Shown here: positions 1 to 64,000 of the stretch, one piece after another | Numbering within the stretch: the stretch's first letter is position 1 | How the letters are laid out: each line of letters begins with the position of its first letter | DNA from: Candidatus Poribacteria bacterium | GTDB lineage: Bacteria; Poribacteria; WGA-4E; WGA-3G | Assembly (NCBI GenBank): GCA_022820835.1 | Contig: JAJEET010000123.1 | Span: 3,608 to 67,607, forward strand | DNA: 64,000 nucleotides | Direction of reading: 5' to 3' | Position numbers and translations under genes: made by a program | The notes under the pieces: model-generated | Databases searched by the model: none | Told to the model about the DNA's origin: nothing | What the model saw: the letters and a program-made list of their open reading frames with translations, nothing else

Positions 1-783
1 CCATCCATTTTTCCTACGCCAGAGACAGAAACAGAAAATCGGGTGATTTGCCTCACGGCTCTGGGAAGTAAGAAGTCATTTCATTGCTTGATGACACAGC
101 AGTTGGCAGATGTACACCTTACTGGCGATTCCCAATGCTTCCCTTTCTACACCTACGACGAGGATGGCACGAACCGACAAGAGAACATCACCGATTGGGC
201 GTTGGCAGAATTCCGGACGCACTACAGCGATGATACTATCACCAAGTGGGACATCTTCCACTATACCTACGCCCTCTTGCACCATCCCACCTATCGCGAG
301 AAATACGAGATGAACCTCAAGCGCGATCTGCCGCATATCCCAACCCCCCTTGCCCCCCTTGACAGGGGGGTTGCAGCGGACTTCTGGAGTTTTTCCAAAG
401 CCGGTGCAGCGTTAGCAGATCTCCACGTCAACTATGAATCTGTTCCGAAATACGATAAACTCCGAAAGGTTGAAACCCCCGGCATGCAGGTCAACTGGGA
501 TGTGGAAAAGATGAAACTCTCTAAAGACAAAACGCAGCTGAAGTATAACGATTTCTTGACGCTGGACGGTATCCCTGCGGAGGTTTACAACTATCGGCTC
601 GGCACACGTTCTGCGTTAGAATGGATCGTGGACCAGTATCGTGTCAAAACCGACAAACGGAGCGGCATCGTCAACGATCCGAACCGCGCCGATGCGCCAC
701 AATATATTGTGGATTTGATTGCGCGTGTTATCACTGTCAGCCTAAAGACGGTAAAGATTGTTGAAAGTTTGCCCGAATTGTAG
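1..783 (+). CDS. Type ISP restriction-modification enzyme, C-terminal target-recognition part (5' end outside window)
   Basis: Frame 1 is open from base 1; the track ORF starts at internal Met 43. The tail WDIFHYTYALLHHPTYREKY..NLKRDLPHIP..LHVNYE..YRLGTRSALEWIVDQYRVKTDKRSGIVNDPN matches the conserved C-terminal module I recall from LlaGI/LlaBIII-type single-polypeptide RM enzymes. Not searched. Confidence 0.6.
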   Translation, partial: PSIFPTPETETENRVICLTALGSKKSFHCLMTQQLADVHLTGDSQCFPFYTYDEDGTNRQENITDWALAEFRTHYSDDTITKWDIFHYTYALLHHPTYREKYEMNLKRDLPHIPTPLAPLDRGVAADFWSFSKAGAALADLHVNYESVPKYDKLRKVETPGMQVNWDVEKMKLSKDKTQLKYNDFLTLDGIPAEVYNYRLGTRSALEWIVDQYRVKTDKRSGIVNDPNRADAPQYIVDLIARVITVSLKTVKIVESLPEL

Positions 784-992
784 GGACGGGCCGCGGGATT
801 TGTCTGGCTCGGTTTTGTTGGGTTTCACTCAAAATATTTCACACGAAAGCCTATTGGAAAAGCGAGCGTAACGTTTCCATTGAGGCGTATATCTGGTTTC
901 CCGTTCAACCCAACCTACACACTTTCGAGGCTTCAATTTAATTTGATTTCATCCAACTTTTAAAGTATAATTGGAAAAAGACCGTTTCAACC

Positions 993-1508
993 TTGAATAA
1001 CTTCTATTGCGGATGGAAAACAGACGGTTGTCTATGTTCAGAACATAAGACTACGTGTTTAGAACTGAGTTCACTTATGAATCAAAACGGAAATGACTAT
1101 GTATCGTTAGTAAGAATCCCTCGTAAGTGGTTTAATGTATTTGTCTGGACTTTTTCAAGTTTAGTCATTGCCAATGTTTTGATTGAATTTTTCACTGGTT
1201 GGGCTTGGGAACATTTAGGTGAAACGTTATCAACACGAACGGCGGTGCTAATGACGTTAATAGTCGGCTGGTTCTTCATATCAGCGCATATATGGGAGGC
1301 TATCATGTTAGGATATGCAAAACTATTCAAAGACAAAATCCTCGCACAAGGCAGAGCAGAAGGTAAAGCAGAAGGCAGAGCGGAAGTGTATCGTGAGTTG
1401 CAGCAAGCGCAAGAAAAGGGCATAACGCTTGAAGAGTTGCTGAAAACACACGATGCCAAAAACGGTAAAAACGGGACCGACGAACCCTCTTCTTCAAAGA
1501 ACGGATAA
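993..1508 (+). CDS. Hypothetical small membrane protein (two hydrophobic helices, charged AEGK-repeat tail)
   Basis: 171-aa ORF in a visibly AT-rich stretch, with a TTG start at 993 and an alternative ATG at 1077. It has two hydrophobic segments (FVWTFSSLVIANVLIEFF, VLMTLIVGWFFISAHIW) and a tail QGRAEGKAEGRAE. No family recognised. Confidence 0.35.
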   Translation: MNNFYCGWKTDGCLCSEHKTTCLELSSLMNQNGNDYVSLVRIPRKWFNVFVWTFSSLVIANVLIEFFTGWAWEHLGETLSTRTAVLMTLIVGWFFISAHIWEAIMLGYAKLFKDKILAQGRAEGKAEGRAEVYRELQQAQEKGITLEELLKTHDAKNGKNGTDEPSSSKNG

Positions 1509-1526
1509 CGCTTTTACCGCTAAATG

Positions 1527-3455
1527 CTAAGGCGACCAGAGGACGTACGTCGGGAGATCAAATAGCGTGCCGACCAATGCCCAGAACCCTACAAACACGT
1601 AATCCCCCATCACAAGTCCTAAGAAGAATGGGACTGCGCGTTGATGGGCACGTAGACCGAAGACGGAGACGATAATGAACTTTATCATCCAACCGATATA
1701 GACAGAGAACCAGAAATCAGCGAGACCGCCCCATGTCGCCGCCGTCATTACGTACCCGATCGGATGGAAGGGCCACCACATAAATTTATGCCGTAGGAAA
1801 TAGAGGATCCAGGTCATCGCTGCCCCGATCCCCATAGATTGTGTGCCGTCCCAATTCGGACCCGTAGGGTTATTAATCCACCGCTCTAAACGCCGCCCGA
1901 AGACCTCTTCACCGATACCGACGATATAACCGTGTACAGCGAATGCCCCTGTCTCATAAAGAAGGTAGAGGAACGCCCAAAACGACGCGAGTGTGCCGAT
2001 AACGATAGCGAACATCATCACCCAGACCAGTCTTCGGCTGTTTATGCCTGCCCGTTCAGCAAGCTTGAACCCCTCCAATTGGTTCGGCATCGGATGTGAA
2101 ACGTTGAGTCGATTGAGCCAGTAATAGAAAGAGATAATCGTGAGATTACCGGTGCCGACGAACCGGGGTCCGAAAGTGACAGCCATCAATCGCGCAGGGT
2201 CGAGCGCAAGAATCTCGTGCGATGGCGGCCCGAACTCGGCACGGACCCGCGTTACGCCGAGTGCCATCACAATGAAAATGACGATAAAACCAAACACACC
2301 GCCTAAGGACATCCCCGCCTTTATCGAGAATAGTGTGAGTCCGATGGTCCCGAAAATTATTCCAACGACGGCGAAACGGTAAGGCATCGGTTCATTTGAA
2401 TCGTCGAACGCTTTTTTAGCCGTTAAGCAGTTTTGGATGACATCACGGAGATGCCTCCGAGTCCCCCACAACGCGAGGACACCGACAGCAAGCCATGCGC
2501 CACCTGCTCGTTCCGCAAAGTAGAGCTCACCTTCACCTAACATTCCCATACGCACCACGCGTTCCGCTTTACCAAACAGATAGAAGAACCACGCCGACAT
2601 CGAAATATCCAACGGCACGAAGAATGTGAGTCCTATAATAAACGGGTAGATAGACAAAGGGACCCACCCCACAGCATCCCACGGTTTGTCCGTGAACAGA
2701 TGTGTAATAGAATAAGAACTGAGCTGGATAGCAGGGACCTGCGGGAATAGATGGCTCAAGCCTGCGAGGATTTCAATGAAAGCGGCAACCGAAAAGCCTA
2801 TCCACATCGTACTGTTTCTGTAAAAACTTTTCCGTCCCTGTGCCATCTGAAGCGGTAATTGGATGATCGGATACGCCAACTTTTCACGTTCTGTCCACTG
2901 CACGCGGATGATCGTAATGAAACATATCAGCGTGAACCAGAGCAGCGTAACAAACCCTGTCCAGACAAGGATCGGGACCATCCAGCCGCGTAGATGTTTC
3001 GGCAGATGGAAGGTCGAACCGCCTTTAAAGTAGGCATCCAGTGCGTAATCCTCAGGCACAAACCAGGTCGGAATATAACGCCAGAAAAGAGAAGACCACT
3101 CGTTTTCAGGCGTCGCGAACCGGAACGGGTGTGCGAGTGTACCGATCAAGAAAGTCATCATTGAGTGCCCACCGATCGTGGATACCATGACAACCATGAT
3201 GTAGATAACGAGGAGTTCCTGCGTGGTCAGCGCGTTGCGAGGCGATATTTTTTTCCACGCCAGATTGAAGCCGATGACAACAAAAAGCGTGAAAATAGCG
3301 TTAAAGAAGAGGGAAACGAAATTGAGGAGAAACTGCGGTTGAATCATCTCCGCAGCATAAGCGAGCCAATAGGCGTTCCCAATAACAAGGAGTGTGCCAA
3401 TTAGGAGCGCACGAAACGTGATTCCAGATGTAAAGGAGGCACGAGATTCCGGCAT
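1527..3455 (-). CDS. Large polytopic integral membrane protein, function unknown
   Basis: Uninterrupted 642-aa ORF with at least 12 long hydrophobic segments. A GGAGG-like site (cctcc on the + strand) lies just upstream of the ATG at 3455. It may belong to a DUF-type membrane family, but I cannot name it reliably. Confidence 0.7.
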   Translation of the reverse strand: MPESRASFTSGITFRALLIGTLLVIGNAYWLAYAAEMIQPQFLLNFVSLFFNAIFTLFVVIGFNLAWKKISPRNALTTQELLVIYIMVVMVSTIGGHSMMTFLIGTLAHPFRFATPENEWSSLFWRYIPTWFVPEDYALDAYFKGGSTFHLPKHLRGWMVPILVWTGFVTLLWFTLICFITIIRVQWTEREKLAYPIIQLPLQMAQGRKSFYRNSTMWIGFSVAAFIEILAGLSHLFPQVPAIQLSSYSITHLFTDKPWDAVGWVPLSIYPFIIGLTFFVPLDISMSAWFFYLFGKAERVVRMGMLGEGELYFAERAGGAWLAVGVLALWGTRRHLRDVIQNCLTAKKAFDDSNEPMPYRFAVVGIIFGTIGLTLFSIKAGMSLGGVFGFIVIFIVMALGVTRVRAEFGPPSHEILALDPARLMAVTFGPRFVGTGNLTIISFYYWLNRLNVSHPMPNQLEGFKLAERAGINSRRLVWVMMFAIVIGTLASFWAFLYLLYETGAFAVHGYIVGIGEEVFGRRLERWINNPTGPNWDGTQSMGIGAAMTWILYFLRHKFMWWPFHPIGYVMTAATWGGLADFWFSVYIGWMIKFIIVSVFGLRAHQRAVPFFLGLVMGDYVFVGFWALVGTLFDLPTYVLWSP

Positions 3456-3460
3456 GTGTT

Positions 3461-3587
3461 GTGTAGTTGTCAGTCATCAGTTATCGGTTTTCGGTTAACG
3501 TCTTGTGGAAAGTTAGATATCCTGTAAAACACACAATATATCTGATCCCACAAGAAACCGACTGACAACTGACAACTGATAACCTCT
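3461..3587. repeat. Composite palindromic intergenic element with heptamer-repeat arms
   Basis: The left arm is gttgtca/gtcatca/gttatcg/gttttcg (3466..3496). The right arm is ctgacaa/ctgacaa/ctgataa (3556..3583), the reverse complement of GTTRTCA units. The inner inverted repeat is cttgtgg (3502..3508) / ccacaag (3548..3554). Confidence 0.7.
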
Positions 3588-4355
3588 CTACTGTTTCAGC
3601 CCTCCCCAAACAACTGCAAGTTTACCCGAAGGTTCAACGGCTAATATCTCGTCGTCAAAAGTGAGGTCCCCATAAGAGAGACCATCCCATGCACCGCCAG
3701 GTGTCCACCCGATCTGATGTTCGCGAGTGCCATTCTCACAATCGTTCATGTGGAAACTGAGTCCGATTGTCAACCCATGTTTCGCTCTGAATTTATCGCC
3801 GACACCCGGATTCGCGAACTGCGGGTTACCGCGCGGTTTCGTCGGGTCAATAGCGACCTCGTAGATGTAATCGTTCCCATTCTTGACGAGCACCCATTCG
3901 GTGTTTTGTTTTGATGCCGCAGCGGATAGGTCCTCACCGTTGGCACCGAGCGTCCATTGAACGAGACTGTCTCGGACCATGCCGTTATCGAAATCAAACA
4001 TAAACTCGACGCTATCATCCTCCCACCATTTGTTATCAGGCGGATGGATGTCTTGGAGTTCGTCGTCGGTGATTTGGACAGCGAAATAGATGCGGGTCGG
4101 ATCCTGTGAATTCCATGCGACCCTACCTTGACCGGTAAAATCACTCGCTTTCGGGATACCACCCCCGACATCCTTCAATTCATCGAAAGCAACGATTTCG
4201 GCGCGTTCCCATTCGTCAAGATTTCCGTCTATTTTGAGGTTCCTCAACTGTTTTGCCACATATTCCTTATCGCGTTTGGCTTCAACAGGTAGGCTCATTG
4301 TATAGAACAACAGCGCAGCTGCTGTTAGAATCGCTATAGCAAATTTAAACTTCAT
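3588..4355 (-). CDS. Secreted carbohydrate-binding (CBM9/DOMON-like) protein with C-terminal KLAVVWGGLK tail
   Basis: I chose the start at Met32 of the track ORF (ATG 4355..4353), which gives the signal peptide MKFKFAIAILTAAALLFYTMSLPVEA. The motif LKIDGNLDEWERAEIVAF is typical of CBM9-like domains. The upstream part of the track ORF overlaps the methyltransferase gene. Confidence 0.6.
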   Translation of the reverse strand: MKFKFAIAILTAAALLFYTMSLPVEAKRDKEYVAKQLRNLKIDGNLDEWERAEIVAFDELKDVGGGIPKASDFTGQGRVAWNSQDPTRIYFAVQITDDELQDIHPPDNKWWEDDSVEFMFDFDNGMVRDSLVQWTLGANGEDLSAAASKQNTEWVLVKNGNDYIYEVAIDPTKPRGNPQFANPGVGDKFRAKHGLTIGLSFHMNDCENGTREHQIGWTPGGAWDGLSYGDLTFDDEILAVEPSGKLAVVWGGLKQ

Positions 4356-5755
4356 ACACTTTCGCATTTGCGTATTCCTTTGTTTTTTAACTTTTGAATC
4401 AGTTGTTCCTGCGTCCGATTTCTTTTTTTTGAACTGCACGCACTGCATAACAACTGAAGGTTATCAGCGGCATCAGTGCCGCCTTTCAGTTTTGCCACAA
4501 TGTAATCGGGGGTCATACTATGAAACGGAAATGACGTTTGACAACCGTTGCATTTGCCGTCCTGAATTCCGAATAGTATGTGTTTATAGGTTTGGTGCTG
4601 TTTGTAAAACTTAGGCGTGTCCTTCCGGTGAATGACCGGCTCATTAATACCGCTCTGTTCGAGACGGGACTGCGCTAATTCATAACATTTCGGACTTAAA
4701 TCTATACCTATCCATCGGCGTTGTAACCGCTCCGCAGCCACACACGTCGTCGCGCACCCACAGAAGGGGTCAAGGACCCTATCGCCGAGGTTGCTGCTCG
4801 CTGCAATGATGCGTTCTAACAGGGCAATCGGTTTCTGCGTAGGGTATCCGATCCGTTCTTTGCTTCTTGCAGTCAAATTTGGGATATCCACCCAGATATT
4901 GTTCAACCGTTTGCCCCTTTGTTCATCAAGATACCGTTTATAGCGCGGCACATTTCCGGGTCGCGTCTGAACGATACGTCCCGCCGCTATTTCTTTACGC
5001 ATACGCGCTTGCGCCCACCGCCACGTTCTGACAACTCCCATCACGTCATAAGTCAGATGAGATTCGGGGTCGTGCGTCTGCGCGGTTACGGAAGTCAGCG
5101 AAAAACGGCGACCGGTTTCCGGCTCAACACAATAATACTGACGTTTCGTTTTCTCGTCCAAATTCGCCATATCGTATGGTATCGTGACCGCATCAAGGTT
5201 CCAGGTGTATGTATCACTTTTCGAGTAGCGGAAGATACTATCGGAGTCCCGGGCTAACCTTTTTTTGAGGTTACCCTTGGTGGTTACCGCCCGTTGCCAG
5301 ATAATCTCGTTTCTGAAGTTATCTTTCCCGAAGACGGTATCCATCACCGTTTTCAGGTAGTGACTCGCGTTATCATCACAATGAAGGTAAAGCGTCCCCG
5401 TCGGTTTGAGGATTCGGAACATCTCCAACATCCGAATGCCCATCATGATAAGATAGGCTTTCATGGACTTGCCATGACTAAACTCAGCGGCACTGATGAC
5501 ACGGTAGAGTTCCGGCTCCCTGTCTGCAAGTTCACCGTGAGTCGCGTCGTCGAGGTCCTCCAGTGTCCAAAAATCTTTGAACCTTGCCCCTGCGGCTTCA
5601 CTGCCTATGGATGCCTCAAACGTCCGATTGGAATTGAAAGGCGGATCAAGATAAATCAGATCGATAGAATTCGTGTCAAGTCCGCGAAGCACATGAAGGT
5701 TATCGTTTTCAAAGATGGTTCGGTTCTCGACCTTCATTCTATCTCCCGTAGTCAA
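4352..5755 (-). CDS. Beta-class N6-adenine/N4-cytosine DNA methyltransferase fused to a C-terminal HNH-like Cys4 finger
   Basis: Motif IV DPPF (res 37-40) precedes PTQKP and motif I VLDPFCGCATT, the N6_N4_Mtase order. The C-terminus reads CNGC..DYIVAKLKGG..NLQLLCSACSSKK, which is HNH-like. Confidence 0.8.
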   Translation of the reverse strand: MTTGDRMKVENRTIFENDNLHVLRGLDTNSIDLIYLDPPFNSNRTFEASIGSEAAGARFKDFWTLEDLDDATHGELADREPELYRVISAAEFSHGKSMKAYLIMMGIRMLEMFRILKPTGTLYLHCDDNASHYLKTVMDTVFGKDNFRNEIIWQRAVTTKGNLKKRLARDSDSIFRYSKSDTYTWNLDAVTIPYDMANLDEKTKRQYYCVEPETGRRFSLTSVTAQTHDPESHLTYDVMGVVRTWRWAQARMRKEIAAGRIVQTRPGNVPRYKRYLDEQRGKRLNNIWVDIPNLTARSKERIGYPTQKPIALLERIIAASSNLGDRVLDPFCGCATTCVAAERLQRRWIGIDLSPKCYELAQSRLEQSGINEPVIHRKDTPKFYKQHQTYKHILFGIQDGKCNGCQTSFPFHSMTPDYIVAKLKGGTDAADNLQLLCSACSSKKRNRTQEQLIQKLKNKGIRKCESV

Positions 5756-5806
5756 CAGTATATTTGTGTGGTTCCAGATCAGTGTCTGGATAGTAAACGT
5801 TTCACG

Positions 5807-6595
5807 TTACGGTGTCGAACGGCGTTTGCCGCCATCCATATAAAGTGCGGTGCCAAACATATAGGAGCAGGCTTCAGAGGCTAAGAATGTCACGACATTC
5901 GCAACCTCTTCAGGTTCCGCGATACGACCCGCAGGAAGTTCTTGTCCAAGTGCCTGCAACAATTCCTCAACATCGCAGCCCTCGCGCTCGGCTCTCGCAC
6001 GCTGTTGGGTACGAGCACGGCCAGTATTGGTTAATCCGGGACAAACCGCATTTACCAAGATCCCATCTCCCGAAACAGCATCGGACAGGGCGCGCGTTAT
6101 ATTCAGGATCGTAATATTGGCTGCTCCGGTGGGTACGTTCGCACGGGTAGGACTTGTACCCGCCGAACCTGCGATATTGATGATGCGTCCCCACCGATTT
6201 TCTTTCATGAACGGAATAACCAATTGGGACATTCGTAGACAACTGTACGTTTTCAATCCAAGCGCGTCATCAATCAATTCTGGTGACAGTTCCAGAATGT
6301 CAGTATTCCGAGCGGCACCGACATTATTAACGAGAATATCAACACCACCAAAGCGTGCGACCATTGCCTGCACGACCTTCTCACAATTCGCTTGTAGGGT
6401 TAGATCACCAACAACAGCGTGCCCTTTATGCCCAGTCTGATTAATCTCCGTGAGTGCTTGATTTAGCGTGTCCTGTGTGCGGGCAGCGATACAAACGTGG
6501 ACACCCTCTCGTGCAAGCGCAAGCGCGCACTGCTTACCAATACCTCGACTGCCTCCGGTGACAATCGCTCGTTTTCCGTTGAGTCCTAAATCCAT
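5807..6595 (-). CDS. Short-chain dehydrogenase/reductase family protein (atypical active site)
   Basis: SDR-family motifs are present: TGGSRGIG cofactor motif, NNVGA, and ..VNAVCPG. The position of the canonical YxxxK reads TGAAN in a by-eye alignment to FabG. Confidence 0.85.
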   Translation of the reverse strand: MDLGLNGKRAIVTGGSRGIGKQCALALAREGVHVCIAARTQDTLNQALTEINQTGHKGHAVVGDLTLQANCEKVVQAMVARFGGVDILVNNVGAARNTDILELSPELIDDALGLKTYSCLRMSQLVIPFMKENRWGRIINIAGSAGTSPTRANVPTGAANITILNITRALSDAVSGDGILVNAVCPGLTNTGRARTQQRARAEREGCDVEELLQALGQELPAGRIAEPEEVANVVTFLASEACSYMFGTALYMDGGKRRSTP

Positions 6596-6632
6596 CTGTT
6601 GCCTGTCCTACGCTATATCCAGTTTTTAAAGT

Positions 6633-6842
6633 CTATTGACCTGATTTTAACAGTCCCCATGTAACAGCGAGTTTGTCCCGCGGTGCGACGGCAAGGCTTG
6701 AGCCCCCTGTATCAAAGACTTCCACATCGTCAATGAGCGTTTTCGACTGCCACTCTCGGATACCGAATCCACCTTCAGGGTAGGCGACTTTAGTGTACAC
6801 AGTGATATGTTTCCCATCAAGTGAGACTCCTTGCTTATTTTT
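6633..6842 (-). pseudogene. Start-less C-terminal remnant of a secreted lectin-like paralog
   Basis: The minus-strand frame is open between stops at 6843..6845 and 6633..6635. It reads ..GVSLDGKHITVYTKVAYPEGGFGIREWQSKTLIDDVEVFDTGGSSLAVAPRDKLAVTWGLLKSGQ* and has no ATG. It carries the same terminal motif as the two neighbouring secreted proteins. Confidence 0.4.
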
Positions 6843-7590
6843 TCAAACTTCCCCACGTGACAGCCAATTTCGCTTTGGCATCTACAGCGAGAGCTGTCTC
6901 AAGGCCGTCATTCATAACGGATTGGATGTCGTCTTCGCTGAGAACAGTGTTGAAGATAATGAATTCGTCAATCAATCCTTCCCACTGTCTCTGTTGATTC
7001 CAGTCACCAATCCGGGCAGGATCGAGAATACCAGGATTTCCGCCCCAGTCATGTTCGACATCAAGTTCGCCGTTAGCATAAAAACGGATTTTCTTCTCCT
7101 TCGCACTGTATGCAGTTGCGATGTGGACCCACTTATCCATTTCATCACCTGCTACCATATAGTTCGCGAAGGAGTCGTTGCCACCTGGGTTACCGTTAAT
7201 AGAAAATTCGACTTTATTGTTCGGGTGCATCTGGTAGTGAATGTCGCCTGCTTTCCAACCGTTGACGTTGAAGAAAACACGCCACTGCGATTCTCGGCCA
7301 GTGGATTTGACCCAATGGGTAAAGGTAATTTCTTCAAATTCGCCGATCCGTTTCGGGATTTCGACCCATTCGGTTGTCCCGTTGAGTTCAAGTGCCTCCC
7401 CAATTTGACCAGCAACGAATTTACCACCTTCTAATTCGCCATCAAACCCGTTGCCAGAAACGTCTTCGGCATTCCCATCAAACAGCCATGCCGCTGCAAC
7501 CATATCTTCGGTAATCTCAGCGGAGCCAGTTAGGCTGATACCCAAGGTAAACATCACGCCGAGCGTAATCGTAACGATCCGTATTAACAT
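6835..7590 (-). CDS. Secreted LamG (concanavalin A-like lectin) domain protein with KLAVTWGSLKK tail
   Basis: The signal peptide is MLIRIVTITLGVMFTLGISLTGSAE. The stretch LFDGNAEDVSGNGFDGELEGGKFVAGQIGEALELNG..IDEFIIFNTVLSEDDI is typical of Laminin_G_3. Confidence 0.8.
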   Translation of the reverse strand: MLIRIVTITLGVMFTLGISLTGSAEITEDMVAAAWLFDGNAEDVSGNGFDGELEGGKFVAGQIGEALELNGTTEWVEIPKRIGEFEEITFTHWVKSTGRESQWRVFFNVNGWKAGDIHYQMHPNNKVEFSINGNPGGNDSFANYMVAGDEMDKWVHIATAYSAKEKKIRFYANGELDVEHDWGGNPGILDPARIGDWNQQRQWEGLIDEFIIFNTVLSEDDIQSVMNDGLETALAVDAKAKLAVTWGSLKK

Positions 7591-7756
7591 AGTAGCCTCC
7601 TGTGTGTCCCCAAAAAAGTAGGTAAACTATTGCACGACACATTTTTGCGTTGTCGTAAAATTTACCTATTGTAAGATTTAAGTAAAAATTGTAACACAAA
7701 AAACATATAAATACAACACTTTTTGAAATAGGGGCGGGACGATCATTTATGAACGC

Positions 7757-7785
7757 GTATGGTGAGGCGTGAGGCCTCACCATAC
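7757..7785. other. Perfect 12-bp stem / 5-nt loop hairpin downstream of the paralog array
   Basis: gtatggtgaggc (7757..7768) pairs perfectly with gcctcaccatac (7774..7785), with loop gtgag. No U-tract on either strand, so it is not a canonical intrinsic terminator. Confidence 0.5.
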
Positions 7786-7828
7786 AGTGGACGGCGAACA
7801 AGATGGACAGAAAGAACAAGAGTCTGTG

Positions 7829-8866
7829 TTACAGCTTGGATCTCAATTGATCCATCAACCCATCAGGCGGCTCAAATGGTAGGTCAATAATCTCGTTCGT
7901 TATGCCACTGTAATATAACCCTAACAGTAGGTTAAACTCGGCGAGCGACTGCTTGAGATGTGTCGGATGCACGTTATTCTCATCATCCAGCCAATCAAAG
8001 ACCGCCTCTGTAAGGTTACCTTGCGCAACAACATCTTGCTCACCGTAGTTCAGTGGACCGCCTTCATAGCCACCTTCTGGCGTTGCACGCTCCCAACTGC
8101 TGAAACGCCAATGCACGAAACCTTTTGTACCCACAACAAAGACACGTTTGTGGCTGTACACACCTTGGTTATCGGATGCCATCGTCCCCATAACCGTACC
8201 AAATGCAAGGGAAACATGCAGCCCGTTTTCATATATAACTTGTCCAGCAGCATGCATCGGAGACGGCTGGGCTGAATCCAAGTGTTCCCGTCCAGCGATT
8301 TGTCCGAGCACACGAACCGGACGTGAGTTGTCAATATAAGAAGATACCAACTGCAACACATGTGGACCTTGGTCAACGGGTGTACTACGCGCACTGGCAT
8401 CAATGAACTTAATTTCACCAATCCTATCAGCTGCGACATCCCGTTTCAATTCCAAGTTTTTGGGATGGAAGTTGAGTTGCGTGTTAACAACGAACTTGGT
8501 CTGTGTCTCTTCGGCTAATCCTGCCAACTGCTTCCAGTCCTCACTCTCAACGGCAATCGGTTTTTCGACAATCGCCGCTGGCACACCCGCATCGGACGCC
8601 TGTTTCATCAACGGGTAACGGATACGCTCGTTGCTACCCCGCAGCACGGGGGCGGTAACAATATGCAGGACATCGGGTTTCTCTTTTTCGAGCATCTCGT
8701 CTAAATCAGTGTATCGTGAAGAGATGCCGAAGTCGTCTCCGAATTTGTTGAGTAATTCTTCGTTCATATCACAGACTGCAGCGAGTTGACCACCTTTGAC
8801 GAAGCGGTAAGCATCTGCATGCGCACGGGCGCGCCCACCACACCCTAACATTGCGGTTTTATACAC
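7829..8866 (-). CDS. Gfo/Idh/MocA family oxidoreductase, tandem paralog 1
   Basis: 345 aa with a GTG start preceded by GGAGA. It has the Rossmann motif LGCGGRARAH and the family EKP motif (AAIVEKPIA). Confidence 0.9.
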   Translation of the reverse strand: MYKTAMLGCGGRARAHADAYRFVKGGQLAAVCDMNEELLNKFGDDFGISSRYTDLDEMLEKEKPDVLHIVTAPVLRGSNERIRYPLMKQASDAGVPAAIVEKPIAVESEDWKQLAGLAEETQTKFVVNTQLNFHPKNLELKRDVAADRIGEIKFIDASARSTPVDQGPHVLQLVSSYIDNSRPVRVLGQIAGREHLDSAQPSPMHAAGQVIYENGLHVSLAFGTVMGTMASDNQGVYSHKRVFVVGTKGFVHWRFSSWERATPEGGYEGGPLNYGEQDVVAQGNLTEAVFDWLDDENNVHPTHLKQSLAEFNLLLGLYYSGITNEIIDLPFEPPDGLMDQLRSKL

Positions 8867-8902
8867 AGAAATGTCTCCTTTAATATTTTACGATTTATCG
8901 GT

Positions 8903-9940
8903 TTACAATTTTTCTCGAAGTGAATCCATCAACCCATCAGGCGGCTCAAATGGCAGATCAATGATTTGGTTCGTTATCCCGCTGTAGTAAAGACCTAACA
9001 GCAGGTTGAACTCCGCAAGCGATTGCTTGAGATGCGTCGGATGCACGTTGTTCTCATCATCCAGCCAATCAAAGACCGCCTCAGTGAGATTGCCTTGTGC
9101 AGCAATATCTTGTTCGCCATAGTTCAGCGGTCCGCCTTCGTAGCCGCCTTCTGGTGTTGCACGTTCCCAACTGCTGAAACGCCAGTGGACGAAACCTTTC
9201 GTACCTACAACAAAGACACGTTTATGTGCAACAGTACTCCCACTGTCAGACGCTAAAGTCCCCATGCCAGTGCCAAAAGCCAGAGAGACATGTAGACCGT
9301 TCTCATATATAGCTTGTCCAGCGGCATGCATCGGAGATGGCTGCGCAGAGTCTAACTGCTCCCGCCCAGCGATTTGACCTAACACGCGTACCGGACGCGA
9401 GTTGTCAATATAGGAGGATACCAACTGCAGCACATGTGGTGCCTGATCGACCGGTGTGCTGCGCGCACTTGCATCAATGAACTTAATCTCACCGATTCTG
9501 CCTTCTGCAACATCCCGTTTCAATTCCAGATTTTGGGGATGGAAGTTAAGTTGTGTATTAACAACGAACTTCGTTTTTGTCTCTTCCGCTAACTCGGCAA
9601 TTTGTTTCCAATCTTCGCTTTCAACGGCAATCGGTTTTTCGACAATCGCCGCTGGCACACCCGCATCGGAGGCCTGCTTCATCAGTGGATAACGGATGCG
9701 TTCACTTGTCCCACGCAGCACAGGTGCTGTGACGATGTGAAGGACATCCGGCTTCTCTTTCTCAAGCATCTCATCCAGGTCGGTGTAACGTGAGGAAACG
9801 TCGAAGTCGTCTCCAAATTTGTTGAGTAATTCTTCGTTCATATCACAAATTGCACCGATTTTGCCGCGTTTGACGAAACGGTAGGCACTTGCATGGGCGC
9901 GAGCACGACCGCCACACCCTAAAAACGCAGTTTTATACAT
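8903..9940 (-). CDS. Gfo/Idh/MocA family oxidoreductase, tandem paralog 2
   Basis: 345 aa with an ATG start preceded by AAGGAGA. It is near-identical to paralog 1 except for a short loop near residues 224-239. Confidence 0.9.
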   Translation of the reverse strand: MYKTAFLGCGGRARAHASAYRFVKRGKIGAICDMNEELLNKFGDDFDVSSRYTDLDEMLEKEKPDVLHIVTAPVLRGTSERIRYPLMKQASDAGVPAAIVEKPIAVESEDWKQIAELAEETKTKFVVNTQLNFHPQNLELKRDVAEGRIGEIKFIDASARSTPVDQAPHVLQLVSSYIDNSRPVRVLGQIAGREQLDSAQPSPMHAAGQAIYENGLHVSLAFGTGMGTLASDSGSTVAHKRVFVVGTKGFVHWRFSSWERATPEGGYEGGPLNYGEQDIAAQGNLTEAVFDWLDDENNVHPTHLKQSLAEFNLLLGLYYSGITNQIIDLPFEPPDGLMDSLREKL

Positions 9941-9963
9941 AAAAATATCTCCTTACAATATTA

Positions 9964-10058
9964 TTAGGATTTACGCGTTGTTTTATCAAATCTCACGTAA
10001 AACGCACCGCGTGCGGGGTTTGAAACTCCGCACGCAACGAGGACTGCGTAAGCCCTGA
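9964..10058. repeat. MITE-like element with GGAYTTACGC terminal inverted repeats and a GC-rich hairpin (copy A)
   Basis: The TIRs are aggatttacgcg (9966..9977) and gcgtaagccct (10046..10056). The core hairpin is gcgtgcgggg-tttgaaa-ctccgcacgc (10009..10035). It sits between paralog 3 stop and paralog 2 start. Confidence 0.7.
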
Positions 10059-10118
10059 CTATTTCCAATATCAAGCCGAAATGGATTAGATACTAAGAAA
10101 AAAATACAAGTCAACTTT

Positions 10119-11162
10119 TTACAGATTCTCTCGGAGTAAATCGATCAAGCCATCAGGCGGTTCAAACGGGAGATCTATCATCTCATTTGTTACACCGCTG
10201 TAATAAATTCCTAAAAGTAGGTTGAACTCTGCAAGGGACTGCTTGAGATGTGTCGGATGCTGCTTGCTCTCATCATCGAGCCAGTCGAAAACAGCTTCGG
10301 TGAGGTTGCCCTGTGCAATGACATCCTGCTCACCGTAGTCAAGCGGACCGCTTTCGTAGCCACCCTCTGGCGTTGCGCGTTCCCAACTGCTAAACCGCCA
10401 GTGCACAAACCCTTTCGTGCCAACAACAAAAACACGTTTATGTGTATGATTGCCGGCATCCGGTTCTTTAGGCACTTTCTGCCCTAAGCCCGTCCCGAAG
10501 GCGAGAGAGACGTGAAGACCGTTGGCATATAAAGCTTGAGCGGCAGCATGCATAGGGGAAGGCTGAGTGGAATCCAGATCCTGACCCCCAGAAACCTGTC
10601 CGAGCACCCGCACCGGACGCGAGTTGTCAATGTAGGAAGAGACGAGTTGCAACACGTGGGGCGCCTGGTCTACAGGCGTACTCCGCGCACTCGCATCGAT
10701 AAATTTGATCTCACCGATTCTGCCCTCTGCGACATCTCGTTTCAGTTCCAAGTTTTTTGGGTGGAAATTGAGTTGTGTGTTAACAACAAACTTCGTTTTC
10801 GTCTCTTCTGCTAATCCGGCAAGCTGCTTCCAGTCTTCGCTTTCAACGGCAATCGGTTTTTCGACAATCGCCGCCGGCACACCGGCATCGGATGCCTGTT
10901 TCATCAATGGATAGCGAATCCGTTGGCTGGTCCCGCGTAGAACTGGGGCAGTAACAATATGAAGAACATCCGGTTTCTCTTTTTCAAGCATCTCATCAAG
11001 ATCGGTATAGCGTGAGGAAACCCCAAAGTCGTCTCCGAAACTGTTGAGTAGTTCTTCGTTCATATCGCAGATCGCACCGATCTTGCCGCGTTTAACGAAA
11101 CGGTAAGCATCTGCATGCGCACGGGCGCGTCCACCGCACCCTAAAAATGCAGTTTTGTACAC
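10119..11162 (-). CDS. Gfo/Idh/MocA family oxidoreductase, tandem paralog 3
   Basis: I moved the start to the GTG at 11162. The context ggagacatttctGTG is identical to that of paralog 1, and the longer track ORF is upstream read-through. This copy has a 3-aa longer variable loop (GLGQKVPKEPDAGNHTH). Confidence 0.85.
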   Translation of the reverse strand: MYKTAFLGCGGRARAHADAYRFVKRGKIGAICDMNEELLNSFGDDFGVSSRYTDLDEMLEKEKPDVLHIVTAPVLRGTSQRIRYPLMKQASDAGVPAAIVEKPIAVESEDWKQLAGLAEETKTKFVVNTQLNFHPKNLELKRDVAEGRIGEIKFIDASARSTPVDQAPHVLQLVSSYIDNSRPVRVLGQVSGGQDLDSTQPSPMHAAAQALYANGLHVSLAFGTGLGQKVPKEPDAGNHTHKRVFVVGTKGFVHWRFSSWERATPEGGYESGPLDYGEQDVIAQGNLTEAVFDWLDDESKQHPTHLKQSLAEFNLLLGIYYSGVTNEMIDLPFEPPDGLIDLLRENL

Positions 11163-11355
11163 AGAAATGTCTCCTTTAATACTTTGATTATATTGACATA
11201 CTCCCACAACTAAAGCAGTGGGATTCTCTAAGAATCCGTTGCTTTTCTGTGTAGATCGTGGGTTTCCGACCTCGGTTGAAGTCTACGAAGGTCGCTTGCG
11301 ATAGCAAGTCTAACACCCTCTAATCCAAAGGTTGATGTCCCAACCTTTAAACGGT

Positions 11356-11793
11356 TCACTCACCATTTTCTTTTAATGCCTGTGTGAAATCATCTGCTGT
11401 TTCCACCCGCATCGCAGTGCGAAAGAGCTGCTTAAGACGCTGCAAATCATTAATCGTCTCCAAATCGGATTTAAAAGTTTCAGCGATTTCAGGCTGTAAT
11501 TGAAAGGCGAGTGCCTCAAGGATATTCTCACGAATAGTTTTTTGAGCCCCTTGTTGGATTCCTTGTTGGATTCCTTGTTCATGTGCTTCTGGTGCTAAGT
11601 ATTCAGCGATGGAAGATTGTTGCATGGTTTCCTCCGAAATGATCTCTAAAATCGTTTGTGCGTCATAAACTAAGTTTCCCAAAACTACAAGACTCCCAAG
11701 ATATTCCGGCTTGTTCGGAACGTCAATACTGTCCGCAGTTTGGACACAACGGCGAAGCCACTGTTTCGCGTTAGACGAGAATTTCGCCTGCCG
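11356..11793 (-). pseudogene. C-terminal remnant of an Rpn/DUF4351-type (PD-(D/E)XK nuclease family transposase-like) gene
   Basis: The frame is open from the stop at 11794..11796. It reads ..AKQWLRRCVQ..LVVLGNLVYDAQTILEIISEETMQQSSIAEYL..HEQGIQQGIQQGAQKTIRENILEAL..LQRLKQLF, the QQG-repeat plus helical tail typical of DUF4351 ends. The N-terminal nuclease part is absent. Confidence 0.5.
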
Positions 11794-11807
11794 CTATGCC
11801 TATAAGT

Positions 11808-12845
11808 TTACAACTTCTCCCGGAGCAAGTCCATTAATCCATCAGGCGGTTCAAACGGGAGGTCAATAATCTGGTTCGTTATCCCACTATAATAAAGCCC
11901 TAAGAGAAGATTAAACTCCGCGAGCGACTGCTTGAGATGTGTCGGATGCACGTTGTTCTCATCATCTAACCAATCAAAAACGGCTTCGGTGAGGTTCACC
12001 TGCGCAACGCTATTTTGCTCGCCGTAGTTCAGTGGGCCGCCCTCGTAGCCACCTTCTGGCGTTGCGCGCTCCCAACTGCTAAACCGCCAATGCACGAAAC
12101 CTTCCGTACCAACGACAAAGACACGTTTGTGACCGTAGATACCCGGGTTATCGGAGGCAGTTGTCCCCATACCTGTCCCGAACGCGACAGAGACGTGGAG
12201 ACCATTCTCATACAAAATTTGTCCAGCGGCATGCATCGGAGACGGCTGATCTGAATCTAAATGATCTCTTCCAGCGATTTGTCCAAGCACTCGCACTGGA
12301 CGCGCGTTGTCAATGTATGAAGACACTAATTGGAGCACATGCGGACCCTGGTCGACTGGCGTGCTACGCGCACTCGCATCAATGAATTTAATCTCGCCAA
12401 TCCGTCCTTCGGCGACATCTTTCTTTAACTCCAGATTTTTCGGGTGAAAGTTGAGTTGTGTATTAATGGCGAACTTCGTTTTCGTCTCTTCTGCTAACCC
12501 TGCAATCTGCTTCCAATCTTCACTTTCCACAGCAATCGGTTTCTCAATAATCACAGCGGGCACACCCGCGTCAGATGCCTGTTTCATCAGTGGATAGCGG
12601 ATGCGTTCACTTGTCCCGCGCAACACGGGTGCTGTGACGATATGTAGGACATCCGGTTTCTCCTTCTCAAGCATCGCGTCTAAATCGGTGTAGCGTGAAG
12701 ATATATCGAATTCGTCCCCGAATTCGCTGAGCCGTTCCTCGTTCATATCGCAGATAGCGGCGAGTTTACCGCCTTTGGTGGACTGGTAAGCATTTGCGTG
12801 TGCACGGGCGCGCCCCCTGCACCCTAATATCGCGGTTTTATACAT
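11808..12845 (-). CDS. Gfo/Idh/MocA family oxidoreductase, tandem paralog 4
   Basis: The start is at Met45 of the track ORF (ATG 12845, RBS GAAGGAGAAA). The upstream 44 codons of the track ORF run through the TIR element. 345 aa. Confidence 0.9.
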   Translation of the reverse strand: MYKTAILGCRGRARAHANAYQSTKGGKLAAICDMNEERLSEFGDEFDISSRYTDLDAMLEKEKPDVLHIVTAPVLRGTSERIRYPLMKQASDAGVPAVIIEKPIAVESEDWKQIAGLAEETKTKFAINTQLNFHPKNLELKKDVAEGRIGEIKFIDASARSTPVDQGPHVLQLVSSYIDNARPVRVLGQIAGRDHLDSDQPSPMHAAGQILYENGLHVSVAFGTGMGTTASDNPGIYGHKRVFVVGTEGFVHWRFSSWERATPEGGYEGGPLNYGEQNSVAQVNLTEAVFDWLDDENNVHPTHLKQSLAEFNLLLGLYYSGITNQIIDLPFEPPDGLMDLLREKL

Positions 12846-12867
12846 AAAGATTTCTCCTTCAATACTA

Positions 12868-12961
12868 TTAGGACTTACGCGTCTTTTATCAAATCCCACA
12901 TAAAACGCACCGCAGGCGGGGTTTGAAACCCCGCCTGCAACGGGGACTGCGTAAGTCCTAA
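12868..12961. repeat. MITE-like element with GGACTTACGC terminal inverted repeats and a GC-rich hairpin (copy B)
   Basis: The TIRs are ttaggacttacgcg (12868..12881) and gcgtaagtccta (12949..12960). The hairpin is a perfect 10-bp stem, gcaggcgggg-tttgaaa-ccccgcctgc (12912..12938). Its position is the same as copy A, between paralog 5 stop and paralog 4 start. Confidence 0.75.
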
Positions 12962-13021
12962 CTATTTCCAATATCAAGCCAAATGGTTAGATGTCCACAA
13001 AAGAAAATACAAGTTAACTTT

Positions 13022-14065
13022 TTATAATTTTTCTCGGAGTAAACCCATCAACCCATCCGGCGGTTCAAATGGAAGATCAACAATCTCGTTTGTGAGCCCA
13101 CTATAGTACATCCCAAGAATAATGTTAAATTCTATAAGCGATTGCTTGAGATGCGTCGGATGCACAGTACTCTCATCGTCTAACCAATCAAAAATGGCTT
13201 CGGTGAAGTTTGCCTGCGCGACAACATCCTGCTCGCCATAATTGAGTGGACCGCTCTCATAGCCACCGTCCAATGTTGAACGTTCCCAACTGCTGAAACG
13301 CCAATGTACGAAGCCTTTCGTCCCAGCAACAAAGACCCGTTTATGATCGTAGACACCTTGGGTATCGGATGCCTTTTGTGCCATCTCTGTTCCGAAAGCA
13401 AGAGAAACGTGGACACCGTTCTCATGCAGAACATGCCCGACTGCATGCGGTGGACCGGGGTGTCCAGGGGCAGACTTTAAATTCTGCCTTCCAGAGATTT
13501 GCCCAAGAACCCGTACCGGAGGTGAGTTGTCAATGTAAGACGACACCAGTTGTAGCACATGTCCGCCTTGTTCGACGGGTCTACTACGCGCACTCGCATC
13601 AATAAACCGAATCTCGCCGATGCGTCCTTCGGCGACATCTTTTTTTAGTTCCAAATTCTTCGGATGGAAATCGAGCTGTGTATTGACGACAAATTTTGTT
13701 TTCGTCTCTGCTGCTAACTCCGCAATCTGTTTCCAATCTTCACCTTCAACAGCGACTGGTTTTTCAATAATCGCCGCTGGAACACCGTGGTCGGATGCCT
13801 GTTTCATCAACGGATAACGGAGACGTTCCTCGCTACTCGGCACCACAGGTGTTGTGACGATGTGAAGCACATCCGGTCTCTCTTTCTCGAGCATCTCATC
13901 CAAGTCGGTGTAGCGTGATGAGATACCGAAATCATCCCCGAAGTTATTGAGGCGTTCTTCGTTCATATCGCAGATTGCGGCGAGTGTCCCGCGTTTAACG
14001 AAGCGATACGCATCTGCATGCCCACGGGCGCGCCCACCGCATCCCAACATCGCAGTTTTATACAT
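13022..14065 (-). CDS. Gfo/Idh/MocA family oxidoreductase, tandem paralog 5 (most divergent of the five)
   Basis: The start is at Met7 of the track ORF (ATG 14065, RBS GAGGAGA). It has the same GCGGRARGH and EKP motifs. 347 aa. Confidence 0.9.
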   Translation of the reverse strand: MYKTAMLGCGGRARGHADAYRFVKRGTLAAICDMNEERLNNFGDDFGISSRYTDLDEMLEKERPDVLHIVTTPVVPSSEERLRYPLMKQASDHGVPAAIIEKPVAVEGEDWKQIAELAAETKTKFVVNTQLDFHPKNLELKKDVAEGRIGEIRFIDASARSRPVEQGGHVLQLVSSYIDNSPPVRVLGQISGRQNLKSAPGHPGPPHAVGHVLHENGVHVSLAFGTEMAQKASDTQGVYDHKRVFVAGTKGFVHWRFSSWERSTLDGGYESGPLNYGEQDVVAQANFTEAIFDWLDDESTVHPTHLKQSLIEFNIILGMYYSGLTNEIVDLPFEPPDGLMGLLREKL

Positions 14066-14182
14066 AAACTGTCTCCTCGACATCCTTGATGTGAAAAATC
14101 AAAACCACATTAATAAAAAATGACAGATTGTATAGGTTAACAGCGGAAACTGATTTTGTCAAGCATTACTTCGGGATCGCTC

Positions 14183-15223
14183 CTACGAAGAGATGTCGAC
14201 TTTCTCGCCGCTCTTCGCGCTGTCGTAAAGCGCATCCAAAATCTGCATGAAAACATAAGCATCTGGAGCAGAGACATCCGGTGCCACTTCGCCTGCTATC
14301 GCCATGCCGAAATGATTCAGTTCATAGTAGAAAACAGGCACTTCTGCAGGGAGTTCACCGTGGTCAATCTCCGTCGGTTCATCAATCGCTTCTCGGATAA
14401 ATTCGCCATCTTTAAATCGCGCAATACCACCGTTTGTGATTGAACCGGTTGTCCCGTACAGTTCTACGACGCTCGCGGAATCCGAATGACTCATCCGAGA
14501 GCAGTCAATCTGAATCGTTTTCCCGCCTTCGCACCCGAGGAGACCGGTGAAGTAGTCCTCCGCTGCGCCTTCGGGTCCGTCATATTGCGGATACAGCACA
14601 TGCTTCGCAGCAAATGCCCACTCCGGCTTCGGAGACCCCATCCACCACCACATAAGGTTGAGCTCGTGCGAGTAGTGTTGCCCTAACGAACCGCCTTTTT
14701 GCCCGTAGACATGCAACCAACGACTGTTCTCATCAAAGTCTGGGATAAAGTTGTATTTTCCGAAAGCGCGAGCGTGATATAGGTCACCGATTGCACCGTT
14801 CAGAACAGCGCGCCGAATCTTTCGATTGTTCGGGAAATGACGCATAAAATAGCAAAATTGAAGGGTCTTGCCAGATTGTTGTGCCGCTGCCTCCATTTCT
14901 AAAATTTCAGGCGCGCGGATGGCGTGCGGTTTTTGTACCAAGACATGCTTATTAGCACTGAGCGCGTCCAAGACTTGCTGCAATCTACCATCGGGAGAAG
15001 TCGCGAGGTAAACGGCTTCAACAGCAGGATTGTCCAGGAGCTCGTGATAGTCGGCGTATCGGTGTGGCACAGCATTGTCATCTCCCGCTTGTTCACGACG
15101 GGTTGCGTCACGCTCTGCAATCGCGATAACGTTGAGTCGCGAGGTCGCATTCGCAGCTTCGATGGCACGGCAGCCTGCCCATCCACACCCAACGACTCCG
15201 AGTCGAATGATTTGATTCGTCAT
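14183..15223 (-). CDS. Gfo/Idh/MocA family oxidoreductase (distinct subfamily)
   Basis: The start is at Met7 (ATG 15223), with GGAGG 8 nt upstream. It has IRLGVVGCGWAG and a variant LVQKPHA at the position of the family EKP motif. Confidence 0.85.
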   Translation of the reverse strand: MTNQIIRLGVVGCGWAGCRAIEAANATSRLNVIAIAERDATRREQAGDDNAVPHRYADYHELLDNPAVEAVYLATSPDGRLQQVLDALSANKHVLVQKPHAIRAPEILEMEAAAQQSGKTLQFCYFMRHFPNNRKIRRAVLNGAIGDLYHARAFGKYNFIPDFDENSRWLHVYGQKGGSLGQHYSHELNLMWWWMGSPKPEWAFAAKHVLYPQYDGPEGAAEDYFTGLLGCEGGKTIQIDCSRMSHSDSASVVELYGTTGSITNGGIARFKDGEFIREAIDEPTEIDHGELPAEVPVFYYELNHFGMAIAGEVAPDVSAPDAYVFMQILDALYDSAKSGEKVDISS

Positions 15224-15270
15224 AAGTGTTGCCTCCGGCACTCCTATAGAAAAGTGTAAAGAAATGTTAT

Positions 15271-16041
15271 TTAAAACATATTCGGTAATTCTGCAACGCT
15301 ATTGATCACCCATGTCGGCTTCGCGACAGGGTTTTCCAACTGATTGGGTTTAAACTTTCCAGTCTTAACCAAGATACTCCGCATTCCCGTTCCCTGCGCC
15401 CCAACGATGTCGGAAGTGATGTCGTCTCCTATCACAACAGCTTCACTTGGAGAGCATTGAAGACTTTCAAGCGCGATTTTGAACAACGTCTCACTCGGTT
15501 TGCCCATGACTTTAGCGGTTTTACCTGTAGCTGCCTCTAATAGTGTCACGAACGCGCCACAATCCAAGAACATGCCTTTTGAAGAGAACCAATAGAGGTT
15601 TTTCTGCAAGGCTATCAGTTCAGCACCATTCATCAACAGGCGAAAGGCGTGATTTAAAGCGTGAAAATCAAACCCCTCGCCGTAGTCTCCGACGACGACA
15701 AAATCAGGAGCCTCGTCATCTACCGGTATCTCCTTGAAGAACGCTTTGACAGCATCATCAACCATGAAGTGGCAACGGTTCTTCGGTTGCGAACGTAGGT
15801 ATTGGAGGCAGGCGTAAGTTGCGTTGAAAATTTCGTCCTCGTAGATATCAAAACCGAGTGTCTGCATCTGCGCGTGAAGCATCTTTGGTGTTTTGGCAGT
15901 CGTGTTTGTCAAAAACCGGAGTTGATACTTTTTTTGCCGTAGATAGTTGACGGTCTCAATTGCGCCGGGATAAGGTTCACCTTTAAAGTAGAGCGTCCCA
16001 TCCAAGTCGATTAAGAAAGCCTTAGGCGATGTTGGTGCCAT
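15271..16041 (-). CDS. HAD-IIA family hydrolase (NagD/LHPP-like phosphatase)
   Basis: It has the FLIDLDGTLY nucleophile motif, LTNTT, and a GDD..SDI motif. Confidence 0.8.
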   Translation of the reverse strand: MAPTSPKAFLIDLDGTLYFKGEPYPGAIETVNYLRQKKYQLRFLTNTTAKTPKMLHAQMQTLGFDIYEDEIFNATYACLQYLRSQPKNRCHFMVDDAVKAFFKEIPVDDEAPDFVVVGDYGEGFDFHALNHAFRLLMNGAELIALQKNLYWFSSKGMFLDCGAFVTLLEAATGKTAKVMGKPSETLFKIALESLQCSPSEAVVIGDDITSDIVGAQGTGMRSILVKTGKFKPNQLENPVAKPTWVINSVAELPNMF

Positions 16042-16064
16042 CTTTTGCTATTTTCCTCAGTGCC

Positions 16065-17243
16065 CTACGGTTCCACAACTTTATAGTGTTCAACCTGCCC
16101 GTTTTGGATCACTTGAATTGCGAGGCTTTTGACAGGATGTCGATTTTCATCGTAATGTGAAATGGTTGTCGCGCCTTTATAATCACTAACTGCAGCGAAG
16201 GCATCGCGAACTGCAACGCTGTCAAGCGAACCTGCTGTCTCTATTGCGCGTGCCAAGAGTCGCATCGCATCGTAGCCCGAAGCGGCGATTCCATCTGGCG
16301 GACTTCCGAAGAGCGCGGTGTAACCGCTCACGAATTCCTGCACATCCGCATCCTGTGTCGCAACCGAGAAATTGGTTGGATAGTAGCTGCCATCTAACAC
16401 ACTGTTATCGTCTAAGATGCTGAGAAATCGTTCTCTGTCATCCCACGCACTCCCCCCGAGAAAAGGCACTGTGATGCCGACTTGACGGGCTGCGTTAATG
16501 AAGCGTGGGACCTCTGGCTGATGACCGGGACAGAAGATAACATCAGGCATTGCCTCATGAATTTCTGTGAGCTGTGCAGTAAAAGTAGTATCACCAGCAG
16601 AATAGGCACCGCTGTGAACGATTTGACCACCGATTTCCTGAAAAGCTGCTTCAAAGGCCTGTACGAGATCAATGGAGTAGTCGTCGCCTTCCTCATAAAT
16701 TGTCGCAGCCGTTGTGGCACCAAGTTCGTCAGGGCTCATAGCGAAACTTGCCATCACTTTCGCTTGAAACGGGTTGGGGACCGTGATGAGAAAAATATAA
16801 TCTCCGGCTTCAGGGACGGTTGAACCACTGGCACCGGGAAGCATGAGTCGTTGTGCTTGCTGCGCAATCGGACCGACCGCAATGGCCATGGATGAACGAA
16901 CGGGACCCAAGAGTGCAAAGACGTTTTCCATCTCGATGAGGTCTTTTGCGGCACTAATGCTTGCTTCTGGTGTTGGGAGTTCACCCATCACAGGTTCGTT
17001 ATTTCGGGTAATAAACTCGACCTGCATACCGAGCACGCCTCCATTATCATTAATTTGGGCACGCGCCGTTTCGGCACCTTGACTAAAAGTCGTATAACTG
17101 TGAGACGGCTGAATCACACCAATTTTTAATGTTGTTTCTGTCGGCGGAGTCGTGTCTGTTTGGATCAACTGACCTGCTCGTTCGCATCCTGTTAGTATGG
17201 TAAGTAGAACAATTGAAATTAAAGCACATATCTTCACATTCAT
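16065..17243 (-). CDS. ABC transporter substrate-binding lipoprotein, type-1 PBP (Leu/Ile/Val-binding-like)
   Basis: The start is at Met32 of the track ORF (ATG 17243, RBS AAGGAGAA), giving the lipoprotein signal MNVKICALISIVLLTILTGC. The stretch KIGVIQP..GAETARAQINDNGGVLG is typical of Peripla_BP_6. Confidence 0.8.
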   Translation of the reverse strand: MNVKICALISIVLLTILTGCERAGQLIQTDTTPPTETTLKIGVIQPSHSYTTFSQGAETARAQINDNGGVLGMQVEFITRNNEPVMGELPTPEASISAAKDLIEMENVFALLGPVRSSMAIAVGPIAQQAQRLMLPGASGSTVPEAGDYIFLITVPNPFQAKVMASFAMSPDELGATTAATIYEEGDDYSIDLVQAFEAAFQEIGGQIVHSGAYSAGDTTFTAQLTEIHEAMPDVIFCPGHQPEVPRFINAARQVGITVPFLGGSAWDDRERFLSILDDNSVLDGSYYPTNFSVATQDADVQEFVSGYTALFGSPPDGIAASGYDAMRLLARAIETAGSLDSVAVRDAFAAVSDYKGATTISHYDENRHPVKSLAIQVIQNGQVEHYKVVEP

Positions 17244-17492
17244 AATGCAGATTTTCTCCTTTAAAAATGCTTGAAAAATATTTGGGTTTATGGTAACTTT
17301 TATCCAATACCCAAAGCTTCGTAGAAACAGTAACACATCCGACCGATTTTGTCAAGTTTCTAAAATACACCGTTAATTTACCGATTCCCCAACAACATAT
17401 CGTGCGCAACGGACTTAAATCATACCATAGATGGTAAAATACGGAGCACATCCAATAGCCTAAAAATTCGGAATCCACAAAGGAGCTTGCTT

Positions 17493-18551
17493 ATGGAACT
17501 CGGTTTTTTCACAATGCCTTTGCATCCACCCGGCAGTGACACCACCAAGACGTTAGACGACGACCTTGAGCAGATGATAGTTCTTGATGAACTGGGCTAC
17601 AAAGAAGCGTATGTCGGTGAGCATTTCACGTTTACATGGGAAAACATACCGTCTCCAGACCTGTTTATTGCAAAAGCGGCTGCGATGACAGAGAACATTA
17701 TTTTCGGCACAGGGATTACCTGTATGCCGATCCACAATCCCGCTGTTGTCGCGCATCGCATCGCACAACTCGACCATCAAACGCACGGACGTTTTCATTG
17801 GGGGGTCGGTTCCAGCTCTACACCGAGCGACGCGGAGATGTTCATGGCTGGTGAAGACAGGCGTAGAGCAACACGAGAAGGGATCGATGCCGTCCTCAAA
17901 ATCTGGACAGACCCGGAACCCGGACATTATAAAACTGATTTCTGGGAATTCAAGATCCCCGAGTACCGTCCAAATATTGTGAGCGTCCACATGAAGCCTT
18001 ATCAGAAACCGCATCCCCCAATTGCGTTGGCAGGGTCTTCGGCAAGGTCGGACACGCTAATTTTCGCTGGTGAACGCGGCTGGATTCCGATGAGCATTAA
18101 TCTCGCGCACGTCCCTACTATCAAGACGCACTGGGACGCGGTGGAAGAAGGTGCAGAAAAGACCGGCTTGTCACCATCTCGCTCGACATGGCGCATTGCC
18201 CGTGAAGTTTATGTTGCCGATACTACCGAACAGGCACGCAAAGAGGCACTCGAAGGTACGCTCGGACGTGATTTTAGGGACTATTGGTTTAAGTTGTTTA
18301 GTCCTGCACACTTCAAACCGAATCAAGATATAGAAGACGCAGACATGAGCCTCGAACATCTGTTAGATACCTTATGGATCGTTGGTAGTCCGGATCATGT
18401 TGCAAACCGTCTGCGCGAACTTTACGATGAAGTCGGCGGCTTTGGCGTCTTACTCGCCATGGGACACGAATGGGATCCCAAAGAGCAGTGGTTGAACTCC
18501 ATGACACTCCTCAAGAACGAAGTAATGCCACAACTCGAAGATTTGACTTAA
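17493..18551 (+). CDS. LLM-class (luciferase-like) flavin-dependent oxidoreductase
   Basis: The N-terminus is MELGFFTMPLHPPG..EAYVGEHF. The ATG at 17493 lies 7 nt after AAAGGAG. Confidence 0.85.
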   Translation: MELGFFTMPLHPPGSDTTKTLDDDLEQMIVLDELGYKEAYVGEHFTFTWENIPSPDLFIAKAAAMTENIIFGTGITCMPIHNPAVVAHRIAQLDHQTHGRFHWGVGSSSTPSDAEMFMAGEDRRRATREGIDAVLKIWTDPEPGHYKTDFWEFKIPEYRPNIVSVHMKPYQKPHPPIALAGSSARSDTLIFAGERGWIPMSINLAHVPTIKTHWDAVEEGAEKTGLSPSRSTWRIAREVYVADTTEQARKEALEGTLGRDFRDYWFKLFSPAHFKPNQDIEDADMSLEHLLDTLWIVGSPDHVANRLRELYDEVGGFGVLLAMGHEWDPKEQWLNSMTLLKNEVMPQLEDLT

Positions 18552-18955
18552 AAGTAATAGGCACGCGCCGTATGCCGTAACACAGAAAACGAGGAACAAT
18601 CTTGTGAATCCCCTCATGGCAGGTGCAGCAGAGACTGTGATTACCACTATAAAGGACAGACCCAAAGTTTATGCCGAGTTGTATGCACGCGCGCTGGTGC
18701 TTGCAAAGATGGCACATGTGGCGCAACTCCGAAAGAAGCCACTGTTCCTCCGTCTTTGTAGGTTGTGCATGGAACTTAAATGTCATTTTCATTGGACTCG
18801 TATTTTAACTGATTACAACAGTTTACAACGGTCGGTCAGCGGCAAGATTGCACTCGCGTGCAGGTTGTAAGCTGCCGACACACGATAGTATTATTCTACA
18901 TTTTTAACACTTTTTTCAAGCAAAAGGAGGCGGTGTTTCTACACCGAAGATTTTG

Positions 18956-20104
18956 ATGAATTCGAAAATTTTTAGGTTAACACTATGCATATTACTCGTC
19001 CTCTCAGTCGCTTACCTTTCTGCGGAAGAGAAAACCGAAGATGTCGGAATAGCTGAAGAACCAATGCCTATACTTAAAGTGGGTTTGATTCATCCGTTGC
19101 TCAATTACGCGACTTTTGGCGATGGTGCGAAACTCGCCTTAGCCGAAATCAACGAGGCAGGCGGGGTTCTTGGGAGACAGGTAGAACTTATCTATAAAGT
19201 AGAGACAGGAAACATTGCTGATTCTGCAAAAGAATTAGCTGAAAAAGAAAATGTTGTCGCTATATTAGGTCCGATGTTTTCGAGTAGTGCTGTTAAAGTT
19301 GGACCGATCACCAATATCCCTGTGATTGTGGGGGCAACAGGTGCGGATGTGACGAATACGGGTAATGATCCAAGAGATTTTCTGTTTCTGGTGGCGAATT
19401 CAAATGCGTTGCAAGCAAAAGTGATGGCAGGTTTTGTGGCGAAAGACCTCGGCAAGAAAACTGCAGCGATGATTTGGCAGAACGGGGATGTCTACTCTAA
19501 AGGGTTCGTTAACGCATTTGATGCAAATTTCAAGGAACTTGGCGGTCGCATTGTTGCCAATCAAATCTATGAACAAGGTGATACAATGTTTGATGGACAA
19601 CTTGGGATCATCAAAGAGGCAAACCCTGATGTTCTGCTTTTGGCAAGTTTCCCGCCAGAGAGCCCAGTGATAGTGAAGCAGGCACGGGAGATGGGCATTA
19701 AGGCCACCTTTATCGGCAGCGATGGTTGGGATGATTCGTTGATGTTAGACATTTTAGAGGATAACACGCCTCTCGAAAATTCCTACTATTGTAGTATCTC
19801 GGATGAACTTGCTGCAGGTTTTACTGCTGCTTATGAAACAATGTTTAAAGATCAACCTATTGGTATTGCTCCGTTAGGTTACGATGCAATGAAGCTATTG
19901 GCAATAGCGATTGAAAACGCGCAATCAACCGACCCCGTAATGATTCGGGATGCGGTTGCTGCTATCACTGACTACCAAGGGGCAACAACTATTTCCGGCT
20001 TTGATGGGAACCGTCATCCTATTAAACCTGCTGCGGGTATCCGCGTGTTGAAAATTGTTGACGGTCAACCGCAGCAATATACTGTTGTGAAAGCGAGTGA
20101 GTAA
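18956..20104 (+). CDS. ABC transporter substrate-binding protein, type-1 PBP (paralog of 16065..17243)
   Basis: It has a signal peptide and KVGLIHP..GAKLALAEINEAGGVLGRQVEL. It is collinear with the other SBP through to the C-terminal GATTISGFDGNRHP. Confidence 0.8.
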   Translation: MNSKIFRLTLCILLVLSVAYLSAEEKTEDVGIAEEPMPILKVGLIHPLLNYATFGDGAKLALAEINEAGGVLGRQVELIYKVETGNIADSAKELAEKENVVAILGPMFSSSAVKVGPITNIPVIVGATGADVTNTGNDPRDFLFLVANSNALQAKVMAGFVAKDLGKKTAAMIWQNGDVYSKGFVNAFDANFKELGGRIVANQIYEQGDTMFDGQLGIIKEANPDVLLLASFPPESPVIVKQAREMGIKATFIGSDGWDDSLMLDILEDNTPLENSYYCSISDELAAGFTAAYETMFKDQPIGIAPLGYDAMKLLAIAIENAQSTDPVMIRDAVAAITDYQGATTISGFDGNRHPIKPAAGIRVLKIVDGQPQQYTVVKASE

Positions 20105-20207
20105 GTCCAAGGGATTTAGTTTTGGATAAATTATTGGATTTCATAGATGCGGTTAGGAAACCGTGAAGAAATCCGCAGGAATACGCAAAAACACCCCAAA
20201 CAAAACT

Positions 20208-22415
20208 CTACTGAGCTTGGGGATTAACGACTGCTTGTGGCGTGAGGAGTAAGGTCATGCGACGCTCTGCAGTGAGGTATCGGTTGACGACGTTGCTAAC
20301 ATCAGTCGCAGAAACATTCGCGAAGGCACTTGCAAGGTGCGATAAGTTGCTTCCGTACTGGTATTCTATTGTCCCCCAACTGACACCGAGCTGCAGGAAC
20401 ATCAGATTCTCTGGCACATTCTCAGGTTTATATTGCATGAGTGTCTTCATGTCCGGCGGTGCACTGAATTCCATCGAAAGGCCCTGCGCGATCATAGGGA
20501 CCTGAGTGTTGTTCTCCGGTTCCTTTAACGGGTTCATCAATTGTCGAATCCGCTGCTTCACCTTTTCTATATCTGCGTCTGGTTTGAGTGAAGCAGTGAT
20601 GTATAAGTATATCTCTTCAGGTGTAAGGAGGTCAACACCGCAGAAAATCCCGCCTGTCCATTCTTTTAATAGGGTATCCTGTATACACGCTAACCGTAAA
20701 AGCACACTCGCTATATAGAGTGCAGGGTAGTCTTCGTTTTCAGGACGAGGGACCGGGTAGGTTTCCATGTAATGCGTTACATTGATATCCCAAGTAGCGT
20801 TTTGATCTTTCGCTATTTCTGGCGGGACCGTTGGTCGGGGAAGCGTTTTCTCGGTTAAGCTGATAGCTCCGAATTGTTTTTCCATTGTGTCTTTCAGGGT
20901 TTCAGGATCAACGCCGCCAATGACACATAAAAGGACGCGATCTGCTTGGACCAGATGTTGATCGCGATATTCTTGGAGTTCACTGAGTTGCGCCGATTGA
21001 ATGTCCTTGCGCATTGCTATATCGGTTTCACCATGCCGAAAGACTTGGTTCCACGCAACCTGTGCCAACTTATGTGTTGCCAAGTTCGCTTCAATAGAGT
21101 CAAATTGCGATAACACTCTCGGACGTTCCTCAGTAAGCGTTTCTGCAGAAAACGGAAGTCCTGAAAGCCATTTAGCGTGTTGTTCCAAACCTCGCGTCCA
21201 TGTATCCGTATTACCCATGAAATCCAAGCGTATATTATCAACCATTGTCTCTGCGTTACTTGTTCTGAAATCAATAGGACCTGCGGTTCGGACTGTCAGA
21301 TGATTAATGAGATGGCTCCAATATGGCTTTGCTTTCCCATCGGTGCCGAGTCCAAGGGGCAAGTAACTGAAGATACCGACATCCGTGGAATTTTCGACAT
21401 GGAGATTAACAACCCGGATACCGTTGCTTAACGTAAAGCGTGTCACTTCAGGGACGGTATTAGAAGTGAAAATATTAGGGAAACCCTCTGATGCGGTAGG
21501 TACTGAGACCTCCTCAGAAACCTGTGAGCCGGTGCTGCTGTTTTTACCGGGGGTGGCAGCCCGTCCGATTTGATTGCGTACATCCGGTTTTGCGACGGTC
21601 TCAAGAACCACAGGTGCCTCAATGATTTCAATAGTGGGTTCGGATTGTGCCTCGAAACTATACGGTCTCTGAAATCTGGAAAGATATTGATGACTCACAC
21701 CGAGCAGCAATATAACTAAAACTGTTGCCGTCCCAAGAGCCATCCATGGCAACAACGGTTTTCCGGTTGGCGGCGATACAGGTTTTATGTCAGCAACTTG
21801 CCGCATGATGTCCTCAAGTAGGTTACCAGACAATTGCCAACCGCCAAGCGTTTCGTTAATCAAGCGTTCATCTGATGCTTGTAAACGCTCTCGCGCCCGC
21901 TGGAGCCGACTCGTAATCGTGTTCACCGATACACCCAGAAATTTGCCAATTTCTTTTGTGGTCATTTCGCCAAGATAGTAAAGCGTTACCACTGTGCGTT
22001 CGCTCTCTGGCAATTTTTCCAGAAGTTGTTTGACAAGTTCATGACGACGTTCACCTGCTTCTCTCTCGCGCTGTTCCAAGATATAACGTTCATAGGTCAG
22101 TTTATCTATAGCTTTCACAGATGAATCTCCCAGCGATTGCATTGCAGGTCTCTTCTTTCGGAGCCAATCGGTGCATAGATTATTTGTGATGACATACAGC
22201 CACCCCGCAAACTGACTGCGATTCTTGAGGGTCGGGAGTTTCTCATAAGCCTGAAGGAAGGTGTCTTGCGTAATCTCCTCAGCATAATGAAAATCGCCGA
22301 TCTTCCGCCACGCAAGGGCGTGAACACTCTTTTGGTATTTCCGAACCAAGGTGCTGAACGCCTCGTCGTCGCCAGATAAGATGTTGTGAATCAACTGAAC
22401 GTCATCTCTCTCCAT
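20208..22415 (-). CDS. ECF sigma factor fused via one TM helix to an M16 (insulinase)-like domain that has lost the catalytic Glu
   Basis: Sigma70 region 2 (DDEAFSTLVRKYQKSVHALAWRK..WLYVITNNLCTDWLRKK) and region 4 (LPESERTVVTLYYLGEMTTKEIGKFLGVSVNTITSRLQRARERL) are present, followed by a TM helix LLPWMALGTATVLVILLLGV. The C-terminal ~490 aa are paralogous to the next gene but read HLINH where that gene has HLIEH. Confidence 0.8.
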   Translation of the reverse strand: MERDDVQLIHNILSGDDEAFSTLVRKYQKSVHALAWRKIGDFHYAEEITQDTFLQAYEKLPTLKNRSQFAGWLYVITNNLCTDWLRKKRPAMQSLGDSSVKAIDKLTYERYILEQREREAGERRHELVKQLLEKLPESERTVVTLYYLGEMTTKEIGKFLGVSVNTITSRLQRARERLQASDERLINETLGGWQLSGNLLEDIMRQVADIKPVSPPTGKPLLPWMALGTATVLVILLLGVSHQYLSRFQRPYSFEAQSEPTIEIIEAPVVLETVAKPDVRNQIGRAATPGKNSSTGSQVSEEVSVPTASEGFPNIFTSNTVPEVTRFTLSNGIRVVNLHVENSTDVGIFSYLPLGLGTDGKAKPYWSHLINHLTVRTAGPIDFRTSNAETMVDNIRLDFMGNTDTWTRGLEQHAKWLSGLPFSAETLTEERPRVLSQFDSIEANLATHKLAQVAWNQVFRHGETDIAMRKDIQSAQLSELQEYRDQHLVQADRVLLCVIGGVDPETLKDTMEKQFGAISLTEKTLPRPTVPPEIAKDQNATWDINVTHYMETYPVPRPENEDYPALYIASVLLRLACIQDTLLKEWTGGIFCGVDLLTPEEIYLYITASLKPDADIEKVKQRIRQLMNPLKEPENNTQVPMIAQGLSMEFSAPPDMKTLMQYKPENVPENLMFLQLGVSWGTIEYQYGSNLSHLASAFANVSATDVSNVVNRYLTAERRMTLLLTPQAVVNPQAQ

Positions 22416-22481
22416 TAGAACTCTCCATAATGCATCAACACAAACGATTGGATTTCTGCTAATACTTCATACCATTCCGAT

Positions 22482-24539
22482 TCATTTCGGTTCCTGAAAT
22501 AGCGATGCCTCAAGTTCAGCGTTCAATGTAATACGTGTTATCCGGCTTACACTAAAGAGCTGACCGTCTATGTTCTGCACAGCATGATACGCGACTTTAA
22601 CGCCATCAACATCGCGGTAATCACTCAAAAGCGTTTCCCGATTAACAGTAATACCTTGAGAGGAATCAGGATAGGCAATTTTCACGATATAATGTGTATC
22701 CTCGCTCACAAAGAGTTTCATCATCTCGCCAGATGGCTGCGGGATCAGCAGAATAGACGCAGGTTTATCTTGTACGTCTTCTGTGCCAGCATACTGGATC
22801 GGAATGTCGTTTTGTGAGAGGTTCGTCAGGAGCCACAACGACTCTCGGAAAACCGCATCTTTGAAGGTATTAGCCATCTGTGGTGGTATCGGTTGAACCC
22901 CGATTGGCATCAACACGAATCCAGAAGTGCCATCAAAGACGTAAGCCGTTTCGCCTTGCGGCATCTTCAAATCTTGTCTAAATTTGTCAGGGTAGACGTA
23001 GTATGATGTGCCTTCTATTTGCGGTCCTGTGGGTGAATTGGCGGTTGCGTGCCCCGCCATGACGATGTTCTTGACTGCTTGCAGTTTCTCAAGCCCACCG
23101 TGTGCTGCAACTGCTGCAGCGAGGATTTCTTTGGCTTTCGCCATGTCTGCTTCACTCGCTTCCGGCATCGGCTCCGCAGGCGGCGGTTCCGGTTGCTTTA
23201 TCTCAACTTCGTTAACCGCGCCGAATTCATCAAGAAACGCATCACCTGGTGCAAGAACTAACGTCATCCGCGCCTCTTCGGTTAAATATCGATTGACAAC
23301 ATCGGCAACATCATCCGCGGAAACATTGGCAAGCGCGCTTGCAAATTCTGGTAAGGTATCACCATGTTGATATTCAAGCAATCCCCACTGTAACCCCAGG
23401 TTTCCGAGCATCATAGTTTCTGTCATACCCGCAGGTTTGTGCTGCTGCATTACCATCTCTATATCCATGGGTGCACTGAATTGCTGGGAGAGCACTGGAG
23501 CAGTCATGGCAACCTGCCAATTGTTCTCTGGCTGTTTTAGTTGGTTTATCAGATGTTTGATGCGTTGTTTAACCTTTTCTATATCTGAATCCGGCTTGAG
23601 TGCCGTGGTGATGTATAGATATGTCTGTTCAGGCGTGATGAGATCTACACCGGAAAAAATGCTACCTGTCAACTGCTTTAGTTCCGAATCCATCATGAGT
23701 GCCTGATTCAAAAGAACATTCGCCACGAAAAAAGCAGGATAGTTTTTATATCTTGGGTCAGGAATCGGGTATGTTTCCATATAATGCGTTACGTTCACAT
23801 CCCAAGTCGCGCGCCGATTTTTTTCCGCTGCGGGTATTGTTGCACTCGGTAGCGTGTTAGCGGTTAATTTAATTTGCCCGAGCTGTTCTTCCATTGCTGA
23901 TTGCAACGCTTCGGGTTCAATTCCACCGATGACACATAAGAGTACACGATCTGCGTGGACCAAGTGGTGGTTTCTATACGCTTGGAGTTCACTCAACTCG
24001 GCGGTTTCAATCGCCCCGCGCATCGCTATATCGGTCTCACCATGCCGAAAAGCTTGATTCCACGCTGCCATTGCGAAGAGCCCAGTATGCAGATTATTGG
24101 TAACAAAATCGAGTTCGCTCAAGGCTTTGGGCAATTCTTCGGCTAAATCTGTCTCTGAAAGCGGTGAATTAGACAGCCATTTGGTTTGCAATTCTAAACC
24201 TCGCTTCCAATTGTCCGTTGTCCCTATAAAGTCCAGATGCATCCCATGGTGCGTTGTTTGTCCGTTACGTTCTACATAGTTCTTAATGGGACCCGTAGTT
24301 CGTAATACCAAATGCTCAATCAGATGGCTCCACTGTGTCTTTGCTTTTCCATCGGTAACAAGTCCGAGGGGCAGGTAACTGAAAATACATACATCTGTGG
24401 AATCTTCAACGTAGAGACTGACAACTTGGATGCCGTTGCTTAATGTAAAGCGTGTCACTTCGGGGGGCGCAGCAGAAGCGAAAGAAAAATTGCCAAGGAT
24501 GAATAACACCACAATGGTGTGTCGAATTTTGTTGATCAT
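22482..24539 (-). CDS. Secreted M16-family zinc peptidase-like protein (HxxEH intact) with C-terminal LolA/lipoprotein-sorting-like domain
   Basis: The signal peptide is MINKIRHTIVVLFILGNFSFASA and the RBS is GGAGG. The inverted zincin motif HLIEH lies at 24312..24326. The C-terminal ~210 aa (..YVYPDKFRQDL..FVSEDTHYIVKIAY..DGVKVAYH..) look like LolA-fold domains. Confidence 0.7.
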   Translation of the reverse strand: MINKIRHTIVVLFILGNFSFASAAPPEVTRFTLSNGIQVVSLYVEDSTDVCIFSYLPLGLVTDGKAKTQWSHLIEHLVLRTTGPIKNYVERNGQTTHHGMHLDFIGTTDNWKRGLELQTKWLSNSPLSETDLAEELPKALSELDFVTNNLHTGLFAMAAWNQAFRHGETDIAMRGAIETAELSELQAYRNHHLVHADRVLLCVIGGIEPEALQSAMEEQLGQIKLTANTLPSATIPAAEKNRRATWDVNVTHYMETYPIPDPRYKNYPAFFVANVLLNQALMMDSELKQLTGSIFSGVDLITPEQTYLYITTALKPDSDIEKVKQRIKHLINQLKQPENNWQVAMTAPVLSQQFSAPMDIEMVMQQHKPAGMTETMMLGNLGLQWGLLEYQHGDTLPEFASALANVSADDVADVVNRYLTEEARMTLVLAPGDAFLDEFGAVNEVEIKQPEPPPAEPMPEASEADMAKAKEILAAAVAAHGGLEKLQAVKNIVMAGHATANSPTGPQIEGTSYYVYPDKFRQDLKMPQGETAYVFDGTSGFVLMPIGVQPIPPQMANTFKDAVFRESLWLLTNLSQNDIPIQYAGTEDVQDKPASILLIPQPSGEMMKLFVSEDTHYIVKIAYPDSSQGITVNRETLLSDYRDVDGVKVAYHAVQNIDGQLFSVSRITRITLNAELEASLFQEPK

Positions 24540-24720
24540 CTTTTACCTCCAAATGTTAGGTCTTCAGACATTGAACGAAAATCGATAAAACGAAACGATT
24601 GTTTTATCGCTTGATTTCTTAAGACGTAATTTGGGTGCAAAAAACGTGCATAATCTGAAAAAAAATGAAAATTTTGGGTTAGATTTGGCAATAGGAGAGA
24701 TCGGAGACGAGATATTTTGC

Positions 24721-25479
24721 TTAAAAATAAGTTTCTAACTTCGCACGCGCGTTTAAGACACCTTCAACGATCAGTTGCGGTGTCTCCACATTCAATCCCA
24801 AATAGATGAGCATGATTTCTTCGGTATAGCCGACACGGTTTATCTCCTGACAAATGGCAGGGAAATCCATCTCCGGTCCCCAGAACGGTTCACTGCCTGT
24901 CCGTGAATCGACACCGCAGTTGAAATAGACATTGCACAACCGATCCGACAAGGTTCGTAAGGCAACAACCGGATCGTCTCCGGCGCGATGAAAATGGTAG
25001 GGACTGTAGTAAAAGCCGAAATTATCAGCAGGGATCGCATTGAGAATCTGCTGCGTGCGTTCAAGGTTGTAGGCGAGACTCCCTTCGTGCGCGTAGAGCG
25101 TAAGCGCCAGATTGCGTGCTGCTGCCTCTGCTGTGATTGTTTTGAGATGACTAACAATCGTGTCAACCTCACGAGCAGTGGCGGTTTCATTGCCACCACT
25201 CGCGATGCTGACGATTGGAACGGAAAGCCTTTGTGCAGTATCGAGAATCGAGATTAACGCTTCGATGCCACCTGGCGCGTCAACCGCCACCGTACTTAGC
25301 AAAGATTTGAAACGGATGCCGGTCTCTTCACGAAGTTCAGCGATAGTCTCGACCGCTAAATCCGAAAAATGGGGTTGCGCGAGTTCAACCGCAGACACAC
25401 CACCTTCGGATAACTCGCTCACAAATTCCGTCAAATCAAAAGCAGAAAATGGAAGTGTACTCGCACAATAGGTTCTCAT
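24721..25479 (-). CDS. Sugar phosphate isomerase/epimerase (xylose isomerase-like TIM barrel) family protein
   Basis: 252 aa. The general pattern matches AP_endonuc_2/TIM-barrel proteins (..VELAQPHF.., ..LTLYAHEGSLAYN..). This is a weaker match than the two paralog-type genes nearby. Confidence 0.6.
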   Translation of the reverse strand: MRTYCASTLPFSAFDLTEFVSELSEGGVSAVELAQPHFSDLAVETIAELREETGIRFKSLLSTVAVDAPGGIEALISILDTAQRLSVPIVSIASGGNETATAREVDTIVSHLKTITAEAAARNLALTLYAHEGSLAYNLERTQQILNAIPADNFGFYYSPYHFHRAGDDPVVALRTLSDRLCNVYFNCGVDSRTGSEPFWGPEMDFPAICQEINRVGYTEEIMLIYLGLNVETPQLIVEGVLNARAKLETYF

Positions 25480-25572
25480 AATTCTTACCCCATAGGTCGA
25501 TTTAGTGATTTTTCACATAGATATAACTGCCGCTTCTCTTGCTAACCGCTGATGGAAACCGACGACTGACTG

Positions 25573-26349
25573 CTATTTACCCATTTCCTTGAGTGCCTTC
25601 AGACAGCGTTCAACAGCCTCAAGTGGCGGGTAGGCATCGCTTTCGTATTCAACGATGTACCATTCTGTGCCACCGGTCGTCTCGCAGATACGGAAGATCT
25701 CATCCCATGGCACACTGTCTTCACCTATAATCGGACGAAAACCGGCGTGTCTGTCCGTCTCACCTATTGATTCGGTGTAAGGCTTGAGATGAACTGTGCC
25801 AGCGCGTCCGGGGTATCTCTCCAGAATGTCGACGAGATCGGCACCACCAGATAGCGCATTGCCCATATCCAGCTGCATCACAACGCCTTCGTTCGTGTTT
25901 CCAAAGAAGGTATCCCACTGAATTTCGCCATCCATAGGTGAAAATTCGGCGTGGTGATTATGATATCCGGTTACCATGCCGTGCGGTTCGAGTTTGTCGG
26001 CGATCCCATTGAAGACATCTGCCAACTTCAACCAATCTGCTCTTGACTGACGCAGTTCACCCGGTATACCGGGGACGATGATATAACGGTTCTCCAGGAC
26101 CTTGTTGAATTCAATCGTTTCGGCGAGTGTATCTTCTTGCACGAGATTGAACGGCGTGTGCCAGCCACAGCAGACCAGACCGAACTCGTCAAGATAGCCT
26201 CTTAATTCTTCGGCAGGATGTTGCGGGGGACCAGCAAACTCAACGCCTTCGTAACCCATCTCCGCGACCGCTTTGATCGTGCCTCGGGCATCCTCTGCTA
26301 ACTCATTTCGGACAGAAAATAGTTCTAAACCAATTGGTACTCTTGACAT
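25573..26349 (-). CDS. Sugar phosphate isomerase/epimerase (xylose isomerase-like TIM barrel)
   Basis: The sequence IGLELFSVRNEL..GYEGVEF..GYHNHHAEF..LDMGN..VHLKP is the typical metal-binding pattern of the family. Confidence 0.8.
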   Translation of the reverse strand: MSRVPIGLELFSVRNELAEDARGTIKAVAEMGYEGVEFAGPPQHPAEELRGYLDEFGLVCCGWHTPFNLVQEDTLAETIEFNKVLENRYIIVPGIPGELRQSRADWLKLADVFNGIADKLEPHGMVTGYHNHHAEFSPMDGEIQWDTFFGNTNEGVVMQLDMGNALSGGADLVDILERYPGRAGTVHLKPYTESIGETDRHAGFRPIIGEDSVPWDEIFRICETTGGTEWYIVEYESDAYPPLEAVERCLKALKEMGK

Positions 26350-26452
26350 AATTTTCCTTTCATGTTTTTTGTTTGAAGCAGAGATATTCTCTGCCTAAAA
26401 ATGTAACCCACAAAGAGGCGATAGGTTACAAAGTCCTGCAATTTCGTAATGC

Positions 26453-27874
26453 TTATCGTGCAGTATAATTGGGCGCGAGGGGACAGGTTCGATGCATCGC
26501 CAACAATGCCACTCGTGCCAAACCGTGAATCAAGAACGCCGCGCCCATCTGTGATTCATACCAATCAATCGCAGATGCCCCGTACGGCAGCGTTTCTGGA
26601 AAATAGACTTTTAACACTGTCTCCGCAAGTTCAATGCCACTTTCCAACCACACCGATTCACCGGTGATGTCGTAGAGATCCGCAAACAATTCAAGCGTAA
26701 GACCCGCATCCGATGCTGGAATCTTGAACGCCTCCGCGTGAACTTGGTCAACCGGAAACTTCTCATCAAGATATGTCCTGCCAACGCCGCGCGCGTATTC
26801 CATCAATCTTTCATTCTGCGTCAATCGCCATCCTGCAAGACATAGCACCCCTGTGCTGCACACAGTTCCTGAACCGTAGACGCTGCCCCAAGAGGACATA
26901 CGTTCGACAATCCGATCCGTCTCACATTCGCATAAACTGATAAACTCGCGAGTCTCAAGATTGTGCGGGGCAGCGAGGAATCCGTCAATGTAAACCGAGC
27001 CGTATTGCCGCATCTGGGCTGCCAATTCAGGTAGGCGCGATTCTATCAACGTTGCAGATTCAAGTAGACTCATTCCCAATGAGAATGTCTGTGTGGGAGC
27101 ATTTACCTCAAAAAACCGTTCCGCCTCTCTGGGTGAACGACTTTCGATCTGCAAAAGCCCACGAGCATCCCGTTTTTCCCACCAGTAATCGGTATAGTTC
27201 TGAATCTGCTGAAGGGTTTCTGGACGTTGGTCTTGCGTATATGCGAACACCAAATCCAAAATATAAAAGCCTGAATGGCGCGGAAAATCACACGAGCGCC
27301 CCCCGCGAGCGAGGTGTGCTTCTGTCTCAATGTTCGCGTGGCGGATGTATTCGAGTCCGTCACCCTCTGTCCAATGGTAATCCAACCCATCGGCGAAACT
27401 TTGTACGCACGCGGGGTTAAACATATTCAGTTTTTGCCAGAGCCACAACGGAACTTGACGAAGATGGTCGTGAATAGCGGTACCACCTGCTGGATTCCGC
27501 GAACATCCAACCCGCTCTTCAATCAACTGCCAAAACGAATGCTCGCCCCAAGGGAACAGACCCGTCGTCGTATCCGTACAATTCTGAGCAAAATGCTCCA
27601 AATATCGATCTACGGCTTCGGTATATTCCGGTTTCGATTCAGTTGCAGCAAGCACGTTCATCGTGGAAAGCAACGGTTCATCGTGAATCAAGTTCGTACC
27701 GAGATGTGCGCGATCGCCATCCCTTTGCCCCGGAATCTTAGGCGGTTTCTCTGTTAGCATCTCACCCGTCCGGGCATGTAAAATGGATGGGAATAACCCT
27801 TTATATCGCACGCTACTTTCGATCATCAAATCAACGGCGTTGCATATTTTAGCGATAATCAATTCGGGGTTCAT
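26453..27874 (-). CDS. Hypothetical cytoplasmic protein (helical, W-rich; possibly an alpha/alpha-toroid enzyme)
   Basis: 473-aa uninterrupted ORF with GGAGG 13 nt upstream and no signal peptide. No family recognised. Confidence 0.6.
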   Translation of the reverse strand: MNPELIIAKICNAVDLMIESSVRYKGLFPSILHARTGEMLTEKPPKIPGQRDGDRAHLGTNLIHDEPLLSTMNVLAATESKPEYTEAVDRYLEHFAQNCTDTTTGLFPWGEHSFWQLIEERVGCSRNPAGGTAIHDHLRQVPLWLWQKLNMFNPACVQSFADGLDYHWTEGDGLEYIRHANIETEAHLARGGRSCDFPRHSGFYILDLVFAYTQDQRPETLQQIQNYTDYWWEKRDARGLLQIESRSPREAERFFEVNAPTQTFSLGMSLLESATLIESRLPELAAQMRQYGSVYIDGFLAAPHNLETREFISLCECETDRIVERMSSWGSVYGSGTVCSTGVLCLAGWRLTQNERLMEYARGVGRTYLDEKFPVDQVHAEAFKIPASDAGLTLELFADLYDITGESVWLESGIELAETVLKVYFPETLPYGASAIDWYESQMGAAFLIHGLARVALLAMHRTCPLAPNYTAR

Positions 27875-28155
27875 CGTAAACGATACCTCCGCACTACTGA
27901 GTGAAAATATGCTATCACAAACACATTAAAAGGTCAAGTGCAGTACATTTCGATTGTTCGATTCAGAACATTCAGTTTCGTAATTTATTCTTTTTCGACG
28001 TTTGCGTGTTTACCAAAGTTGTGTAGTAAAGTTCCGTAGTGTCTTAGCAATATCGTGTTAAGCAATCCACAATTTTTGAAGAAAGCCGAAAGGATTTGCA
28101 ACACATTAAAAAGATGCTCAACTTCAACCTCATGACAAGGAGAGTGTTGAAACGA

Positions 28156-28587
28156 ATGCGTGTGTTTTTCTCATTCTTTTTTCGTGTTGTATTGTTAGTC
28201 CTTCTGATCAGTATCGTCGGCTGTTCACGCGATGAACCTACGCTTGATGAAGTTGGTATTGAGGGTTTTATTGTTAGAGAACTGTCCATTAACGACATCG
28301 GCATAAATATCTCAGAAAACACACACGTCACCACGGTTTGGGTTTATGGATCCATCCCTAACGGTTGTCAATCGCTCCACGAGATACACCACTGGATCGA
28401 CTGGGGCGAAGGAAATACTATCAACGTCAGGATAACAACGAAAGAACCGGTAACCCCTCACGAATGTACATCTGAAGCAGTAAATCTTCTCATCCCAGTT
28501 CACATCCGCGCTTTTTTTTACTCGAATACGGGTAGGTATAAAGTAATTGTCAACGGTGTCGAAAAGGAATTCCGTACCAATTCATAG
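28156..28587 (+). CDS. Small lipoprotein with one 2-Cys ~100-aa repeat domain (family member 1)
   Basis: The start is at Met21 of the track ORF, after AAGGAG. The lipobox is LLISIVGC. The domain reads I.ISEN..V.V.GS.PNGC...H....GNTINVRIT....C......IPV....GRYKVIVNGVEKEFR. Confidence 0.6.
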   Translation: MRVFFSFFFRVVLLVLLISIVGCSRDEPTLDEVGIEGFIVRELSINDIGINISENTHVTTVWVYGSIPNGCQSLHEIHHWIDWGEGNTINVRITTKEPVTPHECTSEAVNLLIPVHIRAFFYSNTGRYKVIVNGVEKEFRTNS

Positions 28588-28677
28588 ATACCGGAACCCA
28601 CATTCGCGTTTACACTCGGGAGCGTCTTGCACCTTTACAACATTTTTACTCCAGTTACCAAGAAGAGGTTGAAAATC

Positions 28678-29382
28678 ATGCGACTGTTCTTCGCCAGTAT
28701 TGTGTTGACAACGTTTCTGATCGGCATCATGGGGTGTTCACGCTATCTTACAAGGGACTTGGCTATTGGTCACATCGATATCTTTATTTCAGAAAACAAA
28801 CCTGATTACCTCATCGTTATGGTCTATGGGGACCCCGACGGTTGTGAATCCGTCCGCGAGACACAGTATTGGGTCGAAGGAAATACTATCAACATCAGAA
28901 TAACAGTATCAGAAGAGATCATGTATGGAGCACATTGTTCCCTAGCTTTAGACAACTTCCGAATTCCAGTTTATATTGGACAATGGGACGCTATTGGTGC
29001 GTATGATACCTATAAAGTAAATGTTAATGGCACCACAGAGGTATTTCGTATTGAGAATGGTGAGATTTCGATTATTAGAGCGTTGGACGTTCGCAGCATT
29101 GATATAGATATCTCAGAAAGCAGACCTGCTCAAGTTACGGTTCAGGTTAATGGATACTTTTGGAAGGAATGTGTAGAATTCATTGAGACACATCACAAGC
29201 GAGCCGAAAGAAATACCATCAATATCGAAATTGAAGCTAAAATTCCGAATGATGTTAACTGTTCGATTTCCACCCGGGATGGATTGACAGAATATCAAGA
29301 AGTCGTTGATATAGGGACATTCACGCTTGGTGCATATAAAGTGGTTGTCAACGGCCATGAACAAATATTTCGTATCAATTAG
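28678..29382 (+). CDS. Small lipoprotein with two 2-Cys repeat domains (family member 2)
   Basis: The start is at Met18 of the track ORF. The lipobox is LIGIMGC. There are two copies of the same domain (..DPDGCESV..GNTINIRIT..C..YKVNVNG..FRI and ..KECVEF..RNTINIEIE..C..YKVVVNGHEQIFRI). Confidence 0.6.
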   Translation: MRLFFASIVLTTFLIGIMGCSRYLTRDLAIGHIDIFISENKPDYLIVMVYGDPDGCESVRETQYWVEGNTINIRITVSEEIMYGAHCSLALDNFRIPVYIGQWDAIGAYDTYKVNVNGTTEVFRIENGEISIIRALDVRSIDIDISESRPAQVTVQVNGYFWKECVEFIETHHKRAERNTINIEIEAKIPNDVNCSISTRDGLTEYQEVVDIGTFTLGAYKVVVNGHEQIFRIN

Positions 29383-29416
29383 GAGTTGCTGTTCCATAGC
29401 CAAGGAGTTGAAAACC

Positions 29417-29887
29417 GTGCGTTCGCTTTTTGTCTTTTTTTTACGTGTCGTGTTATTGGCATGCCTAATTGGTTTTGCCAGTTGTTCGCGCGATGAAGAT
29501 GTTACCACGGATGTATCCATCAACGACGATAAAGATGAATATGTTAATATGGATTTGACCATCAACGACATTGAAATCTTTATCTCAAGGGACCACTACC
29601 AAAGTGTCCCTTATATTATCATCGTTCTGGTTCACGGTTCTGTCCCGAACAGTTGTGAATACCCCAACGAGACGAGACATCATTGGCAAGATAACAACAC
29701 GGTCATCATTGAGATAAAAGCTAAACGCGTGATAGACGACTCTTTCGATTGTTCAACTAACGTAGCAGCGTTCCAAGTCCCTATTTATCTCGGTGAATTT
29801 CCCCGTTTCGCTATTGATGGAAGGTATAAAGCAGGTAAGTATGAAGTGATTGTCAACGGTGTCAAAAAGGAGTTCCATATTGATTAG
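29417..29887 (+). CDS. Small lipoprotein with one 2-Cys repeat domain (family member 3)
   Basis: The GTG start at 29417 lies 9 nt after AAGGAG, in the same context as members 1 and 2. The lipobox is LIGFASC. The domain reads ..GSVPNSCEY..NNTVIIEIK..C..GKYEVIVNGVKKEFHI. Confidence 0.55.
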   Translation: MRSLFVFFLRVVLLACLIGFASCSRDEDVTTDVSINDDKDEYVNMDLTINDIEIFISRDHYQSVPYIIIVLVHGSVPNSCEYPNETRHHWQDNNTVIIEIKAKRVIDDSFDCSTNVAAFQVPIYLGEFPRFAIDGRYKAGKYEVIVNGVKKEFHID

Positions 29888-29906
29888 GTGTTTCCTGATA
29901 TTTTTC

Positions 29907-29935
29907 TTGCTACATGGCTCTTTCTGTTGTATAAT
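29907..29935 (+). promoter_or_regulatory. Candidate sigma70-type promoter (TTGCTA - 17 nt - TATAAT)
   Basis: ttgcta (29907..29912), an exact 17-nt spacer, then tataat (29930..29935), about 60 nt upstream of the CDS at 29997. Consensus match only; no other support. Confidence 0.35.
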
Positions 29936-29942
29936 CGCCCTA

Positions 29943-29974
29943 CAGTTTTCAGTTATCGGTTGTCAGTCGTCAGG
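29943..29974. repeat. Heptamer tandem array in the 5' leader of the following gene
   Basis: cagtttt/cagttat/cggttgt/cagtcgt/cagg: four and a half degenerate CAGTYRT units. Confidence 0.65.
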
Positions 29975-29996
29975 AAGAAAAATATAAAATTCCCTA

Positions 29997-30812
29997 ATGG
30001 AGAAACTTATGCACGTTGGACTCATGGAAGGCACAATCCGCCGAAAAACACTCACCGAGAACCTTGATGCCGTTGTGGAACATGGGGTCCACCATCTACA
30101 GTATCATGTACCCGCATCGGGACCGTCGGTTGCTGAAATCCGCAAAGAGATGGATACCCGACAGATGACGATCTCCGCGCTTTCGGGTACCTATAATATG
30201 ATTGACCCCGATGTTAAGAAACGGCATGCGGGGTTACAAATGCTGCGTTCTGTCGCGGAAAAATGCGCCCCGCTCGGGACATCGGTAATTACGCTATGCA
30301 CCGGCTCCCGCGACCCGCATAGCATGTGGCGTGCACATCCTGATAACAACACAGCAGAGGCTTGGCGCGACCTCGTCGAATCCATGGAACGGGCGTTAGC
30401 AGTGGCTGAGGAATACGGCGTAGTGCTTGCACTTGAACCTGAAGTCGCAAACGTGATTGATTCTGCACAGAAAGCGCGCCGCCTGCTTGATGAGATGCAA
30501 TCCCCCTACCTAAAGGTTTGTATGGACGGCGCGAATATCTTCCACAAAGGCGAACTGCCAAAGATGCGTGAAATCCTTGATGAGGCGTTCGCACGCCTCG
30601 GCGACGACATCGCACTCGCACACGCAAAAGATTTAGACAGAGACGGTCAAGCCGGACACCTCGCCGCAGGCACAGGACGCTTGGACTACGACCAATATCT
30701 CGGCTTACTGAAAGAAAATGGCTACGACGGCGCAGTCGTACTGCACGGACTTTCGGAAGAACAGGTGCCTTTTTGTACAAACTTCTTACGTGAGAAAATC
30801 ACTGCACTGTAG
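29997..30812 (+). CDS. Sugar phosphate isomerase/epimerase (xylose isomerase-like TIM barrel)
   Basis: It reads ..VVLALEPEVANVIDS..MDGANIFH..AHAKD... An alternative start at ATG 30009 lies 5 nt after GGAGA. Confidence 0.8.
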   Translation: MEKLMHVGLMEGTIRRKTLTENLDAVVEHGVHHLQYHVPASGPSVAEIRKEMDTRQMTISALSGTYNMIDPDVKKRHAGLQMLRSVAEKCAPLGTSVITLCTGSRDPHSMWRAHPDNNTAEAWRDLVESMERALAVAEEYGVVLALEPEVANVIDSAQKARRLLDEMQSPYLKVCMDGANIFHKGELPKMREILDEAFARLGDDIALAHAKDLDRDGQAGHLAAGTGRLDYDQYLGLLKENGYDGAVVLHGLSEEQVPFCTNFLREKITAL

Positions 30813-30835
30813 AAAACGTAACCGTTCCGACATCT

Positions 30836-32476
30836 TTAAACAGTCCCAGACATCCGTTCTGCCAACCGAGCAAGTGCTGGTGAGGTATCCAATTTGTCGA
30901 GTTCCACTTCAATCAGTGTAAAATGTTGCGTCTCGGCGATTGCTGTTTTGATGGCTTCGTCAAATTCGCCCTCGGTTCGGACATGGAACCCGCGTCCCGC
31001 GCCAAAGAGTGTTGGCATACCGCTATAATTCCAACATCCGATATCATTAAATGCCCCTTCAAGGAGGTGCCGCTCGGTGCCGTAACCGTGGTTGTTTAGA
31101 ACAACAACAATCGGATTAAGTCCATAGCGGACAATCGTTGAGAGTTCGGTACCGGTCATCTGGAAAGCACCATCGCCGACGATAACAAGTGGACGTTTAT
31201 TAGGCATGCTAAGCTGCGCCCCAACCGATGCTGGCACTGCAAACCCCATTGAGGTATAGTATGCAGGACTGATAAAATCAGTGTTTTGAGACATTCGCAA
31301 TTCCACAGCACCGAAGAGGCTATCACCGACGTCAGCGATAACGATCAGTCCATCAGTAATAAATTCATTGAGGTGTCGAAACAACCGACGAACAGTTAAA
31401 GATGCGTTAGGTTCAAAAGCGAACGGTTTCGGGTCTGGAAGTACCCACTCCAAATTCGGTTTCCTTCGTTTTCGGAGTTTTGACGAATTGATGCCATCAA
31501 TAAAATCATCAAACATCACCTCTTCGTAAGAATGATAGCGAACTGTAATCTTTTCCGATGTGGCATAGATCGAGCGAGCCCTGTCAAGGTTTGCAGTGTA
31601 AATCCCAAGATTCACGTCCGTCATGAAAGCACCGAGGATGATAACACAATCCGAATCTTCAACAAATCGTCTGACGTCCTCTCGTCCCATAGCACCCTCA
31701 TAGATCCCCAAGTAGAGCGGGTGTGACTCTGGGATCACCGATTTTCCGAGGAGCGTCGCTACAACCGGAATCCGTTTTTCGTCCATAAGGCGGATCAACT
31801 TATTTTGATAGCCGAACCTGTGGATCTCTACGCCCGCGAGGATCACCGGTTTTTTACTTTGATTAATGAAATCAGTCGCATCCTTAACAGCGGCTTCTAA
31901 TGTGTCCGGATCACTGAGATGCCCACCCGTTGAGGGACGTTGATAGAGCGTGCCACGGACATCTACCATATCGCGCGGGAGTTCTAAATAGCCAGGACGT
32001 TTATAGCGATACACCCCGTCAAGCACCCGATCAATTTCGTTGAAAGCCGTAAAAGGTTCATCAAGTAGCGCAGTCGCAACCGTGATCTCGTCATAAATAT
32101 GTTGCTGTGTATGGAAATCCCTGACTTTATGGTGTAGCAGCGCATCTTTCCCGCGTTCTCTGATGCCCGGCGCGCCGCTAATGACAACAACAGGGGATTT
32201 CTCGGCATAAGCCCCCGCGACGGCATTCACCATTGACAATCCGCCGACGCAATAGGTGACACAGGCAGCACCCATCCCTCTCGTACGCGCGTAGGCATCT
32301 GCAGCGTAGCCTGCAGCATCCTCGCGGGTCATACCGATATGTTGAATGGAACTTTGCTCGATAAGATTATAGAAACGGAGCACATAATCGCCGGGAATAC
32401 CGAAGATATGTTCGATGTCGTAACTTTGTAATTTTCGGAGTAGGTATTCGCCGATTGTTGGAGGTCTGTGGTACAT
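30836..32476 (-). CDS. Thiamine-diphosphate-dependent 2-keto acid decarboxylase (indolepyruvate/phenylpyruvate decarboxylase-like)
   Basis: The N-terminal TPP pyrimidine-binding domain reads IGEYLLRKL..HIFGIPGDY. The C-terminal TPP-binding motif is GDGAFQMTGTELST..LNNHGY. Confidence 0.85.
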   Translation of the reverse strand: MYHRPPTIGEYLLRKLQSYDIEHIFGIPGDYVLRFYNLIEQSSIQHIGMTREDAAGYAADAYARTRGMGAACVTYCVGGLSMVNAVAGAYAEKSPVVVISGAPGIRERGKDALLHHKVRDFHTQQHIYDEITVATALLDEPFTAFNEIDRVLDGVYRYKRPGYLELPRDMVDVRGTLYQRPSTGGHLSDPDTLEAAVKDATDFINQSKKPVILAGVEIHRFGYQNKLIRLMDEKRIPVVATLLGKSVIPESHPLYLGIYEGAMGREDVRRFVEDSDCVIILGAFMTDVNLGIYTANLDRARSIYATSEKITVRYHSYEEVMFDDFIDGINSSKLRKRRKPNLEWVLPDPKPFAFEPNASLTVRRLFRHLNEFITDGLIVIADVGDSLFGAVELRMSQNTDFISPAYYTSMGFAVPASVGAQLSMPNKRPLVIVGDGAFQMTGTELSTIVRYGLNPIVVVLNNHGYGTERHLLEGAFNDIGCWNYSGMPTLFGAGRGFHVRTEGEFDEAIKTAIAETQHFTLIEVELDKLDTSPALARLAERMSGTV

Positions 32477-32503
32477 CGGATTACCTCGTTGTATGTATTT
32501 ATC

Positions 32504-32896
32504 TTATTTTTTATATTCTGCGCGCACGACCGTTTTGATGCCGCCGCGAATGTTGAAATCGCCGACAACTTCCGCTTTTCGTGGTTGACACGCTTTAACG
32601 AAGTCCTCCAAAACCTTATTCACGACATGCTCATGAAAAATCCCGACATCACGGTAGAAAAGGAAGTACTCTTTCAACGATTTCAACTCAACGCAATGCT
32701 GGTCGGGCGTGTAACTGATGCAGAGCGTCGCGAAATCTGGCAACCCTGTCTTAGGGCATACAGCGGTAAATTCCAGATTCGTAATCTCAATCGTATAATC
32801 TCGGTGGCTATACTGATTTTCCCACGTCTCAATAGCCGGTGTCTCTAATTTTGGAATATGGGTTTGTAGATCGTCATAACCAATGTTTTGACCCAT
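32504..32896 (-). CDS. queF: NADPH-dependent 7-cyano-7-deazaguanine reductase (preQ0 reductase, type I)
   Basis: It reads ..FTAVCPKTGLPDFATLCISYTPDQHCVELKSLKEYFLFYRD..FHEHVVNKV.., the QueF signature with catalytic Cys. 130 aa. Confidence 0.9.
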   Translation of the reverse strand: MGQNIGYDDLQTHIPKLETPAIETWENQYSHRDYTIEITNLEFTAVCPKTGLPDFATLCISYTPDQHCVELKSLKEYFLFYRDVGIFHEHVVNKVLEDFVKACQPRKAEVVGDFNIRGGIKTVVRAEYKK

Positions 32897-33059
32897 TCAA
32901 TGCCTCCATTAATAGTTATCAGTACGGAATCGGGTACGATTCCTTTCAGTTATCGGTTATCAGTTAAAAGAGGGTTGTGATAATTCCACAAGTCTCTTTC
33001 TGACAACTGAAAGGTTTTTCGCAGAAAACCGTACTGAAAACTGTTAACTGCGTACTCGC
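32897..33059. repeat. Composite palindromic intergenic element (two hairpin modules in opposite orientation, heptamer arms, AAGAG/CTCTT inner stem)
   Basis: The hairpin modules lie at 32920..32949 (+) and 33007..33036 (-). Between them are cagttat/cggttat/cagtt, then aaagag..ctcttt, then ctgacaactg. The end reads ctgttaactgcgtactcgc and abuts the stop of the next CDS. Confidence 0.75.
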
Positions 33060-35837
33060 CTATTTCAGAATCACCATTCGGCGGGTGCTTTCAAAATCAC
33101 CAGCGGTAAATGTGTAGAAATAGATCCCGCTAGCGACCATAGTCCCAGATTCGTTCCTACCATCCCAGTACGCAGCCTTCTCTCGGTTCTGGTAGTTACC
33201 CGGCTCCTGTAGTCCGATATTCAATTGGCGGACAAGCCTACCCCTGACATCATAGATTTTAACGGCAACCTCGGTTCTCTCGGCAAGATTGTACGGAAAC
33301 CATGTTTCAGGGTTAAACGGGTTCGGATAATTCTGGAAGATCATCGTCTGTTTGATATGTCCAAACGTTGTGAGTGTCTGCGATCCAAGATCGACAGGAA
33401 ACGGAACATCCGCAGAACGGAATCCGAGATCAATAGGATTATAGATAAACGCAGAGCCAGCATTATCACCAGCGTTATCATTGCCATCGGCACCGACGAT
33501 CGCGAACGAACCTCTGATACCAACCGAGGCACCGAAGCGGTCAAATCGGTTTGTACCGCTCGCAACAATTCTGCGCTTTTCGACCCAGCTCAACCCGTCC
33601 AGTAGAAAGGTGTAGGCTGAGCCTTTGTCGATCTGATCGGCAGGATCGTCACCCAAAAGCACAGGATGATCATCTTTCCATGCTCCGACGATTGCTGTGC
33701 CTTCATGAATTGCGACTGCTGACCCGAATTCATCACCTGACACGGTCCCAGCGGAAGTCAGTTTTGCTTGTTGTATCCAAGCCTCGCTTGTTTCTACAAA
33801 AATATAAGCGGTCCCCATATCTGTTTCATTCCGATCATCCTTAGGCGCACCGATGATCGCGACCCCATTCGTTAGATCGACAGCGTATCCGAATTCATCA
33901 CCGAGTCCACTGTCGTTTGGAATGAGCTGCGTGTTTTGCGTCCATGTGCCGCCGCTACGTGTAAAAATGTAAGCTGCGCCTGAATTCGGCCCTGCCGCGT
34001 CCGCCCCGTGTGCACCGATAAGCGCACTGTCGCCGTAGACAGCGACAGCAAAACCGAATAGATCCCCTGGCACAGCGTTTCGGTGCGTTAATTTTGCCTG
34101 CTGCGACCAAGAAGTACCGTTTCGGACAAAGACATAAGCAGCCCCCGTATCTACACCACCTTCATCCTTTCCATAAGCACCAACGATAACAGTATCTTCA
34201 TAAATAGCGAGTGCGGATCCGAACTGGTCGAACATACCGAGGTCATTACCGACCAATTTTGCCTGTTGGATCCAGTTGTCTCCCGAACGAATGAAGATGT
34301 ATGCGGCACCCGCTTCCGGGCCCGCGTCATCAACGCCGGGCGCACCAATAACCGCGGTTTCCCCGCTGATCGCAACAGTATTACCAAATAGGTCGCCTGC
34401 CTTCGCATCGTTGGCAATAATCTTCGCGCGTTCTAACCAGAGGACGTCACTCCGTTCAAAGATGTACGCGGCACCAGCGTTCGGCGCAACATCATCGTTT
34501 TGTTGCGCACCAGAGATCGCGAGATTCCCATGAATCGCTACCGAAATTCCAAACTGATCTTCCGATGCTGTTTCGCCATCGCTGAGCTTGATGTTCTCAA
34601 CCCATCCACCGCCATCTTTTTGCTCAAAAATATAAGCAGCACCAGAGTTGGGGCCCCCAGCACTGTGATACGGAGCACCCGCGATAACTTCGTTTCCACT
34701 GATGGCGACAGCAGCACCAAGTTGGTCCCCGCTGCTTCTATCACTCGCGACGAGTTTCGTGTGTTGGTTCCAGAATGGCGGTTCATTTTGTGTAAAAATG
34801 TAAGCGGCACCCACGGTATCTTCACCAACGATACCCGATCTCGCACCAATGACAGCCGTTTCACCACTAATATCGACCGAGACACCGAAAGAAGTTGCGC
34901 CATCGGGATCAATTGGGATCATACGGATACGGGTGCGATTCCTTTTTTGTAACCAGAACCTGCCCTCCTCGCGTTTATAGATATAAGCGGCACCGGTTTT
35001 CTCGTTGTTAGGTGAAGTCACAATAGCAAAATCACCATCAACATCGACGGCGTACCCAAAATTGTCACTTGCTTCGGTGTTGTTGCCGATGAGTTTCTTC
35101 TGGAATATCCAACCGGACGGGTCCCGTACAAATATATAAGCGGCACCGGCATTTTCACCGGCTTCGTCATCACGGATTGCGCCGATGATGGCTGTCCTAC
35201 CGTCAGTGCCGACAGAGAAACCGAAATTTGCGAATCTGCTGGCATCAGGGGCAGCGAGCACGGCTGTCTGGATCCATAAGTTGCCTCTTCGCTCGAAAAT
35301 GTATGCCGCTCCTGCGTCTGCGACAGGATTGTTGGCGCGATATGCCCCAACGAGTGCTGTGTCGCCAGCAATTGCAACTGAAATTCCGAAATAGTCCCCT
35401 GCCTTCGCGTCAAGGGCAACCAGTTTCATCTGCTCGACCCATTGTGTGCCTTGCCGCGCGAAAATATAAGCAGCACCTGAGTTCTTGCCTACATCGTCTT
35501 TCCTCGGTACACCGACGATGGCGTAGTCACCACTCATTGCAAGTTTTGTTCCGAATTCGTCATCAGCTGCCGAATCGCTGAGGTACAACTTTTGATGTTG
35601 TACCCATCCGGTTTCACTGCGGAAAAAGACATGGATTGAACCTGCATTTGCACCATTTTCGGTATCATCGTTCGGAACACCCACCATCGCATAGTCACCG
35701 CTTATACCGACACTCGTACCAAGATTATCGCTAACAACAGCAGCACTCGTATTCAGTTGCACCCTGTCGGCATTGCTGTGCAAGGCTAAACCGACTCCGA
35801 AAAACAAGGTTAGCATGGCAATCTGTAATCTCTTCAA
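33060..35837 (-). CDS. Secreted FG-GAP/integrin-alpha-like beta-propeller repeat protein with T9SS type A C-terminal sorting domain
   Basis: It has a signal peptide and about 14 repeats of ..DxFGxSVAIsGdxAvvGA..dD..G.naGAAYIF.r.g..W.q. The C-terminus reads FQNYPNPFNPETWFPY..VKIYDVRGRLVRQL..GIYFYTF (Por/T9SS CTD). The start is TTG 35837 or ATG 35816. Confidence 0.8.
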   Translation of the reverse strand: MKRLQIAMLTLFFGVGLALHSNADRVQLNTSAAVVSDNLGTSVGISGDYAMVGVPNDDTENGANAGSIHVFFRSETGWVQHQKLYLSDSAADDEFGTKLAMSGDYAIVGVPRKDDVGKNSGAAYIFARQGTQWVEQMKLVALDAKAGDYFGISVAIAGDTALVGAYRANNPVADAGAAYIFERRGNLWIQTAVLAAPDASRFANFGFSVGTDGRTAIIGAIRDDEAGENAGAAYIFVRDPSGWIFQKKLIGNNTEASDNFGYAVDVDGDFAIVTSPNNEKTGAAYIYKREEGRFWLQKRNRTRIRMIPIDPDGATSFGVSVDISGETAVIGARSGIVGEDTVGAAYIFTQNEPPFWNQHTKLVASDRSSGDQLGAAVAISGNEVIAGAPYHSAGGPNSGAAYIFEQKDGGGWVENIKLSDGETASEDQFGISVAIHGNLAISGAQQNDDVAPNAGAAYIFERSDVLWLERAKIIANDAKAGDLFGNTVAISGETAVIGAPGVDDAGPEAGAAYIFIRSGDNWIQQAKLVGNDLGMFDQFGSALAIYEDTVIVGAYGKDEGGVDTGAAYVFVRNGTSWSQQAKLTHRNAVPGDLFGFAVAVYGDSALIGAHGADAAGPNSGAAYIFTRSGGTWTQNTQLIPNDSGLGDEFGYAVDLTNGVAIIGAPKDDRNETDMGTAYIFVETSEAWIQQAKLTSAGTVSGDEFGSAVAIHEGTAIVGAWKDDHPVLLGDDPADQIDKGSAYTFLLDGLSWVEKRRIVASGTNRFDRFGASVGIRGSFAIVGADGNDNAGDNAGSAFIYNPIDLGFRSADVPFPVDLGSQTLTTFGHIKQTMIFQNYPNPFNPETWFPYNLAERTEVAVKIYDVRGRLVRQLNIGLQEPGNYQNREKAAYWDGRNESGTMVASGIYFYTFTAGDFESTRRMVILK

Positions 35838-35858
35838 TTCTTTTTTCCTCGGGAATGG

Positions 35859-35958
35859 CAGTCAGCAGTCAGCAGTCAGCAGTCAGCAAAGAGAAGAAAC
35901 GTTTATTTAACGCTTGCGTCTTTGCTGATGGCTGATGGCTAATGGCTAACGGCTAATT
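35859..35958. repeat. Palindromic element: (CAGTCAG)x4 arm, inner stem-loop, (GCTRAYG)x5 arm
   Basis: There are four perfect tandem heptamers at 35859..35886. The inner stem is gcaaag..ctttgc. The right arm gctgatg/gctgatg/gctaatg/gctaacg/gctaatt (35924..35958) runs into the 3' end of CDS 35939..36559. Confidence 0.8.
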
Positions 35959-36559
35959 GATAGATTTTTTTCGCTTTATCCTCGCCATACCACAATGCCG
36001 TGCCGTCCCATGTAAGTCCATGCGGCTCGTTTGGACATGAAACCGAATCGAGGACTTCACCGGTTTCCGGATGAATTCGGTAAATAACGTGGTCGTTTGT
36101 GTCGGCGTTCCAGAGTGCTTCGCCATCCCACGCCAACCCGTGCGCACGGCCCCCAGGTGTTTTCAATTCGGCAAGGATTTCACCGGTTTCTGGACACTGT
36201 TTGATAAATCGGCTCGTGTTCATGTCAACGCTCCAGAGGTGCTCACCGTCCCACGCCAACCCGTGCGGCCCCTCCGCTGGCGATGCAAAAGTCGTGACGA
36301 TTTCCAATTCGGGAACTGTCAGTTTATAAAATGTCTGTTGCCAGATGCTATTATACCAAAGATGCTCGCCGTCCCATTCTATACCGGCTCCACCGGGAAA
36401 TTCGGGTGTCAGCGTTAGTTCTATCTCGCCAGTTTCAGGATCGATCTTATGGACCGGACCGACACCTTCGACGCTCCAAAGTGAGGTGCCTTGCCAGGCA
36501 AGTCCATTCGTACCGGCGCCGGGTGCTGAAAGTTGGTGTGCGTTTGCTGCTTCACGCAT
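35939..36559 (-). CDS. Five-bladed beta-propeller repeat protein (glutaminyl-cyclase-like repeats)
   Basis: There are five ~40-aa repeats centred on (H)GL(A/T)WDG..LW. No signal peptide. The start overlaps the queG stop by 8 nt. The family assignment is tentative. Confidence 0.5.
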   Translation of the reverse strand: MREAANAHQLSAPGAGTNGLAWQGTSLWSVEGVGPVHKIDPETGEIELTLTPEFPGGAGIEWDGEHLWYNSIWQQTFYKLTVPELEIVTTFASPAEGPHGLAWDGEHLWSVDMNTSRFIKQCPETGEILAELKTPGGRAHGLAWDGEALWNADTNDHVIYRIHPETGEVLDSVSCPNEPHGLTWDGTALWYGEDKAKKIYQLAVSH

Positions 36560-37712
36560 CGTTGCTGTTTCTCCGTAGTGAATGCGCTATTTCTAAAAGC
36601 GCGTCCTGAATTTCAGTGATAACCTCATGTTCTGTCTCAACAGTAACTTGTGTTTGTAATATCTGCTCGGCATCTGTACCGCCTATCTGTCCGAGTGCCC
36701 ACGCTGCATGGCTCCGAACCAACGGCTCGTCATCGGTTAACGCTTTTCTAAGTGCCGGAACTGCCCGCTGATCTCCCCAATTGCCGATAGCGACAAGGAC
36801 ATTCCGCAAGAAACCGCGCCGTTTGGCACGTTTGATCGGACTCCCCTTGAATCTTCGACTGAACTCCTGCTGCGTCATACCGATAAGTGATAGTAAGGTC
36901 GGTGCCAAGTTTTCGGCACGCGGTTGAAACGCCGGATCGTCTGTCGGGACTGCTTTGCTGTTCCATGGACAAACTTCTTGACAAATATCACACCCATAGA
37001 TTAAGTTCCCCATCTTAGCGCGGAGCCCCTTCGGAATATGCTCCTTAAGTTCGATGGTTAGATAGGAAATACAGCGTCGGGAGTCCAAGAGATTCGGTTC
37101 AACAAATGCATCCGTAGGACACGCCTCAATGCAGCGTGTGCAAGTACCACAGCTCCCACGGATCGGAAGCGTTTCGGGCTCTAAGGCGATACTCACGAGT
37201 ATCTCTGCAAGGAAGTACCAAGACCCAGAACGCCAATGAATTAGGTTAGTGTTCTTGCCGATCCAACCGACTCCCGCTTTTTGGGCATACTCTCTCTCAA
37301 TAATCGGGGCAGTATCGACGCAGACGCGGACCTGTAATTCGGTCTCGGCGGTCTGCTTAATGAAATCGACGAGTTCTGAGAGTCGTTGACGGATGATGTC
37401 GTGGTAGTCGTCACCCCAGGCATACCTCGAAATCTGTCCACGTGCTGGGTCCTCCGCAAGTGCTTTCGGCGGGTCAAGTGTGTAATAGTTCATTGCCAAA
37501 CTGATAACAGATTTCGCCTCCGATAGAAGTTGACGGACATCCCTCTTGAGCGGAAGATGTTTTTCGAGGTAACCCATCTTTCCGGCATACCCGTTTTCTA
37601 TCCACTGCTGGTAACGCGCAATCGTTTCGCTCTGCGATGCGGGGATAATTCCGACAAGCTCAAATCCGAGCTTGTGTGCACGCCCTTGAATTTGTTCCGT
37701 TAGTGTTGACAT
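36552..37712 (-). CDS. queG: Epoxyqueuosine reductase with C-terminal HEAT-like repeats
   Basis: I set the start at Met17 of the track ORF (ATG 37712..37710). The two 4Fe-4S motifs are CGTCTRCIEACPT and CDICQEVCPWN. It also has ..AVDTAPIIEREYAQKAGVGWIGKNT.. and a HEAT tail ..DDEPLVRSHAAWALGQIG. Confidence 0.85.
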   Translation of the reverse strand: MSTLTEQIQGRAHKLGFELVGIIPASQSETIARYQQWIENGYAGKMGYLEKHLPLKRDVRQLLSEAKSVISLAMNYYTLDPPKALAEDPARGQISRYAWGDDYHDIIRQRLSELVDFIKQTAETELQVRVCVDTAPIIEREYAQKAGVGWIGKNTNLIHWRSGSWYFLAEILVSIALEPETLPIRGSCGTCTRCIEACPTDAFVEPNLLDSRRCISYLTIELKEHIPKGLRAKMGNLIYGCDICQEVCPWNSKAVPTDDPAFQPRAENLAPTLLSLIGMTQQEFSRRFKGSPIKRAKRRGFLRNVLVAIGNWGDQRAVPALRKALTDDEPLVRSHAAWALGQIGGTDAEQILQTQVTVETEHEVITEIQDALLEIAHSLRRNSNDA

Positions 37713-38779
37713 TAGGAAGTCCCGCGCGGATAGGAACCGATAACATTCACGTTCCGACACAAATCTTCAAGCTGCTCAAGTGCTATAATGACGCGTTCGT
37801 CTGCAATATGACCTTTCATTTCAGCAAAAAAGACGTACTCCCAAGGTTTGGTCCTTGAAGGCAGAGACTCCAGATAACTCAGGCTCAACTTAGCCTTCTC
37901 TAAGATACCAAGGGCTCGATGGAGCGCGCCAACCTTGTCTTTAACAGAGAAAAAGAGGGAAGTCCGATCGTGTCCACTTGGATCTGCCATCTGACTTCCG
38001 ATAACGAAGAACCGGGTTGTGTTATTCGGTTCATCCATAATCGCGTTTGCAACAATTGGAATCTGATAAATCTCGCTTGCAAGTTCGCTGGCGATGGCAG
38101 CCGCGAACGGTTCTTCGGCGGCTCTTTGCGCTGCTTCGGATGTACTGACAACCTCAACCTGTTCAACATTACCGAGATGCTGGCTTAACCAGGTCCGACA
38201 TTGCGCAAAAGGTTGCCGATGTGAGTAAATACGCTGGATCTCTGTTATGGGAGATTTTGACAACAAGTGCTGTTTTATCGGTTGAACCGTTTCCGCGCAA
38301 ATCCACAATGGCGTGTGTTGGAAGCGTTCTAAAACGTCCCGCACTGTACCCTGCACCGAATTTTCGATAGCGACGACACCATAATCTGCCCTACCGGATT
38401 CGACTTCAGTAAAGATTTCGACCTGCGGATGGATAGGGATCAACTCCGTTGACGCACCAAAGTGCCGTCGAGCCGCCAAATGTCCAAAACTGCCAACGGG
38501 TCCAAGAAAAGCGACCCGCTCCGGTTCCTGCAAAGAACGCGAGGCAGATAATATCTCGGTCCAGATTGCCTCGAGTGCAGCTTCAGGGAATTTACCTTCA
38601 TTCCGTGTCATCAAGCGTGCGATAACTTCTTTCTGACGGTGCGGGACATAAACCTGGGCAATGCCTGTCTCTGATTTCACTGTACCGACCTTCTTAGAAA
38701 TCTCCGCCCGTTTCTGCAGCAGTGCCAAAATCTGGTCGTCAATCTCGTTGATCTGGTCACGATACTCACTTAATTCCAA
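37712..38779 (-). CDS. pheA: Bifunctional chorismate mutase / prephenate dehydratase (P-protein)
   Basis: The CM domain is LSEYRDQINEIDDQILALLQKRAEIS, the PDT domain is VAFLGPVGSFGHLAA..ENSVQGTV.., and the ACT domain is TSLFFSVKDKVGALHRAL. The start is TTG. The stop TAA overlaps the queG ATG (TAATG). Confidence 0.9.
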   Translation of the reverse strand: MELSEYRDQINEIDDQILALLQKRAEISKKVGTVKSETGIAQVYVPHRQKEVIARLMTRNEGKFPEAALEAIWTEILSASRSLQEPERVAFLGPVGSFGHLAARRHFGASTELIPIHPQVEIFTEVESGRADYGVVAIENSVQGTVRDVLERFQHTPLWICAETVQPIKQHLLSKSPITEIQRIYSHRQPFAQCRTWLSQHLGNVEQVEVVSTSEAAQRAAEEPFAAAIASELASEIYQIPIVANAIMDEPNNTTRFFVIGSQMADPSGHDRTSLFFSVKDKVGALHRALGILEKAKLSLSYLESLPSRTKPWEYVFFAEMKGHIADERVIIALEQLEDLCRNVNVIGSYPRGTS

Positions 38780-38914
38780 TTTTTTTAATTTCCCTTGCGG
38801 TTCGTTTAGGGTTTTCGCGGTGGGTGCGTCGTTCTCCGTTTATCCGCCTCCACTTCGTTTCGGCTAATCGTCCTGGTTAAAAAAAGAGAGATTCGTTTTC
38901 CACAATATACCTCT

Positions 38915-38935
38915 TAACTTATAACTTATAACTTA
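38915..38935. repeat. (AACTTAT)x3 perfect heptamer array upstream of pyrE
   Basis: aacttat aacttat aacttat lies directly before the pyrE start. The same unit recurs at 44146..44173 and, as cttataa, at 51731..51758. Confidence 0.8.
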
Positions 38936-38945
38936 TAATCAACAA

Positions 38946-39464
38946 ATGACAAAAACAGAACTCACAAAACAGATTCGCGAAGCATCGTATCTCACAGGTG
39001 AATTTAAACTTCGTTCCGGAAATATCAGCAATTTCTATTGGGATAAATACCGGTTCGAGAGTGATCCCCTCCTGCTCGCAGCAATCGCTAAAGAGATGGC
39101 GAAACTGCTTCCGCCAACCTGTGACGGATTGGCAGGCTTGGAATTAGGTGGTATCCCGCTCGCAACGGCACTCTCCATGCAGACGGGGATCCCCTGTTTC
39201 TACGTCCGTAAGGAAGCAAAAACCTACGGCACTTGCAACCTCATTGAGGGGGGTGCCAAAGACGATAGCACACTCGTCGTAATAGAGGACGTGGTTACAA
39301 CAGCAGGACAGGTATGTACGTCCATTCAACAGATCCGTGCGGAAGGGTACAACGTAGAGCACGTCGTAGCAGCCATCGATCGGCAAGCTGGCGGCGGTGC
39401 TAAAATTGAGGCACTCGGATGTTCGTTCGCATCCGTGTTCACACTCACAGAATTAGAAGCATAA
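38946..39464 (+). CDS. pyrE: Orotate phosphoribosyltransferase
   Basis: It has GEFKLRSGNISNFYWDKY and the PRPP-binding loop LVVIEDVVTTAGQ. Confidence 0.9.
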   Translation: MTKTELTKQIREASYLTGEFKLRSGNISNFYWDKYRFESDPLLLAAIAKEMAKLLPPTCDGLAGLELGGIPLATALSMQTGIPCFYVRKEAKTYGTCNLIEGGAKDDSTLVVIEDVVTTAGQVCTSIQQIRAEGYNVEHVVAAIDRQAGGGAKIEALGCSFASVFTLTELEA

Positions 39465-39590
39465 ATGGCTAGCGGCTGTCGGTAAGAATGGCTATCGGCT
39501 TTCAGCAAAGAGGCACTCGTTTAATCAAAAGTCTCTGGCTGACGGCTGACGGCTAATCTGCTGACAACTGATAGCCATCCATACGAAAGC
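39465..39590. repeat. Composite palindromic element with GGCTGAC/ATGGCTA-type heptamer arms
   Basis: The left arm is atggcta/gcggctg/tcggtaa/gaatggc/tatcggc. The centre is cagcaaagag..ctctggctg. The right arm is ggctgac/ggctgac/ggctaat/ctgctga/caactga/tagccat. Confidence 0.7.
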
Positions 39591-39602
39591 GATTAGGAGC
39601 AA

Positions 39603-40379
39603 ATGAAGATACTGTTTATCGGAGACATCGTCGGAAACCCGGGGCGAACAGCAACGACGAAATATTTGGAAGAACATCAACACGAATACGACTTTATTGT
39701 CGCAAACGGCGAAAACGCAGCCGGTGGGAAAGGTTTAACGTTTGAAATCGTTGACCAACTCTTGGCATCAGGGGTCTCCGCAATCACGACCGGCAACCAC
39801 GTCTGGGATAACAAAGACATCTTTGAATTTATTGAGACAACGCCGCAGCTGATACGGCCCGCAAACTATCCGACCGAAGTTATCGGACGCGGGGTGACGA
39901 TTGTACCATCTGCCGACGGACAGGCAAAACTCGGTGTCATCAACCTGGCAGGACAAATTTTCATGAGTCCCTATACCAATCCGTTTCACGCACTCGATGC
40001 AATCTTACCCGAAATTAAAGCCGAGACACCGTATATTCTCCTCGACTTTCATGCAGAAGCGACCTCCGAGAAAATCGCAATGGGATGGCATGCCGATGGT
40101 CGTGTCGCCGCTGTCATCGGCACCCATACACATGTCCCGACAGCGGACGCACGCATCCTCCCGCAAGGCACCGCTTATATTACCGATGTCGGCATGACAG
40201 GACCCTACGACTCGGTTATCGGCACACGGATAGACTTTGTACTTGAACGCTTCCTGACAATGATGCCGACCCGTTTCGATGTCGCTAAAGGGAACGTCAA
40301 ACTCTGCGGCGCTGAGATTGAACTCGACGAGAACACAGGACTGGCACGCAGCATCGTGCCACTACAATATCAATATTAA
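39603..40379 (+). CDS. YmdB-like metallophosphoesterase (TIGR00282 family)
   Basis: It reads MKILFIGDIVGNPGR..VANGENAAGG.G....TTGNHVWD..DFHAEATSEK..GTHTHV.TAD. Confidence 0.85.
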   Translation: MKILFIGDIVGNPGRTATTKYLEEHQHEYDFIVANGENAAGGKGLTFEIVDQLLASGVSAITTGNHVWDNKDIFEFIETTPQLIRPANYPTEVIGRGVTIVPSADGQAKLGVINLAGQIFMSPYTNPFHALDAILPEIKAETPYILLDFHAEATSEKIAMGWHADGRVAAVIGTHTHVPTADARILPQGTAYITDVGMTGPYDSVIGTRIDFVLERFLTMMPTRFDVAKGNVKLCGAEIELDENTGLARSIVPLQYQY

Positions 40380-40495
40380 GTAGCCGACAGTTGTCGGAAA
40401 CCTTCAGAAAAGAAAACTCTCACTGCAAGGCAGTTTTATAACGCTTGCATCTTTGCTGACTGCTGATGGCTGACAGCCAATGGCTAATGACTAAC
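40380..40495. repeat. Composite palindromic element (GCTGAYK heptamer arm abutting the xseA start)
   Basis: It begins tagccgacagttgtcggaaaccttcag. The shared core tttataacgcttgcatctttgctga compares with 35903..35928. The arm gctgact/gctgatg/gctgaca/gccaatg/gctaatg runs from 40455 to 40495. Confidence 0.7.
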
Positions 40496-41737
40496 ATGCA
40501 ATTAGAATTTTCGATACCAACAAAAACTGTCCGTAGTGTCAGTGAAATAACAAATCTACTGAAAAAGTTGATAGAGCAACATCCAGCATTCCAAAACGTG
40601 TGGGTGCAAGGACAGGTGTCAAATTACAGTCGCTCCGGCTCTGGACATATCTATTTTACGCTCAAGGATGAGCAGAACCAAATCAATTGTGTCATTTGGC
40701 GGAGTAGTGCAACGCGCCTTCGGTTTTTACCGAAACACGGTGAAGAGATACTTGCACACGGTAAGATTGGTGTTTACGGTCCACAAGGCAAATACCAGAT
40801 TACGGTGAATCAGGTAGAACCTATAGGGATCGGAGCGTTGCAAAGAGCTTTTGAAGAATTGAAGCAACGGCTCACAGACGAAGGACTCTTTGATAACATC
40901 TACAAAAAACCGTTGCCAAAATTCCCGCGCAAAATCGGTGTCGTTACGTCGGCAACTGGTGCCGCATTTCAAGATATCTGTGAGCAGCTTCGCAAACGCT
41001 ACCCGTTAGCTGAAGTATGGCTACATCCGACGCTTGTACAAGGAGATGACGCAGCACAACAGATAGCCGCTGCAATACAAGTGATGAATCAACGAGACGA
41101 TATAGATGTACTCATCGTCGGTCGCGGCGGCGGATCCATCGAAGACCTCTGGGCATTCAACGAAGAACGCGTCGCACGCGCGATTTTCGATGCCAGAATC
41201 CCAGTCGTCTCCGCAGTCGGACACGAAACGGATTTCACCATCGCAGATTGGGTAGCGGACCACCGAGCACCGACACCCTCAGCTGCAGTAGAACACATCG
41301 TCCCAGATCAGGACGAACTTTTCGCACGACTTGATGGTCTCAATACTTGGCTGCGTACAACAATTCAGAACCGATTGAATGGAGATGAAACACGGCTCCA
41401 AGAACTGGAGACACGCCTTGCACCAGCACAACGTAAAGATACCATCAATCAACTTCACCAAACAGTGGATAACTTAGACACGGCATGTCGGAACGCAGTA
41501 AAACGCAACTTAACCGATAGCGAAAACAGGCTACACGCACTCGCACAGCATCTAAACGCACTCAGTCCGTTAGCCACGTTGAAACGCGGGTATAGCATCA
41601 CCCGAAATACAGACGGTCGTGTACTTACCGATGTTGAACAGGTATCCATCGGTGATAAAATCGAGGTTCAACTCTCGCGCGGGCATCTCACGTGTCATAT
41701 TGAAGAATTCTTGGAAAAAAACAACAATAATAAGTAA
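40496..41737 (+). CDS. xseA: Exodeoxyribonuclease VII large subunit
   Basis: It has the OB-fold region VSEITNLLKKLIE..VWVQGQVSNYSR.SGHIYFTLKDE, then GVVTS.TGAA..D and RGGGS.EDLW.FN. I chose the start at ATG 40496 because the 10 upstream track codons lie in the repeat. Confidence 0.9.
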   Translation: MQLEFSIPTKTVRSVSEITNLLKKLIEQHPAFQNVWVQGQVSNYSRSGSGHIYFTLKDEQNQINCVIWRSSATRLRFLPKHGEEILAHGKIGVYGPQGKYQITVNQVEPIGIGALQRAFEELKQRLTDEGLFDNIYKKPLPKFPRKIGVVTSATGAAFQDICEQLRKRYPLAEVWLHPTLVQGDDAAQQIAAAIQVMNQRDDIDVLIVGRGGGSIEDLWAFNEERVARAIFDARIPVVSAVGHETDFTIADWVADHRAPTPSAAVEHIVPDQDELFARLDGLNTWLRTTIQNRLNGDETRLQELETRLAPAQRKDTINQLHQTVDNLDTACRNAVKRNLTDSENRLHALAQHLNALSPLATLKRGYSITRNTDGRVLTDVEQVSIGDKIEVQLSRGHLTCHIEEFLEKNNNNK

Positions 41738-41833
41738 TGCCACATCTAAACGGAAACTGATAACTGAAAACTGAAAGGTTTTCGTAGTAAACCGTACTGA
41801 GTACTGACAACCATTTCCCAATGGAGATACTAA
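41738..41833. repeat. Intergenic element with AAACTGA heptamers and one hairpin module
   Basis: aaactga/taactga/aaactga lies at 41754..41774. It is followed by the module ctgaaa-ggttt-tcgtagt-aaacc-gtactg (41771..41799, minus orientation). Confidence 0.7.
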
Positions 41834-42028
41834 ATGACCTTTGAAGAAAAACTTACAAAACTCACGCAAATCGTTGAACAGCTGGAAACAGGTAACGAAC
41901 TGCCACTCGAAGAATCCCTCAAACTTTTCGAGGAAGGTGTCGGTTTGGTCTCATCCTGTCGGGAAATGCTCGAAACAGCAGAACAGCGGGTTGAAAACGT
42001 TCTCGAAATAGATAACACTTCATCATAG
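41834..42028 (+). CDS. xseB: Exodeoxyribonuclease VII small subunit
   Basis: 64 aa. FEEKLTKLTQIVEQLETGNELPLEESLKLFEEGVGLVSSCREMLETAEQRV is the XseB signature. Confidence 0.9.
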   Translation: MTFEEKLTKLTQIVEQLETGNELPLEESLKLFEEGVGLVSSCREMLETAEQRVENVLEIDNTSS

Positions 42029-42141
42029 ATAGCACTCCTTAAAGTTCCCGCTATGGGGAATTTAGGCGGTTTATAGCAATACCTGCAATTAACGATACAT
42101 CATAGAAATTGGGTTTCAGACCCGCTACATAATACAACACT

Positions 42142-42180
42142 GCAGGCGAGGTTTCAAACCCCGCAAAATAATAGGATTTA
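42142..42180. repeat. Decayed partial copy of the GC-hairpin MITE-like element immediately upstream of dxs
   Basis: gcaggcgagg-tttcaaa-ccccgc followed by aataggattta. Its orientation relative to the downstream start codon is the same as copies A and B. Confidence 0.5.
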
Positions 42181-42183
42181 TAC

Positions 42184-44037
42184 ATGTTCTTAGAAAAAAT
42201 TAATACCCCCGCAGATCTTAAAAAACTTGAAATAGATGAACTTAAAGTCCTCGCGCAAGAGATGCGCGACTATCTACTAACAGTCCTATCTGAACATGCC
42301 GGGCATTTCGCCCCTAACTTCGGAACCGTCGAATTAGCAATAGCCTTGCATGCCGTCTTTGATACACCACGCGATAAAGTTATATGGGACATCGGACATC
42401 AGGCATATCCACATAAACTGCTAACAGGGAGGAGAGAAGCGTTCCCAACACTCAGACAGAGTGGAGGCATCAGCGGATTCCTCACCAGATCAGAGAGTGA
42501 ATATGACGTTTTCGGTGCAGGGCATTCCAGTACCTCTATCGCCGCCGCATTAGGTATCGCCACCGCACGAGACCTCATTAATGAAACTTACAAAGTCGTC
42601 GCAGTGATCGGGGATGGCGGGTTAACTGGTGGCATGGCGTTTGAAGCATTGAACGCCGCAGGCGACTTCAAGAACGATATGGTCGTTATCCTCAACGATA
42701 ACAACATGTCCATTTCTGCAACTGTCGGTGCATTCTCAAAACATTTCCACAAACTCACAAGTTCACCACAGTACAACTTCCTACGCTCTGGCGTCAAAGA
42801 GTTGCTGAACTTAATACCAGCAGATGCAACGCAGATCGCACGCAAAATTGAGGCATCATTGAAACCCGGCACCCTATTTGAGGAATTCGGGTTCCGATAC
42901 TTCGGACCCCTCGACGGAAATGACTTAAAAGCACTGATTCCAGTGCTAACCGGTATCCGTAAACTCACAGGTCCTATCCTGCTCCACGTCGTAACCGAAA
43001 AAGGACGCGGCTACGCACCCGCAGAAGCTGACCCAGTCGGGTTCTATAGTGTCAGTGGTCCCTTCAACCTGAAAACGGGAAAAACTCTGAAACCAAAACC
43101 GCCGATACCGACCTATACGGAAGTGTTCAGCCGAACACTCATTGAACTGGCGAAACGCGACGCACGCGTCGTCGGTGTAACCGCAGCGATGCCGGGCGGA
43201 ACTGGATTGGATAAATTCGGCAACGCCTTTCCGAATCGATGCTTCGATCTCGGATTGGCGGAACAGTGCGCCGTCACGTTTTCCGCAGGACTCGCAGCAC
43301 AAGGAATGCGTCCCGTCACCGCGATTTATTCGACCTTCCTTCAACGGAGTTACGACCAAGTCCTACACGATGTCTGCATCCAAAAACTCCCCGTTGTCTT
43401 CGCTTTGGATAGAAGTGGACTCGTCGGGGCAGACGGTCCAACACACCACGGGGTCTTCGATCTGGCATTCCTCCGTTCAATCCCAAACATCGTCGTGATG
43501 GCACCGAAAGATGAAAACGAATTACAATCTATGGTCAAGACCGCACTCACGTATGAAGAGGGACCCATTGCGTTCCGTTACCCACGCGGGACAGGCATCG
43601 GTGTAAAAATCGCAGCAGAGCCGGAATCCATACCCATCGGAGAAAGCGAAATTGTCAGAGAGGGCAACGATATACTTGTCATCGCTATTGGGAACCGCGT
43701 CTATCCAGCACTTGAGGCAGCACAGACGTTAGCCGATACCGGTATTTCCGCAACGGTTGTCAACGCGCGATTTGTAAAACCGTTAGACACTGCAACAATC
43801 CTGCCGCTCGCGGAACAGATCCGCAAAGTTATTACGATTGAAGACGGTGTACGCATGGGCGGGTTCGGGAGTGCAGTTCTGGAGGCTATCGCAACTGCTG
43901 GTATCACAGACATTCAAGTTATGAACCTCGGTATCCCTGACGAATTCATTGAACACGGTGATATACAACATCTCCATGCACTATGTCAATGCGATGCTGA
44001 CGCTGTTGTCCGCACCGCAGAGAAAATGCTAAAATAG
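42184..44037 (+). CDS. dxs: 1-deoxy-D-xylulose-5-phosphate synthase
   Basis: It reads INTPADLKKL..DIGHQAYPHKLLTGR..GHSSTSI.AALG, has the TPP motif GDGGLTGGMAFEALN..LNDN, and has DRSGLVGADGPTHHG. Confidence 0.95.
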   Translation: MFLEKINTPADLKKLEIDELKVLAQEMRDYLLTVLSEHAGHFAPNFGTVELAIALHAVFDTPRDKVIWDIGHQAYPHKLLTGRREAFPTLRQSGGISGFLTRSESEYDVFGAGHSSTSIAAALGIATARDLINETYKVVAVIGDGGLTGGMAFEALNAAGDFKNDMVVILNDNNMSISATVGAFSKHFHKLTSSPQYNFLRSGVKELLNLIPADATQIARKIEASLKPGTLFEEFGFRYFGPLDGNDLKALIPVLTGIRKLTGPILLHVVTEKGRGYAPAEADPVGFYSVSGPFNLKTGKTLKPKPPIPTYTEVFSRTLIELAKRDARVVGVTAAMPGGTGLDKFGNAFPNRCFDLGLAEQCAVTFSAGLAAQGMRPVTAIYSTFLQRSYDQVLHDVCIQKLPVVFALDRSGLVGADGPTHHGVFDLAFLRSIPNIVVMAPKDENELQSMVKTALTYEEGPIAFRYPRGTGIGVKIAAEPESIPIGESEIVREGNDILVIAIGNRVYPALEAAQTLADTGISATVVNARFVKPLDTATILPLAEQIRKVITIEDGVRMGGFGSAVLEAIATAGITDIQVMNLGIPDEFIEHGDIQHLHALCQCDADAVVRTAEKMLK

Positions 44038-44180
44038 TTATAAGTTATAAGTACGGTTTTTCTGCGAAAAACCTTTCAGTACTCAGTTAAAGAGGTTCTC
44101 TGTGGCAACCTTCACAGAGAACAGAACTGTTCCAAGAACCTTCTTAACTTATAACTTATAACTTATAACTTACCACCATT
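44038..44180. repeat. ~140-bp nested palindromic element (GTTATAA arms, hairpin module, 10-bp inner stem)
   Basis: The left arm is gttataa x2 (44038..44052) and the right arm is aacttat x3-4 (44146..44173). The hairpin module lies at 44051..44079. The inner perfect stem is gttctctgtg / cacagagaac. Confidence 0.8.
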
Positions 44181-45188
44181 ATGCAACGGATAGACACTTT
44201 TCTGGTAGAACACAATTTAGTTGACAGCCGCGAACAAGCGAAACGACTCATCTTGGCAGGCGCAGTAACAGTTAACGGAAACGCCAACATCAAGCCGGGA
44301 CAGCGGATTCCCGATGACGCAGAGGTCATCGTTAAAGAACGCCAAAAATATATCAGTCGTGGCGGGTTCAAACTCGAAAAAGCGTTAAGCACCTTCAATG
44401 TAAACGTGCAAAATCGGGTCGCACTTGATGTAGGGGCATCTACCGGCGGATTTACAGATTGTCTCCTCCAACACGGGGCAAAATTCGTCTATGCCGTTGA
44501 TGTCGGATACGGACAACTCGCATGGAAACTACGAAAACACCCGCAGGTACAGTCTATTGAGAAGACGAATATCAGACATTTAACGCTGCCACTTTTAAGT
44601 AGAGGCGAGGCTACCTCAACCCTACACTTGACCAAGAACTCGTGCCTTAGCAAAAATATCGGTAGCCGAGTTCTTGGTCAAAGCGAAGACTTTATCTCTA
44701 TCGCTGTGATTGACGTCTCCTTTATTTCTCTACGGACGGTTTTGCCGAGCGTCATCAAACTCTTGACACAGCAAAATAGCCGTCAGTCGTCAGCCAACAG
44801 CCGTCAGCAAGAGAGCTCTGGTTTAACAAACAACCTCTTAACTGACGGTTTCCGAAAGCCGATGGTTTCCGACAGTCATTATGATATCATCGCACTGCTC
44901 AAACCGCAGTTTGAAGCCGGAAAAGCACACGTCAAAAAAGGTGGGATTGTGTCCGATAAACAGGTGCATATCGAAACAATAGACAACCTCAGCACTTTCG
45001 CTACGGAGAAACTCGGCGCGACGGTACAAGGGGTAACCTATTCACCAATCCATAAAGCTATCGGTAATATTGAGTACCTGCTATGGCTAACGATGGAGCC
45101 AAATATACAAACGGATGCATTCGGAGATGAAACACCGCAAACGACGGCTGAAGTCGTCGCTGAGGCACACGATTTTTTCAGGGGATAG
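44181..45188 (+). CDS. tlyA: TlyA-family 16S/23S rRNA (cytidine-2'-O)-methyltransferase carrying two repeat-derived in-frame insertions
   Basis: It has the S4 domain RIDTFLVEHNLVDSREQAKRLILAGAV.VNG, then YISRGGFKLEKAL, LDVGASTGGFTDCLLQHGA..VYAVDVGYGQLAWKLR, DVSFISL, KPQFEAGK and GNIEYLLWL. It is about 60 aa longer than typical family members. Confidence 0.85.
   Translation: MQRIDTFLVEHNLVDSREQAKRLILAGAVTVNGNANIKPGQRIPDDAEVIVKERQKYISRGGFKLEKALSTFNVNVQNRVALDVGASTGGFTDCLLQHGAKFVYAVDVGYGQLAWKLRKHPQVQSIEKTNIRHLTLPLLSRGEATSTLHLTKNSCLSKNIGSRVLGQSEDFISIAVIDVSFISLRTVLPSVIKLLTQQNSRQSSANSRQQESSGLTNNLLTDGFRKPMVSDSHYDIIALLKPQFEAGKAHVKKGGIVSDKQVHIETIDNLSTFATEKLGATVQGVTYSPIHKAIGNIEYLLWLTMEPNIQTDAFGDETPQTTAEVVAEAHDFFRG
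44628..44683. repeat. Perfect 15-bp-stem palindrome inside the tlyA coding sequence
   Basis: ttgaccaagaactcg (44628..44642) pairs with cgagttcttggtcaa (44667..44681). A near-identical copy is intergenic at 57419..57471 and carries a compensatory G/C swap in both arms. Confidence 0.8.
44778..44876. repeat. Complete heptamer-armed palindromic element (99 nt = 33 codons) inside the tlyA coding sequence
   Basis: The order is agccgtc/agtcgtc/agccaac/agccgtc, then aagag..ctctt, then ctgacgg/tttccga/aagccga/tggtttc/cgacag. This is the same architecture as the intergenic elements at 39465..39590 and 40380..40495. Confidence 0.7.
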
Positions 45189-45190
45189 CG

Positions 45191-48100
45191 ATGCGAAAAA
45201 GAATCCAAAAAATCTCCATTTTCATCGGAATACCTCTTATCATTCTGCTATGCGGTGCGCTGGTGTTCGTCCAATCAGAAAGTTTCCGCAATTGGGTCGA
45301 AAAAAGGCTTGAGACGGAATTAAGAAACCGGCTAACAGACAACTACACCTTCAACATCGGGAACATAAAAGGCAGCGTTTTCGGGAATGTTACCATCAGT
45401 AACGTTAAAATATCTGAAATCTCCAAAGCAGATGAACCCGTAATTTCCACACAAGAAATCGTACTCAACTACAGTCTGATGCAGTTACTCAGACGCAAAG
45501 TTGAAATTAAAAAACTGACAGTAGACGATCCAGAAATCCATGCGAAGACTGATCTCGACGGCACACTCAATCTGTCCAATATATTTCGGAAGAACCCATC
45601 AAATGAGGATGCTCCACAATTCAGTTTCGCCATTGAAGACGTTAGACTTAATCGCGGAAAGATTGATTACACGGATACGCAAAGAGACCTTGAGATAAGC
45701 GTCCAAGGGGTTACGCTTACGGTGAAAGGACCACTCGATACATGGAATCACACAGGCGATTTAAGCATCGAGACTGGCAATTTTAAGTTCAACAGTTCCG
45801 AAACACCAATTGATAAGTTTGAAATTGATTTTCAGATTTTAGCCGACAGTAGCAGATTCGAGAGCCTCTTAGATTTTGGCAACTCAAGATTGTTCGCTGC
45901 AGGGCGATTTCCGTATAAATCAACGCAGAGACATTGGGGAATTAACCTCGATTTACAGCGATTAGATGTCGCAGATATAGAGCGATTTTTCGGCGAAGGC
46001 ACCGAACTTGAAGGCATTGTAAAAGGTTCTATAACTGCAAACGGAAAACTTGATTCCGCCTTCGCTGCTGCACTCGCTGTGGAAACCTCGTCCTTTTCTT
46101 TAACACAAACCGAGAACAATAGACACATCGCGTTGACAGACCTAAAAATTGATGCCGGTTTCAATTTACAACCGATCCCAACATTCACACTAAAGGATTT
46201 CAGCGCACAGATCGCCGACGGTGCCCTGACCGGCAGCGGAAGTATCGGACTCCAAAACCGCCCAGAAGGCGATGTTATCGCGCAGCTTCGGCAACTCACA
46301 ACGCACCCACTTGCCTATACAGGGCAGTGGGAGGCAACGGATGCCCAACTCATACCGCTGCTGTCAATGTTCGTTCAGCTGCCCAGCTTCCTTGTAGACA
46401 GTACCGGACACCTCTCAGGAAACACCACGTTCAACGGAAGCAGCACCGACATTTCAACGCTCAATCTCGATAGCAGGTTAGAGATAACAGATACCATCCT
46501 CAATTCGGTCGCACTCCAAGACTCCTTAATCAATTTCAAAATCCAGGATGGCGTATTGAACACAAGTGGACACCTCGATGAAACGATCATTGCCGTCACC
46601 GGTCCCTTCACACTAACTGAGCAAGACACTCTGGACATCCGTATATCCAATATCAACTTCGACGATCTCATGAAAATTGTCAATAGCGCGGATTTCGGTG
46701 GAACCGGTGAATACACCGCCAAGTTGTCATCGGACGGCAAACTAAACGGATATATGAAAATCCCAAACGCGAATTTTTTCGACATCCCGATCGGTGTATT
46801 GACTGGCAATTTCAACTACCACAATGGACAGGTCTTCATCGAAAACGGACGACTCACCAAAAACACGATAAACGATATCGGGACAGACTATACGAGTCAA
46901 GCCGCAATCACCGGTGTCGTAGATGTTGAGGGTGAGTTTCCCGCACAACTCAGCGTCATCGCTAATCCCGTTTATGTTCAACACTACCCAAAGTTATTGT
47001 TAGGGGCAGAATATCCGGTAACCGGTCAAATCAGAGGCGAACTCAAATTAGACGGAACGCTCATCAACCTCGATGGTGCTGCCGACTTCAGTGTTACAGA
47101 GGGTATCGCATGGGGACTCCATTTGGATCCCTTCACTCTCCCCTTGCGCATTGAGGATTACTACCTCACACTTCCCGATGCAAAAATAACCACCCGCGGA
47201 CAGAAAATTACGCTTAACGTGGCGGTCGCACCGAACGCAGACTTTGATTTCCGACTCGAAAGCGATGCACCTGTGAATTTTCAGGAACTTTCCAAGGCTG
47301 CACAAATTTCCAACTTCCCTTTCGACGGACAATTTGATGTCTCGGTCATCGGCACATTCAAGCAACCACAACCGCTCGATTTTCAGATCGAACTCGACTT
47401 CAAAGACATAACCTATGTAGACTTTGAAGACAATGGAGACGTTAAGAGGTTTCCACTCGGGGACGCGGTCTTGCACGGTGAACTCGTAGAACTGAAAAAT
47501 ACCACCGGTGAAACTGACCGGTTTGACTTTACAGGAAATGGGTTCAGCGGTCAGATTCAAGGCTACGTAAGCATGGCTCTGGACAACCCTTACAAGTTTA
47601 CAGTGGAAACAAACGGACTTGAAGTTAAACCGTTCCTGCGTATCCTGCACCCCGCTTTTGAGACAGTCACCGGTGTCGCCGACGGGCGCGCACAGATAGC
47701 AGGAACCGTGACAGACCTTGTAGGAGCAACCGAAAATACATCTCCTAATCCTGATGAACAACGCATCTTCCCCTATAGCGTCGATGTTGAAATAGACACA
47801 AGCCAACTTTACTACGGGGACACCAGAGGACGGCCCGTTCCATTCACAAATGCAGAACAGATCCAGATACGTCTTAGAGACGATGTATGGAGGATTGACA
47901 CACTCTCTTGTAGGACATTAGAGGACACGTCACCTTTTATCGAACTTACTGGGACCTTTGACCAGAAAAATGACACGATGGATATTCACGCCAAAGCGGA
48001 CGGATTCGCTTTATCGGCTCTCGCACCAGCATTCGGACTCGTTCCTGAAGACATATCCGCTGGCACCGGACACTACACCGTAGAGATTGATGGTTCCCCA

Positions 48101-51100
48101 GAACACCCGATCGTCGCGGCAAACTGGGTAATCCCTCAATTAGATTTGAGAACAAAAAACGGTGATCTCCATATCACTGAAGCCAGTGGAACAATAGACT
48201 ATCAGAACGATAGCGTCCATCTCAAAAAAACGACGTTGAAACTTTTTGGGAACGCAGTGGATATAGCAGGCGACATAGACGTTGATCTCGAAGATCTTAA
48301 CAATTCGCAGCTATACCTTACCGTCAACGCCCCTACTTTGGAAATAACGACGTTTGCTGAATTAATAGCGAAAGTCTCCGAAAATATCATCAAGCCAACC
48401 GATTTAACCAGCGGCGTGTTAGGTGCTTCAGCTGACATCACAGGCACCTTCGCCGAAACTTCAATTTCTATAAACGCACAAACGGCACCAAATCAACCGA
48501 TTCATCTCGTGCCTTATACAAATCCGATTATAGTGGCAGATATAGAGGCAAACGCCACACTCCGTTCGGATTCTCTAAACATCCAATCTGTAAAAGCAAA
48601 CGGACAAATAGGTGTTAGCACCTACGCACTACAAGGAAACGCTTCGTTCTCAACCCAAAACGCAGAAAAGATGCAATTCGGCATAGATGTGTCGGTATCA
48701 GAATTCGAGGTATCTGATTTTGTGGCTTTGCTATTAGGCAATACATCACTCGGACACGCTACCGTCTCGGGGAAAGTAAAAATTAACGGCACCGGAACAG
48801 ACCCGCAACAAATCTCCATAATAGGCAGCATCTCAGAACTTAATCTCCACGGGTACAACACAGATATTACAAACAGATCTGAAATCCAGCTCCAATCCGA
48901 ACGCGGTAACCTGAGTATTCATCTCCCGTTAGAACTGGAGTCGCCTGAAATAATCGCAACGACAGACATCCGCATTACAGGAACTATTGACGCACCTGAA
49001 ATTACAGCAGAATGGAACGGAAACATCAGCGGAATGGAATCTAACGGGGATGTTGAATACCGTGACGAACGCATAACGGTTAGAAGTATCGAACTGAGTA
49101 ACCGTGTGGGTACGTCAACGATTACTGGCGTTATCCCGTTTAATTTGGCATTCTCGGCGATAGACTTCTCTGATCGGTTTATAGTACAACCCATGGATCT
49201 GCAGTTACGCGGTCACGAATTGCCACTTGAATTCTTCCCTGGTATTGAGACGCTCTTTTCGGAAGCAGACGGCACCATTGACATTGATTTAACTATTCGA
49301 GGTACAAGCCGTAACCCTCACATAATAGGAGACTTGTCGCTTGAGGCAGCGCACCTCCAACTGAAAAATTTCCACGAACCGATCCAGAATGTGAAGATAA
49401 AACTGACTGCAAGCGAAAACACAATTGCTCTCAAAGAACTCGCACTCGAAATAGCTCCCGGCTACTGTACACTTCAACAAGCACAATTGATATTAGACGG
49501 ATTGACCCCTAAAGCATTCACATTATCGGGATTGAGATTTGAAAGATTCCCACTCGGTTCAACAGTGCAGCACGCGATACCAACGGACATACTCGAAAAT
49601 GTTGAGGGACACGTATCCGCGACACTCATTGGATTGACAATCCCATTTGATCGCTTTCTGACAAAAGTAGCAGGCACGCCACTCCCACAAATTCGCGAGA
49701 TCCCTTCACTTAGAGATATTATGATGGTTTCAAGTGCGGACCTCTCTATTAATAGTGTCCGGCTCGCCTTTAAGGTGGCGGCATGGAATCGACATTACGA
49801 CTTCCAGGACCCACAACCCGTTCAGATGTCTCTAAACGCTGGAACACTCACGGTCCCAGAAGCGTTTATCCTTGAGAACCAGCACACCTTCTCTGTAGAC
49901 CAAACCTTCACTGACGAGGACGAAAAACCGGAGGAAGTCCGCGGCGACATACACAAAATAGAAGCCGCAAAGACGGCACTCAGTATTGACGGCGGAAGCC
50001 AGTGGTCAATAAACGGAGGATTTAATACAGCACTGCGATTCAGGAATTTTGATGTTTCAGCGATAACGCACACTTGGTACGCACCGTATCGGGTTAAAGG
50101 CGCGTTGTCGGGTGCCCTACAGATAAGCGGCACCAGCAAAAACCCGAAGATGACTTTTCGGCGACACGAGTCCGAACCCGCCGAACTCTATTTGGATGAC
50201 ATCCCAATCGACCTACGCTGGAGAGTCCGCTATCAAAACGGAAAATGGGAAATCTCAAAGAAACGGTATGCGTCCGTGAGTTTCGGTGGAAACCTACTAA
50301 CATTTTCCGGGGAACTGCCCTACCCAATTGAATTGATTCCGTTCCTGACGCAGCTCCAACAATCACCGGAGACAGTCTGGAAAAAATTCCGAGAAACAGA
50401 CATAAATGGCACCTTGGACGTTCAGATAGAACACCTCGACCTTCTATCAACCCTCGTACCAGGTCTGGGATCACCAACCGGAACAAGTCAAGTCCATGTT
50501 GAATTGACTGGCACAGTAGAATCACCGAAAGCCTTAGGGGCTATGCGATTCGATAACATCGGATTTAAAATTCCAGCAGCAAATATGCACGTCGGAGAAG
50601 TAACAGGCATCGTTGAACTAACGACGCAAGGCGCAACTATCAAGCAACTCACTGGAAGATTGAACAACGGTGCGTTTTCAATGACCGGCAGCGTCAAGAC
50701 ACCACCAGATGGACGCGTATGGGAAAACCCGCCAACCTTCGACCTGCAAGCGAGCATCGCATCTACGACTTTTGAACAATCGAGGAAGTACCTGATTCAA
50801 CTCGACGATAATCCGAGCCAATTTTACTTACAAGGTGGATTTGATGACCCGAAACTCACAGGCAACATAAACATTAGTGGCGGTTATTATAAACAAAACT
50901 GGGAAACCGTCCGAGATTGGCTTGTCGGGGCATCCGTCACTGAAATGGATGTTATGTTAGATTATCCAATCCTCCGAGACTTAGAATTGGAGGTAGGTAT
51001 CGATATCGCTGATAATTTTGAAGTGCGTTCATCTATTGCGGGCCCCATTAATATCAAGATATCCTCTGCAGGGAAACTCATCGGTCCCATTCAAGAACCG

Positions 51101-51589
51101 ATTTACAACGGAAATATCTCCGTACTCAGCGGGATAGTTGCATCACATCTCATTCCGCAAGCCTTTGAATTTATCGAAGACTCAGGTTCAAACATTACGA
51201 ACCGTAGCCTTGACACTTTTAATCCAGAACTCAATCTTTCTCTTCGTACACCGAAACGTATTCGCGGTGTACTACCAAGAGATGGAAGCACAGTTGACCT
51301 TCAGATTGTCGCGAAACTCACTGGCACTTTAAACAACCCCAACTTCACTTTGAGCACACCAGATGCCACTGTGGTACTCACACATGAAGATATTTCGGCG
51401 TTCCTGGTGCGCAATATCTCATTCTCACATGCACTCGGTCCATTTACGTTCAATTTTCACCGTCCAAATGATGCAGGCGCACGCTCTATCAGCGCGGATT
51501 ATCAACTCAGAGAGAATATGTCCATTAAAATTGAAAGCAACGAAAACGGTGAATACGGGGCTGACTTTGAGATAAAAGGACGCTTCTGA
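45191..51589 (+). CDS. tamB: TamB/AsmA-like translocation and assembly module protein (very large, 2132 aa)
   Basis: It has an N-terminal signal-anchor IFIGIPLIILLCGALVFV and a long beta-rich body. The C-terminal DUF490-like end reads ..NPELNLSLRT......VDLQIVAKLTGTLNNPNFTLSTPD..ISADYQLRENMSIKIESN..GADFEIKGRF. Confidence 0.8.
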   Translation: MRKRIQKISIFIGIPLIILLCGALVFVQSESFRNWVEKRLETELRNRLTDNYTFNIGNIKGSVFGNVTISNVKISEISKADEPVISTQEIVLNYSLMQLLRRKVEIKKLTVDDPEIHAKTDLDGTLNLSNIFRKNPSNEDAPQFSFAIEDVRLNRGKIDYTDTQRDLEISVQGVTLTVKGPLDTWNHTGDLSIETGNFKFNSSETPIDKFEIDFQILADSSRFESLLDFGNSRLFAAGRFPYKSTQRHWGINLDLQRLDVADIERFFGEGTELEGIVKGSITANGKLDSAFAAALAVETSSFSLTQTENNRHIALTDLKIDAGFNLQPIPTFTLKDFSAQIADGALTGSGSIGLQNRPEGDVIAQLRQLTTHPLAYTGQWEATDAQLIPLLSMFVQLPSFLVDSTGHLSGNTTFNGSSTDISTLNLDSRLEITDTILNSVALQDSLINFKIQDGVLNTSGHLDETIIAVTGPFTLTEQDTLDIRISNINFDDLMKIVNSADFGGTGEYTAKLSSDGKLNGYMKIPNANFFDIPIGVLTGNFNYHNGQVFIENGRLTKNTINDIGTDYTSQAAITGVVDVEGEFPAQLSVIANPVYVQHYPKLLLGAEYPVTGQIRGELKLDGTLINLDGAADFSVTEGIAWGLHLDPFTLPLRIEDYYLTLPDAKITTRGQKITLNVAVAPNADFDFRLESDAPVNFQELSKAAQISNFPFDGQFDVSVIGTFKQPQPLDFQIELDFKDITYVDFEDNGDVKRFPLGDAVLHGELVELKNTTGETDRFDFTGNGFSGQIQGYVSMALDNPYKFTVETNGLEVKPFLRILHPAFETVTGVADGRAQIAGTVTDLVGATENTSPNPDEQRIFPYSVDVEIDTSQLYYGDTRGRPVPFTNAEQIQIRLRDDVWRIDTLSCRTLEDTSPFIELTGTFDQKNDTMDIHAKADGFALSALAPAFGLVPEDISAGTGHYTVEIDGSPEHPIVAANWVIPQLDLRTKNGDLHITEASGTIDYQNDSVHLKKTTLKLFGNAVDIAGDIDVDLEDLNNSQLYLTVNAPTLEITTFAELIAKVSENIIKPTDLTSGVLGASADITGTFAETSISINAQTAPNQPIHLVPYTNPIIVADIEANATLRSDSLNIQSVKANGQIGVSTYALQGNASFSTQNAEKMQFGIDVSVSEFEVSDFVALLLGNTSLGHATVSGKVKINGTGTDPQQISIIGSISELNLHGYNTDITNRSEIQLQSERGNLSIHLPLELESPEIIATTDIRITGTIDAPEITAEWNGNISGMESNGDVEYRDERITVRSIELSNRVGTSTITGVIPFNLAFSAIDFSDRFIVQPMDLQLRGHELPLEFFPGIETLFSEADGTIDIDLTIRGTSRNPHIIGDLSLEAAHLQLKNFHEPIQNVKIKLTASENTIALKELALEIAPGYCTLQQAQLILDGLTPKAFTLSGLRFERFPLGSTVQHAIPTDILENVEGHVSATLIGLTIPFDRFLTKVAGTPLPQIREIPSLRDIMMVSSADLSINSVRLAFKVAAWNRHYDFQDPQPVQMSLNAGTLTVPEAFILENQHTFSVDQTFTDEDEKPEEVRGDIHKIEAAKTALSIDGGSQWSINGGFNTALRFRNFDVSAITHTWYAPYRVKGALSGALQISGTSKNPKMTFRRHESEPAELYLDDIPIDLRWRVRYQNGKWEISKKRYASVSFGGNLLTFSGELPYPIELIPFLTQLQQSPETVWKKFRETDINGTLDVQIEHLDLLSTLVPGLGSPTGTSQVHVELTGTVESPKALGAMRFDNIGFKIPAANMHVGEVTGIVELTTQGATIKQLTGRLNNGAFSMTGSVKTPPDGRVWENPPTFDLQASIASTTFEQSRKYLIQLDDNPSQFYLQGGFDDPKLTGNINISGGYYKQNWETVRDWLVGASVTEMDVMLDYPILRDLELEVGIDIADNFEVRSSIAGPINIKISSAGKLIGPIQEPIYNGNISVLSGIVASHLIPQAFEFIEDSGSNITNRSLDTFNPELNLSLRTPKRIRGVLPRDGSTVDLQIVAKLTGTLNNPNFTLSTPDATVVLTHEDISAFLVRNISFSHALGPFTFNFHRPNDAGARSISADYQLRENMSIKIESNENGEYGADFEIKGRF

Positions 51590-51766
51590 TAGCGGGTACG
51601 CAGTTATAGATACGGATTTCTGCGAAATCCTTTTAGTTAACAGTTAACAGTTAAGAGGGCTCTTGTACTTATAACTGAAAGTGAGCGTAGCGAATGTACT
51701 ACGTACTTACAACTTTAAATCAACCACGTACTTATAACCTATAACTTATAACTTATAACCATTCCA
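51590..51766. repeat. Composite palindromic intergenic element between tamB-like and bamA-like genes
   Basis: It contains gggtacgcagtta (51594..51606), the hairpin module at 51611..51636, gttaaca x3 (51636..51656), ctgaaagtgagcgtagcgaat, and cttataa/cctataa/cttataa/cttataa (51731..51758). Confidence 0.8.
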
Positions 51767-54700
51767 ATGTACACATCGTTCCTACATTACAGATCAATAA
51801 CTCGCTCACTCTCCGTTCTAATGCTTTGCGTTTTTTTCGGACAATCTGCAAGCGCAGCGGAAGAACTTTCTGAGCATCCAAGCGCAGAGAAAATTACCCT
51901 ACACGAGGCGTTTGACGCAACGCGTATCATAAAAATTGTGTATTACATTGATGGGATACTTGTCTCCGAGACAACAACACAACTCAGACCCCTCAGCAAC
52001 CGATCAGCGGTACATGTCGGCGCCAAATTATCTCAGCACGCCATCCAACAGAGCATTAAGCTACTCTACAAAACACAGCAATTTTCCCAAATTCAGGTTT
52101 ATGAGCAAGAGACCCCGAATGGCATAATCTTAACATATCAATTCACATCCTTTGAACCTATCAAAGCGATTAAACATATCGGTATCCTTGAGAACGACGA
52201 ATTTGAACAAACTATTCAGGACGTAATGAAATCGAAAGTTGGCGGAAAATATGTCCCGGCAATCGCGAAAGCCGATATTAAACGTATCAAACAGGTCTGT
52301 GAAGATTATGGGTATTTCAACGCACGAATTACGGTCTCTGACGCGCTAACTGATGACGGGATGTTAACTTACCAGATAGATGTAGGTGTACCATCTATTA
52401 TCCGTGAATTGCAAATTCAGGGCAACCAAGCCATCTCAACGGGCCACCTTAAAGCAGCTTGCGGATTCAGTAACCAACAACCTTCTCCGATTTATAACAA
52501 ATCCGACGTAGATACCGATGTGGCAGCCATGCTGAAACTCTATCGAGAAAGCAGCTATCCTACCGCTGGCATCGAATCAAACTTTATACCTGAAACCGGC
52601 ATCCTACAGTTTCGTGTTGATGAAGGCAAAGAGATAACGTTCAATTTCGTCGGTGACCTTTCGTTATCGCAACAAGATACATTCGAAGAAGATATAGCCA
52701 ACTTGATAAACGCTGCAACCCAGTCTATGTGGAAGAGAAGGATAAAATCTTATTTTGAAGACTTGGGGTATCAAGACACAACCGTCGAAAGCCTGAATGA
52801 AACCAGCGTTCGGCTTACGATTGATCCCGGTACGCAATACAGGGTTGCCAGCGTTACTTTTTCCGGAAACCGTGTGTTCTCGGACGCAGACCTCCTACGA
52901 GAGATGACAGTCAAACCGACGAGCGGCCTTAGGCGTAACTTACAACTTTCCAATGTTATCACACAACTGCTACCGGGACAAACACAGAAACCTTTTTTCG
53001 ATCCACAGGATCTTGATACAGATGAACATCGACTCAGGATTTTATACGAAAAAGCAGGCTATCCGAATCGTGACATACAGACGTATGTTGAGAAACAGCC
53101 ACCAAATAGACAAAATATCGGTGAAGCTGCAATACATGTTTTAATTAATGAAAACTATAAAGAGGTCATTCACCGATGTGAGATTACCGGTAATCGAGCG
53201 ATAGATACTGCCAAACTCCTAAAACGTTTGGAAAAAGAACTGCCGCTCCCGCAACCGAATGCACGCTTTGAAAAAACGGTCTACCAAAACGCGCTCCTAA
53301 GTGTATATCGTGAGCTCGGATACAATGACGTGGAGGTTAAGAACACTTATATCCCTGAAACAGAAACACCAATTTTTCGAGTCGCAGGCGATTTTTCGGA
53401 ATCGCTTGCCGATGGGGAGCTCCCACCCGAACTTCAAAACGAATTTGAAAAACACAAACGACCCCTGAGCGGACTTTTCATCGCCAATAATATCGACAAT
53501 CGTTGGAGCATCCAAGATATTGAGAGCAACCCGCGTTATACACTCATACAAGAAACGACAGAACTGCAGGTATTTGAACACGGTATCCTACATCTTACCG
53601 TCAATAAGGAAGGTGAACAGGTCACATTCGGCAAATTCTATTTTCAAGGCGACACCGACGTTGTGATACGCCGTATTCTTGAACGGGAAGTAGCACATCT
53701 TAACGGTAAACTTTGGACACCAGAGGCGTTAAGCCTTGCCTTGCGAAATCTTGACAGTTTAGGCATCTTCCGTAAAATTGAAGCCACGCCACTCGAAACC
53801 GCTGTAAACAGTACAACCAACGGCAACTCTCCTTCCACAGTAAAAACTAAAGACGTTGTTATAACAGTCGAAAAACAACAACCGAGAACTTTTAGATACG
53901 GTGCCGGTTATGGGATCGCAGAAGGGTGGCGCACCACTTTAGAACTAACTGATAGCAACTTTCTCTTTAAGCGAAATGTACGAGGGCGCGTCCGCGGTAG
54001 ATTAGCATGGCGAGATGAACTCGGATACCTTCTCGAAGCAAGAATTACACAACCCTGGTTAATCTGGCGGATACAAGGTAGTCTACAAGCATCCGCTAAA
54101 AAGTTAGAGGTAGACGATAATGTACGCGCACTCGAAGGCAGCTTCATCCTCAACAGGCGATTAAGGGAATCGAATTACTTAGATTTCCGATACAGTTACC
54201 GAGATTTGAACCAACCGATACTACCGATAATGCCAGACCTCTCACCCGCAACCGGTGTTTTTGAAGAACAGAACCCATTCCGCACAACGGTGAGCAGCTT
54301 ACGCCTCTCGTGGACTTATGATAGCCGTGTACAGTTTCTGAATCCGGTAGGCGGTATGTTCAACGAGATTACACTCGAATATGCCGGAGGTTTCCTGCAA
54401 GGCGAAACCAGTTTTATTAAAACGACAACGGATACCCGATATTACCAAAAACTCATCGGAGATTTCGTATTAGCGACCGTACTACGATTGGGGGTTACCA
54501 CTGGATTACGTTCAAATCGTCGTGCCGAACTTATTTCGTTTGAACGGTTCTGGGCTGGCGGCGGCACAACGGTTCGCGGGTATGCCGAACGATCCCTCGG
54601 ACCCGAAGACATCGCTGGCACCCACCGGGGCGATGTTCAATTCATCTTTAATACAGAGTTACGATTCCCGATCTATTGGTTAATCCGGGGCGCACTCTTT

Positions 54701-54901
54701 TTCGATACAGGCAACGTCTGGGATTCATTGGAGGATATCAGAACGATGCCGATCACACAACTACCATCGGCAGCGGGTGCCGGACTCTATTTGGACTTTG
54801 GCGCATTCACATTCGGGGTCGACTATGCCTTCCCGATCGTCCACGTTCCGAGCTCGCCAGACACAAGACGCGCCCACTTTCGTCTCGGTAGTACTTTTTA
54901 A
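51767..54901 (+). CDS. bamA: BamA/Omp85-family outer membrane protein assembly factor (1044 aa, extended POTRA region)
   Basis: It has a signal peptide and repeated POTRA-like units (I..I.I.GN..). The C-terminal barrel reads ..FERFWAGGGTTVRGY..FNTELRFPI....GALFFDTGNVW.. and ends ..FRLGSTF. Confidence 0.85.
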   Translation: MYTSFLHYRSITRSLSVLMLCVFFGQSASAAEELSEHPSAEKITLHEAFDATRIIKIVYYIDGILVSETTTQLRPLSNRSAVHVGAKLSQHAIQQSIKLLYKTQQFSQIQVYEQETPNGIILTYQFTSFEPIKAIKHIGILENDEFEQTIQDVMKSKVGGKYVPAIAKADIKRIKQVCEDYGYFNARITVSDALTDDGMLTYQIDVGVPSIIRELQIQGNQAISTGHLKAACGFSNQQPSPIYNKSDVDTDVAAMLKLYRESSYPTAGIESNFIPETGILQFRVDEGKEITFNFVGDLSLSQQDTFEEDIANLINAATQSMWKRRIKSYFEDLGYQDTTVESLNETSVRLTIDPGTQYRVASVTFSGNRVFSDADLLREMTVKPTSGLRRNLQLSNVITQLLPGQTQKPFFDPQDLDTDEHRLRILYEKAGYPNRDIQTYVEKQPPNRQNIGEAAIHVLINENYKEVIHRCEITGNRAIDTAKLLKRLEKELPLPQPNARFEKTVYQNALLSVYRELGYNDVEVKNTYIPETETPIFRVAGDFSESLADGELPPELQNEFEKHKRPLSGLFIANNIDNRWSIQDIESNPRYTLIQETTELQVFEHGILHLTVNKEGEQVTFGKFYFQGDTDVVIRRILEREVAHLNGKLWTPEALSLALRNLDSLGIFRKIEATPLETAVNSTTNGNSPSTVKTKDVVITVEKQQPRTFRYGAGYGIAEGWRTTLELTDSNFLFKRNVRGRVRGRLAWRDELGYLLEARITQPWLIWRIQGSLQASAKKLEVDDNVRALEGSFILNRRLRESNYLDFRYSYRDLNQPILPIMPDLSPATGVFEEQNPFRTTVSSLRLSWTYDSRVQFLNPVGGMFNEITLEYAGGFLQGETSFIKTTTDTRYYQKLIGDFVLATVLRLGVTTGLRSNRRAELISFERFWAGGGTTVRGYAERSLGPEDIAGTHRGDVQFIFNTELRFPIYWLIRGALFFDTGNVWDSLEDIRTMPITQLPSAAGAGLYLDFGAFTFGVDYAFPIVHVPSSPDTRRAHFRLGSTF

Positions 54902-54904
54902 TGC

Positions 54905-55870
54905 CTATTCCGATTCCGCATAAGGTTTCCCGAGCGCAAGGGGTGCCTCAGCACGTCCGACAAATCCCGCCAACACCGCTAAACAGAGCAGATACGGTAA
55001 CATCAACCATAACTGGTACGGGATCCCCCAACCCAACGCTTGGAACCGCGCATCAAGTGCCGAACCGAGTCCGAAGAGTAACGCAGCACCGCACGCCTTC
55101 ACAGGATGCCATTTCCCAAAGATGACGATCGCCAAAGCGATGAACCCACGCCCAACCGTCATACCGGGTGTAAAATACGGGACATCCGCAAGCGAAAGAT
55201 AACCACCTGCCATACCCACCATCGCGCCCGCGAATAATAGACAAAACGTCCGTAAACGCAGGACATTAGAACCGACTGTCGCAATCGCTTTCGGATGCTC
55301 ACCACACGCACGGATCCGCAGTCCGAGTTGTGTATGGTACAAGAAAAAATAGACACACGGCAGCAGTAGGAATGTGATGAAAACGAGAATATTGTGTGAA
55401 AACAGCGCACGTCCAAGAAACGGGATTTTAGACAAGAGTGGGATGTCAATCTGCTGAAACGCCGGAACGCCTTGGGCAATACCTGTCACACCGAAGAGCC
55501 GTTGATAGATAACCTCTGTTAAACCCAACGCCAGAAGCGTCATCGCTGTACCGACGATAACTTGGTCTCCACGCAGGCGGATAGCGAATAACGCAAAAAG
55601 TGCTGCAGCGGCAAGTCCACCGAGTCCAGCCATAAAAAGACCCGCCCACGGTGCCATCAGGGGTGCCATCATAGCGAGTCCTGGGATGTAGAGCATCGCT
55701 AATTTTTCCGCGTAGAAGGAACCTACCATCCCGAAGAACGCACCGATGAGCATCATCCCTTCAATACCGATGTTAAGAACACCCGCACGCTGCGAAATGA
55801 CTTCACCTAATGCTGCGAGTAGGAGCGGTGTCGCCCCACGAATCGTTGCCGAAAGAATATCTTCAAACAT
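54905..55870 (-). CDS. ABC transporter permease (nucleoside/BMP-family system, YufQ/NupQ-like)
   Basis: 321 aa and about 9 hydrophobic segments. ..GATPLLLAALGEVISQRAGVLNIGIEGMM.. is typical of BPD_transp_2 permeases. Confidence 0.85.
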   Translation of the reverse strand: MFEDILSATIRGATPLLLAALGEVISQRAGVLNIGIEGMMLIGAFFGMVGSFYAEKLAMLYIPGLAMMAPLMAPWAGLFMAGLGGLAAAALFALFAIRLRGDQVIVGTAMTLLALGLTEVIYQRLFGVTGIAQGVPAFQQIDIPLLSKIPFLGRALFSHNILVFITFLLLPCVYFFLYHTQLGLRIRACGEHPKAIATVGSNVLRLRTFCLLFAGAMVGMAGGYLSLADVPYFTPGMTVGRGFIALAIVIFGKWHPVKACGAALLFGLGSALDARFQALGWGIPYQLWLMLPYLLCLAVLAGFVGRAEAPLALGKPYAESE

Positions 55871-56105
55871 ACTTTTAACTATTAAGTTCCTGCTCGTTTT
55901 TCTCCGTTGTCGAAAAACGGTTTTCTTTTACGTTATACCAATTCTAATTGAAAATGTCTCTTTTTTGTACCACAAACTTCCAGTTTGTGTCATAAAAACA
56001 ACTACCATAAGAATCGCCTAATGAGATAATAATATAGAAATTGTATTATTACGATAAAGGAACACATTGATCTGCCACTTTCTATTGATTGCTGAAAATC
56101 TATGG

Positions 56106-57185
56106 CTATTCGGAATGCGAAGGCTCACGTTTTCGGAAAAGCTGGATAGAACCATAGCCGATAACGAAAAGTAGGATTGTCGCTTGCATCACAAAGGTGA
56201 CTTTATCAGAAATCCCCACCGTTCGCTGCATACTGTATGAGCCAGTCGATAACGCACCAAACAACAGTGCAGCAGCAACCGTTACCAAAGGATTCAACTT
56301 CGCCAACAATGCCACCGCAATCGCTGTATAGCCATATCCCGGTGAGAAATTGAGAAATAAACGACGGGTCAGTGCTGTCAGTTCAATCGCGCCACCGAGC
56401 CCAGCAAGTGCACCACTAATGAAAAAGACACGAAGCGTGTTATGCACAATCGAAATCCCTGCTGCTTCCGCTGCAGCTGCACCCTCTCCTACAGCGCGGA
56501 GTTGGTAACCAAACGCTGTCCGAAATAGAATAAACGTAAGGACAATCGCTAACACGACAGCGATAACAATGCCGAAGTGGATCCGATGCGGCGGAAAAAG
56601 TCGTGGGAGAAATACCCACTCCACAATCCGATCGCTCTGTGGCCCTCGCTCGGATGCCTCCTGTAACGGACCCCCATCTATCATCATGCTGACCAGATGG
56701 ATAGCGACGTAATTCAGCATAATCGTACTAATCACCTCGTTGACACCACGTGTCACCTTGAGAACAGCCGGGATAAGTCCCCATACGCCCCCCGCGAGCA
56801 TCGAAAGGACAAGACACACTGGTACTGCAATCCATGTATTCTCCGGAAACAGCGTGGCAAGTCTCGTCCCGAACCATGTCGCTGCCAATGCGCCTATCAG
56901 AAACTGCCCTTCCGCACCGATGTTCCAAATACCGCAACGAAACGCCATAGCGACGGAAAGTCCAGTCATCAGAAACGGCGTGCTTTTTACCAATGTTTCA
57001 CCGAATTTCCGACTGTTCCCGAAGGCACCACTCAGTGCTGCTTGATATGCCTCTAAAGGGTTGTAGTTACACAGCAGCATTATAACGGCGTTAACCATAA
57101 AAGCACCCGCCAGAATTATAAAGGGCGCCATCAACCAGTGAATAATGTTGATTCTTTTTAATATGTTGACTAATTTCGATACCAT
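56106..57185 (-). CDS. ABC transporter permease (nucleoside/BMP-family system, YufP/NupP-like)
   Basis: 359 aa. It reads ..TPFLMTGLSVAMAFRCGIWNIGAEGQF.. and has multiple TM segments. Confidence 0.85.
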   Translation of the reverse strand: MVSKLVNILKRINIIHWLMAPFIILAGAFMVNAVIMLLCNYNPLEAYQAALSGAFGNSRKFGETLVKSTPFLMTGLSVAMAFRCGIWNIGAEGQFLIGALAATWFGTRLATLFPENTWIAVPVCLVLSMLAGGVWGLIPAVLKVTRGVNEVISTIMLNYVAIHLVSMMIDGGPLQEASERGPQSDRIVEWVFLPRLFPPHRIHFGIVIAVVLAIVLTFILFRTAFGYQLRAVGEGAAAAEAAGISIVHNTLRVFFISGALAGLGGAIELTALTRRLFLNFSPGYGYTAIAVALLAKLNPLVTVAAALLFGALSTGSYSMQRTVGISDKVTFVMQATILLFVIGYGSIQLFRKREPSHSE

Positions 57186-57590
57186 GTTTTAAGCGAGTAC
57201 GCAGTTATAAGTATAGGACTTACGCATTTCCTCTTAAAGTCCCCCTGATAAGGGGGATTTAGGGGGTTTAAAGAACGAAAATTACCGATTTTTGCGTCTA
57301 AATGCTCGATATTTGCTCAATTTGCGTAAGTCCTGAAGTACTCACTACGGTTGCTGCGCAACCTTTCAGTTTTAGAAGTTAACAGTACTCAGTACGTTCG
57401 CTACGCTCACTTTCAGTTTTGACCAACAACTCGTGCCTTAGTAAAAGTATCGGAGTCGAGTTGTTGGTCAAAGTTAAGAGGTGTTGGAATTATCGCATCC
57501 CTCTTTTAACTGTTAACTGCGTACTGAAAGGCGTACTCGCCGTACTGAAAACTAATGCCCTGAAAGGCGTACCCGCCGTACCGTTAACTG
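57186..57590. repeat. 405-bp composite repeat region inside the ABC transporter operon
   Basis: It contains gagtacgcagtta (57195..57207) and a 124-bp TIR element (57213..57336, aggacttacgc / gcgtaagtcct). It has three full hairpin modules (57345..57369, 57524..57547, 57560..57583) plus a variant with the same GTAC/TTTCAG flanks at ~57390..57416, and the 15-bp-stem palindrome (57419..57471). The end reads ccgttaa/ctgttaa/ctgcgta. Confidence 0.85.
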
Positions 57591-59180
57591 TTAACTGCGT
57601 ACTCGTTCTCCCGTCATTAGCAACCCAAGTGCTTCAATATCGTTGCGCTGTGCTGTCGCCTCAATCAATTGCCCCCTTGACATCACAAAGAGCCGATCGC
57701 TCAATAGCAACACCTCATCTAACTCCGTTGAAATGAGCAGCACAGACTTTTCTTGGTCGCGTTGGGTCAACAAATTCTCGTGTACGTAACGAGCCGCGTT
57801 GACATCTAAACCGCGTGTCGGATTAACAGCGATAAGTAAGTCGGGTTGAAGCGAGATTTCGCGGGCGAGGACAATCTTTTGTTGATTACCGCCAGAAAGC
57901 GCGGAAACAGGGATATTGCCGATAGGTGGTCGAATATCATAATCAGCGATAAGTTGGCGTGCTATATACCACTTTCTTCTTTGATTCAGGACATTCCAGT
58001 GGGCTATATTTTCCAAGTGCGTTACATTCAGTAAGAGATTCTCTGTAACCGAAAACGACGCAATAACACCCGTTGTTTGTCTATCTTCGGGGATATAACC
58101 GACGCCACGCCGCCGCACAGCCTTTGTCCCCTTCGGATCGGCACCCAAGATATTTATTGTTCCAGAGGCATTGTGCCGTAACCCCATGATCGCTTCGGCG
58201 AGCTCCCGCTGCCCGTTGCCATCAACACCAGCAATACCGACAATTTCACCACGATACGTCTCCAGAGTGACATCTGAGACCGAAATCTCGTTGCGACTGC
58301 CGTGCACCGTTAGATTTGAGAGTTGCAGCACGCTGTCTGATGATCCACTTTCGCGGTTTCCGTTTGACGAACGCTCAACTTCGTCAATGTCCTCTCCGAT
58401 CATCTCCCGCGCGAGTTCTCGCGCGGTGAGTTCACCTGTCGGACCGAGATAGACCTTTTTCCCGCGCCTCAACACGCTAATCCTGTCGCTGATACTCAAA
58501 ACCTCTTTCATCTTGTGACTAATGAAAATAATCGCCCTGCCATCGGCTTGGAGTTTGCGCAGAATTGTAAAGAAGCCTTCCACCTCTTGCGGACTCAGAA
58601 CAGCCGTCGGTTCATCAAGGATGAGAATCCGAGCATCAACCGCCAGTGCCTTTAAAATTTCAACGCGCTGTTTCAGTCCGACCGACAGTGTTCGGACAAA
58701 TGCAGTCGGATCAACGGTTAAACCGAACCGCTCAGAGAGTGCTTGCGTGATACGAATCGCTTCCGTCTTCTTGAACACAAATTTCCGCCACGGCTTCTTA
58801 TCCGTATCGTTTGTAGACGCATCTTCTGTTGTGTGAACACGCACTTGTCCAAGACTCAACGCGATGTTCTCAGCAACTGTGAGGTTCTCAATCAACATAA
58901 AGTGCTGATGCACCATGCCGATGCCGTTAACAATCGCGTCACGTGGCGATTTCGCACGCAGTCTACGCCGCCAGCCCTCACGATCTGTAACATAGATGCG
59001 TCCCTCCGACGGTTGATAAAGTCCATAGATAAGATTCATCAGCGTAGACTTACCGGCACCGTTCTCACCTAAAATAGCGTGAATCTCACCCGCTTTGAGG
59101 TCAAAATCGACGCTATCAACAGCGGCGAAATCGCCGAAGGTCTTTGTAACATTCCGAAGTTCAAGGATGTTTTCTGCCAT
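57591..59180 (-). CDS. ABC transporter ATP-binding protein with duplicated ATPase domains (nucleoside/sugar type)
   Basis: Walker A is GENGAGKST and the signature is LSVGLKQRVEI, followed by ILILDEPT. The second domain has GVDGNGQ, LSGGNQQK and a second Walker B-like stretch. Confidence 0.9.
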   Translation of the reverse strand: MAENILELRNVTKTFGDFAAVDSVDFDLKAGEIHAILGENGAGKSTLMNLIYGLYQPSEGRIYVTDREGWRRRLRAKSPRDAIVNGIGMVHQHFMLIENLTVAENIALSLGQVRVHTTEDASTNDTDKKPWRKFVFKKTEAIRITQALSERFGLTVDPTAFVRTLSVGLKQRVEILKALAVDARILILDEPTAVLSPQEVEGFFTILRKLQADGRAIIFISHKMKEVLSISDRISVLRRGKKVYLGPTGELTARELAREMIGEDIDEVERSSNGNRESGSSDSVLQLSNLTVHGSRNEISVSDVTLETYRGEIVGIAGVDGNGQRELAEAIMGLRHNASGTINILGADPKGTKAVRRRGVGYIPEDRQTTGVIASFSVTENLLLNVTHLENIAHWNVLNQRRKWYIARQLIADYDIRPPIGNIPVSALSGGNQQKIVLAREISLQPDLLIAVNPTRGLDVNAARYVHENLLTQRDQEKSVLLISTELDEVLLLSDRLFVMSRGQLIEATAQRNDIEALGLLMTGERVRS

Positions 59181-59255
59181 AGTTGTCTGAATCAGGATTT
59201 ACAAGATTATAGGATTTTCAAAATAAAAGGCTTTCGCCTCCGTAAAGGGTTCCCC

Positions 59256-60104
59256 TTATTGTACCCATTGTGCCGCTCTTTCTGTTGTCAACTCAGCATC
59301 GTAAGCGATCACCCGAAGCGAGATTTTCCAACTTTCACCTTCAGGTGTTGATACCGATCCCGTCCAAGTCGGGTTATAGAGTGCCATCCCGTAATCCCTA
59401 ATAAACCACGGACCGCGAACACCTTCATTAAGGATACTCATAAAGACCCCAAACGCGCCATGTCCGCTCAAGGTGTTCTGGTAAGCAACGAAATCGGACT
59501 CACCCTCATGAACGACATCAACACCGCCACTACGTCCATTGTCACCCAGTACGATACCACCCATCACCGGTAAGAGTCTCGGTTCAACGCGGATACCGAT
59601 GCTCCCAAACTTCGTCTGTGGATAGGTCGCAGCACCGTAAGACGCAATCTTCTCACTCGTCATATCGCAGACTGTAGCATCCGCAAACGCGTAGAGATTA
59701 ACCGTGCGAATTTCGTCAATCAACGGTTCCTCGTTTTCATCGCGCCAGACAACGTTCTGAACGAATTGCACACCATCGGCGTGCAACGTGATGTCAATAT
59801 CCTTCTGTGTATCCATCCGTCCAAGTTGCTCAAAGACCTTATCTGTCCAAGAACGTCGAGGGGGCGATGCCCAAAAACCGGCCTCCCTATCTCCGACCCG
59901 AACCGGTCCCTGCCCGACGAAAATGCCGTTGTGGAACGGGTGATCAAAGGCAAATTCTTGAACGACGGTATGTCCCGCTGGCGTGTAGAACGGAAAGACA
60001 AACGGACGATAAAAATTCGCGCCGACACCACCCAAACAATGTCCTGTAGTGCTATCAACAACCAGATGCGTTTTCGCATTTATCTTAACTTCAAACTTGC
60101 TCAT
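59256..60104 (-). CDS. Hypothetical protein, possibly PmoA-like/DUF6807 family
   Basis: 282 aa. ..FYRPFVFPFYTPAGHTVVQEFAFDHPFHNGIFVGQG..GFWA.. resembles the PmoA-like family that often sits next to Gfo/Idh/MocA genes. This is from memory and unverified. Confidence 0.5.
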   Translation of the reverse strand: MSKFEVKINAKTHLVVDSTTGHCLGGVGANFYRPFVFPFYTPAGHTVVQEFAFDHPFHNGIFVGQGPVRVGDREAGFWASPPRRSWTDKVFEQLGRMDTQKDIDITLHADGVQFVQNVVWRDENEEPLIDEIRTVNLYAFADATVCDMTSEKIASYGAATYPQTKFGSIGIRVEPRLLPVMGGIVLGDNGRSGGVDVVHEGESDFVAYQNTLSGHGAFGVFMSILNEGVRGPWFIRDYGMALYNPTWTGSVSTPEGESWKISLRVIAYDAELTTERAAQWVQ

Positions 60105-60218
60105 TAGTTCTTACCCTCTTCGGCAGGCACGATCTGTGATCGCAATTCCTTTACAGACGAAGGCATTTCTTGCACGACAGGAATCACATAACTCCGAATC
60201 GCCACACCCGCCACTTCC

Positions 60219-60566
60219 TCACTCTACAAATTTTAGGAGTGCTTCAGAAGGTGACTCTCCACGTCCCTGAAAAACAGTTTCTATTTCATCACAAATATCT
60301 TCGGAGAGACCCCGGTAAAAATCAGGGCGCGTATCATTTTCGGACTCTTCAAAGTTCAGTTGGATCGGAAAATAGGTTAAGTCTTCAGATATGAGGGCAT
60401 CAAGTGCCAATCGGAAGAAGGTCGTTTTGCCGGTCTGGCGCGGCGCAAAAAGGACGATATATTTGCCCTGCTTGATGCGGTCTATGAAATCGGCAGTCTC
60501 TTTTGTGCGTGGGACGATGTAGTTATCTTCAGGATACAAGCGTCCCTCGGTTCCAAAACGTTTCAT
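60219..60566 (-). pseudogene. N-terminal fragment of an AAA-like (P-loop) ATPase gene
   Basis: YIVPRTKETADFIDRIKQGKYIVLFAPRQTGKTTFF is the Walker A region of AAA_35-like proteins. The ORF stops after ~115 aa, whereas such proteins are several-fold longer. A further open stretch in another frame (60107..60218) suggests a frameshift or truncation. Confidence 0.4.
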
Positions 60567-60683
60567 GTACCCTTTTTCTCCACTGTAAAACACGTTAAAT
60601 TATGGCTTGATTGCCCGACGTGATAGGGTATTGATTTTTGATTAAGTATATCACATCACCGCTTAGCAGTCAATATTAATATT

Positions 60684-60777
60684 AGAGGACTTACGCAGCC
60701 CTCTTTGCAAGCGAGGTTTGAAACCCCGCCTGCAGGGTGTCGGATGTCCGTTATCATGGAAAAATACGTAAGTCTTG
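60684..60777. repeat. MITE-like element with GGACTTACGC TIRs and GC hairpin (copy C, partly decayed)
   Basis: It runs aggacttacgc (60686..60696), gcaagcgagg-tttgaaa-ccccgcctgc, then acgtaagtct (60766..60775). It lies upstream of the BMP-family SBP gene. Confidence 0.65.
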
Positions 60778-60796
60778 TATTAATGAAATTCCCGCT

Positions 60797-60825
60797 TTAC
60801 ATTTCCGGTGCAAACATGCTATAAT
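60797..60825 (+). promoter_or_regulatory. Candidate sigma70-type promoter (TTACAT - 17 nt - TATAAT)
   Basis: ttacat (60797..60802), a 17-nt spacer, then tataat (60820..60825), about 20 nt upstream of the SBP start region. Consensus match only. Confidence 0.4.
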
Positions 60826-60846
60826 ATCCCCATACTTTATAATGCA

Positions 60847-61881
60847 ATGGAGGGAAACACACACGTGAAAAAATTTTGTTGGACTGCCTTATGCCTCTTC
60901 ACAATAGGCTTCATACTCGTTACGACTATAGACCTCAATGCCAAAGGGCATGAGAAATTCAAGGTCGCCATGCTGCTTCCCGGCTCAATTAGTGATGCGG
61001 GTTGGAACGCTTTAGCTTATGAAGGTCTTGTAGCGATCGAAAAAGAACTCGGCGCAGAAATCAGCCACGCCGAAACACGAACCCCATCAGATCAAGAAGA
61101 ACAATTCCGTTCTTACGCACTTGACGGCTACAACTTAGTCTTCGGACACGGATACGAGTTTCAAGACCCCGCGAAAGCCGTCGCTTCAGACTTCCCAGAA
61201 ACGATTTTCATCACCTCCTCCGGAGGCACCATCACCGACAATATTTCGCCAGTTAACTTCCGGGTTGAAGAACCTGCCTATCTTTTAGGAATCATCGCAG
61301 GAATGATGACGAAAACCAATAAGCTCGGGGTGATGGGTGGACAGAATATCCCGTCTGTAAATAGCACATTTATGGCATTTGAAGGCGGCGCGAAAAGTGT
61401 CAATCCTGAAGTGGAGGTATCTTGGGTATACGTCGGTAATTGGGAAGACATCGGTAAAGGTAAGGAACTCGCACTCGCACAGATTAACGAGGGTGTTGAC
61501 TTTATCTTTCCGAATGCCGACGCAGCCGGACTCGGTGCTTATGAAGCGGCTGAACTCGCGCAAAAAGACGGTAAAATGGTATACACCTTCGGCGCAAATC
61601 GCGACAAGAGCGACATCTCTCCAACTGTAATTGCGAATGCTGTGATTACACCGAACGCTTTTGTACAGATTGCCAAACGCATCAAGGACGGCGAGTTCAA
61701 GCCACAGGTCTATACTTTCAATATGCTGACAGACGAAGCAATCACTCTTACCTACAGTCCTACATTGAAGGATAAGGTTCCACCAAATGTCCAAAAAGCC
61801 GTTGAAGATGCAAAAGCCAAAATCCTTGCGGGTGAGTTAAAGGTGCCACAAATCGATTTCACTGAAAAGGAAGAGGAATAG
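60847..61881 (+). CDS. BMP-family (PnrA/Med-like) ABC transporter substrate-binding protein
   Basis: ..KVAMLLPGSISDAGWNALAYEGL..GYNLVFGHGYEFQD..GVMGGQNIP.. is typical of Bmp. The start is ATG 60847 or the in-frame GTG 60865, which lies after GGAGGG. Confidence 0.85.
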   Translation: MEGNTHVKKFCWTALCLFTIGFILVTTIDLNAKGHEKFKVAMLLPGSISDAGWNALAYEGLVAIEKELGAEISHAETRTPSDQEEQFRSYALDGYNLVFGHGYEFQDPAKAVASDFPETIFITSSGGTITDNISPVNFRVEEPAYLLGIIAGMMTKTNKLGVMGGQNIPSVNSTFMAFEGGAKSVNPEVEVSWVYVGNWEDIGKGKELALAQINEGVDFIFPNADAAGLGAYEAAELAQKDGKMVYTFGANRDKSDISPTVIANAVITPNAFVQIAKRIKDGEFKPQVYTFNMLTDEAITLTYSPTLKDKVPPNVQKAVEDAKAKILAGELKVPQIDFTEKEEE

Positions 61882-61921
61882 CCTCCGAAAAGTAAGTAAT
61901 TCTGTATGGGGAGCATGCACC

Positions 61922-64000
61922 ATGACGCACATAATGGAAATTGATGGGATTGAAGTTACCTTTTCCGAAGGCGAAACCATCCTTGAAATCGCACAACGCC
62001 ATCAAAAAGAGATTCCAACGCTCTGCTACGACCCAAGACTTGAGCCTTTCGGTGGGTGTCGTCTTTGCATTGTCGAGTTAGAAGGTGCGCGAAACCCTGT
62101 TACATCCTGCACAACAAAGGCAACTGCAGGGATGGTCGTGCGAACAACAACTGATACAATAGAGGCATACCGGAAAACGCTCCTGGAAATGGTTGTTAGC
62201 GAGAATCGTGAAGTTGATGTGTCACCGTTGCGCGGCTACGCGTCAGGTGAACTCGCGGACCTCCGCGACAAGTACAGCACTAACGGTACGAGCATAACAG
62301 GGGCGACATCTGGAACGAGCAAGACTGATGATGATAACCCATTCATTCTCAGGGATTACGAACTCTGCATCTCCTGTTATCGGTGCGTCCGTGTCTGTGC
62401 TGAACAAGAAGGCGACCATGCGATCAACATCATGAACCGCGGCTTCCATACACAGATTACGACTGAATTCAACGGGCTCCTAAAGGACTCTGCCTGCACC
62501 TTCTGTGGACAGTGTATCCAGACCTGTCCGACGGGTGCGCTCGGCGATAAAAAAGCACTCCGCGCAGCCGACGAGGTGGTGGATACTATACCTGACAAAA
62601 CCCGCACGATCTGCCCGTATTGTGGGGTCGGTTGTTCGGTTGATATATTGACGAAAGACGACAAGATTGTCGGTATCCACCCAGCGATGGACGGACCTGC
62701 GAATCAGGGAGCACTCTGTGTTAAAGGTCAGTTCGCTTACGACTTCGTACAGCATCCTGACCGCTTGAAAACGCCACTCATCCGTGGCACCGATGGCGAA
62801 CTCCACGAAGCAACATGGGACGAGGCGTTGAACAAAGCCGCTGACGGATTTCGGAAGGTCAATGCCGAACACGGGAGGCATAGCATCTACGGTATCGCCT
62901 CAGGGCGCGCGCCCAGTGAAGCGGCGTATCTCATGCAAAAGTTTATCCGCGCAGGGTTCGGCACTAACTATATTGATAACTGCAGCCGTGCTTGACACGC
63001 ACCGACCGTTGCCGGTCTGGCAGCGACAATCGGACGCGGTGCTATGTCTAATCCACTCGTTGACATGCAAAAGCCGGATGTGATCTTCTGCATCGGCACA
63101 AACATGACCGAGTGCCATCCTGTTGCAGCAACGGGACTTAAGAAAGCAATTGCCCGCGGTGCGAAACTCATCGTCGCAGATCCGAGACGCATCGGTTTAG
63201 CAGAGATGTCGCATCTCTACTTACCGCTCCGTGTCGGTTCGGATACCGCACTGCTCCTCGGCATGGCACACGTCATCGCACGTGAAGGCTTAATTGACGA
63301 AGATTTCATCGAAAACCGCACGACCGGGTTTGACGAGTTCTTTGAACACATCAGTCAGTGGACACCAGAATGGGCGGAAACGATTACGGGTGTCCCCGCA
63401 AAGGACATTGAAACCGCCGCGATATGGTACGGGAGCACAAACAAGGGTGCTATCTACTACACACTCGGAATCACGGAGCATATCTGCGGCGTTGAGAACG
63501 TGCAGAGTCTATGTAACATCGCTTTGATGACGGGGAACGTCGGGCGCGAGGGAACCGGCATTAACCCGATGCGCGGGCAAAATAATATCCAAGGCGCAGG
63601 AGACAGCGGCGCACTGCCAAACAACTACCCCGGTTTCCAATCTGTCACAGATCCGAAGCATCAAACGAAGTTCAAAGCAGAATACGGCAGAGAAATCGAT
63701 TTAGAGAAAGGGATTACCAAAGTAACCGCTTTAGAACTTTGCGGTGAAAGCATCCACGCGATGCTGATTGACGGTGAAAACACGTTGCTCTCCGACCCAG
63801 ATCGCGAGCATTGTGAACATGCACTCCGCGCATTAGATCATCTCGTTGTTGTTGACATATTCCTCACGGAGACGGCTAAACTCGCCGATGTCGTGTTACC
63901 AGCGACTGCATGGGGTGAAACGGATGGCGTATGCACAAATACAGAACGCCGCGTCCAACGCGTCCGCGCGGCAGTACCACCCCCCGGTGTCGCAAAACCG
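61922..64000 (+). CDS. fdhA: Formate dehydrogenase alpha subunit (NAD-linked FdsA/FdhF-like) with in-frame UGA selenocysteine; 3' end outside window
   Basis: It has an N-terminal 2Fe-2S region (C..GGCRLC), 4Fe-4S motifs (CISCYRCVRVC, CTFCGQCIQTCPTG) and the molybdopterin Fe-S motif CPYCGVGC. The track ORF ends at TGA 62993. The same frame stays open to 64000 and reads ..DNCSRA-U-HAPTVAGLAATIGRGAMSN.., the FDH active-site motif. Confidence 0.85.
63007..63025 (+). other. Candidate SECIS stem-loop
   Basis: cguugcc-ggucu-ggcagcg: a 7-bp stem (one G-U pair) with a 5-nt GGUCU loop, starting 11 nt after the UGA. This is the spacing and loop type I recall for the E. coli fdhF SECIS. Confidence 0.6.

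Follow-up and report, generated by a model that had tools for sequence, protein, structure and literature searches.

Results

The window, by which we mean the whole stretch of 64,000 nucleotides analysed here, carries on its forward strand at 44181-45188 an intact open reading frame of 335 amino acids, tlyA, whose predicted product is TlyA, a 16S/23S rRNA (cytidine-2'-O)-methyltransferase. The hallmark of this family is methylation of C1409 in 16S rRNA and/or C1920 in 23S rRNA. The product has the architecture of the family, with an N-terminal S4 RNA-binding domain (Pfam S4, residues 2-43) and a C-terminal class I FtsJ-like methyltransferase fold (Pfam FtsJ, residues 57-303, E = 7e-38), and it matches the TlyA structures 3hp7 (E = 5e-58) and 7s0s (E = 2e-45) in the PDB. 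TlyA structures are also the closest folds to its structural model in Foldseek. The K-D-K-E tetrad (K64, D178, K241 and E298) and the SAM motif DVGASTGGFTD are invariant in all 43 TlyA orthologues compared. The rRNA-contacting residues of Mycobacterium tuberculosis TlyA (R6, R20, R65, Y115, R137 and F157; PMC9168844) were mapped by combining that report with the sequence alignment to the solved structures, in which R132 corresponds to R137 and F181 to F157; R3, R17, R60, R132 and F181 are invariant among the 43 orthologues, and Y110 is nearly so. Outside a cassette that is swapped between them, the window's tlyA differs from that of the ~99%-identical strain L001 by seven synonymous and two nonsynonymous substitutions, a pattern suggesting that the catalytic core is under purifying selection. 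The identical nucleotide sequence is present in an independent Logan assembly of SRR16351690.

Two segments interrupt the methyltransferase fold. The FtsJ match stretches 179 profile positions across 247 residues, and alignment with 3hp7 locates the excess: residues 134 to 169 correspond to 142 to 149 of 3hp7 (insert 1, ~28 extra residues), and residues 196 to 235 correspond to 176 to 180 (insert 2, ~35 extra residues). Both gaps recur in the alignment with M. tuberculosis TlyA (7s0s_B), and neither of these TlyA proteins from unrelated taxa has homologous residues at either position. The original prediction had described a TlyA-family gene of 335 amino acids with about 28 and 35 additional residues at two named sites and the frame preserved through both; the open reading frame and the Pfam and PDB matches agree with the first part, the solved structures return the same values for the second, and the frame is open throughout. 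Insert 1 lies in the link between strands beta3 and beta4 (site 1) and starts a few residues past R132, which corresponds to an arginine that contacts rRNA in M. tuberculosis TlyA; insert 2 is placed between helix alphaD and strand beta5 (site 2). AlphaFold models a well-folded core, with block-mean pLDDT values mostly of ~60-90, around two stretches of low-confidence coil (residues 142-168 and 202-231, pLDDT < 50) that fall between intact core elements. On the basis of this model, the inserts are probably two polar surface loops, predicted to be exposed and disordered.

The upstream part of insert 1 (44601-44627, forward strand, encoding RGEATSTLH) is a decayed form of a small GC-rich hairpin module that reads GGGCGAGGTGACCTCGCCC in relatives and is missing in the shortest alleles (P0011, P0050 and P0053) and doubled in P0006 and P0014 (SRGEVTSPLSRGKVTSPL). 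It is followed on the same strand by a 54-nt palindromic element (44628-44681) with the layout TTGACCAAGAACTCG-N24-CGAGTTCTTGGTCAA, which encodes the peptide LTKNSCLSKNIGSRVLGQ. The 15-nt arms (44628-44642 and 44667-44681) are 100% complementary and enclose a 24-nt loop (44643-44666), and the RNA fold of the hairpin (-27.5 kcal/mol) is far more stable than those of shuffled sequences (z = -6.05). At up to two mismatches, the arm sequence occurs six times in the window compared to 0.23 occurrences expected, a count reached by none of 100 shuffles. A twin of the palindrome lies between genes at 57419-57471 (blastn, 89% over 56 nt, E = 2e-14), adjoining a stem, AGTTAAGAGG..CCTCTTTTAACT. Its stem has one change in each arm (G>C and C>G) with pairing kept, and it represents a subfamily, also found in L007, L045, L047 and L048, that is marked by this compensated change and a 23-nt loop. 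Both the perfect 15-bp-stem palindrome and its intergenic twin had been predicted, and both are confirmed. Arm-like matches at 12279 and 13499, with two mismatches each, were rejected as chance occurrences that have no partner arm and lie inside paralogous GFO_IDH_MocA genes; solo arms with two mismatches are found at chance level (four in 371 kb). The palindrome is stop-free in two of its three frames. Its usual frame reads LTKNS..RVLGQ; for members of the main loop family, this frame has no stop in either orientation.

Insert 2 lies, also on the forward strand, within the cassette (44768-44879) that is swapped as a whole in L001. Its left arm (44778-44808) is a period-7 AGCCGTC array of 4.4 copies with 75% matches (TRF), next to which AAGAG (44809-44813) and CTCTT (44835-44839) pair as a stem; in its right arm (44840-44876), a degenerate complement is broken up by GGTTTCC units. 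The closest match to the left arm in the window is an intergenic heptamer array of the GGCTGAC type at 39532-39563 (TRF; blastn, 28 nt, 89%, E = 5e-5, reverse strand), and the arm also resembles an intergenic array at 25535-25578. The fold of this insert barely exceeds those of shuffled sequences (z = -1.88; 9 of 200 shuffles were equally stable). The "full architecture" attributed to insert 2 in the original prediction is therefore present as to heptamer arm and AAGAG/CTCTT stem, but only in decayed form, with a degenerate right arm. Because the insert is decayed and its fold marginal, its assignment to the repeat family rests on how it is built, on the similarity of its arm and on what the orthologues show.

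About 12 period-7 arrays occur in the window, and all but that of tlyA are intergenic, though 88% of the window is coding. A repeat at 12860-12965 that appears to lie inside an open reading frame is intergenic as well, the frame having been over-extended to a TTG start: its Pfam domain begins at residue 47, compared to residues 1-18 in six paralogues. Between dxs and tlyA (44036-44172), a composite element (fold z = -7.7) has AGTTATA/ACTTATA heptamers as arms and AAGAGG..CCTTCTT as a stem. Nested in it is a hairpin, GGTTTTTCTGCGAAAAACC, whose reverse strand encodes KVFRRKT, a peptide that many orthologues of TlyA have at site 2. The dxs-tlyA spacer of L002 is only 19 nt long. The proposal that the inserts are made of the same units as the surrounding intergenic gaps is borne out by direct similarity, as well as by the in-frame presence of the palindrome at the other tlyA site and in many other genes. 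No Rfam family reaches its gathering threshold anywhere in the window; positions 44000-45200 have no match at E <= 1, and positions 57150-57650 have one weak chance match (RAGATH-25, scoring 16.9 bits where the cut-off is 49). The window has 44 open reading frames of at least 150 amino acids, and Pfam scans of 40 of them reveal neither a transposase nor a RAYT or integrase. Three of the others are dxs, tlyA and the tamB-like gene, known from separate analyses, and the fourth is the unscanned frame at 61922-62995.

A scan of 185,579 species genomes for exact arms yielded 35 copies of the palindrome at 34 loci, each copy 54 nt long. Poribacteria is the name attached to 33 of these loci, and the 34th is labelled only "uncultured bacterium". 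Twelve of the 35 copies fall in open frames of at least 200 amino acids. The Pfam domains flanking or split by the element are ROK, Lactamase_B, Ham1, PGM_PMM, Transgly and GidB, and the genes hosting it in frame include those for a ROK kinase, RdgB, RsmG, a PBP, PGM and an MBL hydrolase. With four additional loci from a metagenome scan for both stem variants, the variable stem position shows 44 paired combinations and no unpaired one. Arm changes are compensated in 17 cases and one-sided in five, the latter including the copies in coding sequences of L001 and L006; the arms are kept symmetric in these sequences. Coding copies of loop family 2 occur in the stop-free orientation only, and those of the main loop family read STDNFAKA on the coding strand in preference to RLSKIICR by ~8 to 2.

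Comparison of poribacterial alleles demonstrates that the element moves between sites and genes. In TlyA, it is present at site 1 in P0001, P0002, P0007, P0013 and P0018 and at site 2 in P0031 and P0095, as well as in P0117 with a copy diverged by one residue (LTNNS..RVLGQ). Sister alleles lack it (L042 compared to L007, and L044 compared to L043), and near-empty sites read NIRHLTATLLNRSDDF at site 1 (L002/P0011) and QQNSRPSD at site 2 (L004/P0101). The junctions agree between the two sites. Wherever a site is filled, the element takes the place of a GAC triplet, with '...cac GAC agc...' turned into '...cac(54 nt)agc...' and '...acc GAC agc...' into '...act(54 nt)agc...', a net gain of 51 nt with 3 nt lost. 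RdgB has the same replacement of D by the element and exists beside empty alleles of 195 amino acids. No target-site duplication is found at the pairs of filled and empty junctions. Loss of GAC without such a duplication matches no textbook transposition mechanism. The AACT/AGTT flanks of many intergenic copies resemble a target-site duplication, but they are explained by the periodicity of the surrounding heptamer arrays, since filled and empty pairs at sites outside arrays have no duplication and lose GAC. We also considered that 4 bp might be duplicated and one heptamer then lost (58 - 7 = 51), but this fails as an account of tlyA site 1, where there is no array.

Identity between the window and L001 reaches 99.3% and 98.5% in the sequences on either side of 44768-44879, yet L001 has an unrelated 106-nt element in place of this segment, again in frame. 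In L007, site 2 holds long (AGCAGTC)n and (GAxAGCC)n arrays, and heptamer copy number differs among alleles; some orthologues have tandem expansions of the KKSAEIRRNTQA type at site 1, and in L005 the 54-nt palindrome sits between a CTCTTAACT stem and (AGCCGAC)n. Inserts are seen in more than 100 orthologues, including those on long-read contigs labelled circular, with xseB-dxs-tlyA-tamB synteny kept. Nearly all poribacterial TlyA proteins have something at site 2, and most have an insert at site 1. This near-universal filling indicates that the first insertion at site 2 is old, and the loop there may conceivably serve some function.

Discussion

We propose that mobile, nested palindromic modules of Poribacteria have landed in frame in tlyA and add loops that the enzyme tolerates, and we consider this explanation very probable. 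According to this proposal, the repeats of Poribacteria would form one family of very small palindromic modules that nest in one another, comprising "host" modules, in which tandem heptamer arms surround a short AAGAG/CTCTT-type stem, and "guest" modules, which are hairpins landing within or beside a host. The 54-nt palindrome would be one such guest. Copies, mobilised by an enzyme or process whose existence we infer, would have entered tlyA at two places tolerant of extra sequence and would be transcribed and translated within the enzyme as disordered loops. We assume that insert 1 is neutral despite its position close after R132. Survival in coding sequences may depend on a length change that is a multiple of three (net +51), on few stops (two of three frames being open), and on selection purging insertions that break the protein. 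New insertion, heptamer slippage and whole-cassette replacement would then cause fast turnover of the inserts, resulting in loops that vary at the level of strains.

One alternative interpretation is that the loops are adaptive in poribacterial TlyA, for example by contacting a modified ribosome or a partner protein, that the repeats were co-opted or merely happened to supply the raw material, and that cassette switching was selected as a way of varying the loop. The occupation of site 2 in nearly every poribacterial TlyA and of site 1 in most, the location of insert 1 directly after the R132 rRNA-contact position, and the preference for the STDNFAKA coding strand are compatible with such a role. 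Yet the insert sequences are unconserved and can be wholly different between near-identical strains, near-empty alleles exist, the same units are present in enzymes of unrelated function, and the inserts are disordered in the structural model; in addition, the one-sided synonymous stem decay in coding copies suggests drift. We regard adaptation as a very unlikely origin of the inserts.

Alternatively, low-complexity linkers may have grown in place by replication slippage of short repeats, with their likeness to intergenic DNA being convergent. The variable heptamer copy number at site 2, as in the L007 arrays, and the tandem KKSAEIRRNTQA-type expansions at site 1 indicate that slippage does add to length change. 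Nevertheless, slippage cannot repeatedly create 54-nt units that share one specific 24-nt loop, nor does it account for finding this palindrome at two tlyA sites, in the genes for RdgB, RsmG, ROK, PBP, PGM and MBL proteins, and in the intergenic DNA of many genomes, or for the interchange of unrelated whole cassettes between strains with ~99% identical flanks. As the source of the inserts, it is very unlikely.

A pseudogene, or an assembly or chimera artefact, would be a natural suspicion for a repeat-rich metagenome-assembled genome, as repeats classically cause misassembly, but it is highly improbable for a gene that is neither split nor pseudogenised at the inserts, as judged by its intact frame, its invariant catalytic residues and the 7:2 substitution pattern of purifying selection, and whose sequence recurs in an independent assembly and whose inserts have counterparts in more than 100 orthologues, some on circular-labelled long-read contigs with conserved synteny. 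It is just as implausible that the hairpins, for all the stability that a perfect 15-bp stem would confer in mRNA, are removed or skipped by RNA processing, translational bypass or protein splicing, given that the inserts are always in frame and stop-free, which would be needless if they were removed, that copies in coding sequences lie only where frame and orientation are open (for loop family 2, in the stop-free orientation), and that a search for a take-off/landing codon pair, intein motifs or an Rfam family found none.

Tolerated in-frame insertion of mobile modules, our preferred reading, has consequences beyond this gene. In-frame repeats are a rare route by which selfish DNA adds protein sequence, and palindromic selfish DNA that settles in frame in housekeeping genes has hitherto been regarded for the most part as peculiar to Rickettsia. 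Poribacteria, an uncultured phylum associated with sponges, offer an independent case of more modular build, which indicates that the process is more general. We searched the literature and found no paper linking Poribacteria with such repeats and no description of these elements. It is possible, with a likelihood that we place slightly short of even, that they constitute an undescribed nested mini-palindrome system that combines routine colonisation of coding sequences with codon-replacing, duplication-free insertion and cassette swaps. If so, selfish repeats would keep supplying proteins throughout the proteome with new and variable loops at their surface, and the heptamer arms might serve to adjust the reading frame (7 = 1 mod 3). 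The filled, empty and swapped alleles of ~99%-identical strains are material for studying both the gain of loops and the movement of tiny elements. In practice, elements that lengthen proteins and make their lengths vary can lead the assignment of orthologues and domains in metagenome bins astray, and could be used as strain-level markers.

Several known repeat systems share features with these elements. REP and REPIN elements, which are mobilised by RAYT transposases (PMC3116915, PMC3733652), are likewise short hairpin repeats with co-varying arms and no target duplication; they are extragenic palindromes of 20-40 nt with a conserved GTAG or CGTC head. The poribacterial palindrome differs in beginning with TTGACC, with no such head, and in having a third of its copies within genes, and the scanned open reading frames of the window include no RAYT gene. 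Intragenic MITEs include ERIC, BOX, QMITE of Coxiella and the MITEs of Anabaena (PMC10969869, PMC3184786, PMC5896051). The resemblance lies in a non-autonomous element with inverted-repeat ends (here perfect 15-nt arms within 54 nt), in its inability to encode a transposase and in in-frame fusion with host open reading frames; unlike MITEs, the palindrome generates no target-site duplication, is far below the typical size and is, as a whole element, one hairpin. No cognate insertion sequence was found for it among solo arms in 371 kb or transposase domains in the scanned open reading frames of the window.

Cyanobacterial heptamer repeats and small dispersed repeats appear to be a closer architectural parallel. 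Elhai and colleagues are said to have described in 2008 how very small mobile repeated elements are nested in or adjacent to the heptameric STRRs of cyanobacteria and occasionally occur in genes. The common features are intergenic tandem heptamers, often in inverted arrays, with small palindromes nested in them, and the likeness is architectural only. Over-representation of heptamers in intergenic DNA has been documented in Nostoc and Xanthomonas (PMC4692102). The poribacterial repeats belong to another phylum and have other sequences, about one-third of the perfect palindromes are in frame in coding sequences, and cassettes are switched within a conserved enzyme.

In their behaviour, the elements are aptly compared with the Rickettsia palindromic elements (RPEs), the parallel drawn in the original prediction. 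According to the account of Ogata et al. 2000 given in PMC10969869, RPEs are palindromic repeats found between genes and in frame in housekeeping genes. Their size is ~100-150 bp. Like RPEs, the poribacterial elements are hairpin repeats that occur between genes and in frame in unrelated housekeeping genes, encode a recurrent peptide, are apparently compatible with fold and function, and are missing from orthologues elsewhere. Unlike RPEs, they belong to an unrelated phylum, have an apparently unrelated sequence, measure 54 nt, or ~100 nt for the heptamer-armed unit, and are modular and nested, with tandem-heptamer arms, replacement of a codon at the junction and replacement of cassettes at the strain level. 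Judging by length, by phylum and by the restriction of perfect copies, among the species genomes scanned, to Poribacteria, they fall outside the sequence families of RPEs. The parallel is apt for behaviour rather than for family membership: these elements work like RPEs, but they do so in another phylum and have an architecture that is smaller, nested and heptamer-armed.

Results

Repeats of the kind that occupy intergenic gaps also lie in frame inside the poribacterial tlyA gene (44181..45188, + strand), whose 335-aa product combines S4 and FtsJ-type methyltransferase domains. Among solved structures it is closest to TlyA proteins: 3hp7 matches at E = 5e-58, and TlyA of M. tuberculosis (Mtb) bound to the 50S subunit (7s0s_B) at E = 2e-45. 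Both alignments are interrupted at the same two positions: query residues 134 to 169 face 142 to 149 of 3hp7 (insert 1, at site 1) and 196 to 235 face 176 to 180 (insert 2, at site 2), giving approximately 28 and 35 extra residues, equal to the figures of the original prediction. The K-D-K-E tetrad (K64, D178, K241, E298) and the DVGASTGGFTD motif are invariant in 43 orthologues, as are the equivalents of Mtb R6, R20, R65, R137, and F157, with Y115 nearly so; we mapped these residues by alignment to solved TlyA structures and took their roles from published work (PMC9168844). From its sequence, the protein looks functional as an enzyme. In the AlphaFold model, block-mean pLDDT is mostly ~60-90 in the core and falls below 50, without secondary structure, at residues 142-168 and 202-231, so that the modeled inserts resemble loops. 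Insert 1 lies between a short helix (136-139) and a strand (172-180), and insert 2 between a helix (181-207) and a strand (234-241). The usual topology of class I methyltransferases would place the two insertions just before strands beta4 and beta5, at the N-terminal end of each, on a side expected to face away from the active site, with the caveat that only a few residues separate the start of insert 1 from R132, whose Mtb counterpart contacts the tip of H69 (PMC9168844).

Insert 1 contains a perfect palindrome (44628-44681, + strand) whose arms of 15 nt enclose a 24-nt loop. It is read in frame as LTKNSCLSKNIGSRVLGQ and folds at -27.5 kcal/mol (z = -6.05 vs. shuffles). Its arm is strongly over-represented, with 6 matches in the window compared to 0.23 expected. 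The twin (57419-57471) lies between genes, as predicted, and is 89% identical over 56 nt; its G>C change in one arm is offset by C>G in the other. The symmetry of the palindrome is maintained: among all copies examined, the bases at one variable stem position pair as G/C (40 copies) or C/G (4), with no unpaired case, and when up to 3 mismatches are allowed in each arm, 17 changes are compensated and 5 one-sided. Of the one-sided changes, two fall in tlyA copies and are synonymous (ctt>ctc in locus L001, aag>aaa in L006), as expected if copies settled in coding sequence drift like any codons and those that still propagate have to remain symmetric. The nine residues 5' of the palindrome (RGEATSTLH; 44601-44627, + strand) represent another small hairpin module in decayed form; this module is missing in the shortest TlyA alleles and doubled in others. 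A further family of small hairpins occurs at 44049-44085, 33006-33042, 41764-41800, 51598-51627, 57337-57420, and 57513-57581, with conserved flanks (GTAC..CTTTCAGT) and TGCG-type loop and with stems that vary yet remain paired (GGTTTTTC/GAAAAACC, GGATTTC/GAAATCC, GGTTGC/GCAACC); its reverse strand codes for the peptide KVFRRKT, which many TlyA orthologues contain.

Insert 2 was predicted to have the full architecture of a heptamer-armed element. A left period-7 array of AGCCGTC-type units (44778-44808) and a paired short stem (AAGAG 44809-44813, CTCTT 44835-44839) are present, and the complementary right arm (44840-44876, all + strand) is degenerate; the element as a whole folds barely better than chance (z = -1.88), and we therefore regard this copy as decayed. 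The left arm resembles intergenic arrays at 39532-39563 and 25535-25578. At the sequence level, the assignment is secured by orthologues with a clean version of the same architecture at site 2, namely (AGTTGTC/AGTCGTC)n - AGTTAAGA..TCTTAACT - (AGCCGAC)n in L005 and (AGCAGTC)5 - AGCAAAGACGC..GCCTCTTTCTTTGC - (GAxAGCC)n in L007, the latter of a type shared with the window's intergenic element at 35858-35957.

Of the window, 88% is covered by ORFs of 150 aa or longer. The other 12% holds some twelve loci with heptamer arms (3465-3583, 32942-33056, 35858-35957, 38915-38938, 39465-39563, 40439-40494, 41755-41805, 44036-44172, 51591-51763, and 57186-57605), and the tlyA copy is the sole exception. 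The dxs-tlyA spacer is a composite element of 143 nt (fold z = -7.7); it measures 19 nt in the syntenic locus L002. A further repeat family (12860-12965, 9956-10062, 60686-60734, 42138-42164) has outer arms TTAGGACTTACGC...GCGTAAGTCCTAA enclosing a GCAGGCGGGGTTTGAAACCCCGCCTGC hairpin. Its first two copies share 87% identity across 107 nt, and both are flanked by paralogous genes for GFO_IDH_MocA oxidoreductases, seven of which stand in tandem at 7829-15241 (- strand), some with repeat elements in their spacers. Separately, the methylase domain of an N6_N4 DNA methylase-HNH protein (4352-5755, - strand) has 332 residues for 221 profile positions, and one POTRA domain of a BamA homologue (51767-54901, + strand) has 105 for 78; these may be further lineage-specific inserts.

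Across 120 aligned TlyA proteins of Poribacteria (303-381 aa), two sites are hypervariable and the remainder is 65-90% identical; site contents are mosaic, not coupled to the core tree. The palindrome peptide, LTKNS-x8-RVLGQ, occurs at site 1 in P0001, P0002, P0007, P0013, and P0018. P0031 and P0095 have it at site 2, and in P0117 the copy has diverged by one residue. Near-empty alleles exist for site 1 (P0011/L002) and site 2 (P0101/L004), which, together with the breaks in both structural alignments, bears out the view that these segments are insertions. Sister alleles indicate that the 54-nt unit entered two places of tlyA: '...cta cac GAC agc gaa...' (L042) vs. '...cta cac [54 nt] agc gaa...' (L007) at site 1, and '...tta acc GAC agc cga...' (L044) vs. 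'...tta act [54 nt] agc cga...' (L043) at site 2. At both sites the palindrome takes the place of a GAC codon before AGC, a net gain of 51 nt, and these filled/empty pairs have no target duplication at the junctions. A GAC (Asp) codon marks the palindrome position in empty alleles in three independent contexts, the two tlyA pairs and RdgB (P0131/P0143 vs. L019). We know of no transposition mechanism that yields such a junction without target duplication. At site 1, P0008, P0027, P0057, P0113, and L004 have a tandemly expanded KKSAEIRRNTQA/KTP-type peptide (AAATCCGCAGA-type DNA repeat of ~11 nt in L004), a third repeat kind in this permissive loop.

L001, from another metagenome, matches the window at 99.3% identity in the 3.6 kb that end at 44767 and at 98.5% in the 3.3 kb that begin at 44880. 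In place of the intervening 112 nt (44768-44879) it has an unrelated 106-nt element (3588-3693), which shares its family with the element in the dxs-tlyA spacer and has a nested hairpin GGTTTTTCGCAGAAAAACC read as KVFRRKT. The predicted open frame is preserved both in the window and after this swap. The breakpoints coincide exactly with the cassette edges, which suggests that the element itself was replaced and not that alleles recombined in the ordinary way, and turnover at site 2 appears very recent. Apart from this cassette, 7 synonymous and 2 nonsynonymous changes separate the two tlyA genes.

In-frame palindromes are general in Poribacteria. Searching a single genome from each of 185,579 species for exact matches to both arms, we found 35 copies, all 54 nt long, at 34 loci, 33 of which are named Poribacteria and the 34th labelled only 'uncultured bacterium'. 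Twelve of the 35 lie within open frames of 200 aa or more, and all six tested are surrounded by Pfam domains (ROK, Lactamase_B, Ham1, PGM_PMM, Transgly, GidB). Eleven of these 12 use the LTKNS frame, the RsmG copy uses the other open frame (LDQEL..SSWS), and none uses the third, which starts T-TGA. In loop family 2 (RLFLNIGN) the reverse reading contains stops, and its coding copies are in the forward orientation only. Within the main loop family (L008-L041), coding copies read as the polar STDNFAKA in ~8 cases and as RLSKIICR in ~2, an excess that may reflect selection on the strand tolerated as protein, with numbers too small for certainty. RdgB provides an allele series independent of tlyA: many alleles are empty (195 aa; site EMLRLEATAEQQIEVISL), others have heptamer-armed inserts, and in a subset the palindrome is nested within such inserts at the position of D in other alleles (REPITDNQYE vs. 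REPTT[LTKNS..RVLGQ]NQYE). Directly downstream of tlyA, a TamB-like gene has a decayed in-frame palindrome, LTINSSTDTFAKETRVDGQ (L002 6549-6605, L003 5949-6005), and may contain further inserts, given that its orthologues range from 2131 to 2190 aa.

Discussion

The repeat-derived inserts of tlyA are confirmed as an observation, and their interpretation is supported and extended. No Rfam family reached the gathering threshold in the whole window, Pfam detected no transposase in 40 of the 44 window ORFs of at least 150 aa, and our literature search found no publication on such repeats in Poribacteria. The absence of target duplication sets the palindrome apart from MITEs, and unlike REP elements it has no GTAG/CGTC head and is not restricted to extragenic DNA. 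The poribacterial architecture is reminiscent of cyanobacteria, in which small dispersed repeats are nested in heptamer repeats. Rickettsia palindromic elements are selfish palindromes translated within housekeeping genes (PMC10969869). The original parallel with them holds, and now extends to further genes, in that the poribacterial palindromes are also read in frame, and probably translated, inside housekeeping genes, functionally the same phenomenon. However, size, sequence, and lineage are all unlike, and the palindrome is therefore not a member of that family. The poribacterial elements are a new form of a rare, already known phenomenon.
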